From Verrucomicrobiia bacterium (lineage in GTDB: Bacteria > Verrucomicrobiota > Verrucomicrobiia > Palsa-1439), in assembly GCA_049511095.1 (NCBI GenBank), contig JBEKYJ010000003.1, forward strand, positions 1 to 60,006: a DNA stretch of 60,006 nucleotides. The letters run 5' to 3'. The first letter of the stretch is position 1, and the number at the start of each line of letters is the position of its first letter. Shown piece after piece: positions 1 to 60,006 of this stretch. The notes below the pieces were generated by a model, which searched no databases, had not been told where the DNA came from, and worked only from the letters and a program-made list of their open reading frames with translations. The position numbers and the translations under genes are program-made.

Positions 1-217
1 GCTTACCGCTGAACGAACTGACACCCCAACAGATGAACCTTGATCTGGACAGCCGCTTTCGAAAATGTGTCAATCACTGAGGAAAATCAAAAATCTTCCG
101 CCGCATTTCGTAACACCCTCTACTATGTAAAAACTCCTACCCCTCAAATTGGCGAGAGCTTCGTGTTTTGGATCAAAGCATCCGTGCCAACCCACGACAA
201 TCCGGGACAAACTGAGA

Positions 218-403
218 CTAAATCTTGTGAGCGCCGGTGTGAGCGGTCATTTTGGAGGGTTGAAACTTGGCAGATCTGGCGGCAGGCACTGTGACGGCTT
301 GCCCGCATTCAGTACAGTGGATAGTTCCCCCAGCCCTCGCATGTTCCATCACCAAGTGCTTGGAGCACCTCGGACAATCACGCACAAATCTGATGGCAAA
401 CAT
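218..403 (-). CDS. hypothetical small zinc-ribbon protein
   Basis: 61-aa ORF with two CxxC pairs (CPRC ... CTEC). It lies downstream of the TetR gene on the same strand. No family recognised and no clear Shine-Dalgarno. Confidence 0.3.
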   Translation of the reverse strand: MFAIRFVRDCPRCSKHLVMEHARAGGTIHCTECGQAVTVPAARSAKFQPSKMTAHTGAHKI

Positions 404-486
404 CGCTCAGGTCATCGTTGATGAACGGCGGGGGCGAAACGTCTGAATCCCAACATGTTGGTGTCGGATCGTCCTGCTAATCTTTT

Positions 487-1053
487 TCATGTGGGATGCG
501 CGCGCATCCCCTCCACCCAAATGTCCGCCAACATCTCGCTGACTTTGCAGATCCCGGACTTCTGATGCCGGGCCGCGCAGAATAGCTTCTGCTCGAGGAG
601 ATAAGAAAAAACCATCCCTAGGAAACTCTGTGCCGCCACCGTCGCATCCACGGGCCGGAATACCTGGGCCCGGATCCGCTTTCGGATGTACTCCGCCAGC
701 AAATCGCAAAAACTGGTCACATAAGCCTGCACCAACCGCGCCGTCAATTCATGTTCCTCCAGCGTCCCGAATAAGAGCAAGCGCATCAGTGTGGTGTCCG
801 CCATGTTCTGTTCGAGGAGCGCCGCTGCCACCTCGGTGAATATCGTCTTCTCGTCCTCTGCCAGCGCCAGTTGCGCAGCCAGTAGTTTCCGGGCGGGCGT
901 CTCCCGGCATTTCTCGTCGATCACGGGCCAGTACAAGCTTGCCTTGTGCGGGAAGTGACGGAACAGGATCGCCTCGTTGATTCCTGCCCGCTCGGCGATC
1001 TGCCGCGTCGTTGTCTTGTGAAACCCTTGGTGAGCGAACAACTCCGCAGCCAC
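487..1053 (-). CDS. TetR/AcrR-family transcriptional regulator; the conserved N-terminus continues upstream to ATG 1104 but is cut by an in-frame TAA at 1063-1065
   Basis: HTH signature AAELFAHQGFHKTTTRQIAERAGINEAILFRHFPHK. The same frame upstream reads MNKRRIPAVQRHQ-TAA-ILAVAAELF, which is the usual TetR helix 1. The ORF as called starts at GTG 1053. Confidence 0.8.
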   Translation of the reverse strand: MAAELFAHQGFHKTTTRQIAERAGINEAILFRHFPHKASLYWPVIDEKCRETPARKLLAAQLALAEDEKTIFTEVAAALLEQNMADTTLMRLLLFGTLEEHELTARLVQAYVTSFCDLLAEYIRKRIRAQVFRPVDATVAAQSFLGMVFSYLLEQKLFCAARHQKSGICKVSEMLADIWVEGMRAHPT

Positions 1054-1369
1054 CGCCAGGATTTACTGATGGCGTTGCACGGCTGGGATTCGCCGTTTGT
1101 TCATTCTCGACCACCTTTTCTTGAGTTACTATCGACTCAGCTAGAGTTTCGTTCGTGTTACGAGCCGGTTGGCCCATTTCTCCACTACAGCAGGGATCTG
1201 CCAGTGCCATAGGATGGCACTTCCCCGATTGACAGCCGAACCTTGCGGGGCCAGTTGCCCGGCGCGGGATGGCCCACCGCAAGAAGCATCCGCGGCCCGT
1301 AGCAATCGGAGATTTGAAATCCGCGTTTCAGGCCATGGTGTCCTCTCTTTCCCATTCCCGGTTGTTGTT

Positions 1370-4300
1370 TCAGCGTCCGCCCTGTTTGGGGACCGGTTGT
1401 TTCTCGATTTCCCAGCCGCCGCCCAACGCCTTATAGACCGCCACGAGCGCGGTGGCGGTGCGGGTTTCGCTCTGCGCCAGTTGGTCTTGGATTTCCAACA
1501 GCGTCCGCTGTGCGTCCAGCACGGTGAGGAAATCCTCAACGCCGCTGTTGTACCGCTGCACGGCCAGTTTCTCGGCGCGTTCGGCGGCGGCGGCAGAGGC
1601 TCTTAAATAATCGCGCCGCTTTTGGGCGCGGCCAAACTCCACCAAGGCGCCTTCGGTTTCTTCCAAGGCCAGTAGAACGGTTCTTTCGTAGTTGGCCAGT
1701 TCGGCCTCCGTCCGGGCGTCGGCCGCTTTGATGCGAGCGCGGACGCGGCCCAGGTCGAGCGCGGCCCAAGTAATGCGCGGTCCAAACGAGTAAGTGTCGG
1801 CACCGCCGCCGGAGAGGGCGGAGAAACTCTCTGCTGACACTCCGAGGTTACCGATGAACGTGACGCGGGGGAACAGGTCGGCGGTGGCGACGCCGATGCG
1901 GGCCGTGGCGGCCGCCAAGGCGCGTTCGGCTGCGCGGATGTCCGGGCGGCGGCGCAGGAGTTGTTCCGGACTGCCCACGCTGACCAGCGCGGGTAGCGCA
2001 GGCTGCGGCACAGGGGCGGACAATTTGGAGTCCAGGGCGGTGGGTTGCTGGCCGGTCAGAACGCTGAGCCGATAGGCGGTTTGTTTCATGCCAGCCTCCA
2101 GCGGGGGGATGGTGGCGAGGGTGGCGTTCAGTTGTGTCTCGGCGCGGGCCACGTCAAGGTCGGTGGCACGGCCGGCGTTGAGTTTGGCGCGCGTGATGTC
2201 GAGGGTTTCGCGCTGGTTCTCGGCGTTCTGGCGGGCGACGTCCAACTGGTGTTGGGCGCCGCGCAGTTCAAAGTAATTGCGCGCGACTTCCGAAGTGAGC
2301 GTGACGAGCACATCCCGCCGCGAAGCCTCCAGCGCGGCGACATCGGCGGTGCTGGCCTGGATGGAACGGCGGACGCGACCGAAGATGTCCACTTCCCAAA
2401 TGGCGTCGAAGCCAGCGTCGTACAGCGCGTTCTTGCGCTGATCGCGGGTGAGCGGCGTCGGATTGGAGTCGAAGCTGGACAGTGATCGGGTGTAGCCGCT
2501 GTCGACCGTGACGGTGGGCGCCAAGTCCAAGACCACTGTGGTGCGGAGCGCGCGGGCTTCGCGGACGCGGGCGGTGGCGATGCGCAGATCATGGTTGGCG
2601 GCGACGGCTTGCTCGGTGAGCCGGTTGAGGGTGTCATCGGTGAATCCCCGCCACCACTCAATCACGACGGGGTCGGTAGTGAGGTTGGTCGGGCTGCTGT
2701 TGGCGAACGCGGCATCAACCTTGGTTTGTGGTTGCCGGTAGTTCGGTCCGGCGGCACACCCACTGAGGAACATCACTGAGGTCAAGCCCAGCAGCAGCAC
2801 GACGGTGGTGACGGCCGACGCCGCGGACCCGGGCGAGGCTTGGGCCCCGGCTCTTTTCTGCTTGCGTTCGAGAACCTGGCGGATGACCAAATAGAAGACC
2901 GGCGTCAGGAGCAGGCCGAAGAAGGTCACGCCCAACATGCCCCAGAACACGGCGGTGCCGATGGCCACGCGCATTTCCGCGCCCGCGCCCCTGGCCACCA
3001 TCAGGGGCAGCACGCCAAACGCGAACGCAAACGAGGTCATAAGAATCGGGCGCAACCGCAACCGGCTGGCCTCAATGACGGCTTCCAGTCGGTTTTGGCC
3101 GGCGTCCTGCAACTGCCGCGCGAATTCGACGATCAGAATGGCGTTCTTGCACGCCAGACCGATCAGCACCACCAAGCCGATTTGCGTGAAGAGGTTGTTG
3201 TCCAAGCCGCGCGCCCACACCCCGAGGACGGCGAAGAGCAGGCTCAAGGGGACGACGAGGATGATGGCCAGCGGCAGTGACCAGCTTTCGTATTGAGCCG
3301 CCAGCACCAGAAACACCATCAATACGCACAGCGGCAGGATGAAAATCGCCGTGTTGCCCGCCTGGATTTGCAGCAGGGTCAATTCGGTCCATTCAATGGC
3401 CATGCCCGGGGGGAGGACTTTTCCGGCTAGGTCATTGATGAGCTCGATCGCCTCGCCCGAACTGGCGCCCGGCGCGAGGCTGCCAGTGATTTCTGCTGTG
3501 GGATACATATTGAAATGCCCGACCAGCACCGGTGCCCTGATGTCGCGCATTGTCGCCAGCGTGCCCAACGGGACCATCTCCCCGTTGACATTGCGGGTCT
3601 TGAGATTTGGCACATCCTCGGGTTTGGCCCGGAACGGCGCGTCCGCCTGCAACGTGACGTGGTACGGGCGGCCGAGGTAGGTGAAGTCGTTGACGTAGAG
3701 CGAGCCGAGATAAATCTGCAACGTGTCCCAGACATTGTTCAACGGCACGCCCATGGATTCGGCCTTCGCGCGATCCACATCCAGATACACCTGCGGCACA
3801 TGAGCGCGAAAGGTCGTGAGCGCGCCGCTGATACGCCGGTCCTGCATGGCGGCAGCGGCGAGTTTGGTGGTGGCCTCCTGTAGCGCGGCAAAACCGAGGT
3901 TGGCGCGGTCTTCCACTTGCAGTTTGAACCCGCCCAGGGTGCCCAACCCGTCCACGGGTGGGGCGCCAAAGACGCCGACAAACGCATCCTGAATGTTGGC
4001 TTGCGCGATCCTGGCGCGCAACTGGCGCATGATGACGTCGGCGGTCAGGCCCTCCTTGCTCCGTTCCTCGAAGGGGGCCAAGCGGACGAACAGGGTGCTG
4101 GCATTGGCGCTGTTACCGAGATTCACGAGCGACAGTCCCTGGAATTCCTGGACCGCACCGATGCCGGGAGTCTCACGCACCAACTTGGCCACGCGCTGGC
4201 TGACCGCCGCCGTGCGTTGCAGGGAGGCGCCGTCGGGAAGCTGCATGTAACAAAAGATGTTGCCCTTGTCCTGCGACGGAATGAAGCCACCGGGCACCTG

Positions 4301-6067
4301 GCGGAAACCCAGCCAGGTCAGGCCAATAAACCCCACGTAGAACAATAAGCTGATGCCGCAATGGCGGAGCACGATGTGGCGCAGCGCCGCGACGTAGCCT
4401 CGCCGGCCGGATTCAAACACGTAGTTGAAACCTTGGAACAACCAGCCGACCGAATAGTGAATCAGTCGACCGATGAAATCCTTCTCCTCATGGTGCGGTT
4501 TCAACAGCAACGCCGCCAGCGCCGGGCTGAGCGTCAGCGAGTTGAACGCCGAGATCAGCGTGGAGACGGCCACCGTCAACGCGAACTGCTGATAGAACTT
4601 GCCCGTGATGCCGGCGATGAACGCGGTAGGAATGAACACCGCGCTCAAGACCAGGGCAATGGCGACGACGGCCCCGCTGACCTCGTTCATGGCCGTCTTG
4701 GCCGCCTCCACCGGGGCGAGGCCCTCCGCGAGATGGCGCTCCACGTTCTCCACGACGACGATGGCGTCGTCCACCACGATGCCAATGGCCAGCACCAGTC
4801 CGAACAGTGTCAGGTTGTTGAGCGAGAAGCCCATCGCGGCCATCGCCGCGAACGTGCCGACCAGCGAGACCGGCACCGCCAACAGCGGGATGAGCGACGC
4901 TCGCCAATTCTGGAGGAACAGCACGACAACGAGGACGACGAGAATCATCGCTTCGATGAGCGTTTTGATGACCTCGCGGATGGACTCGCGGATGAACGCC
5001 GAGGTGTCAAAGGCGACGCGGTAGTCCAGCCCTTCGGGGAATTGTTTCTTGAGCTCCTCCATCGCGTGGCGGATGGCGTCGGCCGTCTCGATCGCATTGG
5101 AGCCGGGTTGTTGGAAGATGGCGATAGCGCCGGCCGGCCGGTCGTCCAGTAGGGTGTTGATGCTGTAATCGGCGCCGCCCAGTTCGATGCGGGCCACGTC
5201 CTGCAAGCGGGTGAGTTGGCCAGCGGCGTCGGCCTTCAGGATGATCTCACCGAATTCCTCGGGTGTGATCAGACGTCCATGGGTCTGGGCGGTCAGTTGA
5301 AACAGGTTGTCGGGCGGTTGGGGGGCTTGCCCCAACACGCCGGCGGCAACCTCGACGTTCTGCCGGCGGATCGCCTCCGCAATGTCACCAGCTGTCAGGC
5401 CGCGCGCCGAGGCTTTGTTCGGATCCACCCAGATCCGCATGCTGTAGTCGCGCGCGCCAAAGATGATCGTGTCACCGACGCCGGGCAGCCGGGACAGCAC
5501 GTCGCGTACGTGCAGGTAGGCGTAATTGCTCAAATACAGGCGATCGTACTTGCCGGTGGGCGAGGTCAGGCTGACGATCATGGCGATGGATGGTGAGCGT
5601 TTGCGGACGGTCACGCCCAGCCGGCGAACCTCCTCCGGCAACTTCGGCTCGGCCACGCCCACGCGGTTTTGGACCAGCACCTGCGCCATGTTCGGATCGG
5701 TGCCCACCTTGAAAGTCACGGCCAGACGCAGTTGGCCGTCGCTGCTGCACTGGGCGGACATGTAGAGCATGTTTTCGACGCCGTTGATTTCCTGCTCCAG
5801 CGGCGTGGCCACGGTGTCCGCCACGCTCTTGGCGCTGGCGCCGGGATAGTTGGCCAACACAAAAATGGTCGGCGGCGTGATTTCGGGATACTGGGCAATG
5901 GGCAGCTTGAACAAGGCGATCAGACCCAACAACACGAAGAAAATCGACAGCACCATCGCGAAGATGGGCCGGTGGATGAAGAAATGGGAAAATCTCACAG
6001 GCGCTCCAGGTTGAGGTTTGCCGGATGCATCATTGCCTCGTGGACGACTGGCTGGCCGGCGGGGCAC
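1370..6067 (-). CDS. RND efflux permease (AcrB/MexB-like) fused in frame to an OprM/NodT-like outer-membrane factor lipoprotein
   Basis: N-terminus FFIHRPIFAMVLSIFFVLLGLIALFKLPIAQYPEI and an AcrB-like body run to about aa 1065. Next come KQKR, a hydrophobic stretch and a lipobox FLSGC (Cys codon 2756-2758). A 462-aa OMF follows, ending ALGGGWE, with no stop in between. ATG 6067 overlaps the adaptor gene by 38 nt. GTG 5998 (VRFSHFFIHRP) is a plausible alternative start. Confidence 0.85.
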   Translation of the reverse strand: MPRRPASRPRGNDASGKPQPGAPVRFSHFFIHRPIFAMVLSIFFVLLGLIALFKLPIAQYPEITPPTIFVLANYPGASAKSVADTVATPLEQEINGVENMLYMSAQCSSDGQLRLAVTFKVGTDPNMAQVLVQNRVGVAEPKLPEEVRRLGVTVRKRSPSIAMIVSLTSPTGKYDRLYLSNYAYLHVRDVLSRLPGVGDTIIFGARDYSMRIWVDPNKASARGLTAGDIAEAIRRQNVEVAAGVLGQAPQPPDNLFQLTAQTHGRLITPEEFGEIILKADAAGQLTRLQDVARIELGGADYSINTLLDDRPAGAIAIFQQPGSNAIETADAIRHAMEELKKQFPEGLDYRVAFDTSAFIRESIREVIKTLIEAMILVVLVVVLFLQNWRASLIPLLAVPVSLVGTFAAMAAMGFSLNNLTLFGLVLAIGIVVDDAIVVVENVERHLAEGLAPVEAAKTAMNEVSGAVVAIALVLSAVFIPTAFIAGITGKFYQQFALTVAVSTLISAFNSLTLSPALAALLLKPHHEEKDFIGRLIHYSVGWLFQGFNYVFESGRRGYVAALRHIVLRHCGISLLFYVGFIGLTWLGFRQVPGGFIPSQDKGNIFCYMQLPDGASLQRTAAVSQRVAKLVRETPGIGAVQEFQGLSLVNLGNSANASTLFVRLAPFEERSKEGLTADVIMRQLRARIAQANIQDAFVGVFGAPPVDGLGTLGGFKLQVEDRANLGFAALQEATTKLAAAAMQDRRISGALTTFRAHVPQVYLDVDRAKAESMGVPLNNVWDTLQIYLGSLYVNDFTYLGRPYHVTLQADAPFRAKPEDVPNLKTRNVNGEMVPLGTLATMRDIRAPVLVGHFNMYPTAEITGSLAPGASSGEAIELINDLAGKVLPPGMAIEWTELTLLQIQAGNTAIFILPLCVLMVFLVLAAQYESWSLPLAIILVVPLSLLFAVLGVWARGLDNNLFTQIGLVVLIGLACKNAILIVEFARQLQDAGQNRLEAVIEASRLRLRPILMTSFAFAFGVLPLMVARGAGAEMRVAIGTAVFWGMLGVTFFGLLLTPVFYLVIRQVLERKQKRAGAQASPGSAASAVTTVVLLLGLTSVMFLSGCAAGPNYRQPQTKVDAAFANSSPTNLTTDPVVIEWWRGFTDDTLNRLTEQAVAANHDLRIATARVREARALRTTVVLDLAPTVTVDSGYTRSLSSFDSNPTPLTRDQRKNALYDAGFDAIWEVDIFGRVRRSIQASTADVAALEASRRDVLVTLTSEVARNYFELRGAQHQLDVARQNAENQRETLDITRAKLNAGRATDLDVARAETQLNATLATIPPLEAGMKQTAYRLSVLTGQQPTALDSKLSAPVPQPALPALVSVGSPEQLLRRRPDIRAAERALAAATARIGVATADLFPRVTFIGNLGVSAESFSALSGGGADTYSFGPRITWAALDLGRVRARIKAADARTEAELANYERTVLLALEETEGALVEFGRAQKRRDYLRASAAAAERAEKLAVQRYNSGVEDFLTVLDAQRTLLEIQDQLAQSETRTATALVAVYKALGGGWEIEKQPVPKQGGR

Positions 6068-7154
6068 CCGTTGCCGAGCCTTCCTGCGCTTCCACCTTTG
6101 CGCCCGCGCGCACCGCCATCAGGCCGTTGACAACCACCCGGTCCTGCGGCGTCAACCCTTTCAACACCGCACGTAGCGGGCCATGGGATTGGCCGGTTTC
6201 GATGACGCGGGTTTCGACGACGTTGGTCGGGTTGACGACATAGACGAACTTGTAGTTCTGGTCGAAGCCCACGGCCACGTCGGGAATCAGCAACGCCTGC
6301 TCGGGCGGGCCGGCCGGGATGCGGATCTTGGCGAACATGCCGGGCACCAAAGCGCGGTCGGCGTTCTCGAGGACACACCGCACGCGGATCGTGCCGGTCC
6401 TGGCATCCACCTGATTGTCGAAGAAATCCACGCGGCCTTTGTGCGGGAAACCTTCCTCGCCCACCAAGGCCAACTCGCAGGCCAGCGGACTGTTCGTTTG
6501 TCCCGCACTACTCGGGTCGCTGGTATTGATGCGGTATCTCAAAAAAGCCTCTTCGGCGACATCGAAGTAGCCGTAAATGGGGTCCATTGTGACGATCGTT
6601 GTCAGCGTGCTGGCCGCGCCAGCCCCGCCCACGACCAGATTGCCCGCCGTCACCAAGCGGCGCCCAATCTTGCCGTTGATCGCGGCCGTGATGCGGGTGT
6701 ACTCCAGGTTGAGCCGCGCGGCGTCCAAGGCCGCTTTCGCCTCGCGGGCGGCCTTGCTGCGACTGTCATATTCCTCCTCGGAAATCGCCTTGGTGCCGCG
6801 CAACGCCTCGGCGCGCTGGAGGTCGTTCTCGGCCAGTTCAAACCTTGCTTGGTCGCGATCCAGTTCGGCCTGGTACGGTCGCGGGTCAATCACAAACAGC
6901 AGATCGCCCGCCTTCACTTCTGCCCCGTCGGTGAAGTGGATAGAGTCGATGTAGCCGGAAACGCGCGGCCGGATTTCCACCATCTCCACCGCCTCCAGGT
7001 GGCCGGGATACTCGTCCCAGTTGGTCACCGTCATGACCTGCGGGCGGGCGATAGTGACATTGGGCGGACGCGGCACCGGCGGCTTGGGCCGGGAACAGGA
7101 CTGCAGCGCGACCGACGCAACGAGTATCAACAGACATCGGATGGAGGTATTCAT
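6030..7154 (-). CDS. RND efflux periplasmic adaptor (membrane fusion protein), lipoprotein
   Basis: Signal peptide with lipobox LQSCS. HlyD/AcrA-like hairpin and beta-barrel motifs (AGDLLFVIDPRPYQAELD, LEYTRITAAINGKIG). Directly upstream of the RND gene. Confidence 0.9.
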   Translation of the reverse strand: MNTSIRCLLILVASVALQSCSRPKPPVPRPPNVTIARPQVMTVTNWDEYPGHLEAVEMVEIRPRVSGYIDSIHFTDGAEVKAGDLLFVIDPRPYQAELDRDQARFELAENDLQRAEALRGTKAISEEEYDSRSKAAREAKAALDAARLNLEYTRITAAINGKIGRRLVTAGNLVVGGAGAASTLTTIVTMDPIYGYFDVAEEAFLRYRINTSDPSSAGQTNSPLACELALVGEEGFPHKGRVDFFDNQVDARTGTIRVRCVLENADRALVPGMFAKIRIPAGPPEQALLIPDVAVGFDQNYKFVYVVNPTNVVETRVIETGQSHGPLRAVLKGLTPQDRVVVNGLMAVRAGAKVEAQEGSATGAPPASQSSTRQ

Positions 7155-7182
7155 GTTAGTGGCAGACGGGATTCAGAATTGG

Positions 7183-7647
7183 TTATTCTTGCGTTGGTTT
7201 GTACAGCGCGGAAAGGTCTTCGAGCAGCGTTTCCTCGGCAACCACGGGTTGCTCAGGGATACGAATCTCCATGTATCTCGGATGCGCCACGATCAGCGTC
7301 TGGCCGGCCCGGTGGAATTCACAGTGATGCCGCGGTTCGCTGCCCGGCAGGATTTTGACGTCGGGCGGTTCGCTGATTTCCAGCCCATACTTGCGGGCAA
7401 TGGAAGCGGCGGCCGCTTCCTTTTCTGGGCAGGGCCAGCCCTTTTGCCGGTACCATTTCGACCGGTCCTGCGACGGAGTGGCAAACACGGCAAAGCCATC
7501 GGACAACCGCAAAAACCTGAAGCCATGCTCGATCAGTTCGCCTCCCTCCAGATGGATCAAATCGCTCAGGGCATCCTCTTTCAGACGCGACCCGACGTCG
7601 TTCATAACGGCTCGGATCATCAGCAATACACTTGGTTTTGTTGTCAT
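7183..7647 (-). CDS. hypothetical protein (154 aa), likely co-transcribed with the upstream TetR gene
   Basis: ATG 7647 is preceded by AAGGACAAGGACC. The longer ORF up to 7854 overlaps the TetR gene and looks non-coding. No family recognised. Confidence 0.55.
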   Translation of the reverse strand: MTTKPSVLLMIRAVMNDVGSRLKEDALSDLIHLEGGELIEHGFRFLRLSDGFAVFATPSQDRSKWYRQKGWPCPEKEAAAASIARKYGLEISEPPDVKILPGSEPRHHCEFHRAGQTLIVAHPRYMEIRIPEQPVVAEETLLEDLSALYKPTQE

Positions 7648-7687
7648 GGTCCTTGTCCTTTTAGGTTTCCCGGCAGGCAGTCGGGGT

Positions 7688-8287
7688 TCATCGGCGCCGC
7701 ACCGTCCCATCTGCCATACGCAGCAAGTGTTCGACGATCGACTTCCTCTGGCGTGCGCTGAAACAGGACAGGCCGAGCAGTTCCTGCATGTACAATCCGT
7801 CCGCTGCCAGTAACAAGAGCACCGCCAGATTAAAATCCAGTCCCGATTCCACAAGCGCCTGATGTACCTGACAAATGTGTGCCCGCACCGGCTCCAATAA
7901 CTGCGGCTGATTCGCCGCGACGGCCAACACTGCGCTGCTGACCCGGCGCGACCGTTCGTCAGCGTGCAGCTTGGCCAGCAATCGCGCCTTCAGTTTGCTG
8001 GCGGGTGAATTCGGAAGCTCATGCGCCGCCTGTTCGTAGCGTTCCTTCCAAGCGGCCAGCAACTGCACCACCATCGCCTGCAACAGTGCGTCCTTGGTTG
8101 GAAAGTTATGGATCAGCCCGCCTTTGCTGACCCCAGCTTTGCGGGCCACGGCATCCAATGTCAGATGCGCCGCTCCCACCTCCATCACCACCTGCTCGGC
8201 AGCGTGGAGCAGCTTCGCCCGTGAATTCGTATAGGTCCTCATCCGTACCGACTGGTCGGTGTAGTTCAAACTATGGACTCTCGTCAA
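7688..8287 (-). CDS. TetR/AcrR-family transcriptional regulator
   Basis: RAKLLHAAEQVVMEVGAAHLTLDAVARKAGVSKGGLIHNFPTKDALL is the TetR HTH. The start may be the internal ATG at 8242 (MRTYTNS). Confidence 0.85.
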   Translation of the reverse strand: MTRVHSLNYTDQSVRMRTYTNSRAKLLHAAEQVVMEVGAAHLTLDAVARKAGVSKGGLIHNFPTKDALLQAMVVQLLAAWKERYEQAAHELPNSPASKLKARLLAKLHADERSRRVSSAVLAVAANQPQLLEPVRAHICQVHQALVESGLDFNLAVLLLLAADGLYMQELLGLSCFSARQRKSIVEHLLRMADGTVRRR

Positions 8288-8396
8288 CTCGTTTCTGGAA
8301 ATTGACCTGACCCCAAAAACGAGTCCAGAGGCGGCTGCTCCCTGGTTTTGCTGGCGCGGAAATCATGGCCTCCTCCGACCACCCGTTGAATGGGGT

Positions 8397-8543
8397 TTAC
8401 TTTTCCCAGCCGCCGCCGAGCACTGCGTAAAGCCTCACGTGGCTCGTGAGCTTTGCCAGGCGCAGGGAGACGAGTCCCTGCTGCCCTGCGTAGAGGGACC
8501 GTTGTGCATCAAGGACGCTCAGGTAGCTGTCGATCCCGTGAGG
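8397..8543 (-). pseudogene. 3-prime relic (about 48 codons) of an outer-membrane factor (OprM/TolC-family) gene
   Basis: Minus-strand translation reads [48 protein letters not shown]-stop. This matches the conserved OMF C-terminus; compare FLTVLDAQRTLL...LVAVYKALGGGWE at the end of the 1370-6067 ORF. It is preceded by an in-frame TGA and has no upstream OMF body. Confidence 0.65.
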
Positions 8544-9343
8544 TCAACATACTCATCTGACGTCGGTGCTCGAGATTCGACCAGCCACACCAAAACGACT
8601 GGCACGAAACGCCGTTTCGGTTCGGCAATGTCGTCAGGGGCATCGAGGCCGGTGTGACGAGACACGAACCGCCGTAACCGCGATATAACTGACGGATCAC
8701 ACAGCCGCACCTTAAACTTCGGCAGGCGGCCTGGCGGTGGTAGAAGTTCAGCAGCCCACCCCAACCACTCCGCCTTCTCGATCCTCCCCTCCCGCGCCTC
8801 CAGCCGTCGGTCGGGAAACGGAATCACATTCTTAATCCCCTGATGGTTACGTTCGGCGTGATAGTGCGCCAAGTACTCGCGGATCACGTGGCGCAGGGAT
8901 TCCTCGCCGAACAGGACGAACTGCTCCAAGCATTCTGTTTTGATGGTCTTCACGAATCGTTCCGCAAACGCGTTCAGATTCGGGGATTGCGGTGGCAGCC
9001 GTATAACCGCTGTGCCGGCGGCCTTCAGAATCTGGTCGAAGGACTGGGTGTACTTCGCATCGCGGTCATGGATCAAATAACGGGCTCCCACCAGCGGCCC
9101 ATCCGAGCTGGTTACATTCCGCGCGGTCTGCTTCATCCACCCCTCGTTCGGATTCTGACTCATTTCCCCCAGCACGATCCGACGACTTCGCACGTGGATA
9201 AAGAACAGCACATAGTAGGTCGCCAGTCCCCAGCGTGTCCCAATCTCGGTGGTGAAGAAATCCGTCGCCCACAGCACGTCCCGGTGCTGGCGAATGAAAC
9301 TCGCCCACGTGGTGTTCCTCCGTCGCTCGACCAACCTGAACAA
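8519..9343 (-). mobile_element. N-terminally truncated DDE (rve/integrase-core) transposase remnant
   Basis: Integrase-core motifs are present: WATDFFT, IHDRDAKYT, NAFAERFVKTIKTECL, YLAHYHAERNHQGI. The N-terminal HTH region is absent. The tail after about 8740 looks like read-through into flanking DNA. No terminal inverted repeats found by eye. Confidence 0.8.
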
Positions 9344-9391
9344 CGTCTCCCTTGCGCTTGCCTCGGTCGACGCTCCGATTGGTGTTTCTGG

Positions 9392-12133
9392 CTATGGGTA
9401 CGTGATTTGGAGGCGATAGAACTTGTTTGTCTGCGTCGCGCCTAGGTCGGTGATGGTCACTTGATTGGCATTCGTCACCGGGACGCTGATACCTGTGAGA
9501 GTGGCCCATGCCCCGCTGGTCAGGTTCGTGCTGAACTGGGGCGTGTAGGTGCGTCCGGACGCAATCGGATTGTAGATCAGGTTCTTCTGGGTGGACACAC
9601 CGGAGACGTTGGCGATCTTTAGCACGAACACCGAGGTTGGGTTGGTCGGGTTGAGACCGGCGACGTACTTGAACAGGTTGTTTTGGCCAGTACCATCAGC
9701 ATCGCAGGTGGCACAGGACTGGCCGTTGGTTGTGTTGCTGGGGATGCTGGGGAAGTACTCTGCACGCCAAGAATCCGGGATGCCGTCGCCGACGCTGTCT
9801 TGCACTACGATGTTGGTGATGATGTTGTAGATGTTGACCCTGTAAAACTTGAAGGGGACAGCCGCGTTCGGATCCGTTACCGTCACCTGGGTGCCGTTGG
9901 TCAAGGGCGCTGAAACAGCTTGCGGACTCCACACGCCTGCCACTAGGTTAGTGACCGATTGCACCACATATGTGTGACCACTGGCGATGGGTTGATAAAT
10001 CAGATTCTTCTGTGTCGGTTGGCCAGGCACATTCTGGATTTGCAGCACGAACACCGAGGCCGGGTTGGTCGGGTCGAGTCCGGCCATGTACTTGAACAGG
10101 TTGTTCTGGCCGGTGCCGTCGGCGTCGCAGGTAGCACAGGATAGGGAGTTGGTGGTTGCGCCGTTGTCGCCGAAGTACTGTGCCCGCCACCAATCGGGAA
10201 TCGTGTCGCCCACGGAGTCCTTGGTGATGGCGACTTGCACATCGACGTACTCGTGAGGCGTGGTACCACCCTCGGCCGTCGGCTGAATGGTGATACTGGC
10301 AGCAGAGTCCGTGAAAGTCGTGCCCACAGCAAGTGCGGCATCTTGGTCACTGTTGCCCGGGGTGGTCATATCGAGAAGATCGCTATGGGTGTTGCCGTTA
10401 TAACCCCAGATGATGTAAGCACCGTTTTGCATGGACGCATTGTCGGTGAAGTTGCGACGGCAACTGATCCAATAGTTGTGCGTGCTGTCCTTGCCTATCT
10501 TCAAAGAGAACGTGCCTGTGGATGCGCTGTTGTCAAAACGATAGATGCGATACGTACCGTTGCTCGTCACCGTCAACACCTGGGTGTCCGATATCCAACC
10601 AAGCGTGTTCTTGAACCATGGGTTGAAATCGGTGCGAGTGTCGTTGGCGAAGTTGGCGCCCATCGTGTCGAAATCATCCCCATATTCCGTACTGGAGCCG
10701 TTTGGGCTAACCGGGTTGCCATCGCTGACCTGCCAAAGATTGGCATGCCAAAGACCGTAAGTATGACCTAGTTCGTGAGCTACGACGCGGAAATCGAACT
10801 CGCCGTTGGCCCATACATCTGGCCCGCCAACTTGGGCCAGGCCGCCGTAGGTGATCCCTGAGCCGGAGATGCTGCCGAGCCAAGAGAACAGGACGATAAT
10901 CCTGTCGTAGTTGCTCAACGTGTAGTTCGCGGCGGCAGCTGTTTCTGCGTCCGAATGCAGTTGGCTGTTAGCATTGTTGACCGCATAGTACGCAGCGGTC
11001 TGCGGCATGCGATAAACCTGAGTGGTGACGGTGTTCGTCAAGCTTGTGAGCGCGTAGGAACTTTGCAGGTAGTAGGGACTAATCTGCGTGTCAGCCAGGT
11101 TTTGAACGTAGGCCGCGGTGTATGTGGTGCCTCCATATATAAACTGGGGGTCGCCGGGCAAATCGGAGAAGTCGACCCGGATGATCAGAATCTTCTTGCC
11201 GCCGGTCGTCCAAGCAGATGGTGCGGCGGCCGTGGTCTCTTCGATTTGGGGTTGTGCGCTTGTCTCCAATAGCGCCGTTGCCTTCAACGTCCGGGGACCG
11301 ATCCCTTCCTCGGCTGCTTCCAGACGGGCTTCTGCTTCCCGCAACTGTTCGGGAGAGGCGAAGCGGTAAATCTTCCCGCTCATCTCAGCGAGTATTGGTG
11401 TCGCCTCGGAGATCGCCCGCTCCGCGGGGATCCTTAGATCAATGATCGGCTTGGTCGCGCCCGGGGCTTCACCGGGTTCGAGTTCACGCAAAACACTCTC
11501 ATGTAGGTCCAGATTATCGTCGAGAGCCACCCCGTGCAGAGGAATACCAAGTTTTGTGGTCTGGCTGGTTCGCCGTCCGTATACATGTGCCCGGTACGTA
11601 CGGCCATTTAGACACACCAACCTTTGAAGCGGCTCAACAGTTGGCCCACCCCGTGCAGGTAGAACACCCAGAACGGAAAGATCACCTATGCCAGAGACGC
11701 GGACTTCCAATTGGCTAACAATCTCAGCGGGCAACTGCTGACGGATCGACGCGGGAACCGCTGAATAGATCGCTCTTGCGGGATCGGACGTGATAAGCGC
11801 AGCAAAGGCGGCGCGGCGCTGCTTTGCCAGACTAAGACCATCAGAGAGCATCGCGGCCCTAGCCGTTCTATCTGATGTGGCTGTGAATCGTGAGGCCCAT
11901 GCATCGAAGTGTGCGAAGACAGGGATAGATTCACTGCGACTCCACCCTTCTGCATAAGTTAAGCTTTGCGCTTTTACCTCCGGCGGTGGAGAACCTTTGG
12001 TGACCGTTTGCGCTTGTGAAAGTTGGGTGAAGAAGAGAAACATGAGGGGGCAGCGGAGAAGGCCGCACCTGCAACTGCTGCTTGGGATTTTCAGAATGGC
12101 GGGGACCAGAGACGTACACTTTTTCGTATTCAT
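9392..12133 (-). CDS. secreted metzincin-type zinc metallopeptidase with two C-terminal repeat modules
   Basis: HELGHTYGLWH matches HExxHxxGxxH. ATG 12133 gives a signal-like N-terminus (MNTKKCTSLVPA...FFTQLSQAQT). The ORF extension to 12511 has no coding character. GC looks lower than in neighbouring genes. Confidence 0.75.
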   Translation of the reverse strand: MNTKKCTSLVPAILKIPSSSCRCGLLRCPLMFLFFTQLSQAQTVTKGSPPPEVKAQSLTYAEGWSRSESIPVFAHFDAWASRFTATSDRTARAAMLSDGLSLAKQRRAAFAALITSDPARAIYSAVPASIRQQLPAEIVSQLEVRVSGIGDLSVLGVLPARGGPTVEPLQRLVCLNGRTYRAHVYGRRTSQTTKLGIPLHGVALDDNLDLHESVLRELEPGEAPGATKPIIDLRIPAERAISEATPILAEMSGKIYRFASPEQLREAEARLEAAEEGIGPRTLKATALLETSAQPQIEETTAAAPSAWTTGGKKILIIRVDFSDLPGDPQFIYGGTTYTAAYVQNLADTQISPYYLQSSYALTSLTNTVTTQVYRMPQTAAYYAVNNANSQLHSDAETAAAANYTLSNYDRIIVLFSWLGSISGSGITYGGLAQVGGPDVWANGEFDFRVVAHELGHTYGLWHANLWQVSDGNPVSPNGSSTEYGDDFDTMGANFANDTRTDFNPWFKNTLGWISDTQVLTVTSNGTYRIYRFDNSASTGTFSLKIGKDSTHNYWISCRRNFTDNASMQNGAYIIWGYNGNTHSDLLDMTTPGNSDQDAALAVGTTFTDSAASITIQPTAEGGTTPHEYVDVQVAITKDSVGDTIPDWWRAQYFGDNGATTNSLSCATCDADGTGQNNLFKYMAGLDPTNPASVFVLQIQNVPGQPTQKNLIYQPIASGHTYVVQSVTNLVAGVWSPQAVSAPLTNGTQVTVTDPNAAVPFKFYRVNIYNIITNIVVQDSVGDGIPDSWRAEYFPSIPSNTTNGQSCATCDADGTGQNNLFKYVAGLNPTNPTSVFVLKIANVSGVSTQKNLIYNPIASGRTYTPQFSTNLTSGAWATLTGISVPVTNANQVTITDLGATQTNKFYRLQITYP
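9395..10219 (-). repeat. tandem duplication of a 135-140-aa module inside the metallopeptidase gene (copies 9800-10219 and 9395-9799)
   Basis: Both copies read DSVGD.IPD.WRA.YF...CATCDADGTGQNNLFKY.AGL.PTNP.SVFVL.I.NV...QKNLIY.PIASG.TY...FYR. Nucleotide similarity is obvious, for example 9600-9720 versus 10020-10150. Confidence 0.85.
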
Positions 12134-12991
12134 CCTGCGTCTCCTCACACGGTCATTTCGGTTGCAGCGTTCACAGGTCACTCGCAACAAAACTCCGTTA
12201 CCTGCTCCTAGCCTCACGCAGACGGGACGCGTTGGGGTTGAGAGGCGGCCCCAGAAACGGGGTGATGCTTGCCTCATACGCCTGTGGGTAGAGGAGAAGC
12301 AAGACATTAATTCTCGTATGGGCCAATCCTCAGTGGCAAAGTTTGCACATACGTTCCAAGGCGACCAGCCCGCGTCTATCGCGGTTTCCTCGCTGGCGAC
12401 GATTGCGGGCCGTGGTGAATAATTACGAGGCTGCGCGAGATGGGCAACTCCGTCGCCGCTCTCCGCGTGCCGCAGGACGGCCAACTGCGTTTTACGCCGC
12501 GTGACCAACAACTACCACACCGAACCATTCAGACCGCCCCCCCAACCCAACGCTCCGCCTGCCGCATTTCGCCCATGCCGACCACCTGCGCTGTACGCCC
12601 GGGTGCACTGCCACAACCACCGCACCGCTGCTCGCTTCCTTCACTCCGCTTACGGCAGATTCTTGGGCAAAGCTCTTCTGGTTTTTCTTTATGGTGACAT
12701 GCTATCGTCGGCTCGATGGCAAGACGGAAGCCGGTCGATGACACTCCGCGCCAAGGGACGGCGGTGCCGGGGGCGTGGCTGGCCGCGGGCATCTTTGCGC
12801 TTCACCCGGTGAGCGTGGAGTCCGTGGCGATGGATCGCGAATACTTGGCGCAGGCCGAGGCCCAGTTGAAGGAAGCGATTCGGGATGGCCGTCGGCGCTG
12901 CGAAATAGCGGTAGCATCAATCCACCGCAGGCGATGGCCAGGAAGCACGATGACTAGCATCCGGTTGTGGCGAAGGGAAAACTGCAATTTT

Positions 12992-14731
12992 TCAACCTGG
13001 AGGTTTGGAGCTTGCGTCCGATTTGCGATGGAAAATCAGAAAAGTTTGGTCGCCCTCAAGATAAGGCCTACCCGGTAGCCAGCCGAGATTGCGAATTTTT
13101 TCCGAGGCATCAAACACCTGAACCTGGTCGTAGTTTTCCTGTAGTGGGCCAGGCTGAACGAGGCTTTTGTGCTCAATGTCCCACGGGCGCAGCACCAGCC
13201 AATCCGGTTTGAGTTCGAGGGAGACTTGATTGTGCCTGTAAGGGCCAAGCCGCTTGCGGACCTCGACCATTTCTTTCGAGGCCAGGCCGAGACCATCGAG
13301 CATCTTCAATCCTGAAAAATAGCCGATGTAACCCAGCGGTTCGAGCATCACGGTGTCGTGCGGCGTTCGCGCGTGGACCCGCAGCCAGAGACCAATCTGG
13401 CGACGCTGTCCATTCTCAATGAGTTGCTGTTGCACCCGCATTTGACGCGCCACGCATACCGTGATGAACAACTGACCTGCAACCAGCAAAAGGGCCAGCA
13501 CACAAAGCGTGCCTCGGAGCAGGCGGCACCAATCACGCCGCCGGCCGGCCAGACCGAGCGCTTGGTCGAACAGAAGGCCGATGGTCAGATAACCGAACAC
13601 TGCGACAGTCGGAAAATACCACGGGTACGGATTTATCAATACGGAGGTCAAAAAAAAGTTCCCCAGAAAAAAGGCCAGCGAAAACAGGCGCAGTTGGGGA
13701 GGCAATGGCGGGAATGGCCAGGCCAGGGCGGCCACAATCCCCAGCGCCGTGCAGAGCGGGAAAATGGACCCAGGCCATCCGCCGAACCACGCGTAGGCCG
13801 GTGCGAATACCCAGCGCAGGCTGGTCACGTCGGTCAACAATGTCCACGGGAACACAAGCAGATTGAACAATTGCGCGCCAATGGAAAACGGAGGCAAAGT
13901 CGTTCCCTTGGCCACGACGGGATACGGCACCGGCGACCCATAGTAACTCCACGCCCACACGAACCAGGGCAAGTAAAGCACGGTGCAAACCAAACCGGCC
14001 GCCAGAAGAACTTTCCACAAGCCCTTTCGTGACTGTCCGGCCGTCCGGTTGGGCGAAAAGAGCAGCGCGCCGATTCCCAGCGCGGCAATATACACGCAAC
14101 TGTCCGGGCGCGTCCACATCAAGCCCGCCCAGCCGGCCCCGATACGCAACATCTGACGCGGACCAGTCACCACCAAACCGTGTATCGCCAGTGCCAGAAA
14201 GAAAAAGAGTAGTCCCGTTTCCATGCCGTTGATGCTGAAATCCACCAGCTTTGCATCCAGCCCAAGGAGTGCCAGGGTCAGCCAGGCGGCCAGGCGATGC
14301 TGTTGCAGTTTTTGCAGCAGGAGAAAAAGCAGGACCATGCCAGCCGCCAGTGCGGCGATGCTCGTCAGACGGAACAGCCACAATGCCAATTCGTCTGATT
14401 GATTACCCGTGAGCCAGCTAAATCCCGCGGGCAGTAAGACCCCTAGCGGCGAGGTGAACGTGTGCAACCGTTCGCCGGGAGTAAAAACGAGGCCGTGGCC
14501 CGTCGCCAGATTTCGACCGCAGCGAAACGTGATCCAATAGTCCTCCCAGACGTGTTGGGTGTAGATCGCAAACACCAAGCCAAAGAGGAACACCGCTCCC
14601 CCGACCATCACAGCAGGTCTGATTACCGCCGTTCGCATGGAGGAGGAAGATAGCCCGCCCGGTTGGCTGGTCAATGTCGGCATGGCCAGTTCGTTTCGGG
14701 GACGATAACACCGATTACGAATCGTTGACAA
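12992..14731 (-). CDS. polytopic membrane glycosyltransferase, GT-C fold (ArnT/PMT/arabinofuranosyltransferase-like); family tentative
   Basis: Many hydrophobic segments. N-terminal loop motif WEDYWITFRCGRNLATGHGLVFTPGERLHTFTSPL. The start may be an internal Met (14683 or 14638). Confidence 0.65.
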   Translation of the reverse strand: MSTIRNRCYRPRNELAMPTLTSQPGGLSSSSMRTAVIRPAVMVGGAVFLFGLVFAIYTQHVWEDYWITFRCGRNLATGHGLVFTPGERLHTFTSPLGVLLPAGFSWLTGNQSDELALWLFRLTSIAALAAGMVLLFLLLQKLQQHRLAAWLTLALLGLDAKLVDFSINGMETGLLFFFLALAIHGLVVTGPRQMLRIGAGWAGLMWTRPDSCVYIAALGIGALLFSPNRTAGQSRKGLWKVLLAAGLVCTVLYLPWFVWAWSYYGSPVPYPVVAKGTTLPPFSIGAQLFNLLVFPWTLLTDVTSLRWVFAPAYAWFGGWPGSIFPLCTALGIVAALAWPFPPLPPQLRLFSLAFFLGNFFLTSVLINPYPWYFPTVAVFGYLTIGLLFDQALGLAGRRRDWCRLLRGTLCVLALLLVAGQLFITVCVARQMRVQQQLIENGQRRQIGLWLRVHARTPHDTVMLEPLGYIGYFSGLKMLDGLGLASKEMVEVRKRLGPYRHNQVSLELKPDWLVLRPWDIEHKSLVQPGPLQENYDQVQVFDASEKIRNLGWLPGRPYLEGDQTFLIFHRKSDASSKPPG

Positions 14732-15147
14732 GCACGGGCATTGCCCGGCAATCCCCGTGCTCCAGGCCGCAATTGCCCTTCACGCCAGCAGCAAAATCGC
14801 CATCATCTTCGCAAAGCAATTCTCCGGGCGCAGAATCATAGAAGAAAAACACCGGGAGACGGGCGGCGAGTCAACGGTGGAAGTTCAGGGCGACAGGGAA
14901 CTCTTACCTTGACGCGCAGAACCGTCGCGCGGTGTTGGTAGAGCGCCACGGAAAATACACTCATGATCAAGTCGGAAGTCGATCGACCCCACCCCCACCT
15001 CTGGAGCGTGGGCCTCGACAGCCCACACCCTCAGCAGAGGTTCCCCAGGTTCTTTCGGTCTGGACGCACCAAGTCTTCAAGAGCAGAATTACAGTCAAAG
15101 CAGTCTTTCGACAGATACGTTGGGCAAACAGAAACAGCGAGATCGAT

Positions 15148-15648
15148 ATGAGCGTCAATCGAAATGCAAGGAATCCAGAGAAATACGCGCCCATCGTGGA
15201 CAGGGTCTGGACTTGCCCAAGTTGCGGCGGCACAAATCCCGACGTTTACGTCATATGTCGGGATTGCGGTCAGCGTGCGCAACACGAAAACGACACCGAA
15301 CCGGACTCCGGCCAGTTGGAGACACGCTCCGAGCGGAAGGGTTCCGTTTCACAGTCGGAGGCACTCCCCACGAAGGATCAACTGATGGCATTTTGGGCTT
15401 CCGGCCTTTCAAAAATTGGAGGCCCCATTACTACGCTAATCGTCATTGGCTTGGTTCTGGACCACAACCCATCTCCTGGACACTTGCTTCCTTTGAGCTG
15501 GGACATCGGCATTCTGGTCGGCACAGTCGGTTGCATCATGGGTCTGTTTGGGATTGGTGCCCTCGTTGGTCATTCCATTTGGTTTCTCAAATACCGCAGC
15601 AAGGAATCGGAGACTGCGTCTCCCTCGACGGCACAAAACGAACGGTAG
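15148..15648 (+). CDS. hypothetical zinc-ribbon membrane protein
   Basis: From ATG 15148: CPSCGG...CRDCG zinc ribbon followed by two hydrophobic helices. The upstream part of the ORF (14932-15147) looks non-coding. Confidence 0.5.
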   Translation: MSVNRNARNPEKYAPIVDRVWTCPSCGGTNPDVYVICRDCGQRAQHENDTEPDSGQLETRSERKGSVSQSEALPTKDQLMAFWASGLSKIGGPITTLIVIGLVLDHNPSPGHLLPLSWDIGILVGTVGCIMGLFGIGALVGHSIWFLKYRSKESETASPSTAQNER

Positions 15649-15662
15649 ACTAGCGCACGATC

Positions 15663-16076
15663 TCACGTACTCCGTTTGACCGCCTTCTGCTTGGCAAACA
15701 TCAGCGCGACACGAGCACAATCCGCAGGCGGCAGCGGGCGATCTTCCAGCGGGTGAAAACCGCTAAGCTGCGTGGCGTCCCACGGGACATCTGCGAGGTC
15801 CAACCGGCTGACGCCAGCAGCCAGCGCATGTGCCCGTGTGGGATACTCCGAGATTGCCACTGTAGGGATCAGGTCTTTCAACTTGTACGCCCACCGCGGC
15901 CCAAATAGGCGCTTGAGGTCATCGGGACCGTTCACCGCGTATCCGTGAAAGCGAAAGCCCGCCGCGAGCAGCTCCAATTTCCGACGCCACACCCATCCCC
16001 CAGATGTCGCCCACCCGAACCGTGTTGACCACTCACGCCAGCCTTGCGAATAGCGCACGAAGCGGCGCACCACCAT
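15663..16076 (-). CDS. hypothetical protein (137 aa)
   Basis: Open frame downstream of the response regulator. ATG at 16076. The longer ORF to 16448 overlaps the receiver gene. No family recognised. Confidence 0.4.
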   Translation of the reverse strand: MVVRRFVRYSQGWREWSTRFGWATSGGWVWRRKLELLAAGFRFHGYAVNGPDDLKRLFGPRWAYKLKDLIPTVAISEYPTRAHALAAGVSRLDLADVPWDATQLSGFHPLEDRPLPPADCARVALMFAKQKAVKRST

Positions 16077-16138
16077 CCGCCTGCGCCGGGAAATCAAGGC
16101 TTGCAGAACGACACTCCGATCGTACCAACCACTGAACT

Positions 16139-16564
16139 CTAAAAAGATTGCGTTGCCAGCACGGGTAACATTTCGCGGATGGTTTGGAGCGCCTCCTGTA
16201 TCTGCAGCGGCTTGTGAATGCACGCATCGATCGGATAGCGGTCCATGATCTGCCGCAAGTCTGTTTCTTCCGCGCCGGAAAAAAGGATCACCTTGATCTC
16301 GGGATTGAGCTTGCGCAAGCGCTCGACCACCTCGCCGCCGTCCAAGAGCGGCATGAAGAAGTCGATAATCACCACATCGATGGAATCCTTTTCCCGCGCG
16401 TACTTTTCCAGCGCCTTGACGGGATTCGACGCAACTTGGACGAGGCATCCATTGCGTTCCAAAACGCTCTTGGCCGACATGGCGTTAATATTGTCGTCGT
16501 CGACAATGAGGATACGGATGGAATGCGTCCGCTCCGCTTCATTTGCTGGTTCGGTTATCGGCAT
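16139..16564 (-). CDS. stand-alone response regulator receiver (CheY-like)
   Basis: LIVDDD, phospho-acceptor context VVIIDFFMP, ILFSG, IHKPL. No output domain. Start ATG 16564 (MPITEP) preferred over 16648. Confidence 0.85.
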   Translation of the reverse strand: MPITEPANEAERTHSIRILIVDDDNINAMSAKSVLERNGCLVQVASNPVKALEKYAREKDSIDVVIIDFFMPLLDGGEVVERLRKLNPEIKVILFSGAEETDLRQIMDRYPIDACIHKPLQIQEALQTIREMLPVLATQSF

Positions 16565-16704
16565 AAGATGGCTTTTCGCTCCTATTTGCGGGCTCTCGTT
16601 TAAGCAAGTCATATGCCACCCAGGGCCTTGTGGTGCAGCATTATCCAATGTCGGTTTCCCCGACCCGAGGCGTGGAATACTCCCTGCTCTGGCGGTTACT
16701 CATC

Positions 16705-17097
16705 ATGATGGGGGCCACTGACATCGACAACCGTGACGGAATCCTCGCCATTGATGACGAACTGGAGCTGTTGGACGTCGTCAGGAAAAGCCTGGATCTC
16801 GCCGGTTTCAAGGTTCATACCGCATCGACCGCCCAGGACGGCATCGAATTGTACGAGAAGAACTGGAAGAATATCAAAGTGGTCCTGCTCGACTACGTGA
16901 TGCCGGAGATGACAGAAGACCTCATCTTCGAATGCCTGAAACGTCAAAACCCCGATGTCCGCGCCATCCTGCTGACCGGTTGCGAGGATCATGTCGCCAA
17001 CCCGATGTTTCAGGAAGGTCTCTTCGGCTACATGCACAAACCGTTCTTCGTGGAGGATCTCATCCACCAAGTGCAGCAGGCCATCGACTCGGTCTGA
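16705..17097 (+). CDS. stand-alone response regulator receiver (CheY-like)
   Basis: LAIDDE, VVLLDYVMP, LLTG, MHKPF. Start at the ATGATG 16705. Divergent from the other receiver gene. Confidence 0.85.
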   Translation: MMGATDIDNRDGILAIDDELELLDVVRKSLDLAGFKVHTASTAQDGIELYEKNWKNIKVVLLDYVMPEMTEDLIFECLKRQNPDVRAILLTGCEDHVANPMFQEGLFGYMHKPFFVEDLIHQVQQAIDSV

Positions 17098-17220
17098 ATG
17101 GCGCGCAGGACTCGCCGGTCGACACACCCCCAGCCAAACCGCGCGAGTTTGAGTTGAGGCCCCGAAACCTCTCCTTCCGTTGCATATCGCAGGTGGGTGG
17201 CGTAAGTTCACGCCACGGTC

Positions 17221-18753
17221 ATGCAGGATACAATCGCAGCCAATCCACTTCGGGAAGGCCTCAGCACGCAGCAAGCGCCGGAACCGTGCGCCTTGGTTAT
17301 CTTCGGCGCCACCGGCGACCTCACCCACCGCAAGCTCGTCCCGGCCCTCTATAACCTCGCGCACGAAGGACAGCTCCCGCAGTCGTTCGTTATCGTTGGT
17401 TTCGCGCGCCGGCCGAAGACCCATGACCAGTTTCGTGCCGAGTTGCGCGACGCCGTAGCGCAGTTCTCGCGCTTCCAGCCCATCAACCCCGCCGTGCGGG
17501 ATGCGCTGGCGCAGGCGATTTTCTACCACCAATCGGAGTTTGCGGACCCGAAAGGGTACCAGACGCTCGGCGAATTCCTGCAAAGACTTGACGCCGAGCG
17601 CGGCACCGCCGGCAATCGTCTCTTCTACCTCGCCACGTCGCCGACGGAGTTCATCGGCATCATCGAACAGCTTGGCGCGAGCGGCGTGGCCCGGACGCGC
17701 GGATCACCGCCGCGCATCATTGTCGAGAAACCATTCGGCCGCAGCCTCCCCACGGCCCACGAGTTGAACCACAAGTTGGCCGGTGTCTTCCCCGAGCGGC
17801 AGGTTTTCCGCATCGACCATTATCTCGGGAAGGAAACCGTCCAGAACATCGTGGCTCTTCGTTTCGGCAACGAAGTTTTCGAGCCGCTTTGGAACCAGAA
17901 ATACATCGACCACATCCAGATCACGGTTGCCGAATCCCTGGGTGTGGAAGACCGCGGCAGTTATTACGACAACTCCGGCGCATTGCGCGACATGGTACAG
18001 AACCATCTGATGCAATTGCTCTCATTGGTGGCAATGGAGCCGCCTCCCGTGCTGGAAGGCGAAGCCATTCACGACGAAAAAGTGAAGGTTCTGCGCGCCC
18101 TCCGTCCGATCACACCTGACCAGGTCCAGCAGCTCACCGTGCGCGGCCAGTACGCGCCCGGCTCAATGGCGGGCAACCCCGTTCCCGGCTATCGGGAGGA
18201 AAAGAACGTGGCCCGCGACTCGCGCACCGAAACCTTTGTGGCGCTGAAATTCTTCATCGACAATTGGCGCTGGGCCGGCGTCCCGTTTTACCTCCGCCAC
18301 GGCAAGCGACTGCCCAAAGGCGTGGCCGAGATCGCCATTCAATTCCAGGCGCCCCCCGCCGTGCTGTTTGCCGCCGAATCGCCCGTTCCGCTCCAGCCGA
18401 ATGTGCTGGTGCTCCGCATTCAGCCCGATGAAGGCATCGCCATCCGCATGAACGCAAAAGTCCCGGGCAACACGATCAACCTGCAACCGGTGAAGATGGA
18501 TTTCCGTTACGGCGGCAGCTTCGGCGCCCGCTCGCCGGAAGCGTATGAACGACTGCTTCATGATATCATCCTCGGCGACTCGACGTTGTTTACGCGCCAC
18601 GACGAGGTCGAGCGTTCATGGCAGATCATCGACGCGATCATCGACGGCTGGAACGCGTCCCCTGCCCCCTTGCCTTACGAGTCGGGTACGTGGGGTCCGA
18701 CGGAAGCAGACGAGTTCATCCAGCGTGACGGTCGGGAATGGAGACGCCCGTAA
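17221..18753 (+). CDS. zwf: glucose-6-phosphate 1-dehydrogenase
   Basis: ALVIFGATGDLTHRKLVPALYNL, RIDHYLGKE and full-length G6PD similarity. Stops with TAA. Confidence 0.95.
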   Translation: MQDTIAANPLREGLSTQQAPEPCALVIFGATGDLTHRKLVPALYNLAHEGQLPQSFVIVGFARRPKTHDQFRAELRDAVAQFSRFQPINPAVRDALAQAIFYHQSEFADPKGYQTLGEFLQRLDAERGTAGNRLFYLATSPTEFIGIIEQLGASGVARTRGSPPRIIVEKPFGRSLPTAHELNHKLAGVFPERQVFRIDHYLGKETVQNIVALRFGNEVFEPLWNQKYIDHIQITVAESLGVEDRGSYYDNSGALRDMVQNHLMQLLSLVAMEPPPVLEGEAIHDEKVKVLRALRPITPDQVQQLTVRGQYAPGSMAGNPVPGYREEKNVARDSRTETFVALKFFIDNWRWAGVPFYLRHGKRLPKGVAEIAIQFQAPPAVLFAAESPVPLQPNVLVLRIQPDEGIAIRMNAKVPGNTINLQPVKMDFRYGGSFGARSPEAYERLLHDIILGDSTLFTRHDEVERSWQIIDAIIDGWNASPAPLPYESGTWGPTEADEFIQRDGREWRRP

Positions 18754-19847
18754 TCATGCCCGACCGCGCACAATTGGAAACATTTACCGCCGGCACCGAA
18801 ACCGCCGTCGACGTGGCGCAGATCGAGCGCCAGCTCCACGAGTTGTGGCAACTGGCCGCGGAATCGGAGAAGGACCCGTCGCAACGTCAGATCACCCGCG
18901 ACTGCCTCTTCAACTTCATCGTCCTCTGTGAAACCGACGCGGGGGCCGCGCACGCCGGCGAGGTGATCAGCTCGCTCACGAGTCATCATCCGTGCCGGGC
19001 GATTGTGCTGTCGGCCGGGTTGGACTCCGCCCCAGCGGAACTGTCCGCCTCCATTTCCGCCCATTGTCACCTCGCCGGCACGGGACAAAAACAGGTTTGT
19101 TGCGAGCAGATCGCGATTCGTGCCGCCGGCCAAAGTGTGGCGCACCTCGGCTCAGCCGTACTTCCGCTGCTGGAGTCCGACCTGCCGACGATCGTCTGGT
19201 GGCAGGGCAACTTTCTGGAAAGAATCGATCTCTTTCGTCGATTGGTGGCGGCGGCGGACCGGGTCATTTACGACACGTCAGCCTGGACCCAAGCGCCATC
19301 GCAGCTCGCCGGTCTGGCCCGCGTCATCACCGAATATCCGCGCTGCAGTTTTGCCGACTTGAGCTGGACGCGGTCGGGCTTGTGGCGGCGACTCGCGGCG
19401 GAGTTTTTCGACGAGCCGCAGTGCCGCGCCGAACTCAAGCGCATCCGTACAGTGGACATCCTTCATGGCGGCGGGCCGGGGGCCGTCGTGCGCGCGTTGC
19501 TGTACGGTTCGTGGTTCGCCGCCCAACTCCACTGGCCTGTCCCCGAGGCGAAAACGAGGATTCATCTTTCCCGGCGCGATGATCCCGAAGCCGCGTCGGT
19601 GGGCATTTTGTCGGTCGCCATCAAGACCGACCGTGCCACGTTTTCGATTCGCAGCAACCGCGGTGAGAACACGGCGAGCGCGACCGTCGAGATGCCCCAT
19701 GCCTGTGGTCTGCCGCGTAAACGCGCGTTCTGGCGGTCGGATGATGCCTCCCTGCTGTCACAGGAACTCGACCATTCCGTACGGGATGCTGTCTATGAGA
19801 AGTCGCTGGCGATGACGGTCGCGTTGCTTGAGGAAAGCTCGCGCTGA
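18738..19847 (+). CDS. opcA: OpcA-like glucose-6-phosphate dehydrogenase assembly protein
   Basis: Immediately follows and overlaps zwf. The N-terminal VDVAQIERQLHELW and the NFIVLCE pattern are typical of OpcA. Alternative start ATG 18756 sits behind GGAG. Confidence 0.75.
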   Translation: METPVIMPDRAQLETFTAGTETAVDVAQIERQLHELWQLAAESEKDPSQRQITRDCLFNFIVLCETDAGAAHAGEVISSLTSHHPCRAIVLSAGLDSAPAELSASISAHCHLAGTGQKQVCCEQIAIRAAGQSVAHLGSAVLPLLESDLPTIVWWQGNFLERIDLFRRLVAAADRVIYDTSAWTQAPSQLAGLARVITEYPRCSFADLSWTRSGLWRRLAAEFFDEPQCRAELKRIRTVDILHGGGPGAVVRALLYGSWFAAQLHWPVPEAKTRIHLSRRDDPEAASVGILSVAIKTDRATFSIRSNRGENTASATVEMPHACGLPRKRAFWRSDDASLLSQELDHSVRDAVYEKSLAMTVALLEESSR

Positions 19848-19944
19848 GGCGCAAGAAGAACGCGGCGCTGTTTTTTCGATTGCCACTCCTTGGAAGGCGC
19901 GCTACACATGGTGGCGGGGAACTTCGCAACAAAAGGAGGAGGTA

Positions 19945-20673
19945 ATGAAACGGTCGTTTCTTGTTTGGGCCCTGTTTCTGGGCGCTTGGGTTGGTCAACC
20001 CGCCATTTCGCATGGGCTGGCTCCGTCACCAGTCGGCACATGGGAAGTCTCCATTCTCGGCTTCGATACGGGTACGTCGATCATGACATTCTCCAATGAC
20101 TTCACGGTCACCGGCTGCGGCATCATGCGGCATCAATTCGGATTCTTCACGCTCGCAGGCAACTGGAGCCTTGACGCCCATGGCGGCGTGATTGTCTCCT
20201 ACCTTCTGTCAACCAACGGTGTCGGCAGCGGCGGCGCCAGTTTCACCGCCCGCCTCTTACACTCAGGGAGGTTCCGCGGGAGCGGACACGACGATAACGG
20301 CAAACTGCTTCACTTCAAGGGCGAACAGCCGTCGAATCTTCCGGACCTGACCGGTTCATGGACGGCGGTCGTCAAACGTCGCGGCAAGACCCTCCTTGAA
20401 ACCTACGACATTACTGCATCGACCAATTTCCCGGCGGTCTTCGACGTCACTGGAAATGGGTCGAGCGAGACAGCAGGCTCGTACACTCTCACGGGCACCA
20501 TCATCGCCACGCCAAACAACAAGCTTAATGCGTCCATCGACCGCACATTCGGTGCCGAAACCCAGCACAGTTCGCTCGCCGGGAGAGTCAAGCACAAGGA
20601 TTCCGACATGCGACTGAAGGGTCGCGACGACACGAACGTGCATCTGTCGATCAAAGCGGTGAACGGTTCCTGA
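19945..20673 (+). CDS. secreted hypothetical protein with an internal two-fold repeat
   Basis: Strong SD AGGAGG before ATG 19945. Signal peptide MKRSFLVWALFLGAWVGQPAISHG. Two similar halves (GTWEVS...FTVTG... / GSWTAV...FDVTG...). Confidence 0.65.
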   Translation: MKRSFLVWALFLGAWVGQPAISHGLAPSPVGTWEVSILGFDTGTSIMTFSNDFTVTGCGIMRHQFGFFTLAGNWSLDAHGGVIVSYLLSTNGVGSGGASFTARLLHSGRFRGSGHDDNGKLLHFKGEQPSNLPDLTGSWTAVVKRRGKTLLETYDITASTNFPAVFDVTGNGSSETAGSYTLTGTIIATPNNKLNASIDRTFGAETQHSSLAGRVKHKDSDMRLKGRDDTNVHLSIKAVNGS

Positions 20674-20739
20674 CGGCGCCGGGGTTTCCGGGATTGACCG
20701 TTTTGGAAGCTTTCACCTAGAGTGGCGCCCGACCGCGCC

Positions 20740-22011
20740 ATGAACATCCTTGTCATCGGAAACGGCGGGCGCGAACACGCGCTTGTCTGGAAGATCGCCC
20801 AAAGCCAGCGCGTCCGAAAGCTCTTCTGCGCTCCGGGCAACGCCGGCATCGCCGAGTTGGCGGAATGCGCGCCGATCCCGGCCACGGACATCGACAAGCT
20901 CGCGGCGTTCGCTTCCGAGCAGAAGATCGATCTTACCATCGTCGGCCCCGAAACGCCCTTGTGCGCCGGCATCGTCGACGTGTTCAATGCCCAGGGGCTG
21001 CGTATTTTCGGCCCCAATAAACGCGCCGCCCGATTGGAAGGCAGCAAGGTTTTCGCGAAAGAGATCCTGCTGAAATACAATGTGCCGACGGCGTCTGCGG
21101 CCATTTTCAACAACGCGGGTGATGCCCGGGCCCACCTTCGAAAGGTCGGCGCGCCGATTGTGGTGAAAGCCGACGGGCTCGCGGCCGGCAAAGGCGTGAT
21201 TGTCGCGTCGTCCGTCGAAGAGGCCGAGCAGGCCGTCGCCGAAATCATGGAGCGAAAGGTCTTCGGCGCCGCGGGCGCGCAAGTGGTCATCGAGGAATGC
21301 CTGTGCGGCGAAGAACTGTCCGTCATGGCGCTCGTAGATGGCCAGTCCTTCCAGATGCTGGCGTCCGCGCAGGACCACAAGCGCGCACTCGATGGCGACC
21401 GCGGTCCGAACACGGGCGGCATGGGCGCGTATTCGCCGACGCCGTTGCTGGACGAGAAGCTCCACGAGCAGGTGGCCGGGATCTTCCGGCAGACGCTGGC
21501 CGGGTTGCGGGCGGAAGGCATCCAGTACCGCGGCGTGCTCTACGCCGGCTTGATGATCACCCCACGCGGTCCACAGGTGCTGGAGTTCAATTGCCGTTTT
21601 GGCGATCCCGAAACCCAGGCTGTGCTGCCGCGGATGGATTTCGATTTGGTGGAGGCAGCGGAAGCCACCCTCAACGGCTCGCTCGACCGCCTGGCGTTGA
21701 AATGGAAGAGCGAGGCGGCGGTCTGTGTGGTCATCGCGGCCGGCGGGTACCCGGGCCGATACCAACCCGGCCAGCCGATTGCAGGGTTGAAAGAGGCCGC
21801 CAAGTTGGGTAAGGTTTGCGTGTTTCATGCGGGCACGCGGCGGAACGCCGGCGGTCAAATCGTCACGGATGGCGGACGGGTCCTGGGTGTTACCGCGCTC
21901 GGTGAGAATATTGAGAAGGCGGCGCGGCGCGCCTACGAAGCTGTCCAGCAGATTCATTTTGACGGCGCCCACTTTCGCCGCGATATTGCCGCCCGTGCGA
22001 TACAGAAGTGA
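20740..22011 (+). CDS. purD: phosphoribosylamine--glycine ligase
   Basis: MNILVIGNGGREHALVWKIAQS, full-length PurD ATP-grasp. Confidence 0.95.
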   Translation: MNILVIGNGGREHALVWKIAQSQRVRKLFCAPGNAGIAELAECAPIPATDIDKLAAFASEQKIDLTIVGPETPLCAGIVDVFNAQGLRIFGPNKRAARLEGSKVFAKEILLKYNVPTASAAIFNNAGDARAHLRKVGAPIVVKADGLAAGKGVIVASSVEEAEQAVAEIMERKVFGAAGAQVVIEECLCGEELSVMALVDGQSFQMLASAQDHKRALDGDRGPNTGGMGAYSPTPLLDEKLHEQVAGIFRQTLAGLRAEGIQYRGVLYAGLMITPRGPQVLEFNCRFGDPETQAVLPRMDFDLVEAAEATLNGSLDRLALKWKSEAAVCVVIAAGGYPGRYQPGQPIAGLKEAAKLGKVCVFHAGTRRNAGGQIVTDGGRVLGVTALGENIEKAARRAYEAVQQIHFDGAHFRRDIAARAIQK

Positions 22012-22060
22012 AACTGGCGGAAGGACCCGCGGGAACAGAAATTTGATTTTGCGAGGTACG

Positions 22061-23188
22061 ATGAAAACAGTGGCCGTAACAATCAGCGCCGCGCTTGCGC
22101 TCCTGCTGGCGGGGGCAACGTCGTTTTGCCGTGCCGCCAACGTCGATCCGTCTTTGCGACAGACGATGGAGATCATCAGCGTTCTCAAATCGAATTACGT
22201 CGACCACGACAAACTCGACGAGAAACTGCTGAACGAAGCGACCGTAACCGGTATCCTGGGGGCGCTGGGCCGCGGGGCCGTGATCCTCGCGCCGGAGACG
22301 CCATCAACCAACGGCACCAAAGCCGTTGACAGCGAGCTGAAACCGGCGGGTCCCCTCGCCCGCGCAGAGGTCATCGATCCCCATATCGGCTACATCCGTC
22401 TGGCCGATGTGACGGAGGGGACCCCGGCCGCGCTCGATGCGGAACTGAAAGGATTCGCCGACGCAAAAGTGGCGGGCTACGTGCTTGACCTTCGTTTTGC
22501 CGATGGCACGAACTTTGCCGCCGCCGCCGCGGTGGCGGGTCGATTCCTGGACGACGGACAGGAAGTGTTCACGCTGAAGAGTTCGGATAAGGGCGCGCAG
22601 GTCTTTCGGGCGGGTTCGGACATCAAGTCCGCGTCGTCCAACGGGTCCGACCTGGCTTCCGCGCCACTGATGCTGCTGGTAAACGCGGAAACGCGAGGGA
22701 GCGCCGAGGCCCTAGCCGGTGCGTTGCGCGCGCAGGACCGTGGCATCATTATCGGTTCGCAAACCGCAGGCTCGGCGGCGGCCTGGGAAGATGTGAAATT
22801 GAGCGATGGCCGCACGTTGCGCATCGCCACGGCCAAGATCGTGTTGCCCCACCTCACTGGCGCGGGGCCGCAAATCGACATTTTTCCCAATGGAATTACG
22901 CCGGACGTGGCCGTCAAGATTGAAGTCCAGACGGAACGCGCGGTGGTGCTCGCGCAAACCAACGAGACGTTGACGGCGAGCCTGCAGTTGCGCGTGAACA
23001 AGAACAATTTGACGGAGGCGCAGTTGGTCAAGGCGTTCCGGGGAGAGGCCGTCAGTCGCTTTGACAAGCCATCGCCCGTCGACAAGGCGCACGAAGAGGA
23101 AGACGATATCCAAAACGTGCGCGACGTGGTGCTGCAACGGGCGGTGGATATTCTGAAGGGGATCCGCGTGCTGTTGTCCTGGCAATGA
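22061..23188 (+). CDS. S41 (C-terminal processing peptidase)-like secreted protein, possibly non-catalytic
   Basis: Signal peptide from ATG 22061. S41-like core GYVLDLRF...[33 protein letters not shown]. The usual TFGKG lysine position reads TAGSA. Confidence 0.65.
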
Positions 23189-23237
23189 GGCGCGGACGCG
23201 GCGCGATCCTCCCGTCGTCCGGACGCAAAAGGATTCG

Positions 23238-25460
23238 ATGAAGAAGATTCTGTTCATCTGCACAGGCAATGTTTGTCGCAGCCCGATGGCGGAGGGCCTG
23301 CTCCGGCACATGCTGCGCGGTCGCAACGACGTTCAGGTGGCCTCCGCGGGCCTCGCCGCGCTTGACAGCCTGCGGGCCACGGATGCCGCCATCAACGTCA
23401 TGGCCGAACTTGGCATGGACATTTCCTCGCACGTCAGCCAATCGTTGAACAGCGATCTGGCGCGGCAGGCGGATTTTATTTTTGTGATGACCCACCAGCA
23501 TCAGGACACGCTCCAGACGCTTATTCCGTCCGCCGCTGAGAAGACGTTTCTCGTGCGCGAGTTCGAGGAGTCCCGCGCCGGCGAGAACAAAGACATCGCC
23601 GATCCGATTGGCCAGTCCATCGATGTGTACCGCCGTACGCGCGACCAGATTCGCGACGCGTTGCCGAGCCTGATCGTGTTCATGGACCAGACCACGGCCG
23701 CGGCACGCAGGGTGACCCGGGAAGTCACGGCGCCGGCCACGAATGAAGAAGCCCGGCCGTTGCGCATCGCGCTGGCGGGCGATCACGGCGGCGTCGAGAT
23801 CAAGGCAGCGTTGAAGGATTGGCTGGCACAGCACGGTTATCCATTCTCCGATTTTGGCACACACACGACCGAGCCGGTGGATTACCCTGAGTACGCGTTT
23901 ATCGTCGCGCGAGAGTTGCTGGCCGGAAATTTTGACCGCGGGGTGCTGGTCTGCAAGAGCGGCATCGGCATGACCATTGCCGCCAACCGGTTTCCCGGCG
24001 TGCGCGCCGCCATGGTCAGTAACGAACAGTGGGCCCGCCTCAGCCGCGAGCACAACAACGCCAACGTCCTTGTGTTATCGGGCATCGAACTCAACGGGGA
24101 ACAAGCCAAGCAACTTTTGGACGTCTGGTTGCACACGGACTTCGGTGGCGGTCGCCACGCTCGCCGCGTCGACGAAATGGACCATCCACCTGTCATGAAC
24201 GTCACCTCGACACCCTCAAAAAAGACATCGGCGCTGGCAGTGGCTGACCCCGAGATTTTCAGCGCCGTCCAGCGTGAGAAGCAACGCCAGCAGGAAAACA
24301 TCGAGTTGATCGCCAGCGAAAATTTTGTCTCGCCCGCGATTCTCGAAGCGGCGGGCTCGGTGCTCACGAACAAGTACGCTGAAGGCTACCCCGGTAAGCG
24401 TTATTACGGCGGCTGTGAATACGTGGATATCGCCGAACAACTCGCGATCGACCGCGCCAAACAGCTTTTCGGCGCCGAACACGTGAACGTCCAGCCGCAT
24501 TCCGGTTCGCAGGCCAACATGGCGGTGTACTTCGCCACCATCCAGCATGGAGACACGATCTTGACAATGGAGCTGGCCCACGGCGGCCATCTCACCCACG
24601 GCTCGCCGCGCAATTTCTCGGGCCGCTTCTACAAGGTCGTGCACTACGGTGTGCGCCAGGACACCGAAAGGATCGACTACGATCAACTGGCCAAGCTCGC
24701 GCAGGATTGCCGCCCGAAGATGATCACCGCCGGCGCCAGCGCGTATCCGCGGATCATCGACTTTCAGAAGATGCGCGAGATTGCCGACAGCGTCGGCGCG
24801 CTGCTCTTTGTCGATATGGCGCACATCGCGGGCCTAGTTGCCGCCGGCATTCATCCCAGCCCCGTACCCTTGGCCGATTTCGTCACCACGACCACGCACA
24901 AAACGCTGCGCGGCCCGCGCGCCGGTTTGATTCTCTGCAAAGCGAAATACGCCAAGGACATCGACAGTTGGGTGCTGCCGGGTATTCAAGGCGGGCCGCT
25001 CATGCACATCATTGCCGCGAAAGCGGTCTGTTTCCTCGAAGCGATGAAGCCCGATTTCAAGGACTATCAACGACAGATCGTGAAAAACGCCAAGGCACTC
25101 GCCACCGCGTTGGCAGCGCACGGTTTCCGCATCGTCAGCGGCGGGACGGACAATCATTTGATGCTCGTCGATCTCCGCCCGAAGAAACTCACCGGCAAGA
25201 TTGCCCAGGAATCGCTCGACCGCGCCGGCATCACGACGAACAAGAATCTTATCCCGTACGATCCCGAGAAGCCGCTTGTCACCAGCGGCATCCGCCTCGG
25301 CACGCCTGCTGTCACCACCCGCGGCATGAAAGAAGCCGAGATGGACCAGGTCGCCGCGCTCATCACCGAAGTGCTGGCGAAGCCAGACGATACAGCCCTG
25401 CAAGCCAGCGTAAAGCAAAAGGTGCGCGCCCTGACCGCGAAATTCCCACTGTCGTATTAG
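23238..25460 (+). CDS. glyA: tri-domain fusion: LMW protein phosphatase (aa 1-150) + ribose-5-phosphate isomerase B (aa ~174-314) + serine hydroxymethyltransferase (aa ~330-740)
   Basis: Phosphatase motifs: CTGNVCRS P-loop and DIADPIG. RpiB motifs: [11 protein letters not shown] and [20 protein letters not shown] motifs: [34 protein letters not shown]. One continuous frame, ending in TAG. Confidence 0.9.
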
Positions 25461-25514
25461 GGTAAGTTCGAATCTCGAAGTTCGAAACAAGTCCGAATTC
25501 CCCAATCGGCAATC
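25350..25514 (+). repeat. direct repeat copy A: last 37 codons of glyA plus a TTCGAA-rich tail
   Basis: Aligns with 27733-27909 at roughly 85-90 percent identity by eye. Ends exactly at the stop codon of the convergent 25515-27581 gene. Confidence 0.9.
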
Positions 25515-27581
25515 TCACGCGCCGGCAGCTACCGTCTTTCGTGGTGGCAGAAACAGGACGACGTAAGACAGCGCGTAAAGCACCAAGGCAACCAACCAGA
25601 GCTCCCGGAAGCCGATGACGAGCGAACTGTACTCGATCAACCCTCCGATGACCGCGCCGAGCAAGTTCGAAGCAAAAGCCAGATCAACGTTCGGCGTGTG
25701 CTTGTATGAGCGCGCAAAGATGAAAGCGGCAAAAAAGATGGGCGAGGCCATCAGCATCATGGAAACAAGGAGGCGCACGATTAATCCTGTGCGTAACAGT
25801 ATGTGGATGGGGAACACAAAGTTAATCATGACAGCGGCAGCCAACAACCCGTAGAGCAGGTGGAGATTGAATGACTGAATACGGTTCATCCACAGATTGG
25901 CGAGCAACACGACGATCAAGATCGCGCTGAAGACGATCGAGTTGACCACCCAGGTCGAGCCGAACAGCATCGCGAAGCGTGTCACACTGACGGTTTCGAT
26001 GAGCAGGAAAGCAACGCCGAGGAAAAAGAAGTGCCCATTGACCGTTTGCATTTTGCCCTGCGACGCGAAAACGACGCACACCAGCGTGATGAGCGCCATG
26101 GCTTCAAGAGCCAGACGATACTCCGGCGGCACCTTGCGTCCTGCCAGATAGAAAAAAGGCCAGTCGTCCGTGGCCGGATTGACCATCGGAATGTCTGTGG
26201 TTTGCACGTTGTGGATGTATTTCTTTACACCCGGTCCGGCAAAAAAGCTGGGCGATCCCATTGGATCCGGGTCCTTCACGTACGGCTTCTCACCAAAAGC
26301 CTGGGTCAACATATGGAACATTCGGCGATTGAGATACATATTCCCCAGGGTGTGCTTGACGACAACGATGCCATCGTCCTTCAGAAGACTTCGAGCTTCC
26401 TGAAAACTTTCGACGGTGTAGAGAAAAGAATCGAGCCGCACTGACGACATGCCGGAGAAGAGCCGATGAGCATCGAGGAACCCGAAGATGATCATGTCGT
26501 ATTGGGAGTGGGTTTTGTTGAAGAACGAACGCGCATCATCGATGAACACATGCACGCGGGGATCGCTGTACGGTTGTTCGGCATGAGCGACCCGCCCCAA
26601 ATTGAGAATTCCGGGGTCGATCTCCACGGCGTCGACGTGACGCACGCCGTAGCGCAAGGCCGCGGCGACATCATTGCCCGTGCCGGTGCCAATGATCAAG
26701 ACATCGTTGTAGGGGAAGTCGGGGACGCTGAAAGGCGTGACGTAGAAGGTCACGATCTTGGTTATATTGGTGTGATCCTGTTGCACCCGGGGAGACAGAT
26801 CGATCGCTTGCTGGTAAAAGTCGCCGCTCAATTCCACGCGGAACCCCGGCGTGTTACGGAGGGCGGGCAGTTCCACCGGGCGAACCATTTCGTCTCGGGC
26901 CTGTAAGTCCCCGTTCCCGTTCCACTCGAGCGGATACACACCCAGCGTGTGGTACGGCGTCCAGAAATACATTTCTCCCGCCAACCAGACCACGAGCACG
27001 GTTGTCACAGCGATCAATGCGTTCAAGGCAAGCCAACTTTTATCGATGCGGACAAACCACAACAGACCCAGCATCACGATGCCGAACCACCACCAAGGAC
27101 CCGCGTTGAGAAACGACACGAGCGTGAATGCCAACACTCCGAGCAGGCTGCCCAAAATGTTGATCACATAACCTCGGAGTGGCGGGGATACCGCTTTGAG
27201 GCCTGCTCCAATTTGCTGCCCAAAAGGCACAAAGACCATGGCAACGAGAACGAAAAGAAGGCTCAAGCTCTCGGTCAGCGACAAAAACCACAGGACGTGA
27301 CGCTTGTACTCGGCATAATACACGTCATCGGGAATCGGGCCGGTCATACCGAATTGATTGAACATGATGCCGACAGCCACGAAGCCCAGTAGCGCCAAGG
27401 GTTGCCAGGCAAGCCAGCGTCGTCCTCGTCCCGTCAGCATCGCACCCAGTCCCAAGCCCAGGAATGCGCCGATCAGTATGAAATTCGTGAAATAGGCCAA
27501 CACGCGCTCGTAGGCGGGCACCCAACGGATCAACGCCAGCTCCACGAACAGCGCGAGAAAACTAGCGACGAATAGATCCAT
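25515..27581 (-). CDS. membrane-embedded spermidine-synthase-like protein (SAM-MTase fold flanked by multi-TM regions)
   Basis: VLIIGTGTGNDVAAALRYGVRHVDAVEIDPGILNLG...IFGFLDAH core, with many TM helices on both sides. Start ATG 27581 (MDLFVASFLALFVELALIRW) preferred. The ORF is open up to 27722. Confidence 0.8.
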   Translation of the reverse strand: MDLFVASFLALFVELALIRWVPAYERVLAYFTNFILIGAFLGLGLGAMLTGRGRRWLAWQPLALLGFVAVGIMFNQFGMTGPIPDDVYYAEYKRHVLWFLSLTESLSLLFVLVAMVFVPFGQQIGAGLKAVSPPLRGYVINILGSLLGVLAFTLVSFLNAGPWWWFGIVMLGLLWFVRIDKSWLALNALIAVTTVLVVWLAGEMYFWTPYHTLGVYPLEWNGNGDLQARDEMVRPVELPALRNTPGFRVELSGDFYQQAIDLSPRVQQDHTNITKIVTFYVTPFSVPDFPYNDVLIIGTGTGNDVAAALRYGVRHVDAVEIDPGILNLGRVAHAEQPYSDPRVHVFIDDARSFFNKTHSQYDMIIFGFLDAHRLFSGMSSVRLDSFLYTVESFQEARSLLKDDGIVVVKHTLGNMYLNRRMFHMLTQAFGEKPYVKDPDPMGSPSFFAGPGVKKYIHNVQTTDIPMVNPATDDWPFFYLAGRKVPPEYRLALEAMALITLVCVVFASQGKMQTVNGHFFFLGVAFLLIETVSVTRFAMLFGSTWVVNSIVFSAILIVVLLANLWMNRIQSFNLHLLYGLLAAAVMINFVFPIHILLRTGLIVRLLVSMMLMASPIFFAAFIFARSYKHTPNVDLAFASNLLGAVIGGLIEYSSLVIGFRELWLVALVLYALSYVVLFLPPRKTVAAGA

Positions 27582-27732
27582 TTGCACCGAGCCAGAGGAT
27601 GCGTCGGAGACGGGCCGCGGCGACGGCTCGGCGTGCGGTGTTACAGGCAAGTGTGACGTATCAGCTGACACGAATTGGGTATTTCTACCCGAACTGTGGC
27701 GAATCCGCAACACACCTTGCATCCCACGCGCA

Positions 27733-27909
27733 GATCGCCGCGCTTATCACGGAAGTGCTGGCGAAACCCGACGATGCAGCTCTGCAAGCCAGCGTGAAAC
27801 AGAAGGTGCGCGCCCTGACCGCGAAGTTTCCGTTGCCGTACTAGTAGGGATAAGTTCGAATCTCGAATTTCGAAACTCGAAACAAGTTCGAATTCTTCAA
27901 TCGGCAATC
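27733..27909 (+). repeat. direct repeat copy B: orphan relic of a glyA 3-prime end plus a TTCGAA-rich tail
   Basis: Encodes [39 protein letters not shown] with no upstream SHMT body. Differs from copy A mostly at synonymous positions. Confidence 0.9.
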
Positions 27910-28111
27910 AGGGCTTGTCGAGCAATCACATTTCTCGCTACACTCGGTCGCGATGCAGGCGAGCGCATACCAAGTCTGCGGCGGCTGTACCCAGAAGACC
28001 CTTGCGATAGCTTCCACCCGAAGACGATCTCAATTGGACCATGACCCCCGGCACCGGCGACTACGAGATCATCATCGACCGCAACAATTTTATCGATGAA
28101 AGGTTTGGAAT

Positions 28112-31100
28112 ATGGCTGCGATGAAACCTGAAGAGAGTTGGCTGCGCGCTGACGACAAGGTGCGGAAGAACCTGCCGCCGGGCGTGAAACTCGTGCGCAC
28201 GCTACGGGGACATACGGGCTACATCGGGCGCATCGCGTGGTCGCCGGACGGGCGAATGTTGGCCTCGCCGTCGGAGGACAAGACGATCCGGCTGTGGGAT
28301 GCCGAGACGGGCGAGTGCCTGCGCATGCTGGAAGGACACGAGGACCAAGTCTATAGCGTCGCCTTTGATCCGACGGGCCGCACGCTGGCCAGCGGGAGTG
28401 GCGACAAAACGGTCAAGCTGTGGGAGCCGGCCAGCGGCAAACTGCGCCGCACGCTGAAAGGGCACCAGTCCGCGATTTGGAGCGTCGGCTTCGATCCGGC
28501 GGGCCGCACCTTGGCCAGCGGCGGTTCTGACGGGACGGTCAATCTTTGGGATCTGGCCTCTGGAGAAGTTCATCGCACCCTAGGACCACACCCTTCGTAT
28601 GTATCAAGCGTGGCCTTTGACAGACAGGGTTCCTTCCTAGTATGCGCGGTCGGCTTCGGTAGCCCAATGGTCAAGCTGTGGGAGACATCCAGTGGCAAAG
28701 TCCTTCACACCCTCACTGGGCACGAAGGCCAAGTAAATTCTGTCGCTATCGACAACGAGGGACTATCTGTAGCAAGTAGTGCCGGCGATAAGACGATCAA
28801 GTTGTGGGCAGCGGACACTGGACAGCTCATTCGCACTTTAGAAGGACACACGAATGATGTGAATTGCGTCGCATTTATTCGAGATGGGCAACTGTTGGCG
28901 AGCAAAGGCTGTGGCGGCGACAACACTGTGCGCCTCTGGCACAGCAAGAACGGCGTTTGCGTCGCCAAGATCTCGGAGCCAGCTGTGGGGCGAATCGTGC
29001 CTGGTCTTGCCTTCCACCCGCGCCTGCCACTTCTCGCCACGGCCGGTTCAGATCCCGGCACGCCGAGAGAACAGTGTGACCGCGTCATCCACATCTGGGA
29101 GCTGGACCTTGCCGTCCTGCTCGGCCGGGTGGCAGAGCCAACCGCCCACTACGTCAACGCCAAGGTGGTGTTGGTGGGCGACACAGGCGTGGGCAAGACT
29201 GGTCTAAGCCTGGTGTTGAACAGCCAACCCTACAAGGAAACCGACTCGACGGCGGGGCGGCACGTGTGGACGTTCGGTTCACAGGAAGTGAGTGTCGGAA
29301 GCAACGTCACGCAGACCCGCGAGACGCTGTTGTGGGATTTGGCCGGCCAGCCGGGCTACCGCGTCATCCACCAGTTGCACCTCAACGAAGTGGCTGTCGC
29401 GCTCGTGGTGTTCGATGCGCGCAGCGAGACCGATCCGCTGGCCGGCGTCCGGCACTGGGAGCGTGCCTTGCGCCTAGCGCAACAGCGTCAGGGGACCGCA
29501 GGCGTGCCCATGAAGAAGTTTCTGGTGTCCGCCCGCAACGACCGCGGCGGCGTGTCCATCGGTGAGGACCGCGTGCAGAAGATCCTCGATGAATTCGGCT
29601 TCGACGGTTACTTCAAGACCAGCGCCAAGGAAGGCTGGCAGGTCAAAGAATTACGGGCAGCCATTGAGCAGGCGGTCGCTTGGGAAAAGCTGCCGGAGGT
29701 TTCGTCTTCGCAATTGTTCGCCGACATCAAGTCGTTCCTGCTGGAGGTGAAGAAGACGGGACGGTTGCTGGCTCCTGCGGGCCAGCTTTACGACGACTTC
29801 GCCCGCCAGAATCCCGACACGGTGGTGAAAGTGGCGAACCTCCGGGACCAGTTCGTTACGTGCATCGGCCGGCTGGAAAACCGTGACCTGATCCGCCGCC
29901 TGACCTTCGGCGGCTATGTGCTGCTCCAACCGGAACTGTTGGACGCCTATGCCTCCGCGATGGTTAACACGGCGAAAGAGGAACCGGACGGCCTCGGTTC
30001 GCTGGCGGAAGAAGTCGCGCTCGCCGGCAAGTTCTTCGTGCCAAAGGAGCAGAAGATCACGGACGCCGGCCAAGAGCAGTTGCTGTTACACGCGACGGTG
30101 GAAGAACTGGTCCGGCACGACCTGGCGCTGCGGGAAAACGCGGATGACGGGCGCTACCTGGTCTTTCCATCGCAGTTCAACCGCGATTACGAAGACGCGC
30201 CCGAACCGAAAGGCAAGGCGGTGGCGCTGACCTTCGACGGGCCGGTCCAGAGCCTTTACTCGACGCTGGCGGTGCGGCTAGGTCACAGCGGATTGTTCGC
30301 GACCCGGCGGGTGGAGATGTGGCGAAATGCGGCGGTGTTCACCGCCAAAGCGGGTGGCAAGTGTGGACTGTTCCTGCACGAGTTCGCCGAGGGGCGCGGC
30401 CGCTTGATCCTCTTCTACGACAAACAGGCCAGCATTGAGACGCGCTTCCACTTCGAGGAATTTGTCATAGCCCACGCCAATCAGCGCGCGCTGGATGACA
30501 CGGTCGAACTTGTGCGCTTCTTCGTGTGTCCCGATTGTGGCGACCCGGTGCCCGACAGTTATGTGAAGCGACTCAGGGAAAAAGGAACAATGGAGTTCAA
30601 TTGTCCTTGCGGCGGAACCGTGTCACTGGCCGAGCCGAAGGAGCGGATTCACTTCAAATCGAAAGTTGAGGCGATGGAGAAATCCGCCGACCGACAGCGG
30701 GACTTCGATGCGTTCGTCCTGTCGGCCAAGGGGGAGACGAGGACGAGGAGCTTCCAAGACTGGGCCGGAGGCGAGCGGGTCACGCTGGCGATTGTGTTCA
30801 CCGATGTCGTCGGCTCGACGGCCCTGGGAGAGGAAATCAGGGATGAGGCCATGGACGCAGTCCGGCGGGCGCACTTTGCCCAAAGCCGGAAGCTGATCGG
30901 CCAGTTCAAGGGCCGGGAAATCAAGACCATTGGCGACAGCTTCATGGCGGCGTTCAGATCCGTGGATGCCGCTCTGGACTACGCTTTGGCGTTGCATGGG
31001 AATACCGGCCATCCGCAGGTGCAGATTCGCGCCGGCATTCATATCGGGCCGATGCAGGTGGAGGAAGGCGATGTGTTCGGCGGCACCGTGAACTTCGCCG

Positions 31101-31273
31101 CCCGCGTGGTTGGCGCCATTCAGGGTGCGGAAATCTGGCTGAGCGAGCGGGCGAAAGAAGACATTGATCGGCTCGGTGCCGCACAGCACAAAGGGTTGGG
31201 ATGGAAACAGCACGAGCGGGTCACCATGAAGGGCTTCCCCGGCACCTTCACTCTTTGGTCGTTGCGGAAGTAA
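28112..31273 (+). CDS. WD40 (7 blades) - Roc/Ras-like GTPase - COR-like - zinc ribbon - class III adenylate/guanylate cyclase multidomain protein
   Basis: Seven GH...D-K-T-[IV]-[KR]-LW blades (aa 25-335). GTPase motifs G1 GDTGVGKT, G3 WDLAGQ and SARND (aa 349-520). Zinc ribbon CPDCG...CPCGG (aa 806-834). Cyclase motifs FTDVVGST, KTIGDSFMAAF and GGTVNFAARV (aa 888-1050). Confidence 0.9.
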   Translation: MAAMKPEESWLRADDKVRKNLPPGVKLVRTLRGHTGYIGRIAWSPDGRMLASPSEDKTIRLWDAETGECLRMLEGHEDQVYSVAFDPTGRTLASGSGDKTVKLWEPASGKLRRTLKGHQSAIWSVGFDPAGRTLASGGSDGTVNLWDLASGEVHRTLGPHPSYVSSVAFDRQGSFLVCAVGFGSPMVKLWETSSGKVLHTLTGHEGQVNSVAIDNEGLSVASSAGDKTIKLWAADTGQLIRTLEGHTNDVNCVAFIRDGQLLASKGCGGDNTVRLWHSKNGVCVAKISEPAVGRIVPGLAFHPRLPLLATAGSDPGTPREQCDRVIHIWELDLAVLLGRVAEPTAHYVNAKVVLVGDTGVGKTGLSLVLNSQPYKETDSTAGRHVWTFGSQEVSVGSNVTQTRETLLWDLAGQPGYRVIHQLHLNEVAVALVVFDARSETDPLAGVRHWERALRLAQQRQGTAGVPMKKFLVSARNDRGGVSIGEDRVQKILDEFGFDGYFKTSAKEGWQVKELRAAIEQAVAWEKLPEVSSSQLFADIKSFLLEVKKTGRLLAPAGQLYDDFARQNPDTVVKVANLRDQFVTCIGRLENRDLIRRLTFGGYVLLQPELLDAYASAMVNTAKEEPDGLGSLAEEVALAGKFFVPKEQKITDAGQEQLLLHATVEELVRHDLALRENADDGRYLVFPSQFNRDYEDAPEPKGKAVALTFDGPVQSLYSTLAVRLGHSGLFATRRVEMWRNAAVFTAKAGGKCGLFLHEFAEGRGRLILFYDKQASIETRFHFEEFVIAHANQRALDDTVELVRFFVCPDCGDPVPDSYVKRLREKGTMEFNCPCGGTVSLAEPKERIHFKSKVEAMEKSADRQRDFDAFVLSAKGETRTRSFQDWAGGERVTLAIVFTDVVGSTALGEEIRDEAMDAVRRAHFAQSRKLIGQFKGREIKTIGDSFMAAFRSVDAALDYALALHGNTGHPQVQIRAGIHIGPMQVEEGDVFGGTVNFAARVVGAIQGAEIWLSERAKEDIDRLGAAQHKGLGWKQHERVTMKGFPGTFTLWSLRK

Positions 31274-31300
31274 GAAGGGAACGACCAATCGGAGACGGCG

Positions 31301-31332
31301 CGGAGCGGACGCCTCGGAGAGGCGTCCCTACC
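31301..31332. repeat. REP-like hairpin element, copy 1 (identical 32-mer)
   Basis: The sequence is cggagcGGACGCCTCggaGAGGCGTCCctacc: a 9-bp stem, 3-nt loop and CTACC tail. It is identical to 31469-31500. Confidence 0.85.
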
Positions 31333-31468
31333 AACGACAGGCAAAGGCAACGGCGGCAGGGCGTGTCGTCAGGCTCCGCTATCGGGAATTGATATTATTG
31401 CTGGACGGGGTGGGCCGGGGGTGGTATGATGGCGACAGTTGTTTGACAAACGTGTTGGGAGGAAGAAA

Positions 31469-31500
31469 CGGAGCGGACGCCTCGGAGAGGCGTCCCTACC
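31469..31500. repeat. REP-like hairpin element, copy 2 (identical 32-mer)
   Basis: Same 32 nt as 31301-31332. The flanks are also similar (acg.c...aagg). Confidence 0.85.
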
Positions 31501-31668
31501 GACGGCGAAGGAATGATGGTTGGCAAGGGGGTTTGCACTCGCTCGCGCCCGCTCGGCTTCGCACGCTACAACGGCCACTCGGATGGGCTGGGGATTGCCG
31601 CAGGAAAGGAGTTGCGGCGTCTCGAGGACTCGGCTTCCCACGCTACACCAACTTGCCGGTGAACACAG

Positions 31669-31695
31669 CACGGCTCGCAGAGCCGTGGCTACACC
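31669..31695. repeat. REP-like hairpin with CTACACC tail
   Basis: CACGGCT-cgcag-AGCCGTG followed by gCTACACC. Confidence 0.6.
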
Positions 31696-31715
31696 GAACA
31701 CGCCACACCGGGGAC

Positions 31716-31742
31716 GGCGCGGTGGGGCCACCGCGCCCTACC
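31716..31742. repeat. REP-like hairpin with CTACC tail
   Basis: GGCGCGGTGG-gg-CCACCGCGCC followed by CTACC. Confidence 0.7.
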
Positions 31743-31791
31743 TAAAGAGGCGTTGGCTGGGGAACTCTTTATAAGAATACGCTTTTTTACC

Positions 31792-31866
31792 AAACGAACC
31801 CAACTGAAAAATGCGTAAGCGTCGTAGCATGAAATGGTTAGGGAAAAATTGGAGTTGGGTTCGTTT
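31792..31866. repeat. 13-bp perfect inverted repeat (AAACGAACCCAAC / GTTGGGTTCGTTT) with a 49-nt spacer in an AT-rich spacer upstream of fba
   Basis: Read directly: arms at 31792-31804 and 31854-31866. Related GAACCC/GGGTTC motifs occur at 31939-31946 and 31993-32003. Confidence 0.7.
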
Positions 31867-32061
31867 TGCAAAAAAGACCCAAAAATCGACGAGAAAAGCG
31901 GTAAAAGAAGCACCGGAAGGACGATTTTTGACCGAAATGAACCCAAAGAACACGGCCTGAACCGGACCAAAATGAAGTTTGACGCACTTCGGGGGGTTCG
32001 TTAGTGTCGCTGTTGCGAGGATGTGCCCAGGATCGCGTCGTTTAACGAGGAGAATTCAGAC

Positions 32062-33018
32062 ATGATTGTCACCACCGCACAACTGTTCAAGATCGCCTAC
32101 GGCAAATACGCCCTCGGCGCTTATAACATCAATAATCTGGAGCAAACCGTCGGCCTGTTCAAAGGCAACGTCCAGAGCAAGGCGCCGTTCATCATCCAGC
32201 TCAGCCGGGGCGCGCGCAAATATACGGACAAGCGTTATTTGGAGGCGATGATCCGCACGTCCGAACAGGTGTTCCCCGAGGCGATTTTTGCCGTCCATCT
32301 CGATCACGGCGATGAGCAGACGTGCTACGACTGCATCGATTCCGGGTTTTACAGTTCGGTGATGATCGATGCCAGCCATGAGCCCTTCGAGAAGAACGCC
32401 GAAATCACCAAGCGCGTTGTGGACAAGGCGCACGCCCGCGGCGTGTCCGTCGAGGCGGAACTCGGCATGCTCGGCGGCGTTGAGGAAGACGTCGTCGGCA
32501 CCGTTTGCCTGACGAATCCTGACGAAGCGAAGAGATTTGTTGCGCTGACGAAATGTGATTCTCTGGCGGTGGCCATCGGCACGAGTCACGGCGCGTACAA
32601 GTTCAAGGCGGAGCCGGGCAAGAAGTTCGGGTTGCACTTTGAAGTCATTGAGGCGATCCAGAAGCTGTTGCCGGGCTATCCGATGGTCATGCACGGCAGC
32701 TCGAGCGTGCCCAAGGATGAAGTGGATCGCATCAACAAGGCCGGCGGCAAGATGCTGCAGACCAGCGGCGTTCCCGAGGAGGATTTCCTGCCCGCCGCGA
32801 AGATGGGGGTGTGCAAGGTCAATATCGATACCGATGGCCGCCTGGTATGGACGCGCGTCCATCGCGAGTTTTTCCGCGATCACCCTGACAAGTTTGACCT
32901 GCGCGATCCCGGCAAGATTTATATCGACGAGTACGCCAAGATGATGGCGCACAAGAATCGGGCGCTCGGTTCTGCCGGCCAACTCGACGACGTCCGCGCC
33001 AGGGTCGGCAAGAAGTAA
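32062..33018 (+). CDS. fba: class II fructose-bisphosphate aldolase
   Basis: SD GAGGAG before ATG 32062. AYNINNLEQ, FIIQLSRGA, VHLDHGD and full-length class II aldolase similarity. Confidence 0.95.
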   Translation: MIVTTAQLFKIAYGKYALGAYNINNLEQTVGLFKGNVQSKAPFIIQLSRGARKYTDKRYLEAMIRTSEQVFPEAIFAVHLDHGDEQTCYDCIDSGFYSSVMIDASHEPFEKNAEITKRVVDKAHARGVSVEAELGMLGGVEEDVVGTVCLTNPDEAKRFVALTKCDSLAVAIGTSHGAYKFKAEPGKKFGLHFEVIEAIQKLLPGYPMVMHGSSSVPKDEVDRINKAGGKMLQTSGVPEEDFLPAAKMGVCKVNIDTDGRLVWTRVHREFFRDHPDKFDLRDPGKIYIDEYAKMMAHKNRALGSAGQLDDVRARVGKK

Positions 33019-33025
33019 CGTGCGC

Positions 33026-34135
33026 CTAGCGTTCTTGTGACGCAGGAACCACTGTCAGCCGTTGGCCTTGCGGCTGCGGGGCCGCTGTCTGCTGAATCGA
33101 CGACGGGTTGAACTCCTCTTCCGGGGGGCGGTTGCCAACGACGACCAGGAGCTTTTGCTCCTGTCCGTTCCGAAGCACCGTGAACTCCACGGCATCACCG
33201 ACGCGGTGATAGAACATCGTATTGATAACGTCCGCCGAACGATGCACGCCATTGCTCGTAATGCTCACGAGAACATCGCCGTTGCAGAAACCGGCGGCGG
33301 ATGCCGGCGCATTCGAGTAAATCTGCTGAATGAAGACCTGCCACTGATTGGACTGCGTGGCGTTGATGGCCAGTTGCCGTTCAGAAACGGCGAGGCCGAC
33401 CCAGGTGTGCTGGGGTTGGCCGAATTGCAGAATATCCGCGCTGATCTTGCGCGCGGCGTTGATCGGCAGCGCACAGCATTGGTCGTCCATGTGCGCCGCC
33501 ACGGCAATGCCGACGACTTCGCCGCGCACATTCAGCAACGGGCCGCCTCCCTGTCCGGGCTTAAGCCGGCATTCGGCGCGGATGTGACTGGGGGCGAGAA
33601 AATGCCCGCTGCGTTGAATGTCCAATCCGCCGATAAAGCCCACCACGGGCGTGCTGGGCAAATCGTAGGGAAACCCGATGGCGATCACCATCGACCCGAC
33701 GCGCAGTTCATCGGAATTGCCCTGTGGCAGGAACGGCGTCGCGGTTCCGGTCTCGGGTTCGATCTTCAGCAGGGCCAGATTGGTTTGCGGGTCACGCCCG
33801 AGGATGCGGGCACTGATTTGCCGGCCGTGCCAATCGATCCAACAAGTGTCCGCGTCTTCCACCACGGTGGCGGCAGTCAGGATGTGCCCGTCCCGGTCGA
33901 TAAAAAAGCCGGTTCCGATACGGTACGACGGAATGAGCGAGACCCCGCCGACGTGGAATTGGCGCTGGGCGTGAATTTTGACAATTGCGTCCCTGGATTT
34001 CTCGTAAATCGACGAGACTTCCTGATCGATGGTTTCGAGCAGCCCGGCAGCGAAGACCGCCGTCGGGGTCGTCGCCACAAAGAGCGCGACCCACAAGGTG
34101 GCGCGCCGCCTAGAACTGGACGTTTGGAACGTCAT
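33026..34135 (-). CDS. HtrA/DegP-like trypsin-fold + PDZ protein with all three catalytic residues substituted (pseudoprotease)
   Basis: The S1C scaffold GTGFFIDRDGHILTAATVV / GRDPQTNLALLKI / KPGQGGGPLLN aligns to DegP GSGVII..YVVTNNHVV / GKDPRSDIALIQI / RGNSGGALVN. A PDZ domain follows. Signal peptide from ATG 34135 (MTFQTSSSRRRATLWVALFVATTPTAVFAAG). Confidence 0.85.
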   Translation of the reverse strand: MTFQTSSSRRRATLWVALFVATTPTAVFAAGLLETIDQEVSSIYEKSRDAIVKIHAQRQFHVGGVSLIPSYRIGTGFFIDRDGHILTAATVVEDADTCWIDWHGRQISARILGRDPQTNLALLKIEPETGTATPFLPQGNSDELRVGSMVIAIGFPYDLPSTPVVGFIGGLDIQRSGHFLAPSHIRAECRLKPGQGGGPLLNVRGEVVGIAVAAHMDDQCCALPINAARKISADILQFGQPQHTWVGLAVSERQLAINATQSNQWQVFIQQIYSNAPASAAGFCNGDVLVSITSNGVHRSADVINTMFYHRVGDAVEFTVLRNGQEQKLLVVVGNRPPEEEFNPSSIQQTAAPQPQGQRLTVVPASQER

Positions 34136-34757
34136 AACTGGCAGAGGCGACCGAGATGCGATCCAACACATAGCGAGGAGACGGGGAGTCCGCGTGCGTG
34201 GGAGCCGGCGTCAAGACAGCGCTGTCCGCCGCCGCAGGCTCGTAATCCGCGGGGGTCACCTGCAACAAGCTGGGGAGTGACGCGGCAAACGTACTCGGCG
34301 TGGAAGACCCCGTCTCCGCAAAGATCAACGACGGATTGGTTCCGGCCATTTGGCCGGCGACACTGGCCGGGTCATCCATCTGACGCACGCCCATCCACAT
34401 CAACCCCACAACGACTGCCACCCCCATCGCGCTGGCAAAACGGTAACGCCATACCCGCACTGATTCGACCGCCAAAAGTTCCTCGATATGCCCCAACGCC
34501 TGTTCCCACCGTCCCGTTCGTTGTGCTTCTGCCAAAACTCGGTGATGAAATTCCGAAAGAAAATTGTTGAAATACTCCGGCGCAGGCCGTTCGTACCGTT
34601 TCAGCGCCAGGAGCCGTTGCAGGCGAGCCGTGCGTTGTTCCTGCACCCGGCAATCCGTGCAATCCACCAGGTGCTGGCGCACCTCCGCCGCCGTCTCCGG
34701 TGCGAGCCGCTCCCGCGAGAGATCGTCGAACAATTCTTGTGCTTTCCTGCAATTCAT
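34110..34757 (-). CDS. anti-sigma factor (zf-HC2 type) with one transmembrane helix
   Basis: MNCRKAQELFDDLSRERL...HLVDCTDCRV zinc-finger anti-sigma motif. TM helix FASAMGVAVVVGLMWMGV. Sits directly downstream of the ECF sigma gene. Confidence 0.8.
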   Translation of the reverse strand: MNCRKAQELFDDLSRERLAPETAAEVRQHLVDCTDCRVQEQRTARLQRLLALKRYERPAPEYFNNFLSEFHHRVLAEAQRTGRWEQALGHIEELLAVESVRVWRYRFASAMGVAVVVGLMWMGVRQMDDPASVAGQMAGTNPSLIFAETGSSTPSTFAASLPSLLQVTPADYEPAAADSAVLTPAPTHADSPSPRYVLDRISVASASYDVPNVQF

Positions 34758-34766
34758 AAATGTGAC

Positions 34767-35234
34767 TCACAGATAATCGCTGAGCAATCCCTGCAACTGC
34801 TGCCGGGCGTAGAACAGCCGCGACCGGACGGTGCCTTCCGAGCACTTGATGACCTTCGCGATGTCCGCGTGCGTCATTCCCTGGATGTCATGCATGGTCA
34901 CAACCGCTCTATGGGGTTCAGACAGTTTTTGCAGGGATTCGTTCAATTTTTCGTGAAGCTCGATCAGGGCCACCTCGCGCCGCGGCGTGATATGCGACAT
35001 CATCTCGACGAGATCCGGATCGGTCTGGATGGAGCTGTCCAGATCGTCGAGGCTGTATTGGTTGCGGTTCTTGCGGCGCTTGACGAAGTTGATGGTGCGA
35101 TTAACCGCGATGCGATAGACCCACGTATAGAAACTCGATTGACCGCGAAAGCTGTTGAGGCTCTTGAAGGCTTTAATGAATGTATCCTGCACGAGGTCAT
35201 TGGCGTCCTCGTGGTTGGCCGTCATATGGTACAC
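34767..35234 (-). CDS. ECF (sigma-70 group IV) sigma factor; the conserved N-terminus upstream is cut by an in-frame TAG at 35262-35264
   Basis: Regions 2 and 4 are present (DLVQDTFIKAFKSLNSFRGQSSFYTWVYRIAVN; MTHADIAKVIKCSEGTVRSRLFYARQQL). The same frame upstream reads DDEVLVRRTQRGDSAAFDVLV-TAG-RYKERLYATVYHMT. Confidence 0.8.
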   Translation of the reverse strand: MYHMTANHEDANDLVQDTFIKAFKSLNSFRGQSSFYTWVYRIAVNRTINFVKRRKNRNQYSLDDLDSSIQTDPDLVEMMSHITPRREVALIELHEKLNESLQKLSEPHRAVVTMHDIQGMTHADIAKVIKCSEGTVRSRLFYARQQLQGLLSDYL

Positions 35235-35475
35235 CGTCGCGTACAGCCGTTCCTTGTAACGCTACACCAGGACATCGAATGCGGCGCTGTCACCTCTTTG
35301 GGTGCGACGCACGAGCACTTCGTCGTCTTCGTGCTGCAGGTCAATCTCGCACTCAGTCGTGGGCACTGAGGGGGGCGTGGATGCTTTCGTCCCACCCAAC
35401 AGTCTGCCGCCCAGTTTCAATGTTTCCTTCAGTTTCACAATGATGACGACCGTTGTCCCTAGAGCCAGTGACGGG

Positions 35476-36522
35476 CTACGCCGCGACCGCTTCCTTAAGA
35501 AGCGACCGGCTTTGTTCCGAAAGATAATCTGTGAGCGCTCGGAGCGTTTTTACGTAAACGTTGGATGGCAACACCGCGAGATCAGCTCGAGCGCGAGCAA
35601 TGTACGTGTCAATTGCCGCCAACGACTCGCCAACGACGCCGTTGCCGAGGACGAGACGGAGCAAATGCTGTTGTTCCTGTTGATCATTTCGGAGAATCAT
35701 CGCGCCGAGTTCCTCTCGGGCTTCCGAATTGACGTGTTGCAGCAGCAACAGAAATGGCAGCGTCAGTTTTCCCTTCTTCATGTCTGTTCCAAGCGATTTA
35801 CCGGCCAGCCGTTCCTGACCAAAAATATCCACGCAATCGTCATAAATCTGGTACGCGATCCCCAAATTGGTGCCGTATTCATGTATTGATTTGACGATTG
35901 AGGCGGGCGCGCCGTTCAAAACAGCGCCCAATTCGCAACTGACTGCGAAAAGGGCGCCCGTCTTCATATTGATAATATCGAGGTATTGGTTAAGGCTCAG
36001 ATCAAGGTCGAAACGACGCTGTGTTTGGAGGATTTCTCCCGAGCAAACGGTATTGGTTGCCTCGCTGACTCTGCGGCAAACCTCTGTGGTTGGGTAGCTT
36101 GCAGCAAGTCGCAAAGCATGGGCAAACAGGCAATCCCCCAACAACACGCTTATCTCGTTGCCCCATCGTGAGTTAGATGTGGGAAGACGATGCCTCAGAT
36201 CAGCCTCATCCAGAACGTCGTCGTGTACCAAGGTGGCAACATGGATGAGTTCCACGATGACCGCGAGCGTGATATGTTCTTCTGCAATGCCGCCAGTGGC
36301 TCCGCCTGCCAGAAGCGCGAGGCTTGGACGCAGCCGCTTGCCTGTTCCACCCAAGATGTACTGGATATACTCGCCAAGACGCGGATCAAAACCGCCGACT
36401 TGGGTGGCCAGTGCCATCTCCACGCGAGGCAATTCAGCCGCAATCGGTTCCAGCAATTCCAAAAGGTCTCGCCCGGAACTCGATGTGTGGGAAGTGTGCC
36501 TGCTTACGACCGACCCTAGCAT
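35476..36522 (-). CDS. long-chain polyprenyl diphosphate synthase (IspB-like)
   Basis: Two aspartate-rich motifs, LVHDDVLDEADLRH and YQIYDDCVDIFG. Full-length trans-IPPS similarity. Confidence 0.9.
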   Translation of the reverse strand: MLGSVVSRHTSHTSSSGRDLLELLEPIAAELPRVEMALATQVGGFDPRLGEYIQYILGGTGKRLRPSLALLAGGATGGIAEEHITLAVIVELIHVATLVHDDVLDEADLRHRLPTSNSRWGNEISVLLGDCLFAHALRLAASYPTTEVCRRVSEATNTVCSGEILQTQRRFDLDLSLNQYLDIINMKTGALFAVSCELGAVLNGAPASIVKSIHEYGTNLGIAYQIYDDCVDIFGQERLAGKSLGTDMKKGKLTLPFLLLLQHVNSEAREELGAMILRNDQQEQQHLLRLVLGNGVVGESLAAIDTYIARARADLAVLPSNVYVKTLRALTDYLSEQSRSLLKEAVAA

Positions 36523-36688
36523 AGTAGAGCTACTCTACGGGCCGCTGGAAGGGGTGTCAACCCATAAGCCCGTAGTTCCGCCGCAGCAGTTCACTCTTGA
36601 CCACTTGACGACCACGGACAAAAATGGAGAACGTCAGGTCTACGAGTTGCACCTGCCATGTTGCAGTACGCTGATCCGTACACTCGTT

Positions 36689-37600
36689 ATGCTGCGTCTG
36701 ATTCCAGTCCTGATCGTCCTGTTGTTCGCCGGCTGCGCGCGGAGCCCCGAGCGCGCTGCCCTCAGCAAGGCCAACGCTTTGTTGGACGAAGGCCGCGTCC
36801 AAGCTGCGTTGGACACGGTCCAGGATTATCTTCGGCAACATCCCGATTCCGCACCTCTCTTGCGAATGCGCGTCGTGGTTTTGCTCCGCCAGGAACAAAC
36901 TGATCTGGCGGCGCTCGCGTTGCAGAAACTCCCCGGCGGTGATCCTGTCCTTGCGGAGATGCTGCGTCATCGCGACCGCATCGTCCGCGAGAATGCCGCC
37001 AAGCTCATTGCGGTTCAGCCCAACGCGGGCAATTTCCATGAGATCGTCCGCGCTCTGGATGACCAGGACCCCGCGGTGCGACGATACTGCGCGCGCGCCC
37101 TGGGCCGGCTCGGCAACCCCTCGGCCCTCAAGCCGCTGTTCCAGTTGCTCTCCGACGACAACTGGTTCGTGCGCGCAGAGGCCGCCACCGCACTCGGCAG
37201 GATCGGTGATGATCGCGCGGTGGGTTGGCTGGTTCAGTTGCTGTCGGATCAGGACGGTTACGTGCGCTACAGTGCAACCAGCGCTCTCCACGACCTCGCC
37301 AAGGAGTCGTCCCGTTCCTTGTTGCTGCGCACCCTGGAATCGGCAGGATCAGCAGATCAATTCTGGATTGCGGTCGCGTTGGCCAAGCTCCATGACCCCG
37401 CAGTCTTGACTCCACTGGCAAACGTTGTCCAAAGCAAAGACGTCGATGTCCGGCGCCTCGCCGCCGAAGCACTCGGCGAATGCGGTTTGGCGGCGGGCAC
37501 AAATGCGCTCGCGGTCTTGATTCAGGACCCGGACCGGTCCGTAAGAGAACAGGCGCAGGCAGCCATGGGACAGATTGCAGCAAGCAGCAAAAAACGGTGA
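36689..37600 (+). CDS. HEAT-repeat (PBS-lyase-like) lipoprotein
   Basis: ATG 36689. Signal peptide with lipobox LLFAGC. Repeated D..P.VR..AA.ALG units. The ORF upstream of 36689 is antisense to ispB. Confidence 0.8.
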   Translation: MLRLIPVLIVLLFAGCARSPERAALSKANALLDEGRVQAALDTVQDYLRQHPDSAPLLRMRVVVLLRQEQTDLAALALQKLPGGDPVLAEMLRHRDRIVRENAAKLIAVQPNAGNFHEIVRALDDQDPAVRRYCARALGRLGNPSALKPLFQLLSDDNWFVRAEAATALGRIGDDRAVGWLVQLLSDQDGYVRYSATSALHDLAKESSRSLLLRTLESAGSADQFWIAVALAKLHDPAVLTPLANVVQSKDVDVRRLAAEALGECGLAAGTNALAVLIQDPDRSVREQAQAAMGQIAASSKKR

Positions 37601-37661
37601 GACTCGGAGGCATCCTCGCCGCAGAGCATCCATCCCGGCTCTCTCTGTTGGAGCCCGAAGT

Positions 37662-37919
37662 CTACGTCTTTGGGGTGAGAGTCTTGCTGAACTTGATGAT
37701 CTCGTTCAACTGATCGCGGAACTCTTCGATTCCTGTCAGGGGGATGATGATGGCATCACGGCGACCATTAACCTCCTCGATGATTCGCAAGAAACGGCCC
37801 CGCGGGTTCTCTCGCAGGTCGAACGTGAAATGCTTGCGCTCGACTCTGAGACTAAGATTCTGCAACTGCGTGTCCACTCCCGACGCGCTTCCCGACCATG
37901 GCTGTGCCAATGTTCGCAT
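37662..37919 (-). CDS. PUR-alpha-like nucleic-acid-binding protein (DUF3276 type)
   Basis: VERKHFTFDLRENPRGRFLRIIEEVNGRRDAIIIPLTGIEEF is the characteristic bacterial PUR repeat. Confidence 0.8.
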   Translation of the reverse strand: MRTLAQPWSGSASGVDTQLQNLSLRVERKHFTFDLRENPRGRFLRIIEEVNGRRDAIIIPLTGIEEFRDQLNEIIKFSKTLTPKT

Positions 37920-38002
37920 AGGTTCGTTACCTGAACATTCTCCTTGGGCCTCCCACTAATCGACAGGCTTGTAACACAGATATCGGAATAACGTCAACAC
38001 AT

Positions 38003-39421
38003 TCAATCTTTTAGGTGAAAGACCACCATCTTTAGCTCGGTCATCTCCTCCACCGCGTATCGTGGCCCCTCCTTCCCGAAACCGCTGTCTTTCAGGCCGC
38101 CGTAGGGCATCAGGTCGCCCCGCCATTGGGGTCCCCAATTGATGTGAATATTGCCCGTTTCAAGTCTGCGGGCAAACTTCATCGCCGTGTCGAGGCTTTC
38201 GGTAAACACCCCCGCCGCCAGGCCGAACCGGCTATCGTTGGCCAGGGTCAGCACCTCCTCCACGTCGTCGAAGGGCGTGAAGGCCACCACCGGACCAAAC
38301 AACTCCTCACAGGATATACGCATCCCGGGCTTCACGTCGGCGACGACCGTCGGCGCATACATCGCCCCGCGGCGCGAGCCACCCGTCACAACGCGTCCCC
38401 CGCCCTTCACCGCTTCCTGCACCCATTGCTCGACACGGATCGCCTCCTGCTCGCGAATCATCGGTCCAACCTTCGTCTTCTCATCCAACGGATTGCCTGT
38501 CGTCAGCCCTTCGACCTTCGGTTTTGCCGCGGCCAGCACATCCTCATAAACCTTCCGCTGCGCGATCACGCGCTGCGTCGAGATGCAAACCTGTCCGGCG
38601 TTCGCATAACCCGTCGCCGCGATCACTTCCGCAACCTTGTTCACATCCGCGTCGGGCATCACAATGATCGGCGAATTGCTGCCCAGTTCCATCGTGACCC
38701 TCTTGATCCCGGCCATTTGGCAGATTCGTTCACCGACCGGCACGCTGCCGGTGAAGGTGATCTTGCGCACGCGCTTGTCCCGGCAAAGCGCATCACCCAG
38801 TTCGCCACCCGGTCCCGTCACACACGAAATCGCCTCGGCCGGCATCCCGCACTCCAGCAACAACTCCGTCAGCTTGAGTGCCGACAGCGGCGTGTTCGAC
38901 GGCGGTTTTATGATGACCGCATTGCCCGCCGCGATGGCCGGTGCCGCCTTGTGGACAACCAGATTCAGCGGAAAGTTGAACGGAGTGATCGCGACCACCA
39001 CGCCGCACGGCACGCGCAAGGTGAAGCCCATTTTCCCAGCCCCGCCCGGCGACGCGTCCAGCGGCACTGTCTCACCGTGAATTCGCCGCGCTTCCTCCGC
39101 CGAGAGCATCAGCGTCTGCACCGAGCGGCCGACCTCAACCCGCGCCTCGGCAGTGACCTTACCTTCCTCCAGCGTGATCGTGTGCGCGAATTCCTCCGTG
39201 CGCGCCTCCAGCTTCTCGGCGGCTTTCCTCAAAATCTGGTAGCGATCCCACGCCGTAAGCTTCGCCATGAGTTTCGCCCCGCGCACTGCTGCCGCCAGCG
39301 CCGCATCAACGTCGGCCGTGCCGGCGCGTGGCACGGTGTCGACAACCGAATTGTCGTAGGGGTGCAGCACCTCGATTTTTTCGCCCGTCTCGATCCACTT
39401 GCCGCCCACGCACATTTTCAT
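38003..39421 (-). CDS. NAD(P)-dependent aldehyde dehydrogenase (paralogue 1)
   Basis: MELGSNSP and GQVCISTQR catalytic motifs. ATGA overlap with the upstream gene. Confidence 0.9.
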   Translation of the reverse strand: MKMCVGGKWIETGEKIEVLHPYDNSVVDTVPRAGTADVDAALAAAVRGAKLMAKLTAWDRYQILRKAAEKLEARTEEFAHTITLEEGKVTAEARVEVGRSVQTLMLSAEEARRIHGETVPLDASPGGAGKMGFTLRVPCGVVVAITPFNFPLNLVVHKAAPAIAAGNAVIIKPPSNTPLSALKLTELLLECGMPAEAISCVTGPGGELGDALCRDKRVRKITFTGSVPVGERICQMAGIKRVTMELGSNSPIIVMPDADVNKVAEVIAATGYANAGQVCISTQRVIAQRKVYEDVLAAAKPKVEGLTTGNPLDEKTKVGPMIREQEAIRVEQWVQEAVKGGGRVVTGGSRRGAMYAPTVVADVKPGMRISCEELFGPVVAFTPFDDVEEVLTLANDSRFGLAAGVFTESLDTAMKFARRLETGNIHINWGPQWRGDLMPYGGLKDSGFGKEGPRYAVEEMTELKMVVFHLKD

Positions 39422-40542
39422 GACTGGTTCTCCTTCATGACGACCTTCATCCCGCGTTTGCGCAGTTCCCGAAAGAACGGCTCGACGGGCACCGCGACCT
39501 CGGGCGCCAAAACGCCACGCTGCTCAATCAGCCCCGTCGCGATCATTTGCGCGAGTATCGACGGCGGGCAACCCGTGTCGATGTCGCCCGCGCTCGCGTG
39601 CCAGCGACGATTGGCCTTGGCGTGGCAGTCCACGGTGATCGTTTTCCTGTCTCCCCGAACCGTCACCCGCGAAATCTCGTAATCATTCACCTTGCCGCGC
39701 GGCGCCGGCAGCTTCATGAAATCCCGCACGGTCCAGCCGTCTTTCAGTCGTTGAATCACCTCGCGCACGAATCTCCGGTCAAAACCCACCTTGAAATCGC
39801 AGAAGGTTAACCCACGCCGGCCAAACGAGAGCGGAATCGTGGCTACTTCGCTGTGTCGTGTGCACACGGCCCACTGGACGCCAACGGGCCGCGGGAACTT
39901 GACCCGTTCCCAGCCTGTGCGCGGTTTCACCTCGCGAAACGTCCCGCGCGCGAACACCCACGGCGTCAGCGTGAATTCCTCAACAATGGTCTTTGCGGAG
40001 TACGGAAAGAAGAAACCGGCGGGCCTGACGGTGAGATCCCGTCCGCCAACCCGAATCCGCACCGACTTGACGCAGCAAAGTTTGTCGACCGCGGCGCGCG
40101 TCATCACGTTGGTGATGCCGGGCGAGCACCCGCCCCCGAGGATTGCCGTGAGACCGGCGCGTCGGAACCGTCCGTTCAGCTTCAGTTGCTTTCGCGTCCA
40201 GCTAAACAGCCCGCCCAGATCGACGTAGTGCGCCCTCGCCGCCAACGCGGCCCGCATGACGTTCAGATTGAAACCGTGCTGTGCGCAGTTGATGACCACC
40301 GCCCGGCCTCGGAACACCTTCGCCAGTTGCCCGGGGTTGCGGGCATCTGCCACCGCCGCGTTCACGCGTCGACTGCGAAACGTGCGCGCATACGCGCGCG
40401 CGCCCGCCTCGTTATAGTCGGCGATCAGGATGCGGTTGCGCGGATGCGATTCGAACAGGTCGCGCACCACCACCCGCCCGATGGCCCCCACCCCGCCCAG
40501 GACCACAAAGTTGCGGTCGCGTTTCATGACGCTGCCGCTCAT
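39418..40542 (-). CDS. saccharopine-dehydrogenase-family NAD(P)-binding oxidoreductase
   Basis: Rossmann motif VVLGGVGAIGRVV and YVDLGG...GLTAILGGGCSPGITN, typical of the Sacchrp_dh N- and C-domains. Start ATG 40542 or 40527. The ORF extension to 40800 overlaps gabT. Confidence 0.75.
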   Translation of the reverse strand: MSGSVMKRDRNFVVLGGVGAIGRVVVRDLFESHPRNRILIADYNEAGARAYARTFRSRRVNAAVADARNPGQLAKVFRGRAVVINCAQHGFNLNVMRAALAARAHYVDLGGLFSWTRKQLKLNGRFRRAGLTAILGGGCSPGITNVMTRAAVDKLCCVKSVRIRVGGRDLTVRPAGFFFPYSAKTIVEEFTLTPWVFARGTFREVKPRTGWERVKFPRPVGVQWAVCTRHSEVATIPLSFGRRGLTFCDFKVGFDRRFVREVIQRLKDGWTVRDFMKLPAPRGKVNDYEISRVTVRGDRKTITVDCHAKANRRWHASAGDIDTGCPPSILAQMIATGLIEQRGVLAPEVAVPVEPFFRELRKRGMKVVMKENQS

Positions 40543-40556
40543 GCAAACAACTGCTT

Positions 40557-41846
40557 CTAGATCACGTCGAGCCCCTCGTCGAGTTGCCCGTCGCTGATCA
40601 CGAGCGGGACGAGATAACGCAGGACGTTGCTGTGTGTGCCGGCGTAGATTAGGATCACGCCGTTCTCGACGCAGCGTTTGACGAGATTCACGGTGAATTC
40701 CTTCGCGGGCTCCTTGGTCTTTCGATCTTTGACGAACTCGATGGCCACCATCGCCCCCAAGCCGCGCACGTCGCCGATCATCGGATGTTTTTTCTGCCAT
40801 TCGAGCGCGCGGTCACGCAGCTTATCGCCAATCTTCCCTGCGCGAGCGGGAAGCTTCATCCGCTCTATTTCCGCAATCGTGGCCAGCGCCGCCGCGCAGG
40901 CAAGGGGATTGCCGCCGTACGTGCCACCCAATCCACCAACGTGGACGCTGTCCATCATGTTCGCGCGGCCCGTGACCGCCGCAATCGGCATCCCGCCCCC
41001 CAGCGACTTCGCCGTGGTAATCAAGTCCGGCTCGAAGCCGTAGTGTTCGGTCGCGAACATCCTGCCCGTGCGGGCAAAGCCCGACTGGATTTCGTCGGCG
41101 ATGAAAACAATGCCGTTGTCCTTGCAGAATTTCGCCAAGGCTTGGACGTACTTCTTCGGCGCGACCACAAAGCCGCCCTCGCCCAGCACCAATTCCATGA
41201 AGACGCAGGCGACCTGCCGCGGATCGACGTGCGCGTGGAAGAACTCGTGCATCTGCTCGATCAGGCCGTCTTCGTCGAGTTCGCTGCGGTAGGTGTAGGG
41301 ATACGGCAGCCGATACACCTCGGGCGCGAACGGCCCGAACCCGAACTTGTACGGCATCACCTTGCTCGTGAGCGTCATCGCCAGCAGGGTGCGTCCCGCA
41401 AAGCCGTGTTCGAAACCGACGACCGCAGGCCGCTTGGTAAAGTAGCGGGCGATCTTGACCGCGTTCTCGACGGCCTCCGCCCCGCTGTTCACCAGCAACG
41501 TCTTCTTCGTGAACTTGCCCGGTGCGATCGCGTTCAGCTTCTCCGCCAACGCGACGTACGGCTCGTACTGCGCGATGTGGAAACAAGTGTGCAGAAACTT
41601 TTTTGCCTGCGCCGTGACCGCCTCGACAACTTTCGGGTTCGCGTGTCCCGCGTTCAGTGAACCCAGCCCGCCCGAGAAATCCAGCAGGACGTTGCCGTCG
41701 ACATCCGTGATGGTTGCGCCTTCGCCGCGCTCCACAAAGATCGGCGAGATATTGAACGGGCCCTGCGGCACCGCTGCTGTCCGTCGCGCCAGCAACGCCT
41801 TGCTTTTCGGGCCGGGGATTGACGTCTTCAACGAAATCGCGCGCAT
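40557..41846 (-). CDS. gabT: 4-aminobutyrate aminotransferase (class III PLP aminotransferase)
   Basis: IPGPKSKALLARR, DVDGNVLLDFSGGLGSLNAGHANPKVV, IADEIQSGFARTG, TTAKSLGGG. Confidence 0.88.
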   Translation of the reverse strand: MRAISLKTSIPGPKSKALLARRTAAVPQGPFNISPIFVERGEGATITDVDGNVLLDFSGGLGSLNAGHANPKVVEAVTAQAKKFLHTCFHIAQYEPYVALAEKLNAIAPGKFTKKTLLVNSGAEAVENAVKIARYFTKRPAVVGFEHGFAGRTLLAMTLTSKVMPYKFGFGPFAPEVYRLPYPYTYRSELDEDGLIEQMHEFFHAHVDPRQVACVFMELVLGEGGFVVAPKKYVQALAKFCKDNGIVFIADEIQSGFARTGRMFATEHYGFEPDLITTAKSLGGGMPIAAVTGRANMMDSVHVGGLGGTYGGNPLACAAALATIAEIERMKLPARAGKIGDKLRDRALEWQKKHPMIGDVRGLGAMVAIEFVKDRKTKEPAKEFTVNLVKRCVENGVILIYAGTHSNVLRYLVPLVISDGQLDEGLDVI

Positions 41847-41850
41847 GATC

Positions 41851-43305
41851 TCAATACCAGCCGATGGGTGCTTCGTTGAGGTTGATGTGGACCTGTTTCG
41901 TCTCCAGAAACTCTTCGATGCCCTGAAGGGACATCTCGCGGCCCTGGCCGCTGGCTTTGTAGCCGCCCCACGGGGACTCGACGTAGCACGGTTGCATGGT
42001 GTTGACCCACACGATGCCGGCGCGCAGATTCTTGACGACGCGCAGGCACTTGAATATGTCGCGCGACCACACCGCCGCAGCGAGGCCGTAGGGCGTGTCG
42101 TTAGCGATCTTCAACGCCTCGGCTTCGTCCTTGAACGGGATGCAAGCGACGACGGGGCCGAAGATTTCTTCCTGGGCGATTCGCGTGGTGTTATCAGTCT
42201 CGAAGATCGTGGGTTCGACGTAGTAGCCTGGGCCCTTGGGTTGGCCGCCGCCCATGAGGAGCTTCGCTTCCTTCCGGCCGAGGTCAATGTAGCTGAGAAC
42301 CTTTTGCTGATGTTCCTTGGTGACGAGCGGTCCCATCTTGGTTTCGCGCTTGAGCGGGTCGCCAAGCTTGACGCGTTTGGTCTTCTCCTTCATGCGGTCC
42401 ATGAACTTCTTGAAGATGTCCTGTTGCACGAGCACGCGCGAGCCAGCGGTGCAGACTTCGCCCTGGTTGACGAACACGCCGAACAGCGCGCCGTCGGTGG
42501 CGGCTTCGAGATCGGCGTCGGCGAAGAAAATGTTGGGCGATTTGCCGCCGAGTTCGAACGTGATCTTCTTGATATGCGAGCTGCCGATGCTCCGTAGAAT
42601 GGCCTTGCCGGTGTCGGTGCCGCCCGTGAGCGAGATCTTGTCCACGGCGGGCGACTCGGCGAGCGCGCGGCCGATGATCCCGCCGTCACCGGTGACGACG
42701 TTGAGCACGCCCGGCGGGAGTTCGGGAATTTCCTTCTGCACGAGCTTGCAGAACTCGAGCATGGTCAGCGGTGTTTGCGTGGCGGGCTTGACAATTACCG
42801 TGCAACCGGCGGCGAGGGCCGGGGCGAGTTTCCACGCGGTGAGCAGCAGCGGGTAGTTCCAGGGAATGATGAGGCCGCAGACGCCGACCGCCTCCTTCAG
42901 CGTGAAGTTGAGCGCGTTGTCGGGCACGTTGACCGTCTCGCCGTGATACTTCGTCGCCAGTCCGCCGTTGTACTCGAAGCAGGTGGCGGTGTCGTTCATG
43001 TCGAATTCGCTTTCGACGATCGGCTTGCCGCAGTTCATGGTCTCCAATTCAGCGAGCCTGGCCAGGTGCTTGCGGACGAGCGCGGCCATCTTGAAGAGGA
43101 TGCGCCCGCGCATTTGGGCCTTGGAGCCATCGCGCCAGTCCGTGTTGTCGAATGTCGCGCGCGCGACGCCAATGGCGCGCTCGATGTCCTGTCGGCTCGC
43201 TACGGGGACAACGGCAATTGGTTGAGCCGTGGCGGGGTTGACGATTTCTCGGGTATCGGCGGCGCCAACCCATTCGTTGTTGACGTAATTCTTATAGGTT
43301 TTCAT
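41851..43305 (-). CDS. NAD(P)-dependent aldehyde dehydrogenase (paralogue 2; aminobutyraldehyde/betaine-aldehyde-DH-like)
   Basis: FELGGKSPNIFF and NQGEVCTAGSR. 4-nt gap to gabT. Confidence 0.9.
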   Translation of the reverse strand: MKTYKNYVNNEWVGAADTREIVNPATAQPIAVVPVASRQDIERAIGVARATFDNTDWRDGSKAQMRGRILFKMAALVRKHLARLAELETMNCGKPIVESEFDMNDTATCFEYNGGLATKYHGETVNVPDNALNFTLKEAVGVCGLIIPWNYPLLLTAWKLAPALAAGCTVIVKPATQTPLTMLEFCKLVQKEIPELPPGVLNVVTGDGGIIGRALAESPAVDKISLTGGTDTGKAILRSIGSSHIKKITFELGGKSPNIFFADADLEAATDGALFGVFVNQGEVCTAGSRVLVQQDIFKKFMDRMKEKTKRVKLGDPLKRETKMGPLVTKEHQQKVLSYIDLGRKEAKLLMGGGQPKGPGYYVEPTIFETDNTTRIAQEEIFGPVVACIPFKDEAEALKIANDTPYGLAAAVWSRDIFKCLRVVKNLRAGIVWVNTMQPCYVESPWGGYKASGQGREMSLQGIEEFLETKQVHINLNEAPIGWY

Positions 43306-43469
43306 CTCACTGTCCTCCCGTTGGATAATGCAACGTCAACCGACAAAGACTTGTACCGAAGCTACATATATCAGGTTTTCGACCGTGGATTAGCAAGGCT
43401 GAAAAGATTGTGTTGGTGACCAACGCGGCAAGGGTACGGGGGGCTGAGAGGTGTCGTGTTGGACGCGAA

Positions 43470-44276
43470 CTATTGTGTCACGGTGAGGAGCGTGGACTTG
43501 TCGGCCAGGTCTGATGGAGTGGCGTGGATCGCCGCCACCTCATCCGCGCCCTGCTCGCGCCAGTACACCAACTCCAATCGTCCATCGAGATGTTCGACCA
43601 GCGCGGTGCTGCTCTCCACCCAATCGCCGGTATTGTAGTAGTTCACCCCGCGGATCTGCCGCACCGCCGGCGTGTGAATGTGCCCGCACACGATGCCCCC
43701 GACATCATGCAACTCGGCGTAGTGGGCGACAGCCTCTTCAAACCGGCTGATCGAACTGACGACCTTCTTCACATTTTGCTTCACGTAGGCGCTCAACGAC
43801 CAAAAACCCAGCCCGAACAGACGGCGCACCAGGTTCAGCGGACGATTCAGCCGCAACAGCATCGTGTAGCCCGCGTCGCCGAGATAGGCCATCCACTTGG
43901 CGTGGATCGTGACCGAGTCGAACTCGTGTCCGTGCAGCACCAGCAACCGTTCGCCGTCCGCCGTCGTGTATACGTCGCGTTCCTTGACGACGATGTTGCC
44001 GTAGATGCCGAGGAAATTGAGGCAAAACTCGTCGTGATTGCCGGGGATAACGATGATGTGAGTCCCCTTGCGCGCCTTGCGAAGGATTTTCTGGATCACG
44101 TCGTTGTGTGTCTGCGGCCAGTACCGTTCCTTGCGCAATCGCCAGATATCGATTACGTCACCGACCAGATACAGCCGCTCGAACTCGTTGTGCTTGAAAA
44201 AAACCAGCACGCCCGCCGCATTGCTGCCGCGAGTGCCGAGGTGCAAATCGGACATCCAGACGGTGCGATACAACAT
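43470..44276 (-). CDS. LpxH-like metallophosphoesterase (UDP-2,3-diacylglucosamine diphosphatase family)
   Basis: WMSDLHLG, LYLVGDVIDIW, IPGNHDEF, VLHGHEFD, VCGHIHTP. Confidence 0.8.
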   Translation of the reverse strand: MLYRTVWMSDLHLGTRGSNAAGVLVFFKHNEFERLYLVGDVIDIWRLRKERYWPQTHNDVIQKILRKARKGTHIIVIPGNHDEFCLNFLGIYGNIVVKERDVYTTADGERLLVLHGHEFDSVTIHAKWMAYLGDAGYTMLLRLNRPLNLVRRLFGLGFWSLSAYVKQNVKKVVSSISRFEEAVAHYAELHDVGGIVCGHIHTPAVRQIRGVNYYNTGDWVESSTALVEHLDGRLELVYWREQGADEVAAIHATPSDLADKSTLLTVTQ

Positions 44277-44377
44277 TCCAGTGTATCTTCGCCCACACTG
44301 ATGGCGAACACGTCACTGGGCCGTTACGGATGGGAAAAGGCTGTAAGCACTTGGCGTGGCCAGACTTGTCTGACGAT

Positions 44378-44710
44378 TCAGAGCGAGCGACGCGGCGAAG
44401 CTGCGTTCGCTCCACTGGATGGTTTGGCACTCATGTATGTCTCAACTGCTTCAACGTCATGGCAAGCACCGGTAGGAGGGCAAGAGTAAGAATCAACTGC
44501 CACGCCTGCGACAAATTTGCCTCGACGCCAATGCCTCCCCCCCCCCCCCCAGAAGAACCACCACACCAGATACGCCAGAAGAAGCTGCAACGCACATGCT
44601 GCAACGCTCAGAGCGAACATTCTGCGCGGCAACATCAAGACAATTGCTGTCGTCCATACCGGCGAGGCCGCAATCACAACGACCACGAATTGTCCGATAA
44701 TCCGGTTCAT
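44378..44710 (-). CDS. small hypothetical membrane protein containing a G14 homopolymer tract
   Basis: From ATG 44710 there are two hydrophobic helices, then WFFWGGGG encoded by the run 44537-44550. The reading frame after the tract is uncertain (see findings). Confidence 0.4.
   Translation of the reverse strand: MNRIIGQFVVVVIAASPVWTTAIVLMLPRRMFALSVAACALQLLLAYLVWWFFWGGGGRHWRRGKFVAGVAVDSYSCPPTGACHDVEAVETYMSAKPSSGANAASPRRSL
44537..44550. repeat. homopolymer C14 (+ strand) / G14 (coding strand)
   Basis: Counted directly in the sequence. Confidence 0.95.
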
Positions 44711-44738
44711 CGTTGTTCCGTCGAACGTATAGTAAATC

Positions 44739-46220
44739 TCACCCACCCGTCAGCTTGTTGTACTTCGAATACGGGTACCAGTACGGCTTGATCTCTTGTT
44801 TGTAATCGAGGTGGACGTGCTTGGTTTCGCGGAATTCGTCGAGGCCTTCCTCGCCGAGTTCGCGGCTGTGGCCGGTCTGGCGCATCCCGCCGAACGGTCC
44901 GGCATCGTTGTCGCTGAGCGGGTCGTTGATCCAGAACGTGCCGGCGGTGATCTGCTCCATCGCCTTCATCGCCCATTCCATGTTGTTGGTGTAGAGGTTC
45001 GCGCCGAGGCCATAGTTGCTATCGTTGGCCAACTCGATGGCGTGATCGATGTCTTTGACGCGCATGATCGGCAGAATCGGGCCGAACGTCTCGGTGTGGA
45101 CGAGCCGCATCTTCTGTTTCACGTTCACCACCACGGTCGGCTCGTAGAAGAAACCTTTTTTGAACTTTGGTGAACGCCGTCCGCCGCACAGGATCTTCGC
45201 GCCGTCGCGCACCGCCTCCTTCACGCGTGACTGAACGTCCTCCAACTGCTTGAGATTGATCATCGGGCCGATGTCGGTGTTCGGATCGAGCCCGTTGCCG
45301 AGCTTGAGGGATTTCGTGAACTTCACGACACGCTGGGTAAACTCCTCGGCGATCCCGTCGAAGACGTAGATGCGCTTGGCGCTGGTGCACACCTGGCCCG
45401 CGTTGAGAAACGCGGCCCAACAGCACGCGCGGCTGGCGATGTCCAGATCGGCGTCGCTGCAGACGATAAACGGGTCGTTGCCGCCGAGTTCGCCGTGGAA
45501 TTTCTTCACTTGCGCCGCGCATAGTTGGCCGATGCGCTGGCCGGTTTCGGTCGAGCCGGTCAGTGCGATCAAATCCGTGCCGGGATGCTTCACCAACGCC
45601 TCGCCGATTTCTTTGCCGGAGCCTGTCACGATGTTGACGACGCCCGCGGGCAGGTGCGCACCAAAGATGTCCGCGAGATCAAGCGTCGAGAGCGGCGTTT
45701 CATAGCTCGGCTTGAGGATGACGGTGTTGCCAGCCATCAGCGCGGGCGCGACCTTCCACACCATCAACAGCAGCGGATAATTCCACGGGATGATGCCGAC
45801 GACAACGCCGTACGGTTCCTTGATGGTGAAATTGACCTGATGATGAAATGTTGGCGGCAGCGAAGCGCCGCGCGAGTTGCGGCCGATCTCGGCATAGTAA
45901 TCAAAACACGCGGCGACCCACTCGACTTCGTCACGATTCTCGCAGAAGGGCTTGCCTCCTTCCTGCGTCATGACCGTGGCGAGTTCCTTCTGGCGGGCGC
46001 GCAGGTCGCGGGCAATCGCATGGAGCATCTGCGCCTTTTCGACGGCGGGCACCCAACGCCAGGATTTGAAGGCCTCGCGCGCGGCGTGCACGGCGCGGTC
46101 GGCATCCGCGGCGGTGCCCCGCGTCACGTGGTCGATGATTTCTTCGGTGGCGGGATTGATGACAGCGATTCGGTCGCGGTTGGATTTGAGCCACTGGCCT
46201 CCGACCCAATGGTATCTCAT
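44739..46220 (-). CDS. NAD(P)-dependent aldehyde dehydrogenase (paralogue 3)
   Basis: HGELGGNDPFIV and NAGQVCTSAKR. Confidence 0.9.
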   Translation of the reverse strand: MRYHWVGGQWLKSNRDRIAVINPATEEIIDHVTRGTAADADRAVHAAREAFKSWRWVPAVEKAQMLHAIARDLRARQKELATVMTQEGGKPFCENRDEVEWVAACFDYYAEIGRNSRGASLPPTFHHQVNFTIKEPYGVVVGIIPWNYPLLLMVWKVAPALMAGNTVILKPSYETPLSTLDLADIFGAHLPAGVVNIVTGSGKEIGEALVKHPGTDLIALTGSTETGQRIGQLCAAQVKKFHGELGGNDPFIVCSDADLDIASRACCWAAFLNAGQVCTSAKRIYVFDGIAEEFTQRVVKFTKSLKLGNGLDPNTDIGPMINLKQLEDVQSRVKEAVRDGAKILCGGRRSPKFKKGFFYEPTVVVNVKQKMRLVHTETFGPILPIMRVKDIDHAIELANDSNYGLGANLYTNNMEWAMKAMEQITAGTFWINDPLSDNDAGPFGGMRQTGHSRELGEEGLDEFRETKHVHLDYKQEIKPYWYPYSKYNKLTGG

Positions 46221-46223
46221 CGG

Positions 46224-47710
46224 CTAAGCTCCTTTGCCGTCCTTCGCGTCTTTGGCTTCCTTGGCGTCCTTCGCGTCCTTTGTATCTTTTGCTTCCTTGG
46301 CGTCTTTCGCGTCTTTGTCTTTGGCTTCCCGCTCCTTGGAGGCCTTTTCCCTGGCTTCCTTGTCGAGCTGCTTTTCAATCTGCTTCAGCGCGTCCCCCAA
46401 CTTATCGAGCATCTCGTCGAGCAGTTCGTAACTGATATTCAGCGCGGGTTCGATGCGGATTGTGCGGGCGCTGAGAAGCGTGCCCGCGACGAGCACCCCG
46501 CGCTTGAACAAGGCCGCTGCCACGCGATAGCCGAGGAAGCGGTCGGTGAATTCGAGACCGATGAGCAATCCTTTGCCGCGAACCTGCTTGAGGAGGTCGG
46601 GGTACAACGCTTGCAGCGAGCCAAGCCGCTTCATGAGATACGGAGAAATGGATTGTCCTCGAGCACCTTCCAAATCTTCGGAGTACTCATGAACGCGCTG
46701 AGCGGCATCACGCCACCGCCGAGCGCTTTGCCGAGACAAAGGATATCGGGCACGACATTCCAGTGCTGGCACGCGAACACCTTGCCGGTGCGGCCCATGC
46801 CCGTCTGCACCTCATCCAAGATCAGCAACACGCCGTATTCGTCACAGAGCTGGCGCACCCGCGGCAGGTAATCATCCGGTGGCACCACGGCACCCGCCTC
46901 GCCCTGCACCGGTTCCAGAATGATCGCCGCAATGTCCTCGCCGAGATCCATGAGCTTCTTGAGTTCGCGCTCGAGGTCCTTGATGTCGCCGTAATCGACA
47001 AAATAGACGTCCGACAGCAATGGTTGGAACGGTTTGCGGTACACGGCGCGGCCCATCACGGAGAGTGAGCCCATCGACTTGCCATGGAACCCGCCTGTGG
47101 TGGAGATGAAACCAGTTTTCTTGGTGTAGAGCCGCGCCAGTTTCAACGCGCCCTCTACGGCATCGGTCCCGTTGCTGATGAAAAAACATTCCTGCAAGTC
47201 GCCCGGCGCGAGCTCGCCTAGCAATTCCGCGAGAAAACCACGCAACGGGTCGAGCAGTTCCTGCGAGGAAAGTGGCATCCGATCAAGCTGGGCCTTGACC
47301 GCCGCGATGATCTTCGGGTGGCGGATGCCCATGTTGTAGACACCAAAACCGCCCAGGCAATCGATGAACTTGCGCCCCATGATGTCCTCGATGATCGAGC
47401 CTTCGCCCGTCCATTCGATCGCCGCGAAGTCCTCGGCTTCCGCAACGGACTTGCGATAGTGGAGGAAGCCACGGTTGAAGTAGTCGTCGAAATTCTCCAG
47501 CGTGTGGGTGATGATGCGGTTCTTGTCTTCCGGATCGAGCTTCTTCCCCGCGCTGACGGTTTCCAGGTAGTCCGCGGACTTGCGGCGAATTTCCTCAATG
47601 CTGCTGAGTTTCGTCACCTCGCGAACACCTTGAGCAGAACTCACCGTCTCGACTGCCGAGGCGTCTTCAGCTTTCGCGGTTTCTTGAACTTTCTCATCCA
47701 TAACATTCAT
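46224..47710 (-). pseudogene. PatA/YgjG-like putrescine aminotransferase disrupted by an internal deletion plus frameshift near 46641-46645
   Basis: ORF 46631-47710 ends ...VLEDNPFL-RIS-stop. ORF 46224-46772, in another frame, resumes at YLMKRLGSLQALYPDLLKQVRGKG. The [10 protein letters not shown]...block expected between them is absent. Confidence 0.8.
46227..46364 (-). repeat. low-complexity K/D/A/E repeat tail (AKDAKE-like units) at the 3-prime end of the aminotransferase frame
   Basis: DKEAREKASKEREAKDKDAKDAKEAKDTKDAKDAKEAKDAKDGKGA. The nucleotide periodicity is visible at 46230-46330. Confidence 0.8.
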
Positions 47711-47802
47711 CTTCCGTCGGCCACTTTACCATATCACAATCGACAGCCAACAGCCAGAGAAATGTGTAAGTAATTTATATGCAGCATTTTACACGCAACG
47801 TA

Positions 47803-47844
47803 TGCAAAACAAAACAGCCATGGCCGCACTGCTGCGACCATGGC
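47803..47844 (-). terminator. putative intrinsic terminator of the porin gene
   Basis: On the minus strand a hairpin runs 47844-47817 (GCCATGGTCGC / GCGGCCATGGC arms; 10 bp with one mismatch, 6-nt loop). It is followed by TGTTTTGTTTTG. It lies about 30 nt after the porin stop. Confidence 0.55.
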
Positions 47845-47874
47845 GCCAAAGCCCTCTCGATCTAGCCGTTCTGG

Positions 47875-49179
47875 CTAAAAGCTGTAAACTGCGCCCATCC
47901 CGATGGTGACTTGCGAGTCGTGACCGTCAAAAGCCGTATTGAGCGACGAGTGATCCCAACGAAGCTCGGGGGCAAGTTTCATCCCATCGACGGGCTTGAA
48001 GTTCACCGTAAGTGTCAGACTGGTAAGCTCTTGGCCGTTGTTTGCGGGGAACGGCGCCAGCGATGGTGCGAGGGATGTCCGAACACCATCCTGATCCTTG
48101 AAGTAGTCGGCTCGCCCTGCCACGTTCCATTTTGTGTCAAACGTGTAGACCAGCCAACCGCCGAGGCCATACCATTCAGCCTTCTTGCCGTTAAGGTCAG
48201 CCCCATCCTCAGCGCCATAGTCCAACTGGACAACCCCTTCCACTTTGGGCGTAAATTTTTGGTCGTACCAGAAGTCGACACCCTTGCGCCAGTTGGCGCT
48301 GCTGCCATCCTGTTCGGGGCCACCGAAGCCGGTCAATGCCATACTGATCTTGTCGTTCATCGTATAGGTGGCTGTGCCCATGAACGACTTGGCATTGTTA
48401 TTGTCAATGACAACGTCCCAACCATTCATGACCATCGCTTTCAACTCCAATTCAGTTGTTAGCTGATACGACAGCATCACACCGGTGTGGGTGAATGGCT
48501 CGGCAAAGGCCCATAGATTGCCTCCCGACCAGTTAAAGTTCTCTTCCGTGAACGTGGACTCATAGCCCATGGTCGTGCCGCATTTGCCAAACATCACTTT
48601 CAGACCACTGCCCACGGGCACATTCACGGTCACATTCGCCTCAAACAGATCTCCCTGATTCCCCAAGCTCAACCCCGCGGCCTGCGTGAACTCCGCATCC
48701 TGCCCGAAAATCAATTTGGCCGTGTAGCCTGCCTTCCAGTCAAATGCGTTGTAGTCAACGGGTTTGTCGATGCGCACCACCAGCTTGTTGGCCATGAACT
48801 GGTCCGCCCGCGCGTCGAAGCCGCGCCCCGTGTTCTCATTATTGTCGGGCCTGTTGAAATTATAGAAATACGAGGAGGAAACGTAGCCGTTAATCTCGGT
48901 CTGCTTCAGAAAGCTCACAGTGGCATCGGGCATGTCGCTCTTCGCCAGATACACGTCCTGTGTGCTTTTCAGTTCCAGCAAGGATAGCCGGCGCTCCAAC
49001 GCGGTATTGTGCTCCTTCTCCTCGTCGTACTGCTGTTTTTGTTGTTCGTACAACTTCTTCCAGTCCGGCTCAGTTGTGGAACTTGTGGGGGTGGAACTCG
49101 GCGCATCGGCAAGTACGAACAACGGGGTGCTCACGGACAACACAGACATCAGACACACGACCGCCATGGCTCTTTTCAT
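47875..49179 (-). CDS. outer-membrane beta-barrel porin-like protein
   Basis: Signal peptide. N-terminal coiled-coil (KKLYEQQKQQYDEEKEH). Alternating amphipathic beta-strand pattern. C-terminal ...GMGAVYSF with terminal Phe. Confidence 0.7.
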   Translation of the reverse strand: MKRAMAVVCLMSVLSVSTPLFVLADAPSSTPTSSTTEPDWKKLYEQQKQQYDEEKEHNTALERRLSLLELKSTQDVYLAKSDMPDATVSFLKQTEINGYVSSSYFYNFNRPDNNENTGRGFDARADQFMANKLVVRIDKPVDYNAFDWKAGYTAKLIFGQDAEFTQAAGLSLGNQGDLFEANVTVNVPVGSGLKVMFGKCGTTMGYESTFTEENFNWSGGNLWAFAEPFTHTGVMLSYQLTTELELKAMVMNGWDVVIDNNNAKSFMGTATYTMNDKISMALTGFGGPEQDGSSANWRKGVDFWYDQKFTPKVEGVVQLDYGAEDGADLNGKKAEWYGLGGWLVYTFDTKWNVAGRADYFKDQDGVRTSLAPSLAPFPANNGQELTSLTLTVNFKPVDGMKLAPELRWDHSSLNTAFDGHDSQVTIGMGAVYSF

Positions 49180-49324
49180 GCGCTCCTCCTGATCGTTTGG
49201 CTGCTATCGTCGAGCTTCTAATTCCGCGTGACTTTTGTCAAGCCCGCAAAACTAGGAAATTTTTTATCGCCTTGTCGCCCTCTTCTGCTATGGTTAAGCG
49301 ACGCTGCAACTCGGTGAAGTGAGC

Positions 49325-50419
49325 ATGGCGAACGACACCGCAGCAATCGAAGTCGAGAATCTGGTGAGGCGATTCGGCGACGTGGAGGCTCTTTCCCATG
49401 TCAGTGTCACGATTCGCAAAGGAGAGTTTTTTTCATTGCTCGGCCCCTCGGGTTGCGGCAAGACCACACTGCTGCGCATCGTCGGCGGCCTCGATGTGGC
49501 CGATGAAGGCCTCGTTCGTATCGACGGCGTCGATGCCGCGGAAATTCCCGCGCACAAGCGCCCGGTCAACACCGTCTTCCAATCCTACGCCCTCTTCCCT
49601 CACCTGACCGTGTACGACAACATCGCGTTCGGCTTGCGCATGAAGAAAGTGTCCAAACCTGAAATCGTCGACCGCGTGAAAAAAGTCATGGACCTCGTCG
49701 AAATCGCCGTCTTGGCCAGCCGCAAGCCCTCCCAGCTTTCCGGCGGACAGAAACAACGCGTCGCGCTCGCTCGCGCCATCGTCAACGAGCCGCAAGTGCT
49801 GTTGCTCGACGAACCACTGGGCGCGCTCGACCTGAAGCTGCGCAAGCAATTGCAGGTGGAATTGCTCAACCTCCAGCGCCGGCTCGGCATCACCTTCATC
49901 TACGTCACCCACGACCAGGAAGAGGCCCTCGTCATGAGCGATCGCATTGCGGTCATGCGCATGGGCAAGATCGAACAAATGGGTGAGTCCGAGTCGCTCT
50001 ACGAACGTCCGCGCACGCGCTACGTAAGCCAGTTTCTCGGCTCCTGCAACCTGATCGATGCCACCGTCAAACGCCGCGGCCAAAACGACGCCATCGTGGA
50101 TTCTCCCGTCGGCGAATTGCACGTCGAGTTCGGCAAACTGCCGACCGAAACTTCGAAGCGCGACAAGTTTACTCTGGCGATCCGCCCGGAGAAGGTGACG
50201 CTCAGCCCCCCCACCGAGAGCCAGGGTGAGAATCGCGTCAAGGTGCGCGTCGAACAACTCATCTATGTCGGCTCGGAAACGCATTACATCCTTCACGCCG
50301 GGCCACAGACGCTTTCCGCGGAGGCGATGAACGTGAAGGTCGGCTCGCAGGGGTTCGATATCGGTCAGGAAGCCGTGGCGTACCTGCCGGCTGGCGGACT
50401 GTTGGTGCTCGATGACTGA
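49325..50419 (+). CDS. potA: spermidine/putrescine ABC transporter ATP-binding protein
   Basis: Walker A GPSGCGKTT, signature LSGGQKQR, Walker B LLLDEPLGALD, plus a C-terminal TOBE-like domain. Confidence 0.93.
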   Translation: MANDTAAIEVENLVRRFGDVEALSHVSVTIRKGEFFSLLGPSGCGKTTLLRIVGGLDVADEGLVRIDGVDAAEIPAHKRPVNTVFQSYALFPHLTVYDNIAFGLRMKKVSKPEIVDRVKKVMDLVEIAVLASRKPSQLSGGQKQRVALARAIVNEPQVLLLDEPLGALDLKLRKQLQVELLNLQRRLGITFIYVTHDQEEALVMSDRIAVMRMGKIEQMGESESLYERPRTRYVSQFLGSCNLIDATVKRRGQNDAIVDSPVGELHVEFGKLPTETSKRDKFTLAIRPEKVTLSPPTESQGENRVKVRVEQLIYVGSETHYILHAGPQTLSAEAMNVKVGSQGFDIGQEAVAYLPAGGLLVLDD

Positions 50420-50500
50420 GGCCCTGATATGAGGCCACCGAAATGCCGGGCGGCTTCCCCCACGGCATCGCGGAGGTAGGGAAACCCCAATAGACAGCGC

Positions 50501-51421
50501 ATGCCAAACAACTCCAAAGGCGAGATCAAATTCGGCGAAAGCCTGACGATGCGGGGGCAACTCGTCCGCTCCGCCTTCACCAGCGGACCGGGGATCTGGT
50601 GGGTCACGGGCTTCCTGCTGCTACCACTCATCTTCATCCTCGTGCTCAGCTTCATGACCCGCGGCGAGTACGGCGGTCAGGGACTGCCGTTCACCGGCGA
50701 GAACTACAAGCGCTTCTTGGGCTTTGGGTTCTTCGGGTTCGACATGCTCTACCCGCAAATCATCGTGCGCAGCCTCCTGCTCGGGGCGGGCACCACGCTG
50801 CTCTGCATGCTGGCTGGAACGCCGCTGGCGTTCTTCATCGGTGCCATGCCCCAACGCTACCGCAACATGGCCCTGACCCTTGTGCTGATCCCGTTCTGGA
50901 CGAATCTGTTGATCCGCACCTACGCCTGGGAGATCATGTTCGCTCCCGAAAGCTGGCTCACCCGGGCGTTCGCCCTACTCGGATTCGTCCCGCCGGGGCA
51001 ACCGTTGTATCCCAGCGCGTTCGCCATCTACGTCGGTATGGTGTGCGATTACCTGCCGTTTCTCGTGCTCCCCCTCTATGCGTCGGTCGAGAAAATCGAT
51101 TGGAGCATCGCCGAGGCGGCCATGGATCTGGGCGCGGATGGCCGCCGCGTCTTCTGGCACGCTGTTCTGCCGCAGGTGGTTCCCGGCTTGGTGGCCGGCA
51201 TCATCTTCGTCCTGATTCCCGCCACCGGGCAATTCGTCATCCCCGATCTGCTCGGCGGCGCCAAAACGGTCATGCTCGGCAATGCCATCCAGCAACAATT
51301 CCTCCAAAGCCGCGACTGGCCGTTTGGCTCGGCCATCACCGTCTTCGGAATGGGCGCGGTCATGATCGGGCTGTGGGTATATGCCCGCATCGCCGGCGAG
51401 AAAGGCGGTGACATCCTGTGA
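50501..51421 (+). CDS. potB: spermidine/putrescine ABC transporter permease
   Basis: Six-TM BPD-type permease with an EAA loop (AEAAMDLGADGRRVFWHAVLP). Confidence 0.9.
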   Translation: MPNNSKGEIKFGESLTMRGQLVRSAFTSGPGIWWVTGFLLLPLIFILVLSFMTRGEYGGQGLPFTGENYKRFLGFGFFGFDMLYPQIIVRSLLLGAGTTLLCMLAGTPLAFFIGAMPQRYRNMALTLVLIPFWTNLLIRTYAWEIMFAPESWLTRAFALLGFVPPGQPLYPSAFAIYVGMVCDYLPFLVLPLYASVEKIDWSIAEAAMDLGADGRRVFWHAVLPQVVPGLVAGIIFVLIPATGQFVIPDLLGGAKTVMLGNAIQQQFLQSRDWPFGSAITVFGMGAVMIGLWVYARIAGEKGGDIL

Positions 51422-52218
51422 GACGATTGTCCCTGCCGCTGTGGCTGATCTCGGCGTCTCTCTACATATTCATGTACGCGCCCATCGTGGTCGTGATCAT
51501 CTTTTCCTTCAACGTGGCCAAACACGGTGGGCCTTGGATGGGATTCACGACGGAATGGTACGGCAAATTGCTCGACAGCCCCGATAAGATCGACGCCGCC
51601 AAGAACACGGCCGTTCTCGGCGTGATCAGCACGATCATCGCCACCATACTGGGGACCATGCTCGGTTACGGGCTGAGCCGGTACTGGTTTCCCGGCAAGA
51701 AACTGTTTTCCTGGCTCATGTACGTCCCGGTCGTGATCCCCGACATCGTGATGGCTGTGGCGATGCTGGCATTTTTCAAGCAACTCGGCATGGCGATCTC
51801 CTTTTTCACGATGGGCATGACGACCATGATCATCGCCCACATCACGTTTCAGATCCCGTTTGTGGCGATTGTCGTGCGGTCGCGGCTCGCGGGAATGGAC
51901 CCCGCCATCGAGGAGGCGGCGCACGATTTGGGCGCCAGCACGTGGCAGACGTTTTGGAACGTCACCTTCCCCTTGATGGTGCCGGGCGTGCTGGCGGGTG
52001 GGATGCTCGCTTTTACATTGAGCTTGGACGACTTTGTGGTTAGCTTCTTCACCACAGGACCAGGGGCAACCACATTGCCAATATTGATTTACTCGTCGGT
52101 CAAGCGCGGCATCACGCCGGACATCAACGCGTTGTCCACGTTGATTGTGCTGGCGTCGGTCATCGGAACCGTCGGGGTCACGATGTTTCAGCGACCCCGC
52201 CAACCATCAGGAGGCTAA
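51418..52218 (+). CDS. potC: spermidine/putrescine ABC transporter permease
   Basis: GTGA overlap with potB. EAA loop EEAAHDLGASTWQTFWNVTFP. Confidence 0.9.
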   Translation: MRRLSLPLWLISASLYIFMYAPIVVVIIFSFNVAKHGGPWMGFTTEWYGKLLDSPDKIDAAKNTAVLGVISTIIATILGTMLGYGLSRYWFPGKKLFSWLMYVPVVIPDIVMAVAMLAFFKQLGMAISFFTMGMTTMIIAHITFQIPFVAIVVRSRLAGMDPAIEEAAHDLGASTWQTFWNVTFPLMVPGVLAGGMLAFTLSLDDFVVSFFTTGPGATTLPILIYSSVKRGITPDINALSTLIVLASVIGTVGVTMFQRPRQPSGG

Positions 52219-52220
52219 CC

Positions 52221-53273
52221 ATGTTCAAGCGTCTCATGCTTATCGCGATTTCGCTGCTGCTCACGGCTTCGGCGTGGGCGCAGAAGAACAAAATGAATCT
52301 CTACATCTGGAGCGAGTACATCGACCCGAAGATCATCCAGAATTTCGAGAAGGAGTTCGACTGCAAGGTCACCGTTGACCTCTACGAGGACAACGAAAGC
52401 ATGATGGCCAAACTGGAGGGGGGCGGCGATTCGCTCTACGACGTCTGCGTCCCGTCCGATTACATCATCCCGGCGTTGATCAAGAATGGACTGTTGGCGC
52501 CGTTGCGGAAAGAAAATATCCCCAACATGAAGAACATGGATCCGAAATTCGCCAACCGTGAGTATGATCCCGGCAACAAGTTCACCGCGCCTTACCAGTG
52601 GGGCACCGTCGGCCTCTACGTTCACCGGAAACCCGGCGAAACCATCGACGAGACTTGGGGACTCATCTTCGATCCCAAGAAACAAATCGGCTCGTTCCTG
52701 ATGATCGATGACAGCCGCAGCGCGATCGGCGCCGCGCTCAAGTACAAAGGCGTTTCCCTGGGGACAACCTACAGCCTGAACACGACGGACAAGAAACAAA
52801 TGAAAGAGGCCCGCGACCTCCTGATCGAAGCCAAGAAACGCTCAATGGGTTTCGAAGGTGGCGTCGGCATCAAGAATAAAGTCCTCGCCAAGGTCTGCAA
52901 AGTCGGCATGGTCTACAATGGCGACGCCGTTCGGGGCATGAAGGAAGATCCCTCGACCTATTTCTTCGTCCCGCGTGAAGGCACCGAAATCTGGCTCGAT
53001 AACATGGCCATCCCCGCCAAGGCTCCGCATCGCGACATGGCCGAGAAATTCCTCAATTACATTCTCGACGCCAAGGTCGGCGCGCAGCTCTCGAACTTCA
53101 ACCAGTACGCCACGCCCAACCTTGCGGCGAGGGAGTTCATCACCCCGGCCGACCTGAAGAACGTCGCCATCTATCCGTCAGAGGACCAGATGAAGGTGCT
53201 TGAACCCGTAAAAGACCTCGGCTCCAAGACGGGTTGGTACGACGAACTCTGGACCGGCATCAAGTCGAAGTAG
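52221..53273 (+). CDS. potD: polyamine ABC transporter periplasmic substrate-binding protein (PotD/PotF family)
   Basis: Signal peptide. LYIWSEYIDP, YDVCVPSDY, YQWGTVG motifs. Confidence 0.9.
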   Translation: MFKRLMLIAISLLLTASAWAQKNKMNLYIWSEYIDPKIIQNFEKEFDCKVTVDLYEDNESMMAKLEGGGDSLYDVCVPSDYIIPALIKNGLLAPLRKENIPNMKNMDPKFANREYDPGNKFTAPYQWGTVGLYVHRKPGETIDETWGLIFDPKKQIGSFLMIDDSRSAIGAALKYKGVSLGTTYSLNTTDKKQMKEARDLLIEAKKRSMGFEGGVGIKNKVLAKVCKVGMVYNGDAVRGMKEDPSTYFFVPREGTEIWLDNMAIPAKAPHRDMAEKFLNYILDAKVGAQLSNFNQYATPNLAAREFITPADLKNVAIYPSEDQMKVLEPVKDLGSKTGWYDELWTGIKSK

Positions 53274-53296
53274 CCGCGGCCTCGTGGCCGGACGCG

Positions 53297-54439
53297 CTAC
53301 TGGTTGACATGGATGACCTTGGCCGGAGGGAATCCGTTGAAGTACGTTGACGAGGCGTGGCTGTAGGCGCCGATGTTTTCGCTGTAAAGCAGGTCGCCAA
53401 GTTCGAGGTTGTCGGGCAGTTCCTCGGCCATCGACACCACGTCCAACGCATCGCAGGTCGGACCGAACACCGAAGAAATCTGTGTCGGCCCTTTCTTGAA
53501 CGCGTTCAAGTGGTAATGGCAATGATCAAAGATGACGCCGGAGAATGTGTGATACACGCCGTCGTCAATGTAGTAGCAGAGCTTTCCGTCACGCACGGCT
53601 TTGCCGATGATCTTCGAAACCGCGATGCCCGCTGCCGCCACCATGAACCGTCCCGGCTCGGCGAGAATCTGAACGTCTTTGGGAAACAGCCGATCCAATT
53701 CGCGGTTGATGATTCTTGCCAATTCCCGGAACGGCTTGACCGTGGCATCGTACGGAGCCGGGAAGCCCCCGCCGATGTCGAGCAGGTTCATCTTTTTGTA
53801 TCCGCGATCCCGGGCTTCCTTGAAAATATTGGCGCTGAGGTTGATGGCTTGAACGTAGTTCTTGAAATTGGTCGTCTGGCTGCCCACGTGGAAACTCAAC
53901 CCCTCGACGACCAAGCCGGCCTTGTCGGCTTCGAGAATCAGATCCACTGCCTCCCCGGGCGCGGCGCCGAATTTCGAGGAGAGTTCGACCATCGCGCCGG
54001 TGTTCGCCACCTTCAGCCGTAGGGCCAAACCGGCATGAGGCGCGTACTTTCGGATTTTCCGGACTTCCTCGGCATTGTCGTAGGTTACCAAGGGATTGTA
54101 GTGGTCGAGTTCGGCCAGCGTCTCGTTGGCTTTGATCGGGTTGGCGTAGATGATCTTGTCCCAAATCCACTGCTGTCGTTTCTTGGCCGGCAGGTCTTTG
54201 ATGTTCTCACAAACGACGCGCAACTCCGGCAACGATGCCACATCGAAGCTGGCGCCCACTTTGAATAACGTGCGGACAATCTCGGGATCGGGGTTGGCTT
54301 TGACCGCGTAGTAGGCCTGCACACGCGGCAGGTACTCCTTGAATGTCGCGTAGCTGCGCCGCAATTCGTCGTGGTCGACCACGAACAGCGGGGTGCCGTG
54401 TTCGTTCGCGAGTTTCTTCAGCCTGCTGAGCGCAACCAT
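53297..54439 (-). CDS. PLP-dependent group IV decarboxylase, ornithine-decarboxylase-like
   Basis: GTPLFVVD, PLP-lysine context YYAVKANP, GGGFP, GPTCDALD. Confidence 0.88.
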   Translation of the reverse strand: MVALSRLKKLANEHGTPLFVVDHDELRRSYATFKEYLPRVQAYYAVKANPDPEIVRTLFKVGASFDVASLPELRVVCENIKDLPAKKRQQWIWDKIIYANPIKANETLAELDHYNPLVTYDNAEEVRKIRKYAPHAGLALRLKVANTGAMVELSSKFGAAPGEAVDLILEADKAGLVVEGLSFHVGSQTTNFKNYVQAINLSANIFKEARDRGYKKMNLLDIGGGFPAPYDATVKPFRELARIINRELDRLFPKDVQILAEPGRFMVAAAGIAVSKIIGKAVRDGKLCYYIDDGVYHTFSGVIFDHCHYHLNAFKKGPTQISSVFGPTCDALDVVSMAEELPDNLELGDLLYSENIGAYSHASSTYFNGFPPAKVIHVNQ

Positions 54440-54441
54440 CT

Positions 54442-55899
54442 CTAGCCGCCGTCCGTAATCAGGAAGTTCTTAAACTGCCAAGGATCATCCCAGTCCACCG
54501 CCGGATTGTTATGCCCGTGAAACGCGTTGCTGTAGTGCTTCAACGGCGTCCAATCCGCGGGTTTGGAGATCCACTTGCCGAGATACGGCTTGGCGATTTT
54601 CAGGATGTAATCGTGCGGCAGGTCGTCGGGCACGCAGACACCTTGGGCCGGATTCTCAACCATCCACATGACCGCCGCGACGACCGAGACGGCGACCTGC
54701 ATGGTGGTGGCATTCTGGTGCGGCACCAACCGACGAGATTCCTCGATGCTCAGGTCACTGCCGACCCACCACGACTGGTACGCGTGCCCCATCAACAGCG
54801 CGCCGAGAATGTCCGAGCCACTCGTGATCTCGTCGTTCATGATCCGTTGCTTTTCCTGCAGCCGGTAATCGTAACCGCGCAGTTCGTTAAGCGACGCGAT
54901 CGCGCTGTCGCAAGGGCAATACGCATAGTGCACCGTGGGTCGGTAGACCATCTGGCCGTTTTCCCGCACGGTCAGCCGGTCGGAAATGGTGAAGGCCTCG
55001 CCGTGACGCACGACCATGCCGTGGATGCAGTAGTTCGGCACCCACGACGACACCCACGTGTTGATACCCATTCGCGCCAAGCAAATCTGGTTGCGCGGTC
55101 CTTCCGTGTGCTCGTAGGCCAGCGACGGCAATTCTTTCTCGTGCGTGCCCCAACCCATTTCCGCCGTGGTCGTGCCCTCCTCGCGGAAGCCTTCCACGCT
55201 CCACGTGTTCACAAACTCGTTCACCAGCTTCGGCTCGTCGGTAATCTGCGTGTCGCGCTCGCTGCAGTGGATGACCTTCACGCCGAGCTTCATCGCCAGC
55301 CGGTTGAACGTCCGGTCCGTGATCAACTGCCGGATTTTCTCCGCGTCGGCGCCGGTGACCTTCTTATCGGCGATGAGCCGCCGGCCAATATCGATCAAAC
55401 CCTGTTTCGTGAAATGCGAGATGAGGCCGGGGTTCGCGCCGTGCTCGAGTACAGCGGTCGGGCCCGGCTCGCTCCACTTCGCGGTCATGCGCCGGACGTT
55501 CATGTGTCGCCAGTAAAGAGTCATTTTCTGGGGCGAGGCGTCTTGGGCGTTCTCGTACGGGTCCCACAACTCCACGGACGTGTTGACGTACAACACGCCG
55601 TTGTCGTGGCACCACTGCAAGATCTCGCAACAGTCAATGTTCCACGCCAGATCGACGAGCACATCACCCGCGCCGAGATACTTGCCCAGCAGGGTGCCGA
55701 CATTGTCGCGCGTCACGCGTTTGCGGACAAACCGCACGCCGCGTTTCACCCATGGCTGCAGCAACTCCCGCCGATCCTCGAAGTCCATGACCGTGATGTT
55801 CTTGCACGGCACATCGAGGTGTTTCGCCAGAATCGGCAACGTGCACTGCGCTACGGCACCATAGCCAACAAACAAAAGACGATTCCTGAATTCGATCAT
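54442..55899 (-). CDS. hss: homospermidine synthase
   Basis: Rossmann motif LLFVGYGAVAQCTLPIL. Bacterial HSS-length (485 aa) and characteristic blocks (DLAWNIDC, GANPGLISHF, WSVEGF). Confidence 0.85.
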   Translation of the reverse strand: MIEFRNRLLFVGYGAVAQCTLPILAKHLDVPCKNITVMDFEDRRELLQPWVKRGVRFVRKRVTRDNVGTLLGKYLGAGDVLVDLAWNIDCCEILQWCHDNGVLYVNTSVELWDPYENAQDASPQKMTLYWRHMNVRRMTAKWSEPGPTAVLEHGANPGLISHFTKQGLIDIGRRLIADKKVTGADAEKIRQLITDRTFNRLAMKLGVKVIHCSERDTQITDEPKLVNEFVNTWSVEGFREEGTTTAEMGWGTHEKELPSLAYEHTEGPRNQICLARMGINTWVSSWVPNYCIHGMVVRHGEAFTISDRLTVRENGQMVYRPTVHYAYCPCDSAIASLNELRGYDYRLQEKQRIMNDEITSGSDILGALLMGHAYQSWWVGSDLSIEESRRLVPHQNATTMQVAVSVVAAVMWMVENPAQGVCVPDDLPHDYILKIAKPYLGKWISKPADWTPLKHYSNAFHGHNNPAVDWDDPWQFKNFLITDGG

Positions 55900-56172
55900 G
55901 GGCCTCCTCTAAGACTCGCGGGTTCTCACTCTGTCTGAAATTGGATTCCATGACAAGTGTTTAGTTGGGATGACCGGGCGGGCGGGTGGAATCGTTTGCC
56001 GGGGTATGATAAAGACCGTCTGCCACATGCGCCCGGGATTTTTCATCACCGAATGGAATGCTGCCACATCGTGCTGCTCGCCACTCCCTTTGCTGCCCGG
56101 CTTCAACATGATATACTTCATTGAAACGGATATTATGATCGTACAAGAGTCAGACAGCCGCAGCCGCACGCC

Positions 56173-56352
56173 ATGAACGGGTTCCTCACCATCACCTGTC
56201 CGCATTGTGGCGAAGACTTTGAAGCCGCCTTCGATCCGAGCGAAGGCGGCGCGCAATTCGTCGTCGACTGCGAAGTCTGCTGCCGTCCGATATCTGTCAC
56301 TGTCCGCGTACGCAGCGGACAAATCGATGACGTGCAAGTCGCCGCCAGTTGA
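56173..56352 (+). CDS. CPXCG-motif cysteine-rich small protein (59 aa)
   Basis: Not in the ORF track because it is below the 60-aa cut-off. Hand translation: MNGFLTITCPHCGEDFEAAFDPSEGGAQFVVDCEVCCRPISVTVRVRSGQIDDVQVAAS. Confidence 0.7.
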   Translation: MNGFLTITCPHCGEDFEAAFDPSEGGAQFVVDCEVCCRPISVTVRVRSGQIDDVQVAAS

Positions 56353-56357
56353 AAGAC

Positions 56358-57701
56358 ATGCGTCCGCCCATCGAGAGCGCCAGCTTCTGGCTCGCGACCC
56401 GCCGCGATCACAATCCCCATCCACGACTTGAGGGAAACCGTGAAGCCGACATCGCCATTATCGGCGCGGGATTTACCGGGCTGTGGACGGCGCATTTCCT
56501 TAGACAGCTTGAGCCGAAGCACGAAATCGTCGTCCTCGAGCAAGGCGTCGCGGGCTATGGCGGTAGCGGGCGTAACGGCGGCATCGTCAGCGCCAGCATC
56601 GACCATTCCCATGCACTGGCCATCGCGCACTTTGGCCGCACCGAAGCCGAGAGACTCGCCCGGTTGGGCCTGCAGAACGTCAACGAACTCGCTGTGTTCG
56701 CCTCGGACTGCGACTTCGAGCGCACGGGACAATTACTGGTCGCACTGACGCCGACACAGGTTGACGAATGCCGGCACTCTGTCGCGATCGCGTGCGACCT
56801 CGGGCTCGAGGGTCACCGCTTCCTCTCCGTCGACGAGATGTGCGCCGAAATCAACTCGCCGCTGTATCGTGGCGCATCGTTTGCACCGGGCGGCGGCGTC
56901 ATCGATCCGATCAAGCTCGTCGATAAACTCACGCGGGGCGTGCGTTTGTTTGAGCGAACAAAGGTGCGGGGCGCTGGCGGCGGCGTGGTGCAGGTGGAGG
57001 GTGGCACGGTTACCGCGCGCAAGGTCGTGCTCGCCACCAACGCCTACTCGCACCTCCTGTTTCCCCAACTGGCGCGGAGATTCATTCCGTTGTACGATTA
57101 TATCCTCGTCAGCGAGCCGTTGACAGAGGCGCAACGCCTGGCGATCGGTTGGCGAAACCGACAAGGCGTGACGGATGGACGGACATTCTTCAATTACTAC
57201 CGCCTCACCGCCGACGGACGGATTCTCTGGGGCACCAGTGAGGCGATGTACTATCCGCCCAATCGCGTGGACGAATCGTGCGATCACTCGGAGCCGCACT
57301 ACGCCATGCTGCGGGAAAGTTTCCGCCGGCATTTTCCCCAACTGGCAGACCTCGCGTTTCCATTCGCTTGGGGCGGGCCGATCGCCTCAACGACGCGGTT
57401 GACACCATTTTTCGGTTCGCTGAAACGGGGGCGCGTCTTGTACGGCCTCGGGTACACGGGTCACGGCATCGGCAGCACACGCATCGCGGGAAAAATCCTC
57501 GCACATATGGCCCTCGCCCGTTCCCACGAACTACGGGACTTGGCGATGGTTCAGCGCCAACCGTTCCCCTATCCACCCGAACCGCTGCGCCGGCTCGCCG
57601 TCAACACCGTGACGAATGCGCTCCGCCGTGTGGACGCGGGCCGGAAACCAAGTATGTTGCTGCGAGTACTCGATGCACTGGGCATCGGGTTTTCGAGCTG
57701 A
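56358..57701 (+). CDS. FAD-dependent oxidoreductase (DAO family, PuuB-like)
   Basis: Dinucleotide-binding motif DIAIIGAGFTGLWTA and GGSGRNGG. The ORF is open from TTG 56349. Confidence 0.85.
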   Translation: MRPPIESASFWLATRRDHNPHPRLEGNREADIAIIGAGFTGLWTAHFLRQLEPKHEIVVLEQGVAGYGGSGRNGGIVSASIDHSHALAIAHFGRTEAERLARLGLQNVNELAVFASDCDFERTGQLLVALTPTQVDECRHSVAIACDLGLEGHRFLSVDEMCAEINSPLYRGASFAPGGGVIDPIKLVDKLTRGVRLFERTKVRGAGGGVVQVEGGTVTARKVVLATNAYSHLLFPQLARRFIPLYDYILVSEPLTEAQRLAIGWRNRQGVTDGRTFFNYYRLTADGRILWGTSEAMYYPPNRVDESCDHSEPHYAMLRESFRRHFPQLADLAFPFAWGGPIASTTRLTPFFGSLKRGRVLYGLGYTGHGIGSTRIAGKILAHMALARSHELRDLAMVQRQPFPYPPEPLRRLAVNTVTNALRRVDAGRKPSMLLRVLDALGIGFSS

Positions 57702-57702
57702 C

Positions 57703-58755
57703 ATGCCACCACATAACATCCATGGGCGCGGGTCAACGGAGAATCCGCCGAACCGTTTCGAGCACACCGCCTACGAGCGGGACCTCGAGTGGAATGAACC
57801 CGACGATCCCGCGCCAAGAACGCAGTTTTACCGGGACGCCAGCGCCTCGATCATCACGCGGAACGACAGCCCCGACGTTGGTTTTGAAGCAAGCGTCAAC
57901 CCCTATCGCGGTTGCGAGCACGGCTGCATCTATTGTTATGCCCGGCCGTACCACGAATACCTGGGTTTTTCGGCGGGACTCGATTTCGAGACCAAGATCG
58001 TGGTCAAGGAGAACGCGCCGGAGTTGCTGCGCTGCGAATTGTCATCGCCGAAGTGGAAGCCGCAACCGCTGGCCATGAGCGGCGTGACCGATCCGTACCA
58101 GCCGATCGAACGACGGCTGCAACTGACCCGCCAGTGCCTGCAGGTGCTCGTCGAATTCCGCAATCCCGTCGTCATCATTACAAAAAATCTCCTTGTCACC
58201 CGCGACATCGATCTGCTTGCCGACCTCGCGCGGGACAATGCCGCGGCCGTGCTTCTCTCCGTCACCACCCTCGACGCCGATCTGGCCCGCATCATGGAAC
58301 CGCGCACGGCACAACCCGCGGCGCGTTTGCGGGCGATCAAGGAATTGACGAACGCGGGCGTGCCCGTGGGCGTGATGGCGGCGCCGGTGATTCCCGGCCT
58401 CACCGACCACGAGTTGCCCGCCATCGTGAAGGCCGCAGCGGATGCGGGCGCACGATTTGCTGGAATGGTCCCCGTCCGTCTCCCGTATGCCGTGGCGGAC
58501 TTGTTTCAACAATGGTTGGAGCGCCATCTGCCCGAGCGCAAACACAAGGTGCTCGCGCAAATCCGAGCCATCCGCAACGGGAAACTGGACGATTCTGATC
58601 TTGGCTCACGCATGACGGGACATGGGGTGTTTGCCCGGCAAATGGCGAAGATGTTCGCGGTGGCGTGTCGCCGAGCCGGCTTCCCGGAGCGCGGGCCGCA
58701 TCTTTCGACCGCTGCCTTCCGTCGTCCTTCGAGCGCGCAGATGGAATTGCTCTAG
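57703..58755 (+). CDS. PA0069-family radical SAM protein
   Basis: GRGSTENPPNRFE N-terminus and CEHGCIYCY CxxxCxxC cluster. ATG 57703. Confidence 0.85.
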   Translation: MPPHNIHGRGSTENPPNRFEHTAYERDLEWNEPDDPAPRTQFYRDASASIITRNDSPDVGFEASVNPYRGCEHGCIYCYARPYHEYLGFSAGLDFETKIVVKENAPELLRCELSSPKWKPQPLAMSGVTDPYQPIERRLQLTRQCLQVLVEFRNPVVIITKNLLVTRDIDLLADLARDNAAAVLLSVTTLDADLARIMEPRTAQPAARLRAIKELTNAGVPVGVMAAPVIPGLTDHELPAIVKAAADAGARFAGMVPVRLPYAVADLFQQWLERHLPERKHKVLAQIRAIRNGKLDDSDLGSRMTGHGVFARQMAKMFAVACRRAGFPERGPHLSTAAFRRPSSAQMELL

Positions 58756-58811
58756 TCCTCAGTCCTGCTTTGGTACAACCAAAATGGAGCCCCGGTGTTA
58801 TAGTAGGTAAC

Positions 58812-60006
58812 ATGAGAACGGGTCGCATCTCGCAACATGTGACTGGCCTCTTCGCTGCCTCACTCTCAGTCTTCGTCGCGACGCTGCTTCTTAACATGCC
58901 CGCACAGGCAGACGACCAACCCCTCACGGACCGCCAGAGAATCATCCATGTCCTCAATCGCCTCGGCTACGGTCCGCGCCCGGGCGACGTGGAGCGCGTC
59001 GGGAAAATGGGACTCCAGAACTATCTCCAGCAGCAGTTGCATCCGGAGAGAATCGACGATTCCGCGCTCCGGGCGGACTTGGCTAAATACGATATCCTCA
59101 CGATGGATGCGTCCGAACTCACCAGGACCTTCCGCGAAGAGCAGGAGGCGCAAAGGCAGCGCCAGCGCGAGCAGGCAGAGGCCGAGAAGAAGATCGGGAT
59201 GAACGGCACTCCAGGCGGTTCATCCACCAATATGGACCAGCGTCCGCCCTCCGCGAATCGCCGCCCGAACGGGGATAGTCCCCGCCGCTCATTCATCGCC
59301 GTGGCGGAACTGCAAGACGCCAAGATCATCAGCGCCATCGAATCGCCGCGCCAGATCTACGAAGTGCTGGTCGATTTCTGGAGCAACCATTTCAACATCG
59401 ATGTCCGCAAGGGCCCCTGCCGTGTCCTGAAAGTCGTCGATGAACGCGAGGTTATCCGACCGCATGTGCTCGGCAAGTTCCGCGATCTGCTCGAAGCCTC
59501 TGCGAAAAGCCCCGCCATGTTGCATTATCTGGATAACTTCCAGAATTCCGTGTCGCGCGAGATGTCTCCCAACGAACAGCGCCTCCGTCAGCGAGTCCTG
59601 CCGCAAACTCCCAACGCACCGGTACAACCGGCCGATAACAAGCCTCGCACGGTGGGTGGCATCAATGAGAATTACGCGCGCGAGATCATGGAGCTTCATA
59701 CGCTGGGTGTGGATGGCGGCTACACCCAGAAGGACGTGCAGGAAGTGGCGCGCTGTTTCACGGGCTGGACGGTGAACCAATCGACCGGCGAATTTGCCTT
59801 TGCGCCCCGTCGCCACGACGATGGCCCGAAGACGGTGCTCGGCCACGCCATCCCGCCCAATGGCGGCATCAAGGACGGTGAGATGGTGCTCGATATTCTG
59901 GCATCGCATCCCTCCGCCGCAAAGTTCATTGCCACTAAACTGTGTCGCCGCCTGGTTTCCGACGACCCGCCGCTCGCGCTGGTGGATCACATCGCCAGCG
60001 TGTTTC
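58812..60006 (+). CDS. DUF1800 domain-containing protein (3-prime partial, runs off the window)
   Basis: Not in the ORF track because no stop falls inside the window. Hand translation gives a signal peptide, then LNRLGYGPRPGD, FWSNHFN, NENYAREIMELHTLGVDGGYTQKDV, FTGWT. Confidence 0.8.
   Translation, partial: MRTGRISQHVTGLFAASLSVFVATLLLNMPAQADDQPLTDRQRIIHVLNRLGYGPRPGDVERVGKMGLQNYLQQQLHPERIDDSALRADLAKYDILTMDASELTRTFREEQEAQRQRQREQAEAEKKIGMNGTPGGSSTNMDQRPPSANRRPNGDSPRRSFIAVAELQDAKIISAIESPRQIYEVLVDFWSNHFNIDVRKGPCRVLKVVDEREVIRPHVLGKFRDLLEASAKSPAMLHYLDNFQNSVSREMSPNEQRLRQRVLPQTPNAPVQPADNKPRTVGGINENYAREIMELHTLGVDGGYTQKDVQEVARCFTGWTVNQSTGEFAFAPRRHDDGPKTVLGHAIPPNGGIKDGEMVLDILASHPSAAKFIATKLCRRLVSDDPPLALVDHIASVF

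What the first reader, a model, noticed from the sequence alone, without database searches (positions are those of the whole stretch)
1370..6067. RND permease and its outer-membrane factor encoded as one 1565-aa ORF with an internal lipoprotein signal
The AcrB-like permease runs without a stop into a complete OprM/NodT-like OMF.

The junction reads ...VFYLVIRQVLERKQKRAGAQASPGSAASAVTTVVLLLGLTSVMFLSGC-AAGPNYRQP. That is a positively charged patch, a hydrophobic helix and a lipobox (Cys codon 2756-2758). In effect a lipoprotein signal peptide is embedded after TM12.

The topology fits. The RND C-terminus is cytoplasmic, so the extra helix would export the OMF part. Signal peptidase II could then release a lipidated OMF.

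Two-thirds of the tripartite pump would thus be made in obligate 1:1 stoichiometry. I am not aware of this as a described arrangement.

Alternatively, it is a lost stop codon or a homopolymer sequencing error.
Basis: partly seen in the sequence, partly recalled or inferred. Interest (0 to 1): 0.62.

Follow-up and report, generated by a model that had tools for sequence, protein, structure and literature searches.

The report
Efflux pump fused to its outer channel
In this peat Verrucomicrobium and hundreds of relatives, one gene encodes both the inner-membrane drug-efflux pump and its outer-membrane exit channel, joined by a conserved internal lipoprotein export signal that most likely lets the cell cut the chain in two; I found no paper describing this way of making an outer-membrane protein.

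Summary
A single minus-strand ORF (1370..6067; likely start GTG 5998, 1542 aa) encodes a complete MexF/OqxB-type RND permease, then a ~20-residue variable linker, a hydrophobic stretch, a lipobox (LSGC, Cys codon 2756-2758) and a complete OprN-like outer-membrane factor (OMF).

It is not an error. Contigs from four separate peat metagenome runs match the junction with no differences. More than 400 protein clusters and 19 species-level genomes, including cultured Limisphaera, carry the same in-frame fusion.

Both halves are under purifying selection. The linker drifts almost neutrally, but the hydrophobic stretch and the Cys are kept. The Cys aligns with Cys1 of mature OprN. No conserved internal start codon exists.

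Trees show at least three independent fusions, including in unrelated RND lineages and a MacB-type transporter, and all retain a lipobox at the junction. Split Verrucomicrobial relatives have overlapping stop and start codons, so one indel would fuse them.

The best reading is a precursor cut by Lgt/LspA into an RND carrying a leftover 13th helix and a lipidated OMF. Cleavage is inferred, not shown. Eight literature searches found no description. This is a new variant of a known kind.

The parts
7688..8287 (-). TetR-family regulator upstream of the pump genes, same strand
   Evidence: Pfam TetR_N and TetR_C_28
6030..7154 (-). Periplasmic adaptor (MFP), MexE/OqxA-like, itself a lipoprotein (signal MNTSIRCLLILVASVALQS-C)
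   Evidence: NCBIfam RND_mfp TIGR01730 at 265 bits, closest named model MexE; N-terminal lipobox LQSC; an adaptor lipoprotein gene lies directly upstream in the fused loci examined
1370..5998 (-). Fused RND-OMF gene, 1542 codons plus stop, from the likely GTG start. The maximal ORF extends to 6067.
   Evidence: P0002 is 100 % identical and 1542 aa
2879..5998 (-). RND permease core, residues 1-1040 (HAE1, MexF/OqxB-like), with the proton-relay residues intact
   Evidence: NF000282 at 1383 bits; best PDB matches 7wlv, 8yr0, 8zxs and 7cz9 at about 1160-1200 bits; D410, D411, K951, R981, R983 and T988 invariant in 52 sequences; AF2 mean pLDDT 82, pTM 0.76; dN/dS 0.06-0.15
2813..2878 (-). RND cytoplasmic basic tail (ERKQKR) plus a variable Gly/Ala/Ser/Pro-rich linker, residues 1041-1062. 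This would serve as the n-region of the internal signal.
   Evidence: aa identity 0.33-0.75 and dN/dS 0.2-2.4 between relatives; alignment A2; pLDDT below 50
2756..2812 (-). Hydrophobic stretch VTTVVLLLGLTSVMF plus lipobox L-S-G-C (Cys codon 2756-2758), residues 1063-1081. This is the putative 13th transmembrane helix and signal peptidase II site.
   Evidence: Lipobox-type motif in 118 of 120 homologues; the other two are one N-terminally truncated protein and one with LAGC-APVGPNY. Mean hydropathy of positions -18 to -3 is 1.4-2.8. Cys invariant in A2.
1373..2758 (-). Mature OprN-like NodT-family OMF, 462 residues, starting at the lipobox Cys; stop codon at 1370-1372
   Evidence: TIGR01845 at 358.7 bits; phmmer against OprN 5iuy, E 7e-102, query 1-450 to chain 1-444; Foldseek best hit OprN with TM 0.72, and all 44 hits with E <= 0.001 are OMFs; dN/dS 0.05-0.43
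487..1053 (-). Second TetR-family regulator downstream, same strand
   Evidence: Pfam TetR_N and TetR_C_7

Best explanation
This is a genuine, anciently fixed gene fusion of a mexF/oqxB-type RND permease with its cognate oprN-type OMF lipoprotein, sitting in an otherwise ordinary adaptor-RND-OMF efflux operon flanked by TetR regulators. The whole prolipoprotein signal of the OMF has been kept at the junction. Proposed mechanism, with status for each step. (1) One 1542-residue precursor is translated; this is shown, because there is no stop and no conserved internal start. (2) The 12 RND helices insert, leaving the C-terminal basic tail in the cytoplasm; this follows from known RND topology. 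(3) The hydrophobic stretch inserts as a 13th in-to-out helix and exports the OMF part through Sec/YidC; inferred. (4) Lgt adds diacylglycerol to Cys1081 and LspA cuts between Gly1080 and Cys1081; inferred from the conserved lipobox. (5) The lipidated OMF, which has Ala at +2 and never Asp, goes through Lol and Bam to the outer membrane and trimerises. The RND keeps the former signal peptide as a loosely attached, dispensable C-terminal helix; inferred. The result is the usual tripartite pump, with RND and OMF made in a fixed 1:1 ratio that matches the 3:3 ratio in assembled pumps. The fusion most likely arose by a one-base indel in an ancestor whose RND stop and OMF start overlapped, as they do in split Verrucomicrobial relatives.
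For: Real and conserved: four independent assemblies are identical over the junction. 419 long homologues matched the OMF-region search; those listed are mostly ~1530-1550 aa and carry both domains. 19 species-level genomes carry the in-frame fusion, including cultured Limisphaera. Both halves functional: dN/dS is about 0.1 for the RND and 0.05-0.43 for the OMF, and the proton-relay residues are invariant. Signal under selection: the linker evolves nearly neutrally, yet the hydrophobic stretch and Cys are retained, with a lipobox in 118 of 120 and Ala at +2 in 105 of 118. The Cys aligns with Cys1 of mature OprN and with the lipobox Cys of stand-alone relatives. Independent origins all keep the lipobox: the OMF tree needs at least 3 changes; P0201, P0213 and P0180 have distant RND halves; about 96 of 97 further fused proteins from Acidobacteriota, Kiritimatiellota, Desulfobacter latus and others, plus a MacB-type fusion, show a lipobox at the junction. 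No internal start: no conserved ATG/GTG/TTG with a Shine-Dalgarno-like sequence and a basic n-region in 15 loci. No adaptation for tethering: the Cys-to-WW tail has a median of 34 residues in fused proteins against 35 in stand-alone OMFs. The 13th helix is dispensable and not part of the RND fold: AF2 pLDDT is 29-38 for residues 1051-1087, and L022 and L028, nested inside the fused clade, end right after the basic tail. Route to fusion: L025 has an ATGA overlap and L024 a 14-nt overlap. The adaptor in the same operon is a lipoprotein, so the organism must have the lipoprotein pathway.
Against: No protein-level evidence exists. Cleavage, lipidation and localisation are all inferred. Metatranscriptome contigs did not cover the junction. 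In the fused clade the -2 lipobox residue is often Asn (54 of 120), which never occurs in 119 stand-alone relatives and falls outside the strict textbook lipobox pattern. The window's own lipobox, LSGC, is canonical. The basic patch is separated from the hydrophobic stretch by about 13 uncharged residues, which is longer than in typical signal peptides. The only precedent I know for LspA acting on an internal signal is an engineered one (Hayashi et al. 1985, pmid 2985611), which I saw only as a title in reference lists.
Confidence: 0.75

Rival explanations
1. The chain is not cut. RND and OMF stay covalently linked through the 13th helix, giving a single polypeptide that contributes to both membranes, possibly lipid-modified at the internal Cys.
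For: The frame is continuous and no cleavage has been shown. ABC importers with C-terminally fused substrate-binding domains use an uncleaved extra helix in this way (my knowledge of OpuA/GlnPQ-type systems, not tested here). Asn at -2 in many clade members is atypical for LspA substrates.
Against: The Cys is invariant and always sits in a lipobox across at least 3 independent fusion lineages; a plain anchor helix would not need it. The Cys-to-WW tail is no longer than in free OMFs (34 against 35 residues). About 35 extended residues span at most ~120 A. From published AcrAB-TolC and MexAB-OprM cryo-EM dimensions, which I recall and did not measure here, the OMF equatorial domain lies roughly 160 A or more above the inner membrane. 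In OprN and OprM, Cys1 is the outer-membrane lipid anchor (4y1k, palmitoylated OprM, appears among the hits).
Confidence: 0.08
2. The OMF is made separately by internal translation initiation within the linker, and the full-length fusion is a minor or irrelevant product.
For: In-frame GTG, TTG and ATG codons do occur in the linker and hydrophobic stretch of the window and its relatives.
Against: Their positions are not conserved. Only one has a Shine-Dalgarno-like sequence upstream, and it lies 4 codons before the Cys. Those within about 30 codons of the Cys would give peptides with at most one Lys/Arg near the start, and the window's own have none. Those further upstream lie inside the last RND helix. 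Only 15 of 118 homologues have a Met in the linker. If an internal start were used, nothing would select against restoring a stop codon, yet the frame stays open in hundreds of lineages.
Confidence: 0.05
3. The precursor is cut, but by something other than Lgt/LspA, for example signal peptidase I or another envelope protease, or the cutting is conditional and used for regulation.
For: Earlier scan notes mention a Verrucomicrobial variant whose junction lacks a Cys (note e1-3553354, not checked here). The atypical -2 residues are also consistent with this.
Against: In this clade the Cys is invariant, is preceded by Gly or Ala at -1, and aligns with the acylated Cys1 of OprN and OprM. Stand-alone relatives of this OMF are all lipoproteins.
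Confidence: 0.07
4. Sequencing or assembly artefact, or a recent pseudogene-like loss of the stop codon, specific to this genome.
For: Two relatives (L014, a long-read MAG, and L021) carry frameshifts just upstream of the junction, so errors or decay do occur in this gene.
Against: The sequence is identical in four independent assemblies. The fusion is conserved at 59-86 % identity with purifying selection on both halves. Even the frameshifted copies have the RND C-terminus in frame with the OMF.
Confidence: 0.01

Closest known systems
MexEF-OprN of Pseudomonas aeruginosa and OqxAB-type HAE1 RND pumps
   Same: The gene order is adaptor, RND, OMF. The adaptor's best named model is MexE/OqxA and the RND's is OqxB/RND_permease_1. 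The OMF is 40 % identical to OprN and aligns from Cys1 onward. The adaptor and OMF are lipoproteins, and a TetR-type regulator lies nearby.
   Different: There, RND and OMF are separate genes and the OMF signal peptide is N-terminal. Here they form one ORF, the signal is about 1060 residues into the chain, and after cutting it would remain attached to the RND.
Split Verrucomicrobial orthologous operons (loci L024 and L025)
   Same: Same phylum and same gene order. The OMF prolipoprotein signal follows directly after the RND tail.
   Different: The RND stop and OMF start overlap (ATGA, or by 14 nt) in different frames. A one-base indel would convert that arrangement into the one seen here.
Engineered internalised prolipoprotein signals (Hayashi et al. 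1985, J Biol Chem 260:5753, pmid 2985611; title seen in reference lists only)
   Same: A lipoprotein signal sequence placed inside a polypeptide rather than at its N-terminus, studied for modification and processing.
   Different: That work used short artificial N-terminal extensions on Lpp. Here a natural 12-helix membrane protein precedes the signal.
ABC importers with the substrate-binding domain fused to the permease (OpuA/GlnPQ type; from my own knowledge)
   Same: An extra transmembrane segment after a polytopic transporter exports a C-terminal extracytoplasmic domain.
   Different: Those anchors have no lipobox and are not cut, and the domain works at the inner membrane. Here the exported part must reach the outer membrane.
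Other natural fusions within export machineries, such as SecDF of Thermus (PMC8277102)
   Same: Two normally separate membrane components are encoded as one chain.
   Different: Both SecD and SecF are inner-membrane parts and stay joined. No fusion of an inner-membrane transporter to an OMF is mentioned in the 300,000 characters of that review that are held.

Membership tests
HAE1 RND permease (AcrB/MexF/OqxB) | Full-length match to the family profile above the curated cut-off | tested here: met
   NF000282 at 1383 bits against a cut-off of 1250, model 1-1028 of 1029; TIGR00915 at 1163 against 940; Pfam ACR_tran 1-1021 of 1021
HAE1 RND permease (AcrB/MexF/OqxB) | Proton-relay residues (AcrB D407, D408, K940, R971, T978) | tested here: met
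   VVDDAIVV, GLACKNAIL and RLRPILMTS are present. D410, D411, K951, R981, R983 and T988 are invariant in 52 sequences. The mapping to AcrB numbering is from my own knowledge.
HAE1 RND permease (AcrB/MexF/OqxB) | 12 transmembrane helices with two large periplasmic loops | tested here: met
   AF2 model with mean pLDDT 82 and pTM 0.76; the order of helices and strands is as in RND pumps. The extra 13th hydrophobic segment is outside the confident fold.
HAE1 RND permease (AcrB/MexF/OqxB) | Homotrimer that exports drugs or amphiphiles using the proton-motive force | not testable with these tools
   Needs biochemistry
NodT-family OMF lipoprotein (OprN/OprM) | Full-length match to the family profile above the cut-off, with two OEP repeats | tested here: met
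   TIGR01845 at 358.7 bits against 210, model 3-460 of 460; Pfam OEP in 2 stretches
NodT-family OMF lipoprotein (OprN/OprM) | OMF fold | tested here: met
   Foldseek: all 44 hits with E <= 0.001 are OMFs, best OprN 5iuy with TM 0.72. The model is only moderate (mean pLDDT 67; helices 85-92, strand regions low).
NodT-family OMF lipoprotein (OprN/OprM) | Lipobox Cys as residue 1 of the mature protein | tested here: met
   Query Cys aligns with Cys1 of the OprN chain and with the lipobox Cys of stand-alone relatives
NodT-family OMF lipoprotein (OprN/OprM) | Signal peptide at the N-terminus of a separate gene product | tested here: not met
   The signal lies about 1060 residues inside the ORF, with no conserved start
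NodT-family OMF lipoprotein (OprN/OprM) | N-acyl-diacylglyceryl modification and outer-membrane location | not testable with these tools
   Needs mass spectrometry and cell fractionation
Canonical tripartite RND efflux operon | Adaptor gene adjacent to and co-oriented with the RND gene | tested here: met
   Adaptor at 6030..7154, 31 nt upstream of the RND start; conserved in the fused loci examined
Canonical tripartite RND efflux operon | RND and OMF as separate polypeptides at synthesis | tested here: not met
   Single ORF, confirmed by independent assemblies
Lgt/LspA substrates (bacterial prolipoproteins) | Basic n-region, uncharged hydrophobic h-region, and lipobox [LVI]-x-[GAS]-C | tested here: met
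   ERKQKR ... VTTVVLLLGLTSVMF-LSGC; conserved in 118 of 120. The n-to-h spacer of about 13 residues is longer than usual.
Lgt/LspA substrates (bacterial prolipoproteins) | Actual cleavage by signal peptidase II | not testable with these tools
   No predictor or experiment was available; inferred from conservation

The most novel reading that the evidence does not exclude
The fusion is more than a tolerated gene arrangement; it is an assembly device. Three precursors brought together by RND trimerisation would release three OMF protomers at one site, seeding the OMF trimer next to its own pump. The retained 13th helix would stay on the RND as an accessory element, loosely comparable to the small protein AcrZ on AcrB. 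A more extreme form is that a fraction of the chains stays uncut and physically tethers the two membranes. Either way, an outer-membrane beta-barrel lipoprotein would be delivered from the C-terminus of a polytopic inner-membrane protein, a biogenesis route not described for bacteria in the papers I could search.
Probability: 0.12. Interest if true: 0.85.

Novelty: new variant of a known kind. Interest (0 to 1): 0.6.

Why it matters
Tripartite efflux pumps are a main cause of intrinsic drug tolerance in Gram-negative bacteria. How the outer channel is matched and delivered to its inner pump is still debated. A natural RND-OMF precursor that recurs independently in several phyla shows that evolution repeatedly hard-wires 1:1 synthesis of the two trimeric partners.

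It also implies that Lgt and LspA can process a lipoprotein signal buried behind a 12-helix membrane protein, leaving that signal attached as a 13th helix. That extends what counts as a lipoprotein precursor. Genome annotation and signal-peptide predictors look only at N-termini, and NCBI names these proteins simply 'RND permease', so the OMF in such genomes is overlooked.

The idea can be tested directly in cultured Limisphaera, in Kiritimatiellota isolates, or by expression in E. coli K-12.

Tried and rejected
- **Transcript evidence.** Metatranscriptome runs hold only 5-7 % of the sampled words. When laid on the window, they give short pieces over conserved RND motifs (about 4517-4560 and 4728-4790) and nothing over the junction. 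No conclusion on expression is possible.
- **Whole-genome search.** A search for lgt, lspA, lnt, lol and bam genes and for stand-alone OMFs was not possible, because the genome search and the fetch from genomes were shut (notice).
- **Is the 13th helix part of the pump?** AF2 gives pLDDT 29-38 for the linker and hydrophobic stretch. This argues against an integral role but is weak evidence, because only 15 of the 52 aligned rows contain that segment.
- **Internal start codon.** Examined in 15 loci and rejected.
- **Sequencing error.** Rejected.
- **Promoter and terminator scan.** Uninformative: 0 promoter-like sites, and terminator-like sites close to the shuffle expectation.
- **Literature.** Eight full-text searches and three papers read (PMC4827864, PMC8277102, PMC3707914) found no description of a natural RND-OMF fusion. 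Subscription-only papers and TCDB entries could not be searched.
- **Hayashi 1985.** I could not read how later papers describe this work (searches failed), so only its title is cited.
Full report
**Observation.** The window has one minus-strand ORF, 1370..6067, of 1565 codons. The database copy of this protein (P0002) is 100 % identical but 1542 aa long. It starts at GTG 5998, 31 nt after the stop of the upstream gene. I use this 1542-residue numbering below, in which the Cys is residue 1081.

**Domains.**
- Pfam finds a full-length ACR_tran domain and two OEP stretches.
- NCBIfam gives RND_permease_1 at 1383 bits (cut-off 1250). It also gives outer_NodT TIGR01845 at 358.7 bits (cut-off 210), covering model positions 3-460 of 460, which includes the signal region.
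- The upstream gene (6030..7154) is a MexE/OqxA-like adaptor with its own lipobox, LQSC.
- TetR-family regulators lie on both sides, at 7688..8287 and 487..1053.

**Not an artefact.** Contigs assembled independently from four peat metagenome runs, from different samples and studies, cover 2400-3300 with no mismatch and no gap. One of these runs may be the window's own source.
- A search with only the OMF region, restricted to proteins of at least about 860 aa, returned 419 hits. Those listed are mostly ~1530-1550 aa, carry both Pfam domains, are 59-86 % identical, and are mostly labelled Verrucomicrobiota.
- A scan of species-representative genomes found 19 in-frame fused genes. They include cultured Limisphaera sp. 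VF-2 and 4302-co and a MAG labelled Methylacidiphilum.
- Two further copies (L014, L021) are fused but have a frameshift upstream of the junction.

**What is conserved at the junction.**
- In 118 of 120 homologues the RND end (P-V-F-Y...) is followed 38-52 residues later by a lipobox-type motif and then (x)GP. The other two are an N-terminally truncated protein and one reading LAGC-APVGPNY.
- The +2 residue is Ala in 105 of 118 and is never Asp.
- Nei-Gojobori estimates between close relatives give dN/dS of 0.06-0.15 for the RND core and 0.05-0.43 for the OMF. The 22-codon tail and linker give 0.2-2.4, which is nearly neutral. Values for the hydrophobic stretch plus lipobox scatter from 0 to about 0.8, while its hydrophobic character is kept (alignment).
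- So selection keeps a hydrophobic helix and a Cys while letting the spacer drift.

**The two halves.**
- *RND half.* It is closest to the OqxB/MexF group of solved structures (7wlv, 8yr0, 8zxs, 7cz9; about 1160-1200 bits) and keeps the proton-relay residues.
- *OMF half.* It aligns from its Cys to Cys1 of the mature OprN chain 5iuy (E 7e-102). An AF2 model of the C-terminal 543 residues hits only OMFs in the PDB, with OprN best at TM 0.72.
- *Relatives of the OMF.* In the all-against-all representative search, most close relatives of the OMF half are stand-alone lipoproteins of about 480 aa. Their lipobox Cys aligns with query residue 1, and the closest is 58 % identical.

**Origins.**
- *OMF tree.* A maximum-likelihood tree of 167 OMF domains places the query in a clade that is fused in 23 of 23 members (SH-aLRT 100). 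Three other fused proteins (P0201, P0213, P0180) are nested among stand-alone OMFs. Parsimony needs 5 changes, and at least 3 are forced by well-supported branches.
- *Distant RND partners.* The RND halves of those three proteins belong to distant RND lineages. They score 190-440 bits on RND_permease_2, against 1383 bits on RND_permease_1 for the query.
- *Other phyla.* A second homologue search seeded with P0213 returned 203 long proteins with an OMF domain, nearly all RND-OMF fusions. Named sources include Acidobacteriota, Kiritimatiellota bacterium B12222, Pontiellaceae bacterium B12219, Desulfobacter latus, a Polyangiaceae MAG, an FCB-group MAG and Pseudomonadota. It also returned a MacB-type permease-OMF fusion (P0340) and an ABC-OMF fusion (P0278). 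About 96 of these 97 proteins show a lipobox Cys followed by (x)VGP[DN]Y at the junction. Retention of the lipobox in every independent fusion is the strongest argument that it is used.
- *RND tree.* In a tree of 52 RND sequences the fused clade has 100 % support but contains two unfused genes, L022 and L028. They end just after the basic tail (...VLEGKLPAETRR*) and have no OMF within 6 kb downstream. The OMF half and the 13th helix can therefore be lost while the RND is kept.
- *Route to fusion.* Truly split Verrucomicrobial relatives show how the fusion could arise. In L025 the RND stop and OMF start form ATGA, and in L024 the two ORFs overlap by 14 nt. A single indel would fuse the frames and keep the entire OMF signal peptide.

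**Tests of rival explanations.**
- *Internal initiation.* In the window and 14 fused loci, in-frame ATG, GTG and TTG codons near the junction are not positionally conserved. Only one has a Shine-Dalgarno-like sequence, and it lies 4 codons before the Cys. Those within about 30 codons of the Cys would give peptides with at most one Lys/Arg near the start, and the window's own have none. Only 15 of 118 homologues have a Met in the linker.
- *Uncut tether.* The tail from the Cys to the conserved WW motif has a median of 34 residues in the query clade, 32 in other fused lineages and 35 in stand-alone OMFs. It has not been lengthened. About 35 extended residues reach roughly 120 A at most. Published cryo-EM dimensions of AcrAB-TolC and MexAB-OprM, which I recall and did not measure here, put the OMF equatorial domain roughly 160 A or more above the inner membrane.
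- *Structural 13th helix.* An AF2 model of RND plus linker plus hydrophobic stretch is confident for the core (mean pLDDT 82, pTM 0.76). It gives pLDDT 29-38 for residues 1051-1087, with only a short helix at 1063-1073.

**Mechanism proposed.** One precursor is made (shown). The RND inserts with its C-terminus in the cytoplasm (established topology). The hydrophobic stretch inserts as an in-to-out helix and the OMF part is exported. Lgt and LspA act at Cys1081. The lipidated OMF travels by Lol and Bam to the outer membrane. The RND keeps the former signal peptide as a dispensable extra helix. All steps after insertion are inferred. RND and OMF would be made 1:1, which matches their 3:3 ratio in assembled pumps.

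**Weak points.**
- No protein data exist, and RNA data were uninformative.
- The genome could not be searched for the lipoprotein-pathway genes.
- The -2 lipobox residue is Asn in 54 of 120 members of the fused clade but in 0 of 119 stand-alone relatives. Other fused lineages favour Gly at that position. This may reflect adaptation or relaxed constraint, and I cannot explain it.

**Literature.** Eight full-text searches and three papers read found no natural RND-OMF fusion. The papers included a review of fusions among outer-membrane proteins (PMC4827864) and the 2021 Chemical Reviews survey of tripartite pumps (PMC8277102, first 300,000 characters).
- Databases already hold these proteins. 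NCBI names them 'multidrug efflux RND transporter permease subunit', while JGI sometimes gives both names.
- An engineered precedent for internal prolipoprotein signals exists (Hayashi et al. 1985, pmid 2985611); I saw only its title in reference lists.
- Earlier notes of this scan report the same architecture in at least 22 other genomes. I treated these as leads and re-derived the multi-phylum recurrence independently.

**Verdict.** This is a new variant of a known kind: a tripartite RND pump made from an RND-OMF precursor with an internal lipoprotein signal. Confidence that the fusion is real and functional is about 0.97. Confidence that it is cut at the lipobox by the lipoprotein pathway is about 0.75.

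Noticed in passing
window 8403-8540 (-) and 8519-9343 (-): An orphan fragment of about 45 residues from the C-terminus of a second OMF gene (...[41 protein letters not shown]) lies directly after an rve-type transposase/integrase ORF. It looks like a stand-alone OMF gene truncated by an IS insertion, just upstream of the pump operon.
   Followed up: partly
window 1373-5998 compared with L001-L003: The two halves have different histories. The window's RND half is 94-95 % identical to L002 and L003 (dS 0.26-0.31), but its OMF half is only 73 % identical (dS 0.85-0.91). L002 and L003 differ from each other by dS 0.14 in the OMF half. This suggests recombination near the junction, or exchange of OMF halves.
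   Followed up: partly
junction of fused homologues (P0002-P0121; P0273-P0366): The lipobox -2 residue is Asn in 54 of 120 members of the fused clade, is mostly Gly in other fused lineages, and is Asn in 0 of 119 stand-alone relatives, where Ala dominates. Adaptor lipoproteins in the same loci do not use Asn. Unexplained.
   Followed up: partly
L022:3082-6231 and L028:3082-6231: Two Verrucomicrobial RND genes nested inside the fused clade end just after the basic tail and have no OMF within 6 kb downstream. This is a secondary loss of the OMF half and the 13th helix.
   Followed up: yes
P0340 (952 aa) and P0278 (1111 aa): OMFs are also fused behind other inner-membrane transporters. P0340 has MacB-type domains (FtsX and MacB_PCD) plus OEP, with a signal-like segment ...TNTVRRALTWSAAVAVSASLAGC-MVGPNY at the junction. 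P0278 has an ABC ATPase plus OEP.
   Followed up: partly
L014 (about 6188-6320) and L021 (about 1556-1760): Two fused orthologues carry a frameshift shortly before the junction. The RND C-terminus is in frame with the OMF but out of frame with the rest of the RND. L014 comes from a long-read MAG, so a homopolymer error is likely.
   Followed up: partly
L002, L005, L014 (record titles): MAGs labelled Candidatus Binatia, Chloroflexia and delta proteobacterium carry copies closely related to those of Verrucomicrobia (RND half 93 % identical for L002, 71 % for L005; RND C-terminal part 95 % for L014). These are probably mislabelled or contaminated bins rather than horizontal transfer.
   Followed up: no

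Follow-up and report, generated by a model that had tools for sequence, protein, structure and literature searches.

A phosphatase–RpiB–serine hydroxymethyltransferase fusion protein common to most sampled Verrucomicrobia, with the gene order of the ywlE–rpiB–glyA string

One gene in the window (the whole 60,006-nt stretch of DNA analysed here) joins an LMW phosphatase (LMW-PTP), a ribose 5-phosphate isomerase B (RpiB) and a serine hydroxymethyltransferase (SHMT) in a single 740-aa protein; with a probability of roughly 0.8, the gene is a true fusion that has been inherited vertically and yields one ~80 kDa polypeptide in which three separately folding enzymes are carried on flexible linkers. 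Judged from sequence, the fusion is a real and ancient joining of the ywlE–rpiB–glyA gene string. It is not an assembly artefact, and two contigs from independent assemblies (ENA ERZ27250022, JGI 3300038415) encode the identical protein; nor is it peculiar to this window, being phylum-wide and common to most Verrucomicrobia sampled. Of the 120 clusters (at 90% identity) that scored best, with 67-95% identity and lengths of mostly 705-758 aa, 118 have all three Pfam domains. Among 80 loci that each represent a species, most of them with the label Verrucomicrobiota, 60 have PTP–RpiB–SHMT as one ORF. The same protein is already deposited in nr under a name that covers one domain only (MGA2137357.1, 'ribose 5-phosphate isomerase B'), and a Methylacidiphilales genome paper lists the fusion gene simply as glyA; searches of the openly accessible full-text literature, for the fusion or for pairs of its enzymes, gave no description of the three-domain architecture.

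Table 1. Positions of the fusion gene, its modules and linkers, and the neighbouring genes in the window.
Feature	Position (nt)	Strand	Basis or character
zwf	17221-18753	+	G6PD_N/C domains
opcA	18738-19847	+	OpcA domain
purD (phosphoribosylamine-glycine ligase)	20722..22011	+	GARS_N/A/C domains
S41-family peptidase, directly upstream of the fusion	21827..23188	+	Pfam Peptidase_S41
Complete fusion gene	23238..25460	+	740 codons plus stop; TAG 25458-25460
LMW-PTP (YwlE-like) module, aa 1-148	23238..23681	+	Pfam LMWPc E 2.4e-32
Linker 1, aa 149-174	23682..23759	+	Ala/Thr/Arg-rich; pLDDT <50 at aa 160-172
RpiB module, aa 175-315	23760..24182	+	Pfam LacAB_rpiB E 3.5e-48; TIGR01120 above cut-off
Linker 2, aa 316-333	24183..24236	+	Pro/Ser/Thr-rich; pLDDT <50 at aa 317-331
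SHMT module, aa 334-740	24237..25457	+	Pfam SHMT E 9.3e-172; NF000586 659.8 bits

The gene is a single ATG-to-stop reading frame, with no stop or frame break across its DNA; an AGGA motif (23230-23233) stands 4 nt ahead of the ATG, only 49 nt separate the gene from its upstream neighbour, and the N-terminus MK(K/T)ILF is kept among relatives. The preliminary description, made from the sequence alone, had read three complete enzymes in this frame, and the profile searches bear it out with full-length domains and catalytic residues present: LMWPc matches aa 4-145 over profile positions 1-143 of 144 (112.5 bits against a curated cut-off of 23.2), LacAB_rpiB aa 177-313 over positions 1-137 of 138, and SHMT aa 334-709 over positions 2-399 of 399. 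At the level of NCBIfam models, the SHMT module passes NF000586 (cut-off 335; profile 1-403/404), and the RpiB module passes both the rpiB equivalog TIGR01120 (145.2 bits, cut-off 138.65) and NF004051 (158.3, cut-off 135); the motifs quoted in that description (CTGNVCRS, the RpiB Cys239 context, the SHMT Lys555 block and Met320) are all in place. RpiB interconverts Ru5P and R5P; SHMT interconverts serine plus THF with glycine plus CH2-THF. Base composition is even over all three domains (GC 0.60-0.62, GC3 0.77-0.80), and this uniformity argues against a recent chimera or the horizontal transfer of one domain. Cis-regulatory RNAs before or inside the gene, among which glycine, THF and ZTP riboswitches were plausible candidates, are not in evidence, as an Rfam search over the whole window gave nothing at gathering thresholds; there were no tRNAs, and a scan for promoters and terminators gave counts at shuffle expectation.

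The phosphatase module carries the two features that define the LMW-PTP family, a C-X5-R-(S/T) P-loop with its nucleophilic Cys (C8-T-G-N-V12-C13-R14-S15, CTGNVCRS, aa 8-15; nt 23259-23282) and a D-loop general-acid Asp (Asp122, nt 23601-23603) within the D-P-I-G of DIADPIG; each of C8, R14, S15 and D122 is shared by 41 or 42 of the 42 relatives and by every fused locus. By these residues, it would hydrolyze phospho-monoesters or phosphoramidates via Cys8, Arg14 and Asp122. Searches with aa 1-150 returned the YwlE structures 1zgg and 4kk3 as best PDB matches (E 2.8e-26), with Wzb and other PTPs behind at ~1e-17, and AlphaFold2 (AF2) models the module with a pLDDT of ~90; the NCBIfam equivalogs for Wzb, Etp/PRK11391 and ArsC-type proteins all stayed far below cut-off (84.9 vs. 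247, 71.6 vs. 243 and 62.2 vs. 157.6, respectively). The module shares with YwlE/PtpB its fold, the CX5R(S) P-loop with a second Cys at position 6, the general-acid Asp and the D-P-x-G form of the D-loop; it differs in its fusion to metabolic enzymes, in the D-loop itself (D-P-I-G, vs. D-P-F-G in YwlE), and at P-loop position 5, which is Val or Ile in every fused relative but Thr in YwlE/PtpB. Across relatives (n = 41), this position (residue 12) is V in 35, I in 6 and T in none; V or I occupies it in every Verrucomicrobial locus, and T in the unfused Bacillus, L061 and L072 loci. A Thr at this position is reported to be critical for phosphoarginine activity, in a passage of PMC7772506 that cites Fuhrmann 2013. 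The initial assignment to an LMW-PTP/arginine-phosphatase fold therefore survives in its first half, with YwlE as the closest relative; the second half is unsupported since the defining Thr has been replaced by Val or Ile in this protein and in all fused relatives, and the module is probably not a phosphoarginine-specific YwlE orthologue.

The RpiB module aligns without gaps to the solved RpiB structures 3he8, 1o1x and 1nn4, and its residues Asp182-His183, Cys239 (catalytic; nt 23952-23954), Ser241, His272-Asn273 and Arg306-His307-Arg310 are kept in relatives; we take Cys239 to correspond to E. coli Cys66, with the other positions presumably representing the Ser/Thr two residues on, the Asp-His pair close to the N-terminus, the His-Asn pair, and the C-terminal Arg-His...Arg phosphate site. 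In the SHMT module, the PLP lysine is Lys555 (nt 24900-24902) in T-T-T-H-K, and all eleven active-site columns that were checked are identical in all loci. With no catalytic residue lost from any module, and with these residues conserved in all three domains across the 42 relatives, the three enzymes are each predicted to be active; in the protein encoded here, RpiB would be an active passenger. The linkers had been called low-complexity; they are indeed variable in length and sequence (10-29 residues with a mean identity of 36% for linker 1 in relatives, 6-19 residues for linker 2) and predicted to be disordered. In the AF2 monomer, the domains are well folded, the linkers stay under a pLDDT of 50, and the pTM is 0.50; with disordered linkers and a pTM at this level, no fixed inter-domain architecture is predicted. 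The effect of the fusion would be obligatory equimolar co-expression and co-localisation of the three enzymes, and probably not a fixed composite active site.

The components are found as separate genes elsewhere. In a Bacillus locus (B. haynesii, L065), the string ywlE–ywlF(rpiB)–(ywlG)–glyA matches the fusion in its three families, their order and their orientation; there they are separate, consecutive ORFs on the same strand, with a gap of ~770 nt before glyA, in contrast to the single ORF seen here, and with a P-loop of the Thr-containing phosphoarginine type (CTGNTCRS, vs. CTGNVCRS). Three separate, consecutive ORFs on the same strand are also found in two Actinomycetota loci (L066, L067) and in an uncultured bacterium (L061), where one in-frame stop alone separates PTP from RpiB; in Staphylococcus aureus, ptpB adjoins glyA (PMC8001253). 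The Bacillus neighbourhood that the preliminary description gave for ywlE, rpiB and glyA is thus recovered, and the protein is a Rosetta-stone fusion in the proper sense, its components separate in L061 and L065-L067 and joined as one ORF in the 60 species loci. Given this distribution of architectures, the fusion would have originated by loss of the stops from an old ywlE–rpiB–glyA string in the ancestor of the Verrucomicrobiota. In a neighbour-joining tree of the SHMT domain, all the fused proteins group in a single clade that excludes the unfused outgroups.

Among relatives, where the preliminary description had proposed to look for two- and three-domain versions, PTP–SHMT and RpiB–SHMT proteins occur beside the three-domain form. 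RpiB–SHMT proteins occur in Kiritimatiellae and Victivallales (e.g., MBQ6924650.1 and MBR6076496.1), members of the same PVC group of phyla; they share the junction type (...GGRHxRR(V/L)xK(I/M/L), then 10-15 residues, then ...DPE(I/L)), but the phosphatase module is absent, and no PTP gene lies nearby in the single locus that was read. In PTP–SHMT proteins, the phosphatase is N-terminal to SHMT as it is here, without RpiB. Within the Verrucomicrobial clade they are found in Udaeobacter, Terrimicrobiaceae, Chthoniobacteraceae and subdivision 3; outside the clade (P0137, P0314-P0317) their linkers are short or of another kind, and position 5 of the P-loop is T, A or I. In L084, such an outside fusion directly follows a Sua5/TsaC gene, the ywlC position.

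RpiB is dispensable in the fused clade, where, as far as sequences and trees can tell, it was removed or disabled on several occasions. It is missing in nine PTP–SHMT loci, and catalytically dead in three others, which represent Methylacidiphilales and one other lineage: His183 is replaced by Ser in all three, Cys239 by Gly (L063, L064) or Asp (L069), and His272 and Asn273 are replaced as well. In neighbour-joining trees built on one or two domains, the RpiB-deletion variants fall into at least three clades, and the deleted and dead variants pooled into at least four, each in 100 of 100 bootstrap replicates. Because RpiB was repeatedly deleted or killed in place, the phosphatase–SHMT tether suggests itself as the persistent element of the fusion. 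The phosphatase is not indispensable either, since it has been split off at least twice in the clade (L055, L075; 2 of ~72 loci) and RpiB–SHMT proteins without it exist. As a caveat, the persistence of the tether may partly reflect mechanics, as the fusion automatically survives an in-frame deletion of its middle domain, but to split it takes both a stop and a new start.

The same mechanics underlie the possibility, doubtful but not to be dismissed lightly, that the fused state is neutral: a tight housekeeping operon lost its stops, and the product was kept only because fission is harder, with no coupling beyond co-transcription. The unconstrained, disordered linkers and the pTM of 0.50 are consistent with this, as no fixed interface is predicted; the single stop between PTP and RpiB in L061 places fusion one mutation away, loss or death of RpiB leaves the protein unbroken, and the three enzymes do not catalyze consecutive pathway steps. 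Yet the gene string is kept over phyla as distant as Bacillus, Actinomycetota and Verrucomicrobiota, PTP–SHMT fusions with other linkers and P-loops exist outside the Verrucomicrobial clade, and fission does occur but is rare; moreover, the dead RpiB is still conserved between L063 and L064 (71% identity, against 73% for PTP).

A metabolic coupling of RpiB and SHMT, in which the fusion co-supplies purine precursors and perhaps takes part in a purine-synthesis assembly, appears unlikely, although the gene neighbourhood would fit it. Purine synthesis consumes R5P, glycine and one-carbon units. A purD homologue, whose product consumes glycine and R5P-derived phosphoribosylamine, lies upstream of the fusion in 23 of the fetched loci, Methylacidiphilales included, and the S41 peptidase gene separates purD from the fusion in 23 loci (in the window, the true start of the S41 ORF is probably later than listed in Table 1, near MKTVAV...). 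The oxidative pentose-phosphate genes zwf and opcA, which yield the RpiB substrate Ru5P via 6-phosphogluconate, lie upstream in this window and directly downstream in Chthoniobacterales; 11 loci have zwf next to the fusion, and 10 have opcA there. The two-domain RpiB–SHMT proteins of Kiritimatiellae and Victivallales point in the same direction, as do other SHMT fusions (DHFR–SHMT, DHFR–Tmk–SHMT, FolB–SHMT, SHMT–GcvT, MeaB–SHMT), which demonstrate that N- and C-terminal partners are tolerated and whose partners, MeaB apart, serve folate, one-carbon or thymidylate metabolism; the Cys phosphatase and the pentose isomerase, unlike DHFR, FolB, Tmk and GcvT, are not pathway neighbours of SHMT. Against such coupling stand the deletion or inactivation of RpiB at least four times in the fused clade while the remainder of the protein was kept, the lack of a shared substrate between RpiB and SHMT, which makes strict channelling impossible, and the phosphatase module, which this scenario leaves unexplained.

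The phosphatase itself is most likely regulatory, and would act on or beside SHMT and nucleotide-precursor metabolism. A more specific proposal, offered tentatively and with low expectation, casts the YwlE-like phosphatase as a partner devoted to SHMT. Its target would be either SHMT itself, with glycine and one-carbon flux under phospho-control, or some phospho-compound by which SHMT is fed or regulated. If so, the PTP–SHMT fusions that recur in Verrucomicrobiota and at least one further lineage, the tether that survives repeated RpiB loss and the ywlE/ptpB–glyA neighbourhood of Firmicutes would represent one unrecognised functional pair; and Val or Ile in place of the P-loop Thr would signal a changed substrate for the fused clade. 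A phosphoserine phosphatase that makes serine for SHMT is a low-probability variant of this proposal; no evidence for such a role of the PTP module was found here, and alkyl phosphates are poor substrates for LMW-PTPs.

It is quite improbable that the fusion is only genetic and that the ORF yields separate enzymes, by internal initiation or by proteolysis of the linkers. The preliminary description had proposed a separate SHMT start at the in-frame ATG 24195-24197 (Met320), which lies inside linker 2, 14 codons before the SHMT domain; this did not hold up, because Met is kept at this column in only 3 of 42 relatives, within a linker of variable length, and the DNA ahead of the ATG has no purine-rich, Shine-Dalgarno-like run, so that a conserved second start here is unlikely. 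The linkers are predicted to be exposed and disordered and could be cut, and an S41 peptidase is encoded directly upstream; its ORF, however, has a hydrophobic, signal-peptide-like segment, and the enzyme is probably not cytoplasmic. The suspicion that three ordinary genes look like a single ORF only because a stop or frameshift between them was missed, natural for a window derived from a metagenome-assembled genome and given occasional frame breaks in relatives (e.g., within SHMT in L052), is effectively refuted by the identical protein in two independent assemblies and by the same unbroken architecture, with differing linker sequences, in over 100 different clusters and in 60 species representatives.

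The fusion, probably inherited vertically, combines three ordinary enzymes; multi-enzyme fusions are common, and what is unusual is that the fused enzymes are not pathway neighbours. With it, the old and unexplained ywlE–rpiB–glyA neighbourhood is turned into one protein in the greater part of a phylum. The fusion proteins are named after one domain only, as 'ribose 5-phosphate isomerase B' or 'serine hydroxymethyltransferase', with the consequence that metabolic reconstructions of Verrucomicrobia can miss glyA or rpiB; for Methylacidiphilales, reconstructions can assign an RpiB activity to a protein that has lost the catalytic residues for it. The seemingly persistent phosphatase–SHMT link provides a lead on YwlE-type phosphatases beyond the Gram-positive McsB/ClpC system, and bears on the question whether bacterial SHMT is under phospho-control.

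The fusion gene is a single ATG-to-stop frame in the ORF listing of the window, and reading through its DNA revealed no stop or frame break; the three complete enzymes that the preliminary description placed in one frame are all there, as are the motifs it quoted, each at its position. The serine hydroxymethyltransferase (SHMT) module scored 659.8 bits against NCBIfam NF000586 (curated cut-off 335) and the ribose-5-phosphate isomerase B (RpiB) module 145.2 bits against the rpiB equivalog TIGR01120 (curated cut-off 138.65); the low-molecular-weight phosphatase (PTP) module lay far under the NCBIfam cut-offs of the named LMW-PTP equivalogs (Wzb, Etp and ArsC types). Since an AGGA motif stands 4 nt 5' of the ATG and the N-terminus MK(K/T)ILF is common to the relatives in an alignment of 42 full-length proteins, the start of the gene is well placed.

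Coordinates of the fusion gene, its modules and the loci discussed (identity, mean to the window protein over the 42 aligned relatives)
Feature	Position	Detail	Identity
Fusion gene, window	nt 23238..25460 (+)	740 aa	
PTP	aa 4-145	complete LMWPc, Pfam E 2.4e-32	65%
Linker 1	aa 160-172 (pLDDT <50)	10-29 residues in relatives	36%
RpiB	aa 177-313	complete LacAB_rpiB, Pfam E 3.5e-48	72%
Linker 2	aa 317-331 (pLDDT <50)	6-19 residues in relatives	51%
SHMT	aa 334-709	complete SHMT, Pfam E 9.3e-172	84%
ORF between opcA and purD, window	nt 19828-20673	281 aa	
Repeat, first copy, window	nt 25347-25514		
Spermine/spermidine-synthase-like membrane protein gene, window	nt 25515-27722 (-)	735 aa	
Repeat, second copy, window	nt 27731-27909		
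WD40 + Roc-GTPase-domain gene, window	nt 28112-31273	1053 aa	
Stretch between fusion and fba compared with L003, window	nt 25515-31273	within the ~6.5 kb from fusion to fba	
Fusion-fba interval, L003	8223-9297	~1 kb	
L052	5986-8170	triple fusion, frame break in SHMT	
L055	5941-8268	PTP / RpiB-SHMT	
L061	4449-6696	three genes	
L063	5923-8172	RpiB His183->Ser, Cys239->Gly	
L064	5974-8175	RpiB His183->Ser, Cys239->Gly	
L069	5947-8172	RpiB His183->Ser, Cys239->Asp	
L084	6001-7704	PTP-SHMT	

One genome per GTDB species was scanned with an alignment covering aa 1-333, and the best 80 of more than 80 existing loci were classified with domain HMMs, built from the 42-protein alignment, on all stop-to-stop ORFs. 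Sixty of these 80 encode PTP-RpiB-SHMT in one ORF (three end at a contig edge), under labels including Pedosphaera/Limisphaerales, Verrucomicrobiales, Chthoniobacterales and Methylacidiphilales; nine encode PTP-SHMT without RpiB (Udaeobacter, Terrimicrobiaceae, Chthoniobacteraceae, 'Spartobacteria' and subdivision 3), two a PTP followed by RpiB-SHMT (L055, L075), and one an rpiB with glyA (L078, a Deferribacteres MAG), while three are uninformative, being frame-broken or cut at contig ends (L072, PTP plus a frame-broken RpiB; L080, RpiB only; L082, PTP only). The remaining triple fusion, L052, has a frame break within SHMT that leaves two overlapping ORFs, which could reflect either pseudogenization or misassembly. 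In other phyla the component genes are separate and adjacent, with three neighbouring genes in four loci (Bacillus haynesii, two Actinomycetota and one uncultured bacterium); the B. haynesii locus (L065) agrees with the gene neighbourhood that the preliminary description gave for B. subtilis. The closeness of fused and split states is illustrated by the uncultured bacterium (L061), where PTP and RpiB share a frame with one stop codon between them, and by L055, where one stop codon likewise separates the PTP ORF from the next ORF in the same frame. All fused proteins formed one clade apart from unfused outgroups in a neighbour-joining tree of the SHMT domain. Five MAGs with the Verrucomicrobial triple fusion and its purD/S41 context are titled Bifidobacterium/Bifidobacteriaceae (L005, L007, L034) or Akkermansia muciniphila (L011, L016); they sit among Pedosphaera-like sequences in the tree, and these organism names look unreliable.

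Within the fused clade, RpiB has been lost repeatedly. At the nine RpiB-less loci (L068, L070, L071, L073, L074, L076, L077, L079, L081) a low-complexity linker of 23-50 residues stands in its place, and no rpiB occurs within 6 kb. In three further proteins (L063 and L064, Methylacidiphilales, and L069) the catalytic residues of RpiB are substituted, His272 and Asn273 among them; this dead RpiB, 71% identical between L063 and L064 where their PTP modules are 73% identical, seems to have been retained as a folded spacer. As pseudo-enzyme domains, these three would be wrongly annotated as 'ribose 5-phosphate isomerase B'. L031 has lost two phosphate-binding Arg of RpiB, and its nearest neighbor in the SHMT tree is the RpiB-less L068. 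In 100 bootstrap trees of concatenated PTP and SHMT, all simple neighbor-joining, RpiB-less proteins occupied at least three separate clades (100/100 replicates), dead-RpiB proteins two (82/100), and both combined at least four (100/100). RpiB is thus dispensable, and the PTP-SHMT tether is not easily lost. Its persistence is no proof of selection, since in-frame deletion of a middle domain keeps the fusion by default, and a neutral fusion is a possible, though less favored, explanation. A second set of PTP-SHMT proteins (P0137, P0314-P0317) lies outside the fused Verrucomicrobial clade; its members are 50-76% identical among themselves, have different linkers and T, A or I at P-loop position 5, and the nearest unfused SHMTs of P0137, among the matches listed, are labelled Elusimicrobia or Endomicrobia. 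At L084, PTP-SHMT directly follows a Sua5/TsaC gene with a one-base overlap (the ywlC position) and precedes the nucleoside-metabolism genes for PNP/UDP phosphorylase and dCMP deaminase. In Staphylococcus aureus, the arginine phosphatase gene ptpB adjoins glyA (PMC8001253).

A counter-case to the PTP-SHMT tether is provided by RpiB-SHMT proteins without PTP. A search of 50%-identity clusters of 1.84 billion proteins yielded, besides more triple fusions at 38-58% identity, several such two-domain clusters, whose named members are Kiritimatiellae and Victivallales MAGs; no PTP gene was found near RpiB-SHMT in the one such locus read. A coupling of precursor supply between RpiB and SHMT could be read from these proteins; set beside the repeated loss of RpiB, it is rather doubtful as the reason for the fusion.

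The gene is conserved and its catalytic residues are intact: C8, R14, S15 and D122 of PTP, D182, H183, C239, S241, H272, N273, R306, H307 and R310 of RpiB, and K555 with ten further active-site columns of SHMT are invariant or nearly so in relatives, and RpiB aligns gap-free to the solved structures 3he8, 1o1x and 1nn4. The linkers are unconstrained. AlphaFold2, run on the 42-protein alignment, gave PTP and RpiB a pLDDT of ~90 and a confident SHMT except for its N-terminal arm, which packs against the partner subunit in SHMT dimers; the pTM of 0.50 for the whole protein implies no confident fixed arrangement of modules, and the predicted picture is one of three beads on flexible strings. The suggestion that SHMT is also made from an internal ATG (24195) is not supported as a conserved second start: Met320 belongs to linker 2, which varies in length, only 3 of 42 relatives have Met in this column, and no purine-rich run precedes the codon. 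Proteolytic processing may occur; even so, separate products from the ORF are improbable.

The two- and three-domain relatives sought by the preliminary description both exist. Among the best 120 clusters (67-95% identity) from 5.8 billion proteins, 118 contain all three Pfam domains, and the other two lie on contigs of 2-3 kb. The identical 740-aa protein, with the same neighbors, occurs on two independently assembled contigs (one ENA, one JGI), and GC and GC3 are even across the three domains; the fusion is therefore real, and an artefact hiding a stop or frameshift has next to no chance of being the explanation.

Among solved structures, aa 1-150 match B. subtilis YwlE best (1zgg, 4kk3; E ~3e-26), with Wzb-type PTPs behind (E ~1e-17). 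PDB 4egs bears the deposited name 'Ribose 5-phosphate isomerase RpiB', yet the chain matches the phosphatase module (aa 3-146) and not RpiB; a neighboring or mis-annotated gene seems to be the source of that name. Phosphoarginine activity in YwlE and Drosophila DARP reportedly depends critically on a Thr at P-loop position 5, where most LMW-PTPs have Ile (PMC7772506). The window protein has Val, the aligned relatives V (35) or I (6), and every Verrucomicrobial locus examined V or I, in contrast to the Thr of unfused PTP genes in Bacillus (L065), L061 and the Planctomycetaceae MAG L072; the D-loop reads D-P-I-G, with nearly invariant Ile, instead of the D-P-F-G of YwlE. Of the proposed LMW-PTP/arginine-phosphatase fold, the first part stands: the module is YwlE-like by descent, but it lacks the only arginine-phosphatase specificity determinant examined.

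The window protein is already in NCBI nr (MGA2137357.1, 'MAG: ribose 5-phosphate isomerase B [Verrucomicrobiia bacterium]'), under a name covering one third of it, and a Methylacidiphilales genome paper enters the gene simply as glyA. Other SHMT fusions in public data have mostly folate, one-carbon or thymidylate partners (FolB-SHMT, DHFR-Tmk-SHMT, DHFR-SHMT, MeaB-SHMT and SHMT-GcvT; proteins P0139, P0140, P0143, P0227 and P0260), unlike PTP-RpiB-SHMT. The full-text literature searched held no description of PTP-RpiB-SHMT or PTP-SHMT; these are ordinary enzymes with publicly available sequences. Also apparently undescribed there are the spread of the fusion across the phylum, the recurrent loss of RpiB and the altered P-loop.

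The window order is zwf, opcA, a 281-aa ORF, purD, S41 peptidase and fusion. In 23 fetched loci purD lies upstream of the fusion with the S41 peptidase between them; zwf stands next to the fusion at 11 loci and opcA at 10, and in Chthoniobacterales both follow directly downstream of triple and PTP-SHMT forms alike. The 281-aa ORF, located where 6-phosphogluconolactonase might be expected, matches no Pfam family. L003, the closest species representative among the matches listed (85% over the N-terminal 333 aa), carries it at 49% identity, and none of the remaining, more distant loci examined showed it next to the fusion. Two direct repeats of ~170 nt (86% identical, small indels) flank the spermine-synthase-like gene; the first takes in the final 114 nt of the fusion gene plus sequence downstream, the second still encodes a 34-residue remnant of the SHMT C-terminus, and both are about equally similar (80%) to L003. 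The extra DNA before fba, with this gene and the WD40 gene, looks like a ~5.5 kb insertion next to the repeat.

The oxidative pentose-phosphate branch yields Ru5P, and R5P leads via PRPP to phosphoribosylamine; glycine is used by PurD, and one-carbon units enter purines and thymidylate. The neighborhood fits a loose nucleotide-precursor theme, with presumptive coupling. The fusion probably arose by stop loss in a ywlE-rpiB-glyA string in an early Verrucomicrobial ancestor; its product would be one polypeptide with independently acting modules, the benefit may lie in fixed stoichiometry and co-localization, and the phosphatase-SHMT pair would represent the functionally meaningful link.

Follow-up and report, generated by a model that had tools for sequence, protein, structure and literature searches.

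Comparison with related genomes points to recombination between two diverged haplotypes of the glyA-fba slot as the best reading of a locus in which the 3' end of glyA recurs on the far side of a single membrane-protein gene. The locus lies in the window, a 60,006-nucleotide stretch from a Verrucomicrobiia bacterium (G000, a metagenome-assembled genome, or MAG, of 292 contigs). In the favored history, with a probability of roughly 0.6, incoming DNA would have been joined by homology at one end and illegitimately at the other, displacing the end of glyA; the copy of the repeat now ending glyA (copy A) would be the incoming one and the downstream copy (copy B) the orphaned one. The repeat and its signature of selection, the haplotypes of relatives, the microhomology and the presence of the structure in several assemblies were directly observed.

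The repeated glyA 3' end

The working glyA (23238..25460, + strand) is present as a single copy in the genome and encodes a 740-aa fusion of a LMW phosphatase (PF01451), RpiB (PF02502) and serine hydroxymethyltransferase (PF00464). This fusion architecture is kept across the class and corrects the plain glyA label of the first-pass annotation. Copy A comprises the last 37 codons (25347-25457) and TAG (25458-25460) of this gene and is followed by tail A (25461-25514), in which TCGAAnn heptads repeat, with one fewer than in tail B. Copy B, also on the + strand, comprises 37 codons (27731-27841) lacking any upstream glyA sequence, a TAG (27842-27844), retained as had been claimed, and tail B (27845-27910). 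The two blocks of glyA end, TAG and TTCGAA-rich tail (25347-25514 and 27731-27910) are direct repeats 2.4 kb apart with 82% identity, and copy B was the sole other full match of the repeat when the entire 3.9-Mb genome was searched (E = 4.5e-46). The repeat flanking the membrane gene is thus real and nearly where it had been placed, beginning 3 nt (copy A) and 2 nt (copy B) before the stated positions. Homology runs to ...CAATC (25514), and the next bases, TCA at 25515-25517, are the minus-strand stop codon of the membrane gene, at which the first block does end as originally described.

The coding parts of the copies differ at 16 of 111 nt, and the earlier count of 13 synonymous and three non-synonymous differences (V/I, T/A, S/P) was exactly reproduced. 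Substitutions were unevenly spread over codon positions (4, 0 and 12 at positions 1, 2 and 3), with Nei-Gojobori estimates of 0.69 for dS, 0.037 for dN and 0.054 for dN/dS. Polarised against 17 other sequences of the genus, 3/3 non-synonymous differences were derived on copy A, and every copy B-specific change was synonymous, compared with approximately 32% expected among random point changes. A close relative, P0123, has a live glyA whose product ends in exactly the copy B peptide. These results bear out the proposals that copy B is not a neutrally decaying in-situ duplicate and that its source was another glyA allele, which had diverged while under purifying selection. The term xenologue does not fit, since both copies fall within one five-lineage species complex. 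A tree of the 111 nt gave no resolution inside the clade. In that tree G004 grouped with lineage D, contrary to the relationships of the flanks, which indicates repeated shuffling of 3' ends and speaks against a clean history.

The tails had been suggested to act as weak bidirectional terminators, for which no support was obtained. Terminator-like sites were not detected within 25461-25514 or 27845-27910, neither tail matched an Rfam family, and folds scored against shuffles at z = -0.5 to -2.3, only the minus strand of tail A folding better (z = -2.3), with no U-tract.

Cargo between glyA and fba

Within this genus of Verrucomicrobiae, the glyA-fba gap is a hotspot for cargo. In at least 12 genomes of the genus glyA is followed by fba, mostly directly, with one small gene between them in G003, G005, G011 and G017, and the slot holds at least seven distinct cargo sets in the genus as a whole. 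The cargo between the repeats of the window is a membrane-protein gene (25515..27581, - strand; 688 aa by gene callers, with an alternative ATG at 27722), the product of which has a central spermidine-synthase-like (SpeE fold) domain with partial matches to PF01564 (Pfam) and PRK03612 (NCBIfam). Its GC content of 54-58% is lower than that of the flanks (60-64%). The upstream region (27582..27730, - strand) is homologous to the corresponding regions of G004 and G016 up to ...GCGCAG(A/G)T and probably represents a promoter that travelled with the membrane gene.

Tail B is followed by AGGGCTTGTCGAGCAATCAC, as in lineages D and L144, and by a spacer (27911..28111, + strand) that is unique in the genome and 77% identical to its homolog in D, with the same tail junction. 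The spacer precedes a gene for a 1053-aa WD40/Roc GTPase/class III nucleotidyl cyclase protein (28112..31273, + strand; Pfam WD40, Roc/Ras, Guanylate_cyc), which occupies the same place in D, is absent from G004 and was otherwise found only in G011 (46% amino acid identity). The G000 and D copies of this WD40-Roc-cyclase gene share approximately 88% identity, falling to 40-60% within the propeller blades, well short of the 96% of their flanks; they are therefore not simple orthologues. The gene is likely to be an earlier cargo of the glyA-fba slot. The remainder of the slot (31274..31966) is taken up by clustered REP-like hairpin repeats of a dispersed type, with 211 short BLAST hits genome-wide, and fba itself (32062..33018, + strand; PF01116) encodes a class II fructose-bisphosphate aldolase and neighbors glyA elsewhere in the genus.

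Lineage D carries glyA, tail, spacer, WD40-Roc-cyclase gene and fba, without the membrane gene, and G004 carries glyA, tail, membrane gene and fba, with a single glyA 3' end and tail and no relic. On gene content the G000 slot is the union of the D-type and G004-type slots. The first-pass description of a single-gene insert leaves out this context; the locus as a whole reads as a recombinant of two cargo haplotypes. The membrane gene is missing in the sister lineages D and L132, which are closest by flank identity (95-97% and 94-96%, respectively), but is present in the more distant G004 (91-93%), where it adjoins glyA at 90.5% nucleotide identity. G004 is collinear with the window at 16063-27739 and 31784-44328.

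Proposed history and competing explanations

According to the proposed history, the resident chromosome would have resembled lineage D, with a B-type glyA end, heptad tail, spacer, WD40-Roc-cyclase gene and fba, and the incoming DNA would have come from a related lineage with a G004-type slot of glyA, tail and convergent SpeE-like membrane gene. The left end of the incoming DNA would have paired with resident glyA by ordinary homology, with a crossover between 24907 and 25350, and the right end, approximately 150 nt upstream of the membrane-gene start codon, would have joined resident glyA codon -37 illegitimately through a CAGAT(C) microhomology of 5-6 bp. Approximately 2.4 kb (copy A, tail A and the membrane gene with its promoter) would be donor-derived, and the resident 37 codons, TAG and tail would have moved 2.4 kb downstream to become copy B, presumably a non-functional orphan. 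On this history, glyA would have stayed intact because donor DNA replaced its last 37 codons, and since the incoming DNA brought its own version of these, the original end would have been displaced as a relic. Such an event corresponds to homology-facilitated illegitimate recombination (HFIR) or, equivalently, to a single crossover of a circularised fragment. The DNA may have entered by transformation or another route.

The two ends of the tract are consistent with this type of event, homology to glyA being continuous on one side and the joint on the other falling at microhomology. At the joint (CAGATC, 27731..27736), which is common to the membrane-gene upstream region and glyA codons -37/-36, G004 reads GTGCAGATCTCC, G016 reads GCGCAGGTGG and the glyA of relatives reads GACCAGATCGCC, and the homology partner changes within the 5-6 bp CAGAT(C) motif. 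The motif is native both to the membrane-gene upstream region (in G004; G016 has CAGGT) and to glyA codon -37. At the other end, glyA is collinear with lineage D at the background identity of approximately 95% until about 25260-25350, and substitutions unique to G000 are absent at 24907-25261 and begin at 25350, possibly 25262. Only the last 111 to approximately 200 nt of glyA look foreign, and the earlier claim that most of the resident gene was replaced is contradicted by the background divergence upstream.

Direction is less certain than mechanism, with copy A as incoming and copy B as resident favored about 2:1 over the reverse. The first-pass annotation had likewise proposed an incoming glyA 3' end together with the gene at 25515-27722 and a resident end left as a relic, and this is the better-supported direction. 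Copy A is probably donor-derived: it contains seven G000-unique substitutions, compared with 1.6 per 111 nt in the remaining glyA (P = 0.0015), including a P->S change where 17/17 other genus sequences compared have C (Pro). Its dS to G004 is 0.79, against 0.33 gene-wide, as estimated from only about 28 synonymous sites. The low GC content of the membrane gene relative to the flanks also favors this direction. The displaced end matches the allele of the recipient lineage in the P0123 peptide, in tail B, which is identical to D tail#1 at 61/63 nt (96.8%; tail A and the D tail share 83.6%), and in the last 48 nt of copy B. Over these 48 nt copy B differs from D at three sites and from L132 at two, compared with eight and seven for copy A and a background expectation of approximately 2.3-3.1; the first 63 nt of copy B carry no information on this point. 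No donor genome having copy A without the relic was found.

Four observations run against copy A as the incoming end. The first 63 nt of copy B are as distant from the sisters as those of copy A; the WD40-Roc-cyclase copies are only about 88% identical; lineage D keeps TCACGC directly after its first tail, which could be a vestige of the stop-codon end of the membrane gene; and the 90.5% identity of the membrane gene to G004 equals the G000-G004 background, so that vertical inheritance with loss in D and L132 also fits. The membrane gene may accordingly be ancestral and have been lost twice.

The reverse exchange, in which incoming D-like DNA brought copy B, tail B, spacer and WD40-Roc-cyclase gene to a G004-like resident, is a possible but distinctly less probable account. 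Upstream of the membrane gene this DNA would have joined illegitimately at CAGAT(C), and toward fba the join would rely on homology, either ordinary or between REP repeats. The DNA of G000 that is missing from G004, the nearest complete genome, is exactly 27740-31288, which corresponds to copy B and the WD40-Roc-cyclase gene and not to the membrane gene, and its right border falls at the stop codon of the former gene beside the dispersed repeats. Moreover, the WD40-Roc-cyclase gene appears highly mobile, being present at 70-88% nucleotide identity in MAGs labelled from many phyla, and its divergence from D's copy and the background-level identity of the membrane gene to G004 (90.5% against 91-93%) are both in keeping with this direction. 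Against it, the lineages nearest by flanks (D and L132) are without the membrane gene, the excess of unique changes, Pro->Ser included, lies on copy A and not on copy B, and tail B and the distal half of copy B show background divergence from the sisters, as for vertical inheritance.

Site-specific cassette exchange is unlikely. A recombinase encoded elsewhere would swap cargo genes at the heptad tail, a series of TCGAAnn units closing with CAATCGGCAATC, and the incoming element would bring an extended att site that includes the glyA coding repeat, as with islands aimed at gene 3' ends. The tail does sit at cargo borders in shuffled contexts, between glyA and the membrane gene (tail A, G004 and D#1), between glyA and the spacer (tail B) and between a repeat element and the spacer (D#2 and L144); the diversity of at least seven cargo sets and a longest identical run of 23 nt between the copies are also compatible with it. 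However, the repeats are 18% diverged and lack a long identical core, and the joint, at microhomology, is 111 nt into glyA and outside the heptad tail. Between the repeats, a Pfam scan that covered all but the shorter overlapping ORFs matched only the membrane gene, with no integrase or transposase. G004 bears the same cargo without a second repeat, so attL and attR are not constant, and matches to the tail were confined to this clade.

An old in-situ duplication of the glyA end by tandem duplication or slippage, the extra copy then decaying independently, is very improbable. It would account for the direct repeats and for the similar CAGAT(C) motifs that flank the unit on either side in G004-type DNA, but a relic drifting for a dS of 0.69 should have accumulated mostly non-synonymous changes, probably with stops or frameshifts. 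The dN/dS and the 4/0/12 codon-position pattern contradict neutral decay, the non-functional copy has no non-synonymous change, its distal half fits the live genes of the sisters, and G004 has no second copy. A chimera stitching together the glyA ends of two strains, conceivable for a 292-contig MAG, is refuted by independent assemblies: six contigs that differ in sample and assembler (ENA, JGI and Logan), two of which cover 23000-33000 entirely, are 100% identical to the window over the repeats and both junctions, indicating no MAG artefact. The layout is also found, with copies A and B unchanged, in a seventh strain whose overall identity is 97.7%.

Comparison with known systems

In classical HFIR, recipient DNA is usually deleted, not duplicated, which counts against an HFIR reading of this locus. 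The difference may lie in the position of the illegitimate joint, here within the recipient's anchor gene, so that recipient DNA would be duplicated as an orphan 3' end instead of deleted. The shared features are a foreign tract with continuous homology (glyA) at one end, a 5-6 bp microhomology joint at the other and trapped non-homologous cargo. HFIR has itself been observed, whereas the glyA event is reconstructed from natural genomes of uncultured Verrucomicrobiae.

Integration into gene 3' ends with supply of a substitute end is known from islands targeting tRNA and tmRNA genes and from ICESt1/ICESt3 in fda. These share with the glyA locus 3'-end direct repeats around acquired DNA and an element-borne copy that completes the gene. 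Unlike them, the glyA locus shows neither an integrase nor a clean polymorphism of presence and absence, its longest identical run of 23 nt is a doubtful att core, and G004 holds the same cargo beside a single copy of the repeat. Chromosomal integration hotspots between core genes, reportedly described by Oliveira and colleagues in 2017, resemble the interval between conserved glyA and fba in that accessory genes differ by lineage; the hotspot is a statistical concept, silent on mechanism, whereas this locus keeps a junction-level scar of one event.

HFIR is on record for transformation of Acinetobacter, Streptococcus pneumoniae and Pseudomonas stutzeri and for E. coli conjugation (PMC5361080; PMC3240628), the former citing de Vries & Wackernagel 2002, Prudhomme et al. 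2002 and Meier & Wackernagel 2003. Orphaned 3' regions after displacement are likewise on record, as at Rhs loci (Jackson et al. 2009) and for sequentially displaced T6SS effector-immunity modules in Vibrio cholerae (PMC5361080). Common to those systems and the glyA locus are a conserved 5' anchor, a module bringing a new 3' end and an old end left downstream as an orphan. Rhs and T6SS displacement diversifies toxin tips and keeps immunity genes, with orphans that may retain function, whereas at glyA the end of a housekeeping enzyme would have been displaced by one encoding nearly the same peptide, with an unrelated convergent gene as payload. The mechanism is not new and the kind of event is known, and the locus would stand as a clear natural example of an established route of foreign-gene capture.

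The second glyA end and its origin

The repeat begins within a glyA fusion ORF of 740 aa (23238-25460), which encodes an LMW phosphatase, RpiB and serine hydroxymethyltransferase. The terminal 37 codons of this ORF (25347-25457; copy A), the TAG and a 54-nt TTCGAA-rich tail (25461-25514; tail A) occur a second time at 27731-27910, comprising copy B (27731-27841, plus TAG) and tail B (27845-27910). Between the copies lies a convergent membrane gene on the minus strand (25515-27581 or 27722; 688 or 735 aa) with a spermidine-synthase-like domain. As reported in the first-pass annotation, repeat homology extends to 25514 and the stop codon of the membrane gene begins one base on. In a whole-genome search, copy B was the sole other full match to the repeat (82% identity, E = 4.5e-46). 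The earlier counts for the coding portion were reproduced exactly, with 16 of 111 sites differing, 13 synonymously and three not. Formal alignment yielded a Nei-Gojobori dS of 0.69 and dN of 0.037 (dN/dS 0.054), with 4, 0 and 12 differences at codon positions 1, 2 and 3, respectively.

The genome is a MAG in 292 contigs, and a diverged glyA repeat could mislead assemblers. Both repeats were, however, 100% identical to the window in six contigs of separate ENA, JGI and Logan assemblies, and an identical layout was present in one strain 97.7% identical overall. The structure is therefore real, MAG origin notwithstanding, and an assembly chimera is ruled out by the independent assemblies. When the 97.7% identical strain (locus L145) was compared with 25125-28833, all 85 differences fell within two intervals, 25100-25199 and 25600-27099 (the second one within the membrane gene), and none fell in either repeat or in 27100-28833. 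This pattern suggests a further recombination tract within the cargo gene. At 27599-27844 (plus strand), a gene of 81 or 68 aa is annotated in several public assemblies; it is very probably spurious, since it consists of the antisense of the membrane-gene 5' region read into the 37 relic codons.

To establish on which copy the differences arose, all 16 were polarised with 17 other sequences from the genus. Changes I->V and P->S were placed on copy A, each opposed by 16-17 of the 17 sequences; Pro is universal (17/17) at the P->S site. The A->T site was less clear, as 11/17 carried the base of copy B and 5/17 that of copy A. For each of the three non-synonymous differences, the derived state is best placed on copy A. 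The B-specific changes were all synonymous, compared with approximately 32% expected of random point changes, and the peptide encoded by copy B is the exact end of a live glyA product (P0123) in a close relative. Copy B is thus a recently orphaned part of a functional allele, its origin from another glyA allele having been proposed before; duplication in situ followed by decay is contradicted by the substitution pattern. The suggestion of a xenologue was not sustained. In a tree of the 111 nt, a length too short for the full recombination history, both copies grouped in one clade (87/91 support; within-clade order not resolved) with the close lineages D, L132 and L144 and the congeneric genome G004, copy A having the longest branch. 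The copies are alleles of one species complex, not distant xenologues.

The glyA-fba interval in related genomes

Across the genus, fba (32062-33018 in the window) normally follows glyA, in most genomes immediately and in four with one small gene in between. The interval is a variable cargo slot. In G004, whose flanks are 91-93% identical to those of the genome studied here, glyA is followed by the tail and then by the same convergent membrane gene, without the second glyA end or the WD40/Roc/cyclase gene. DNA specific to the present genome relative to G004 spans 27740-31288, comprising copy B, tail B, a spacer and the WD40/Roc/cyclase gene (28112-31273; 1053 aa). Lineage D (contigs L134-L136; flanks 95-97%) has the tail, a 137-bp stretch, a second tail, the same spacer, the WD40/Roc/cyclase gene and fba, without the membrane gene. 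The slot contains two small ORFs in L132 (flanks 94-96%), a DNA methyltransferase in L144, a large subtilase in genome G016, and a small gene whose product starts MIKGIA… in G003, G005, G011 and G017. Judged by the slot contents of these relatives, the genome thus combines a G004-type with a D-type slot, one cargo gene lying on each side of the extra glyA end.

Further features were observed in individual slots. The N6/N4 DNA methyltransferase of L144 (L144:10224-11845) lies on the minus strand, and its called ORF runs on through the heptad tail (TCGAAnn repeats) and a 247-bp stretch nearly to the glyA stop without a stop of its own. In G016, contig C22 (L080) carries a full glyA followed by the subtilase (>1141 aa). 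Contig C285 opens (positions 1-73; L078) with 71 nt from the 3' terminus of another glyA allele, which over 60 nt shares 93% identity with copy B; after it come the ancestral intergenic region and fba, this being the longest contig there is. This fragment may be a second, independently orphaned end in the same slot, or a mere contig break between strains. The region from the WD40 gene stop to fba (31274-31966) is built of REP-like hairpin repeats with 211 short matches genome-wide, and its content differs among the present genome, G004 and D.

Homologues of the WD40/Roc/cyclase gene (loci L081-L124; 70-88% nucleotide identity) occur in MAGs whose labels span many phyla, including Planctomycetota, Acidobacteriota, Nitrospirota, Gemmatimonadales, Betaproteobacteria and Methanothrix/Methanosarcina archaea, with nucleotide homology ending at the ORF start and stop codons. 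Compared with lineage D, the propeller blades (28345-29045) are 40-60% identical and the remainder 82-96%, and the blades thus resemble a hypervariable sensor domain. Two unrelated MAGs have the homologue between diverged direct repeats of a neighbour-gene end. In a betaproteobacterium (L100:3779-3822 and 7222-7265), the repeat is 44 nt long (91% identical) and derives from the 3' end of the upstream gene, stop included; in a Gemmatimonadales MAG (L110:3691-3760 and 8370-8439), it is 70 nt long (93% identical) and derives from the 5' end of the downstream gene, ATG included. Judged from these sequences, the spread of this gene may recurrently leave orphaned gene ends as a scar.

Direction of the exchange

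The first-pass annotation proposed that incoming DNA brought a glyA 3' region and the membrane gene. This direction, with copy A, tail A and the membrane gene incoming and copy B, tail B, the spacer and the WD40 gene already in place, is favoured at roughly 2:1 over the reverse, on several lines of evidence taken together. Tail B matches the D tail at 61/63 nt, tail A at 51/61. Over the last 48 coding nt, copy B differs from D at 3 sites and from L132 at 2, equal to background expectation, while copy A differs at 8 and 7. Sites at which the genome differs from all four close relatives number 7 in the last 111 nt of glyA (copy A); the rest of the gene averages 1.6 per 111 nt (Poisson P = 0.0015), with none in 24907-25261. 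Furthermore, the membrane gene is absent in the two nearest lineages (D and L132), and its GC content is 54-58%, against 60-64% in the flanks.

The reverse direction, in which copy B would have been incoming, draws on observations that weaken this preference. The membrane gene is 90.5% identical to that of G004, equal to background identity; the TCACGC that follows the first tail in D could be a vestige of the membrane-gene end; the WD40 genes of the present genome and D are only approximately 88% identical, and 40-60% in the blades; and the first 63 nt of copy B are uninformative on residency. In addition, the glyA 3' ends of D (L134:12110-12223) and G004 share a patch, GA(T/C)GTGACGTTGCAGGCC, and are grouped in the 111-nt tree (96/97 support), although by flanks D is closest to the present genome. 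Because this shared patch contradicts the flank relationships, glyA 3' ends have evidently been exchanged repeatedly among lineages, and the last ~100 nt appear to have moved independently of the remaining gene. The same patch is present in the C285 fragment of G016. No genome with an A-type end but without the relic was found: an exact-pattern scan of the tail core returned only G004 and one chance match among genome contigs, and five chance matches, none related to the window, among metagenome contigs. A protein search with the membrane gene returned no match in the range from 92% (the G004 cluster) down to 78% identity.

The joint, the heptad tail and the probable mechanism

The native upstream region of the membrane gene reads ...TCCC(A/T)CG(C/T)GCAG(A/G)T... 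in the present genome, G004 and G016, and the three sequences diverge directly after it. At codons -37/-36, the glyA of relatives reads GAC-CAGATC-GCC. The switch from membrane-gene upstream sequence to glyA codon -37 occurs inside CAGATC (27731-27736). By (n+1)(1/4)^n(3/4)^2, a perfect 6-bp overlap is expected at approximately 0.1% of random joints, G004 being a mere proxy for the donor. The other side has no discontinuity, glyA passing from sister-like to unique between 24907 and 25350. One homologous end combined with one microhomology end is the signature of homology-facilitated illegitimate recombination (HFIR) (PMC3240628; works cited in PMC5361080). The joint has the pattern of HFIR-type 3'-end displacement at a core-gene hotspot, by its sequence a natural instance of a known process. 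Incoming DNA would have paired with the resident glyA by homology at one end and joined at the CAGATC microhomology at the other. The donor would supply a synonymous replacement for the glyA end, so that the gene survives as an anchor. The outcome would be a gene with its 5' part conserved and its 3' end renewed, the former 3' end lying downstream as an orphan. The first-pass observation stands and its interpretation largely so, with corrections; donor-type sequence covers only the last 111 to ~200 nt of glyA, and replacement of most of the resident gene finds no support.

Single crossover of a circularised 2.4-kb fragment is an alternative route that would yield the identical product. A reading of low probability is that the heptad tail 3' of glyA (TCGAAnn repeats ending CAATCGGCAATC) is the docking or recombination site of an undescribed cassette-exchange system, which in this clade of Verrucomicrobiae would move individual accessory genes into and out of the slot and leave the glyA relic as the by-product of one imprecise exchange. 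Among the cargo are a defence-like WD40-Roc-cyclase gene, a DNA methyltransferase, a subtilase and a SpeE-like membrane protein, and a small probability is kept for this role because the tail reappears at cargo borders in shuffled left-hand and right-hand contexts. An integrase-mediated island was rejected: the membrane gene is the only Pfam-matched ORF between the repeats, G004 holds the cargo without a second repeat, and the joint falls within glyA and outside the tail. The idea of ligation at GATC restriction ends was dropped, the left junction being CAGGTC, not CAGATC.

The tails had also been suggested to act as terminators, but a consensus scan found no terminator-like sites in either tail. 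There was no Rfam match in 25300-28200, and only the minus strand of tail A folded better than shuffles (z = -2.3), without a U-tract. Nor is the tail a genome-wide repeat, as only three weak 29-nt matches (E = 0.008) were detected, all from a different heptad-containing element. This ~130-nt dispersed element, on three contigs (C81:~15950-16100, C2:~29780-29920 and C115:~12210-12340), has CGAAAC/TCGAAAT heptads between direct repeats of GGGCAGATTGGAAAAGAGTGGC; these heptads resemble the glyA tail, yet the element is distinct. In lineage D, two heptad-tail copies lie 137 bp apart (L134:12226-12480), and the intervening stretch opens with TCACGC, which resembles the membrane gene at its stop-codon end, and holds the palindrome TTTATGGATAGCACTATCCATAA, dispersed over at least 8 contigs of the present genome. 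The 137-bp stretch and the 247-bp glyA-to-tail stretch of L144 both contain a dispersed palindromic repeat; as older, decayed glyA relics they were rejected, alignment scores being not above shuffles. The sole sigma-70-like match in 25200-28300 (27921-27892, minus strand; TCGACA, 18 nt, AAGAAT) is a predicted site at the border of tail B and the spacer pointing toward the membrane gene, one match being the chance level in shuffles.

Junction-level scars of HFIR are mostly laboratory-made or inferred for toxin loci. Here such a scar is kept in a natural population of uncultured soil or peat Verrucomicrobiae, and relatives still carry the two parental haplotypes, the membrane gene alone in one and the WD40-Roc-cyclase gene alone in the other. 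The locus leaves the known mechanism unchanged and is of modest interest; it illustrates a core-gene flank turning into a cargo hotspot and a housekeeping gene surviving use as an anchor. The same displacement pattern, in which the 5' part is retained and the former 3' end is orphaned behind a new one, is described for Rhs and T6SS effector loci (PMC5361080); here it concerns a housekeeping gene.

Follow-up and report, generated by a model that had tools for sequence, protein, structure and literature searches.

Domain layout of a 1053-residue protein

The window analysed here is a stretch of 60,006 nucleotides from a Verrucomicrobiia bacterium (GCA_049511095.1 JBEKYJ010000003.1:1-60006). According to the ORF listing, it carries on the plus strand, at 28112..31273, an open reading frame of 1053 amino acids whose product combines a WD40 propeller, a Roc GTPase, a COR domain, a zinc ribbon and a class III cyclase, in that order. 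All features below lie on the same strand. A preliminary description of the sequence had proposed this ORF and this domain order, and both hold. The AF2 model of the full-length protein has a pLDDT of 87.6 and a pTM of 0.82.

A conserved N-terminal helix (aa 6-19) precedes the seven-bladed WD40 beta-propeller at aa 25-331 (28184..29104). PF00400 matches with an E-value of 9e-68, and between aa 25 and 331 the full-length model contains 27 strands of at least three residues, which we grouped as seven four-stranded blades. The profile thereby confirms the WD40 assignment, and the model the seven blades given earlier.

The Roc (Rab-like) GTPase occupies aa 344-521 (29141..29674). PF08477 (55.4 bits, cut-off 27) and PF00071 (56 bits) match aa 351-520, and the previous assignment to the Ras-like Roc GTPases is well founded: the G1 (GDTGVGKT), G3 (WDLAGQ) and G5 (TSAK) motifs are canonical, and G4 is present as a degenerate A-R-N-D. 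The motif residues are K362 of the P-loop, T380 of switch I, D409 and Q413 of G3, A474-R475-N476-D477 of G4 and S504-A505-K506 of G5. They are invariant, including D477, with the exception of N476 (63/68), which is the x position of G4, and K506 (at least 90%). The best PDB sequence matches are Rab29, Rab32 and Rab38. Profile searches found no STAND ATPase module of the NACHT/NB-ARC type in the protein, only the Ras/Roc-type GTPase.

The COR domain is placed at aa 529-795 (29696..30496), with COR-A at about 529-690 and COR-B at about 700-795. The AF2 model of aa 340-890 (pLDDT 90.8, pTM 0.88) was compared with known structures using Foldseek, and it aligns with LRRK2, LRRK1, C. tepidum Roco (6HLU, 3DPU) and M. 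barkeri Roco2 over 538-566 columns, with E-values from 1e-17 to 1e-11, a TMq of 0.52-0.60 and an identity of 13-16%. Rab-only matches of the same model reach 0.26. The first 24 ranks all go to Roco proteins, with alignments of 528-694 columns that extend past the Roc domain. According to the model, a COR domain is thus located directly C-terminal to Roc, as a fold match without sequence-HMM support: no Pfam model matches the region even at E<=10. The COR-like region suggested earlier is in this way recovered from its fold and not by Pfam, in contrast to the WD40, Roc and cyclase domains, which Pfam recognises. The kinship to Roco proteins appears at the fold level only, while sequence profiles put the G domain nearest to Rab29/32/38. 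COR-B is the dimerisation device of known Roco proteins, and C. tepidum Roco alternates between a monomeric and a dimeric form as its nucleotide state changes.

That one protein unites a propeller and a GTPase with a class III cyclase had earlier evoked a heterotrimeric-G-protein-like cascade fused into one chain, with a G-beta propeller, a G-alpha switch and their cyclase. Besides this superficial co-occurrence there is a sub-threshold match to WD40_Gbeta, but its 129 bits fall short of the 150-bit cut-off, and it is outscored by many generic propeller models. A COR follows the GTPase, which is of the Roc/Rab type; the GTPase segment matches no G-alpha family in Pfam at E<=10, there is no helical insertion domain, and in relatives the output position is usually held by a TIR. 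We therefore consider such a cascade very improbable and the analogy superficial.

The Cys4 zinc ribbon, aa 799-838 (30506..30625), is formed by C806, C809, C831 and C833, and the conservation of these residues agrees with its previous identification. In the cyclase clade C806, C831 and C833 are invariant, and C809 is found in 50/68 members, the other 18/68 having a CxxGH variant; across the wider family three cysteines never vary, and conservation of the fourth is 90% or more. It is followed by a long helical linker at aa 852-885 (30665..30766; AF2 helices H852-875 and H879-885) that is common to the cyclase-type and TIR-type relatives. An M-x3-AD-x2-R motif is kept in an alignment that includes the TIR-type members.

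The catalytic domain of the class III nucleotidyl cyclase covers aa 888-1052 (30773..31267). PF00211 matches aa 892-1050 with 60 bits (cut-off 21.9), and the best sequence matches are Ma1120 (4WP8, E 4e-18), Rv1900c/LipJ (E 3e-13) and Rv1264 (E 3e-8). The six catalytic residues are the metal-binding D898 and D942, the substrate pair K938 and D987, and the transition-state residues N994 and R998. All are invariant or nearly so among 68 homologues, both K938 and D987 being invariant, which agrees with the earlier view of an intact and, as predicted from sequence, active cyclase. The base-selecting pair had, however, been given as Lys plus Gly, which is a register error. In the alignment with Ma1120, K938 corresponds to K101, D987 (in EEGDVFGG) to D157, N994 to position 164 and R998 to R168, and K101 and D157 are the ATP-specifying pair of Ma1120 as defined by experiment (PMC4215837). 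Because the pair is the canonical Lys938/Asp987, the product can be predicted, contrary to what had been stated: the enzyme should turn ATP into cAMP.

A conserved chassis, a variable propeller and their genomic setting

Sequence conservation was compared among 67 colinear full-length homologues. Identity averages 0.51 over WD40 but 0.79-0.84 over Roc, COR and cyclase and 0.76-0.77 over the zinc ribbon and linker, with COR the most conserved part (0.84). The divergence is concentrated in blades 2-6, aa 51-300 (28262..29011), which form a hypervariable sensor cassette with an identity of 0.31-0.61, compared with 0.75-0.97 for the chassis. The dN is 0.3-0.8 in the propeller and 0.07-0.26 in the chassis. 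From Roc to cyclase the dN/dS is about 0.1, so the chassis is under strong purifying selection; for WD40 it is about 0.2-0.35, i.e. not above 1.

At silent sites, too, blades 2-6 differ much more than the chassis, and this pattern points to an exchange of sensor cassettes between lineages. Their pS is 0.7-0.8 against about 0.4 in the chassis, and at 4-fold degenerate sites they have diverged by 0.53-0.81, compared with 0.33-0.49 for the chassis (Fisher p from 3.5e-5 to 0.04). A comparison of two paralogues from one MAG does not show this excess. Divergence is lower, as in the chassis, over the first 50 codons and in the last blade.

The ORF could in principle be an assembly chimera, in which the propeller of one organism was joined to the conserved chassis of another. 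The chassis is highly similar among co-occurring genomes, and two of five short contigs end at aa 336-346, the WD40/Roc junction. However, the identical 1053-residue product is found on four independent contigs from four samples, of which the two long ones (44.6 and 28.5 kb) include the housekeeping genes on either side, while the two short ones end in a cut or small ORF next to the gene. There are at least 67 colinear full-length homologues, the nearest relatives have about 85% DNA identity, probably too little for mis-joins at k=141, and the chassis shares its lower divergence with the first 50 codons and the last blade. An assembly chimera is hardly credible.

The gene is flanked by housekeeping genes, a spermine-synthase-like gene and a fructose-bisphosphate aldolase. 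No recognisable defence island was found around it, and a second locus examined was likewise unremarkable. In 40 loci we found neither a conserved neighbour nor a cNMP-binding effector, the gene being always solitary, which extends the earlier observation that no effector gene is adjacent. A regex scan of the 60-kb window, a weak test, gave no cNMP-binding motif. Outside the WD40 region, the PADLOC models gave nothing but weak PycC matches.

A 27-residue upstream ORF at 28041..28124 overlaps the start region. It exists as described before, but it is conserved in no homologous locus examined: a comparable peptide was found in none of 16 loci. The ORF was also considered as a TIR relic, and this was rejected. 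It is probably a chance ORF and no gene.

Distribution and exchange of the output domain

The architecture is common in metagenomes, with more than 120 clusters at 77-91% identity, and we found no experimental study of any member in the literature; of the possibility raised earlier, that it might be both common and already characterised, only the first half applies. Annotation pipelines name the architecture piecewise.

The cyclase-type gene is present in at least ten bacterial phyla, including Planctomycetota, Verrucomicrobiota, Acidobacteriota, Nitrospirota, Bacteroidota, Gemmatimonadota and Proteobacteria; among Archaea it occurs in Methanothrix and Methanosarcina. Its distribution is patchy, the archaeal copies nest among the bacterial ones, and the gene has been transferred horizontally across phyla and domains. 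Its GC content follows that of the host, and single MAGs contain paralogous copies. A cultured TIR-type relative is located on a mobilizable Calothrix plasmid, adjoining an integrase and a transposase.

The family defined by the COR-zinc ribbon module has 1534 representatives at 50% clustering. In the best 150 of these the output position holds a TIR in 105, a cyclase in 21, both in four and neither in 20, and most of the last group are shorter than about 500 residues and fragment-like. Pfam confirms TIR_2 in family members, and a W-x-x-E motif, which we read as containing the catalytic Glu, is kept in at least 80% of 115 TIR segments. Some cyclase-type members have an additional N-terminal TIR.

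Proteins that join an AP-GTPase to COR, with variable sensors and C-terminal effectors of at least 24 kinds, have been predicted to be counter-invader systems, and the catalogue includes one LRR-AP-GTPase-COR-ACYC protein, TAG07081.1 (PMC8195603). The statement that bacterial ROCO proteins mostly have no enzymatic output is therefore not supported, as these C-terminal domains include TIR and this LRR-Roc-COR-cyclase. In conflict systems cNMP cyclases alternate with TIR and caspase domains, and they are classed as second-messenger generators (PMC7159879).

With that classification, the protein might be the signal-generating half of a two-part system similar to Pycsar or Thoeris, its cyclic nucleotide activating a cNMP-binding effector whose gene lies at another site of the genome. 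The intact catalytic residues and a weak similarity to PycC profiles agree with this. We nevertheless find it quite unlikely, as the 40 loci share no neighbour, the regex scan of the window was negative, the Lys/Asp pair predicts ordinary cAMP and no dedicated pyrimidine signal, and a partner gene at another site would be left behind when this gene moves between phyla by itself.

Proposed mechanism and comparison with known systems

We propose that the protein is a stand-alone, NLR-like Roco (AP-GTPase) conflict receptor in which a dimerisation switch gates a dimer-dependent adenylyl cyclase, and we give this reading a probability of roughly 0.55. The WD40 propeller would be the ligand sensor, with central blades that lineages swap and diversify. 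Roc-COR would act as a switch whose conformation and dimerisation depend on GTP, and the conserved zinc ribbon and long helix would couple it to the output position. The output would be a homodimer-type class III cyclase, whose active sites form across the dimer interface only. A ligand at the propeller, a changed nucleotide state of Roc, or both, would alter the self-association of the chassis, so that two cyclase domains meet and cAMP synthesis is turned on. The resulting burst of cAMP, possibly together with a drain of ATP, may cause growth arrest or alarm signalling upon invasion. Class III cyclases and TIR NADases alike require self-association. Since a TIR on the same chassis would likewise need it to become an NADase, the chassis may be regarded as an induced-proximity device with interchangeable outputs that consume nucleotides or signal. 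The domain identities, the catalytic residues, the alternation of TIR and cyclase across the family, the pattern of selection and the horizontal spread are seen directly in the comparisons. That the protein serves immunity, what triggers it, in which direction GTP acts and what cAMP does downstream are parts of the scheme that we infer, and GTP may turn the cyclase either on or off.

Of the two functions offered in the preliminary description, the comparative evidence favours the STAND-like sensor with a nucleotide output, although the protein has no STAND ATPase and belongs to neither CBASS nor Pycsar. It is favoured because TIR replaces the cyclase on the WD40-Roc-COR-Zn chassis (105/150 representatives), because the blades are hypervariable and the chassis conserved, because the gene moves between phyla and domains, and because a role in conflict has been proposed before for AP-GTPase/COR proteins with variable C-terminal effectors (PMC8195603). 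The variable repeat sensor, AP-GTPase, COR and variable effector position by which such systems are recognised are all present, the sensor being WD40 and not LRR.

An ordinary physiological enzyme has also to be considered, a GTP-gated adenylyl cyclase whose propeller binds an endogenous partner and whose cAMP feeds a normal regulon, with no part in immunity. Multidomain class III cyclases are widespread as sensors, and this one is nearest to mycobacterial signalling cyclases (Ma1120, Rv1900c, Rv1264) and not to Pycsar cyclases. It has no dedicated effector gene, its flanks are housekeeping genes outside any defence island, and Roc-COR-cyclase is under very strong purifying selection (dN/dS about 0.1). 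A chassis identity of about 80% at this dN/dS is unusually conservative for an immune gene and counts against the immune reading. So do the housekeeping flanks and the missing defence island and linked effector, the WD40 dN/dS that stays below 1, the near absence of PADLOC matches outside WD40 and a kinship to Roco proteins seen in the fold alone. On the other hand, a purely physiological role fits poorly with the TIR that most relatives carry instead of a cyclase on the same chassis, the members that have both, the patchy distribution with cross-domain transfer, the hypervariable and recombining sensor blades, the paralogues in single MAGs and the relative on a mobilizable plasmid next to an integrase. 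We consider it unlikely.

The conflict-receptor reading has a bolder form: a mobile one-chain Roco immune receptor of Bacteria and methanogenic Archaea, in which exchangeable WD40 cassettes detect invaders, the Roc-COR dimerisation switch directly fires the cyclase as the terminal output, a burst of cAMP or drain of ATP leads to arrest, and cAMP synthesis is functionally interchangeable with a TIR NADase. This we put forward tentatively, at somewhat less than an even chance. If true, it would be the first Roco with a GTP cycle readable through a simple enzymatic product. If the immune reading as such is right, the NLR-like prokaryotic receptors would gain a GTPase chassis with swappable sensors and swappable TIR/cyclase outputs, and one could ask whether ordinary cAMP, or ATP depletion, can act as an immune effector. 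What the comparisons describe is a horizontally spreading family with a variable propeller sensor and an LRRK2-like GTP switch, usually with TIR and here with a cyclase as output. How Roc-COR controls an output domain is a long-standing open question, prominent through LRRK2 and Parkinson's disease, and the bacterial Roco models so far (C. tepidum, M. barkeri) have no catalytic output. A compact prokaryotic Roco with a dimer-dependent cyclase would give a quantitative cAMP read-out of the switch. It is also a case of modular receptor evolution, with a chassis about 80% identical over at least ten phyla and two domains and with apparently older, recombining blades.

The logic of CBASS or Pycsar had been invoked earlier. 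Membership in CBASS was rejected since profile searches found no CD-NTase domain in the protein. With Pycsar it shares a class III-type cyclase as found in a defence context (PycC). The PycC matches are weak, E 0.007 (13.8 bits) and 0.21 (PADLOC), the predicted substrate is a purine (ATP), no effector gene is adjacent and the cyclase is fused to a sensor and a switch; given the weak scores and the lack of a conserved neighbour, membership was rejected here as well. With Ma1120, Rv1900c and Rv1264 the cyclase shares the Lys/Asp substrate pair and the metal-binding Asp residues, but the mycobacterial enzymes have other regulatory modules (alpha/beta-hydrolase, pH sensor), and Asn994 is canonical here where Ma1120 has Ala164.

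The Roc-COR tandem fold is common to C. tepidum Roco, M. barkeri Roco2 (6HLU, 3DPU, 4WNR), LRRK2, LRRK1 and our protein, each with a G domain, here predicted to be GTP-competent, followed by COR-A and COR-B. The sensor differs, being an N-terminal WD40 propeller with no LRR or ankyrin repeats, while the WD40 of LRRK2 is C-terminal. The output is a cyclase, compared with a kinase in LRRK2 and no catalytic output in C. tepidum and M. barkeri Roco, and the zinc ribbon is an addition.

The closest description is the AP-GTPase catalogue of Kaur, Iyer, Burroughs and Aravind (eLife 2021, PMC8195603, Fig. 6D), a computational prediction throughout, which contains the same chain of repeat sensor, Roc-type GTPase, COR and variable C-terminal effector. 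As in our family, TIR is a frequent effector and there are multiple paralogues per genome. The catalogued proteins use N-terminal LRRs, and the string 'WD40+AP-GTPase' is absent from the tables of that study. Unlike them, our family has a conserved Cys4 zinc ribbon and linker helix after COR, a COR that escapes the Pfam COR models, and a large cyclase clade in Bacteria and Archaea.

The STAND/NLR-like antiviral sensors Avs and bNACHT, with TIR or other effectors, follow the same logic: a sensor made of repeats is coupled to an NTP switch, and oligomerisation activates the effector. TIR is a shared effector. Their switch is a STAND ATPase, whereas here it is a TRAFAC-class small GTPase with a COR domain.

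Domain architecture and authenticity of the gene

The open reading frame at 28112..31273 (+) is present as described, with a product of 1053 aa. Profile searches agree with the preliminary description on the WD40 repeats (PF00400, E 9e-68), the Roc/Ras GTPase (PF08477, 55 bits; PF00071, 56 bits; aa 351-520) and the class III cyclase (Guanylate_cyc, PF00211, 60 bits, aa 892-1050). In NCBIfam the protein gave only sub-threshold matches, to LipJ and small_GTP. The COR-like region proposed earlier was not seen by sequence profile, as Pfam gave no COR or other match between Roc and cyclase, even at E<=10 and with aa 520-810 searched alone.

Because of this lack of a Pfam match, aa 340-890 were modelled with AF using an alignment of 32 diverse relatives (A1), giving a pLDDT of 90.8 and a pTM of 0.88. 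The 24 best PDB matches of the model are all Roco proteins, i.e. LRRK2, LRRK1 and C. tepidum Roco (6HLU, 3DPU), and M. barkeri Roco2 is found at rank 26. The Roco matches extend over 538-566 alignment columns (the modelled segment has 551 residues) with TM-scores of 0.52-0.60, compared with 0.26 for GTPase-only matches. Since these matches cover the full modelled segment, the region is, according to the model, a genuine COR (COR-A plus COR-B) at the fold level. When the Roc-COR-Zn profile was searched against PDB sequences, the top 60 matches were Rab GTPases only, so the Roco link is invisible at the sequence level. The suggested analogy with heterotrimeric G-proteins is not supported.

The full-length model (pLDDT 87.6, pTM 0.82) consists of a WD40 propeller of seven four-stranded blades (aa 25-331), Roc (aa 344-521), COR (aa 529-795), a zinc ribbon (aa 799-838), a long helix (aa 852-885) and the cyclase (aa 891-1052). 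The zinc ribbon is also borne out by its four zinc ligands, which are conserved family-wide except at C809 in the cyclase clade, where a CxxGH variant replaces this residue in 18/68 sequences. Overall, the domain architecture is genuine, with good support.

Four contigs, each from a different sample (two ENA, two JGI), encode an identical 1053-aa product. Both long contigs have the same housekeeping neighbours on either flank; on the two short ones the gene adjoins no more than a cut or small ORF. There are at least 67 full-length colinear homologues. In two short assemblies (L057, L059) the contig ends at aa 336-346, the WD40/Roc junction, which we attribute to high similarity among co-occurring genomes of the Roc-COR-zinc ribbon-linker-cyclase part, here called the chassis. 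Three other contigs (L048, L049, L052) end 256-274 nt upstream of the downstream aldolase gene fba, at about 31788-31806 of the window. An inverted repeat lies here, downstream of the gene (31782-31805/31853-31876), at this second recurring break place in independent short assemblies. Breaks recurring at two places suggest either strain-level variation or a conserved chassis that behaves like a repeat in assembly graphs.

Cyclase active site and alternative output domains

The base-selecting pair was earlier proposed to be Lys (EIKTIGD) and Gly (FGGTVN), with a product that could not be predicted. According to the HMMER alignment to Ma1120 this is the wrong register: K938 corresponds to K101, D987 (in EEGDVFGG) to D157, N994 to position 164 and R998 to R168. 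Experiments have defined K101 and D157 of Ma1120 as the residues that specify ATP, with the canonical Asn site at position 164 (PMC4215837). All of 68 homologues retain K938, D987 and the metal-binding D898 and D942, and N994 and R998 are each found in 67/68. We predict an adenylyl cyclase. The match of K938/D987 to the ATP-specifying pair makes the product predictable, and it should be cAMP.

An exhaustive search with the COR-Zn-linker (aa 521-890) gave 1534 representatives at 50% clustering, of which 492 have E<=1e-30. Roc-COR is present in nearly all of the best 150, usually with an N-terminal WD40. Among these 150 the output domain is TIR in 105, cyclase in 21, both in four and neither in 20; most of the last group are fragment-like and under about 500 aa, and six are 900-1350 aa long. 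TIR_2 was confirmed by Pfam in the TIR-type members, and their TIR segments conserve a W-x-x-E motif, which we take to hold the catalytic Glu. Several close members of the cyclase clade, e.g. in Methanothrix, add an N-terminal TIR and reach ~1200 aa. A cultured relative, BAZ36750.1 from the mobilizable plasmid4 of Calothrix sp. NIES-4101, is a WD40-Roc-COR-Zn-TIR protein whose gene has integrase and transposase genes next to it.

Class III cyclases function as obligate dimers and form their active sites across the interface, and self-association is also required by TIR NADases. In Roco proteins COR-B is the dimerisation element, and C. tepidum Roco alternates between monomer and dimer according to its nucleotide state. 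The most economical model for the 1053-aa protein is an induced-proximity device. The propeller would sense a ligand, Roc-COR would alter self-association with the help of the conserved zinc ribbon and linker helix, and two output domains would then be brought together to convert ATP to cAMP. The effect might be signalling via host receptors, a drain on ATP or activation of an unlinked effector. What triggers the protein, the direction of GTP control, the effect of cAMP and a part in immunity are all inferences here.

Evolution, distribution and genomic context

The mean identity to the query over 67 full-length homologues is 0.84 for Roc, 0.84 for COR and 0.79 for the cyclase, versus 0.51 for the whole WD40 and 0.31-0.37 for its blades 4-6. 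Compared with 16 loci (Nei-Gojobori), the chassis has a dN of 0.07-0.26 and a dS from 0.6 to saturation, i.e. a dN/dS of about 0.1, and the WD40 has a dN of 0.31-0.84. Synonymous divergence is uneven, near saturation at codons 51-300 (pS 0.7-0.8) and with a pS near 0.4 at codons 1-50, the last blade and the chassis. The test was repeated at 4-fold degenerate sites within codons having identical prefixes, where blades 2-6 exceed the chassis in every between-lineage pair (e.g. 0.62 vs 0.35, p = 3.5e-5), and two paralogues in one MAG do not differ (0.16 vs 0.18). This silent-site excess in the central blades between lineages shows that these blades and the chassis have different histories, which fits either exchange of the sensor cassette or homogenisation of the chassis. 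A diversity-generating retroelement was considered as a source of the WD40 variation, and no template-like repeat was found near the gene.

A search with aa 340-1053 gave 2328 matches, and the best 120 clusters (90% identity) are 77-91% identical across the whole query. The domain order, for which the preliminary description proposed a metagenome search, is common but uncharacterised. Among species-representative genomes the gene is present at 66-87% identity in MAGs of bacteria (Planctomycetota, Verrucomicrobiota, Acidobacteriota, Nitrospirota, Bacteroidota, Gemmatimonadales, Betaproteobacteria, Magnetococcus, Victivallales) and archaea (Methanothrix/Methanotrichaceae, Methanosarcina); three of these are closed chromosomes, and no isolate genome matched the cyclase-type gene. 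Its GC content (0.44-0.66) follows that of the host. In a neighbour-joining tree of the chassis, archaeal copies are nested in bacterial ones and Planctomycetes copies are polyphyletic. A Methanotrichaceae copy (81% nucleotide identity, dS 0.9) is nearer the window copy than the Planctomycetes copies are. Two short, low-coverage contigs binned as Opitutaceae (L005, L015) have small downstream ORFs, one of them matching UPF0158, in common with Methanothrix loci (L003, L006, L008, L032). They may be mis-binned archaeal contigs, so part of the taxonomic breadth given by MAG labels needs care.

As a transfer vehicle, no relatives were found in IMG/VR viral contigs or GenBank phages, and the sole close plasmid match was the TIR-type relative of Calothrix. 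The gene is not bracketed by direct or inverted repeats of the kind seen around mobile elements. An all-against-all BLAST of ORFs from 40 homologous loci yielded nothing beyond shadow ORFs and a lineage-specific synteny within Methanothrix. No neighbour gene is conserved, in line with the earlier remark that an adjacent effector is lacking, and the context is ordinary both in the window and in a second locus. Over the whole window, Rfam gave no match and a six-frame regex for the cNMP-binding phosphate-binding cassette, a weak test, found none. PADLOC has no system model for the protein.

The 27-aa upstream ORF (28041-28124) shows no conservation. The three closest relatives have short ORFs that overlap the start of the gene (L001 8863-8982, L002 8400-8906, L024 9070-9228); these begin with a TIR-like N-terminus ('..DVFLSYNSNDKARVRRLAEWF..') and then lose the frame. 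They resemble decayed or frameshifted remains of the N-terminal TIR, which the ~1200-aa versions carry as an in-frame fusion. No relic of this kind is present in the upstream spacer of the window itself, and we rejected the spacer or its ORF as a decayed TIR: there is no similarity, and homology to TIR-bearing versions sets in precisely where the ORF starts.

Two copies, 97% identical, of a 36-nt element (31301-31336 and 31469-31504) lie in the 788 nt that separate the gene from fba, each with a perfect 9-bp-stem palindrome (GGACGCCTC GGA GAGGCGTCC). The first copy starts 28 nt past the stop codon, and none would be expected by chance. The element, found only in contigs of the same strain and not beside homologues elsewhere, may be a terminator or REP-like.

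Elsewhere in the window, the upstream gene (23238-25460, +) encodes 740 aa with LMWPc, RpiB, aminotransferase and SHMT families on a single chain, an unusual multi-enzyme fusion according to precomputed annotations. Another unusual fusion, of an inner-membrane pump and a TolC-like duct, is the 1564-aa ORF at 1370-6067 (-), with a complete AcrB-type RND transporter (PF00873, 1120 bits) and a C-terminal outer-membrane efflux protein domain (OEP, PF02321). Two large ORFs, 9392-12511 (-, 1038 aa) and 12992-14731 (-, 578 aa), are essentially without Pfam assignment; the former resembles M12/M11 metallopeptidases only weakly and below threshold, around aa 474-617.

Comparison with known systems

The protein lacks defining features of CBASS, Pycsar and STAND systems and does not qualify as a member of any of them; PycC (Pycsar) profiles give marginal matches only and there is no conserved neighbour. 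Prokaryotic conflict systems centred on AP-GTPase and COR carry N-terminal LRRs that evolve rapidly, and their C-terminal domain varies among at least 24 alternatives (Kaur et al., eLife 2021, PMC8195603). The tables of that study list many LRR-AP-GTPase-COR-TIR and exactly one LRR-AP-GTPase-COR-ACYC, and the WD40-AP-GTPase architecture is absent from them. In conflict systems the place of a cNMP cyclase may be taken by TIR or caspase (Kaur et al., eLife 2020, PMC7159879). Our literature search found no experimental work on any protein of such architecture. The unusual evolutionary pattern of the WD40-Roc-COR-cyclase gene is worth pursuing, and the protein is a potential tractable model for the control of output by Roc-COR. 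It is best classed with the predicted Roco/AP-GTPase conflict sensors, as a variant that differs from them in sensing through WD40 repeats, in its additional zinc ribbon and in having a cyclase as output.
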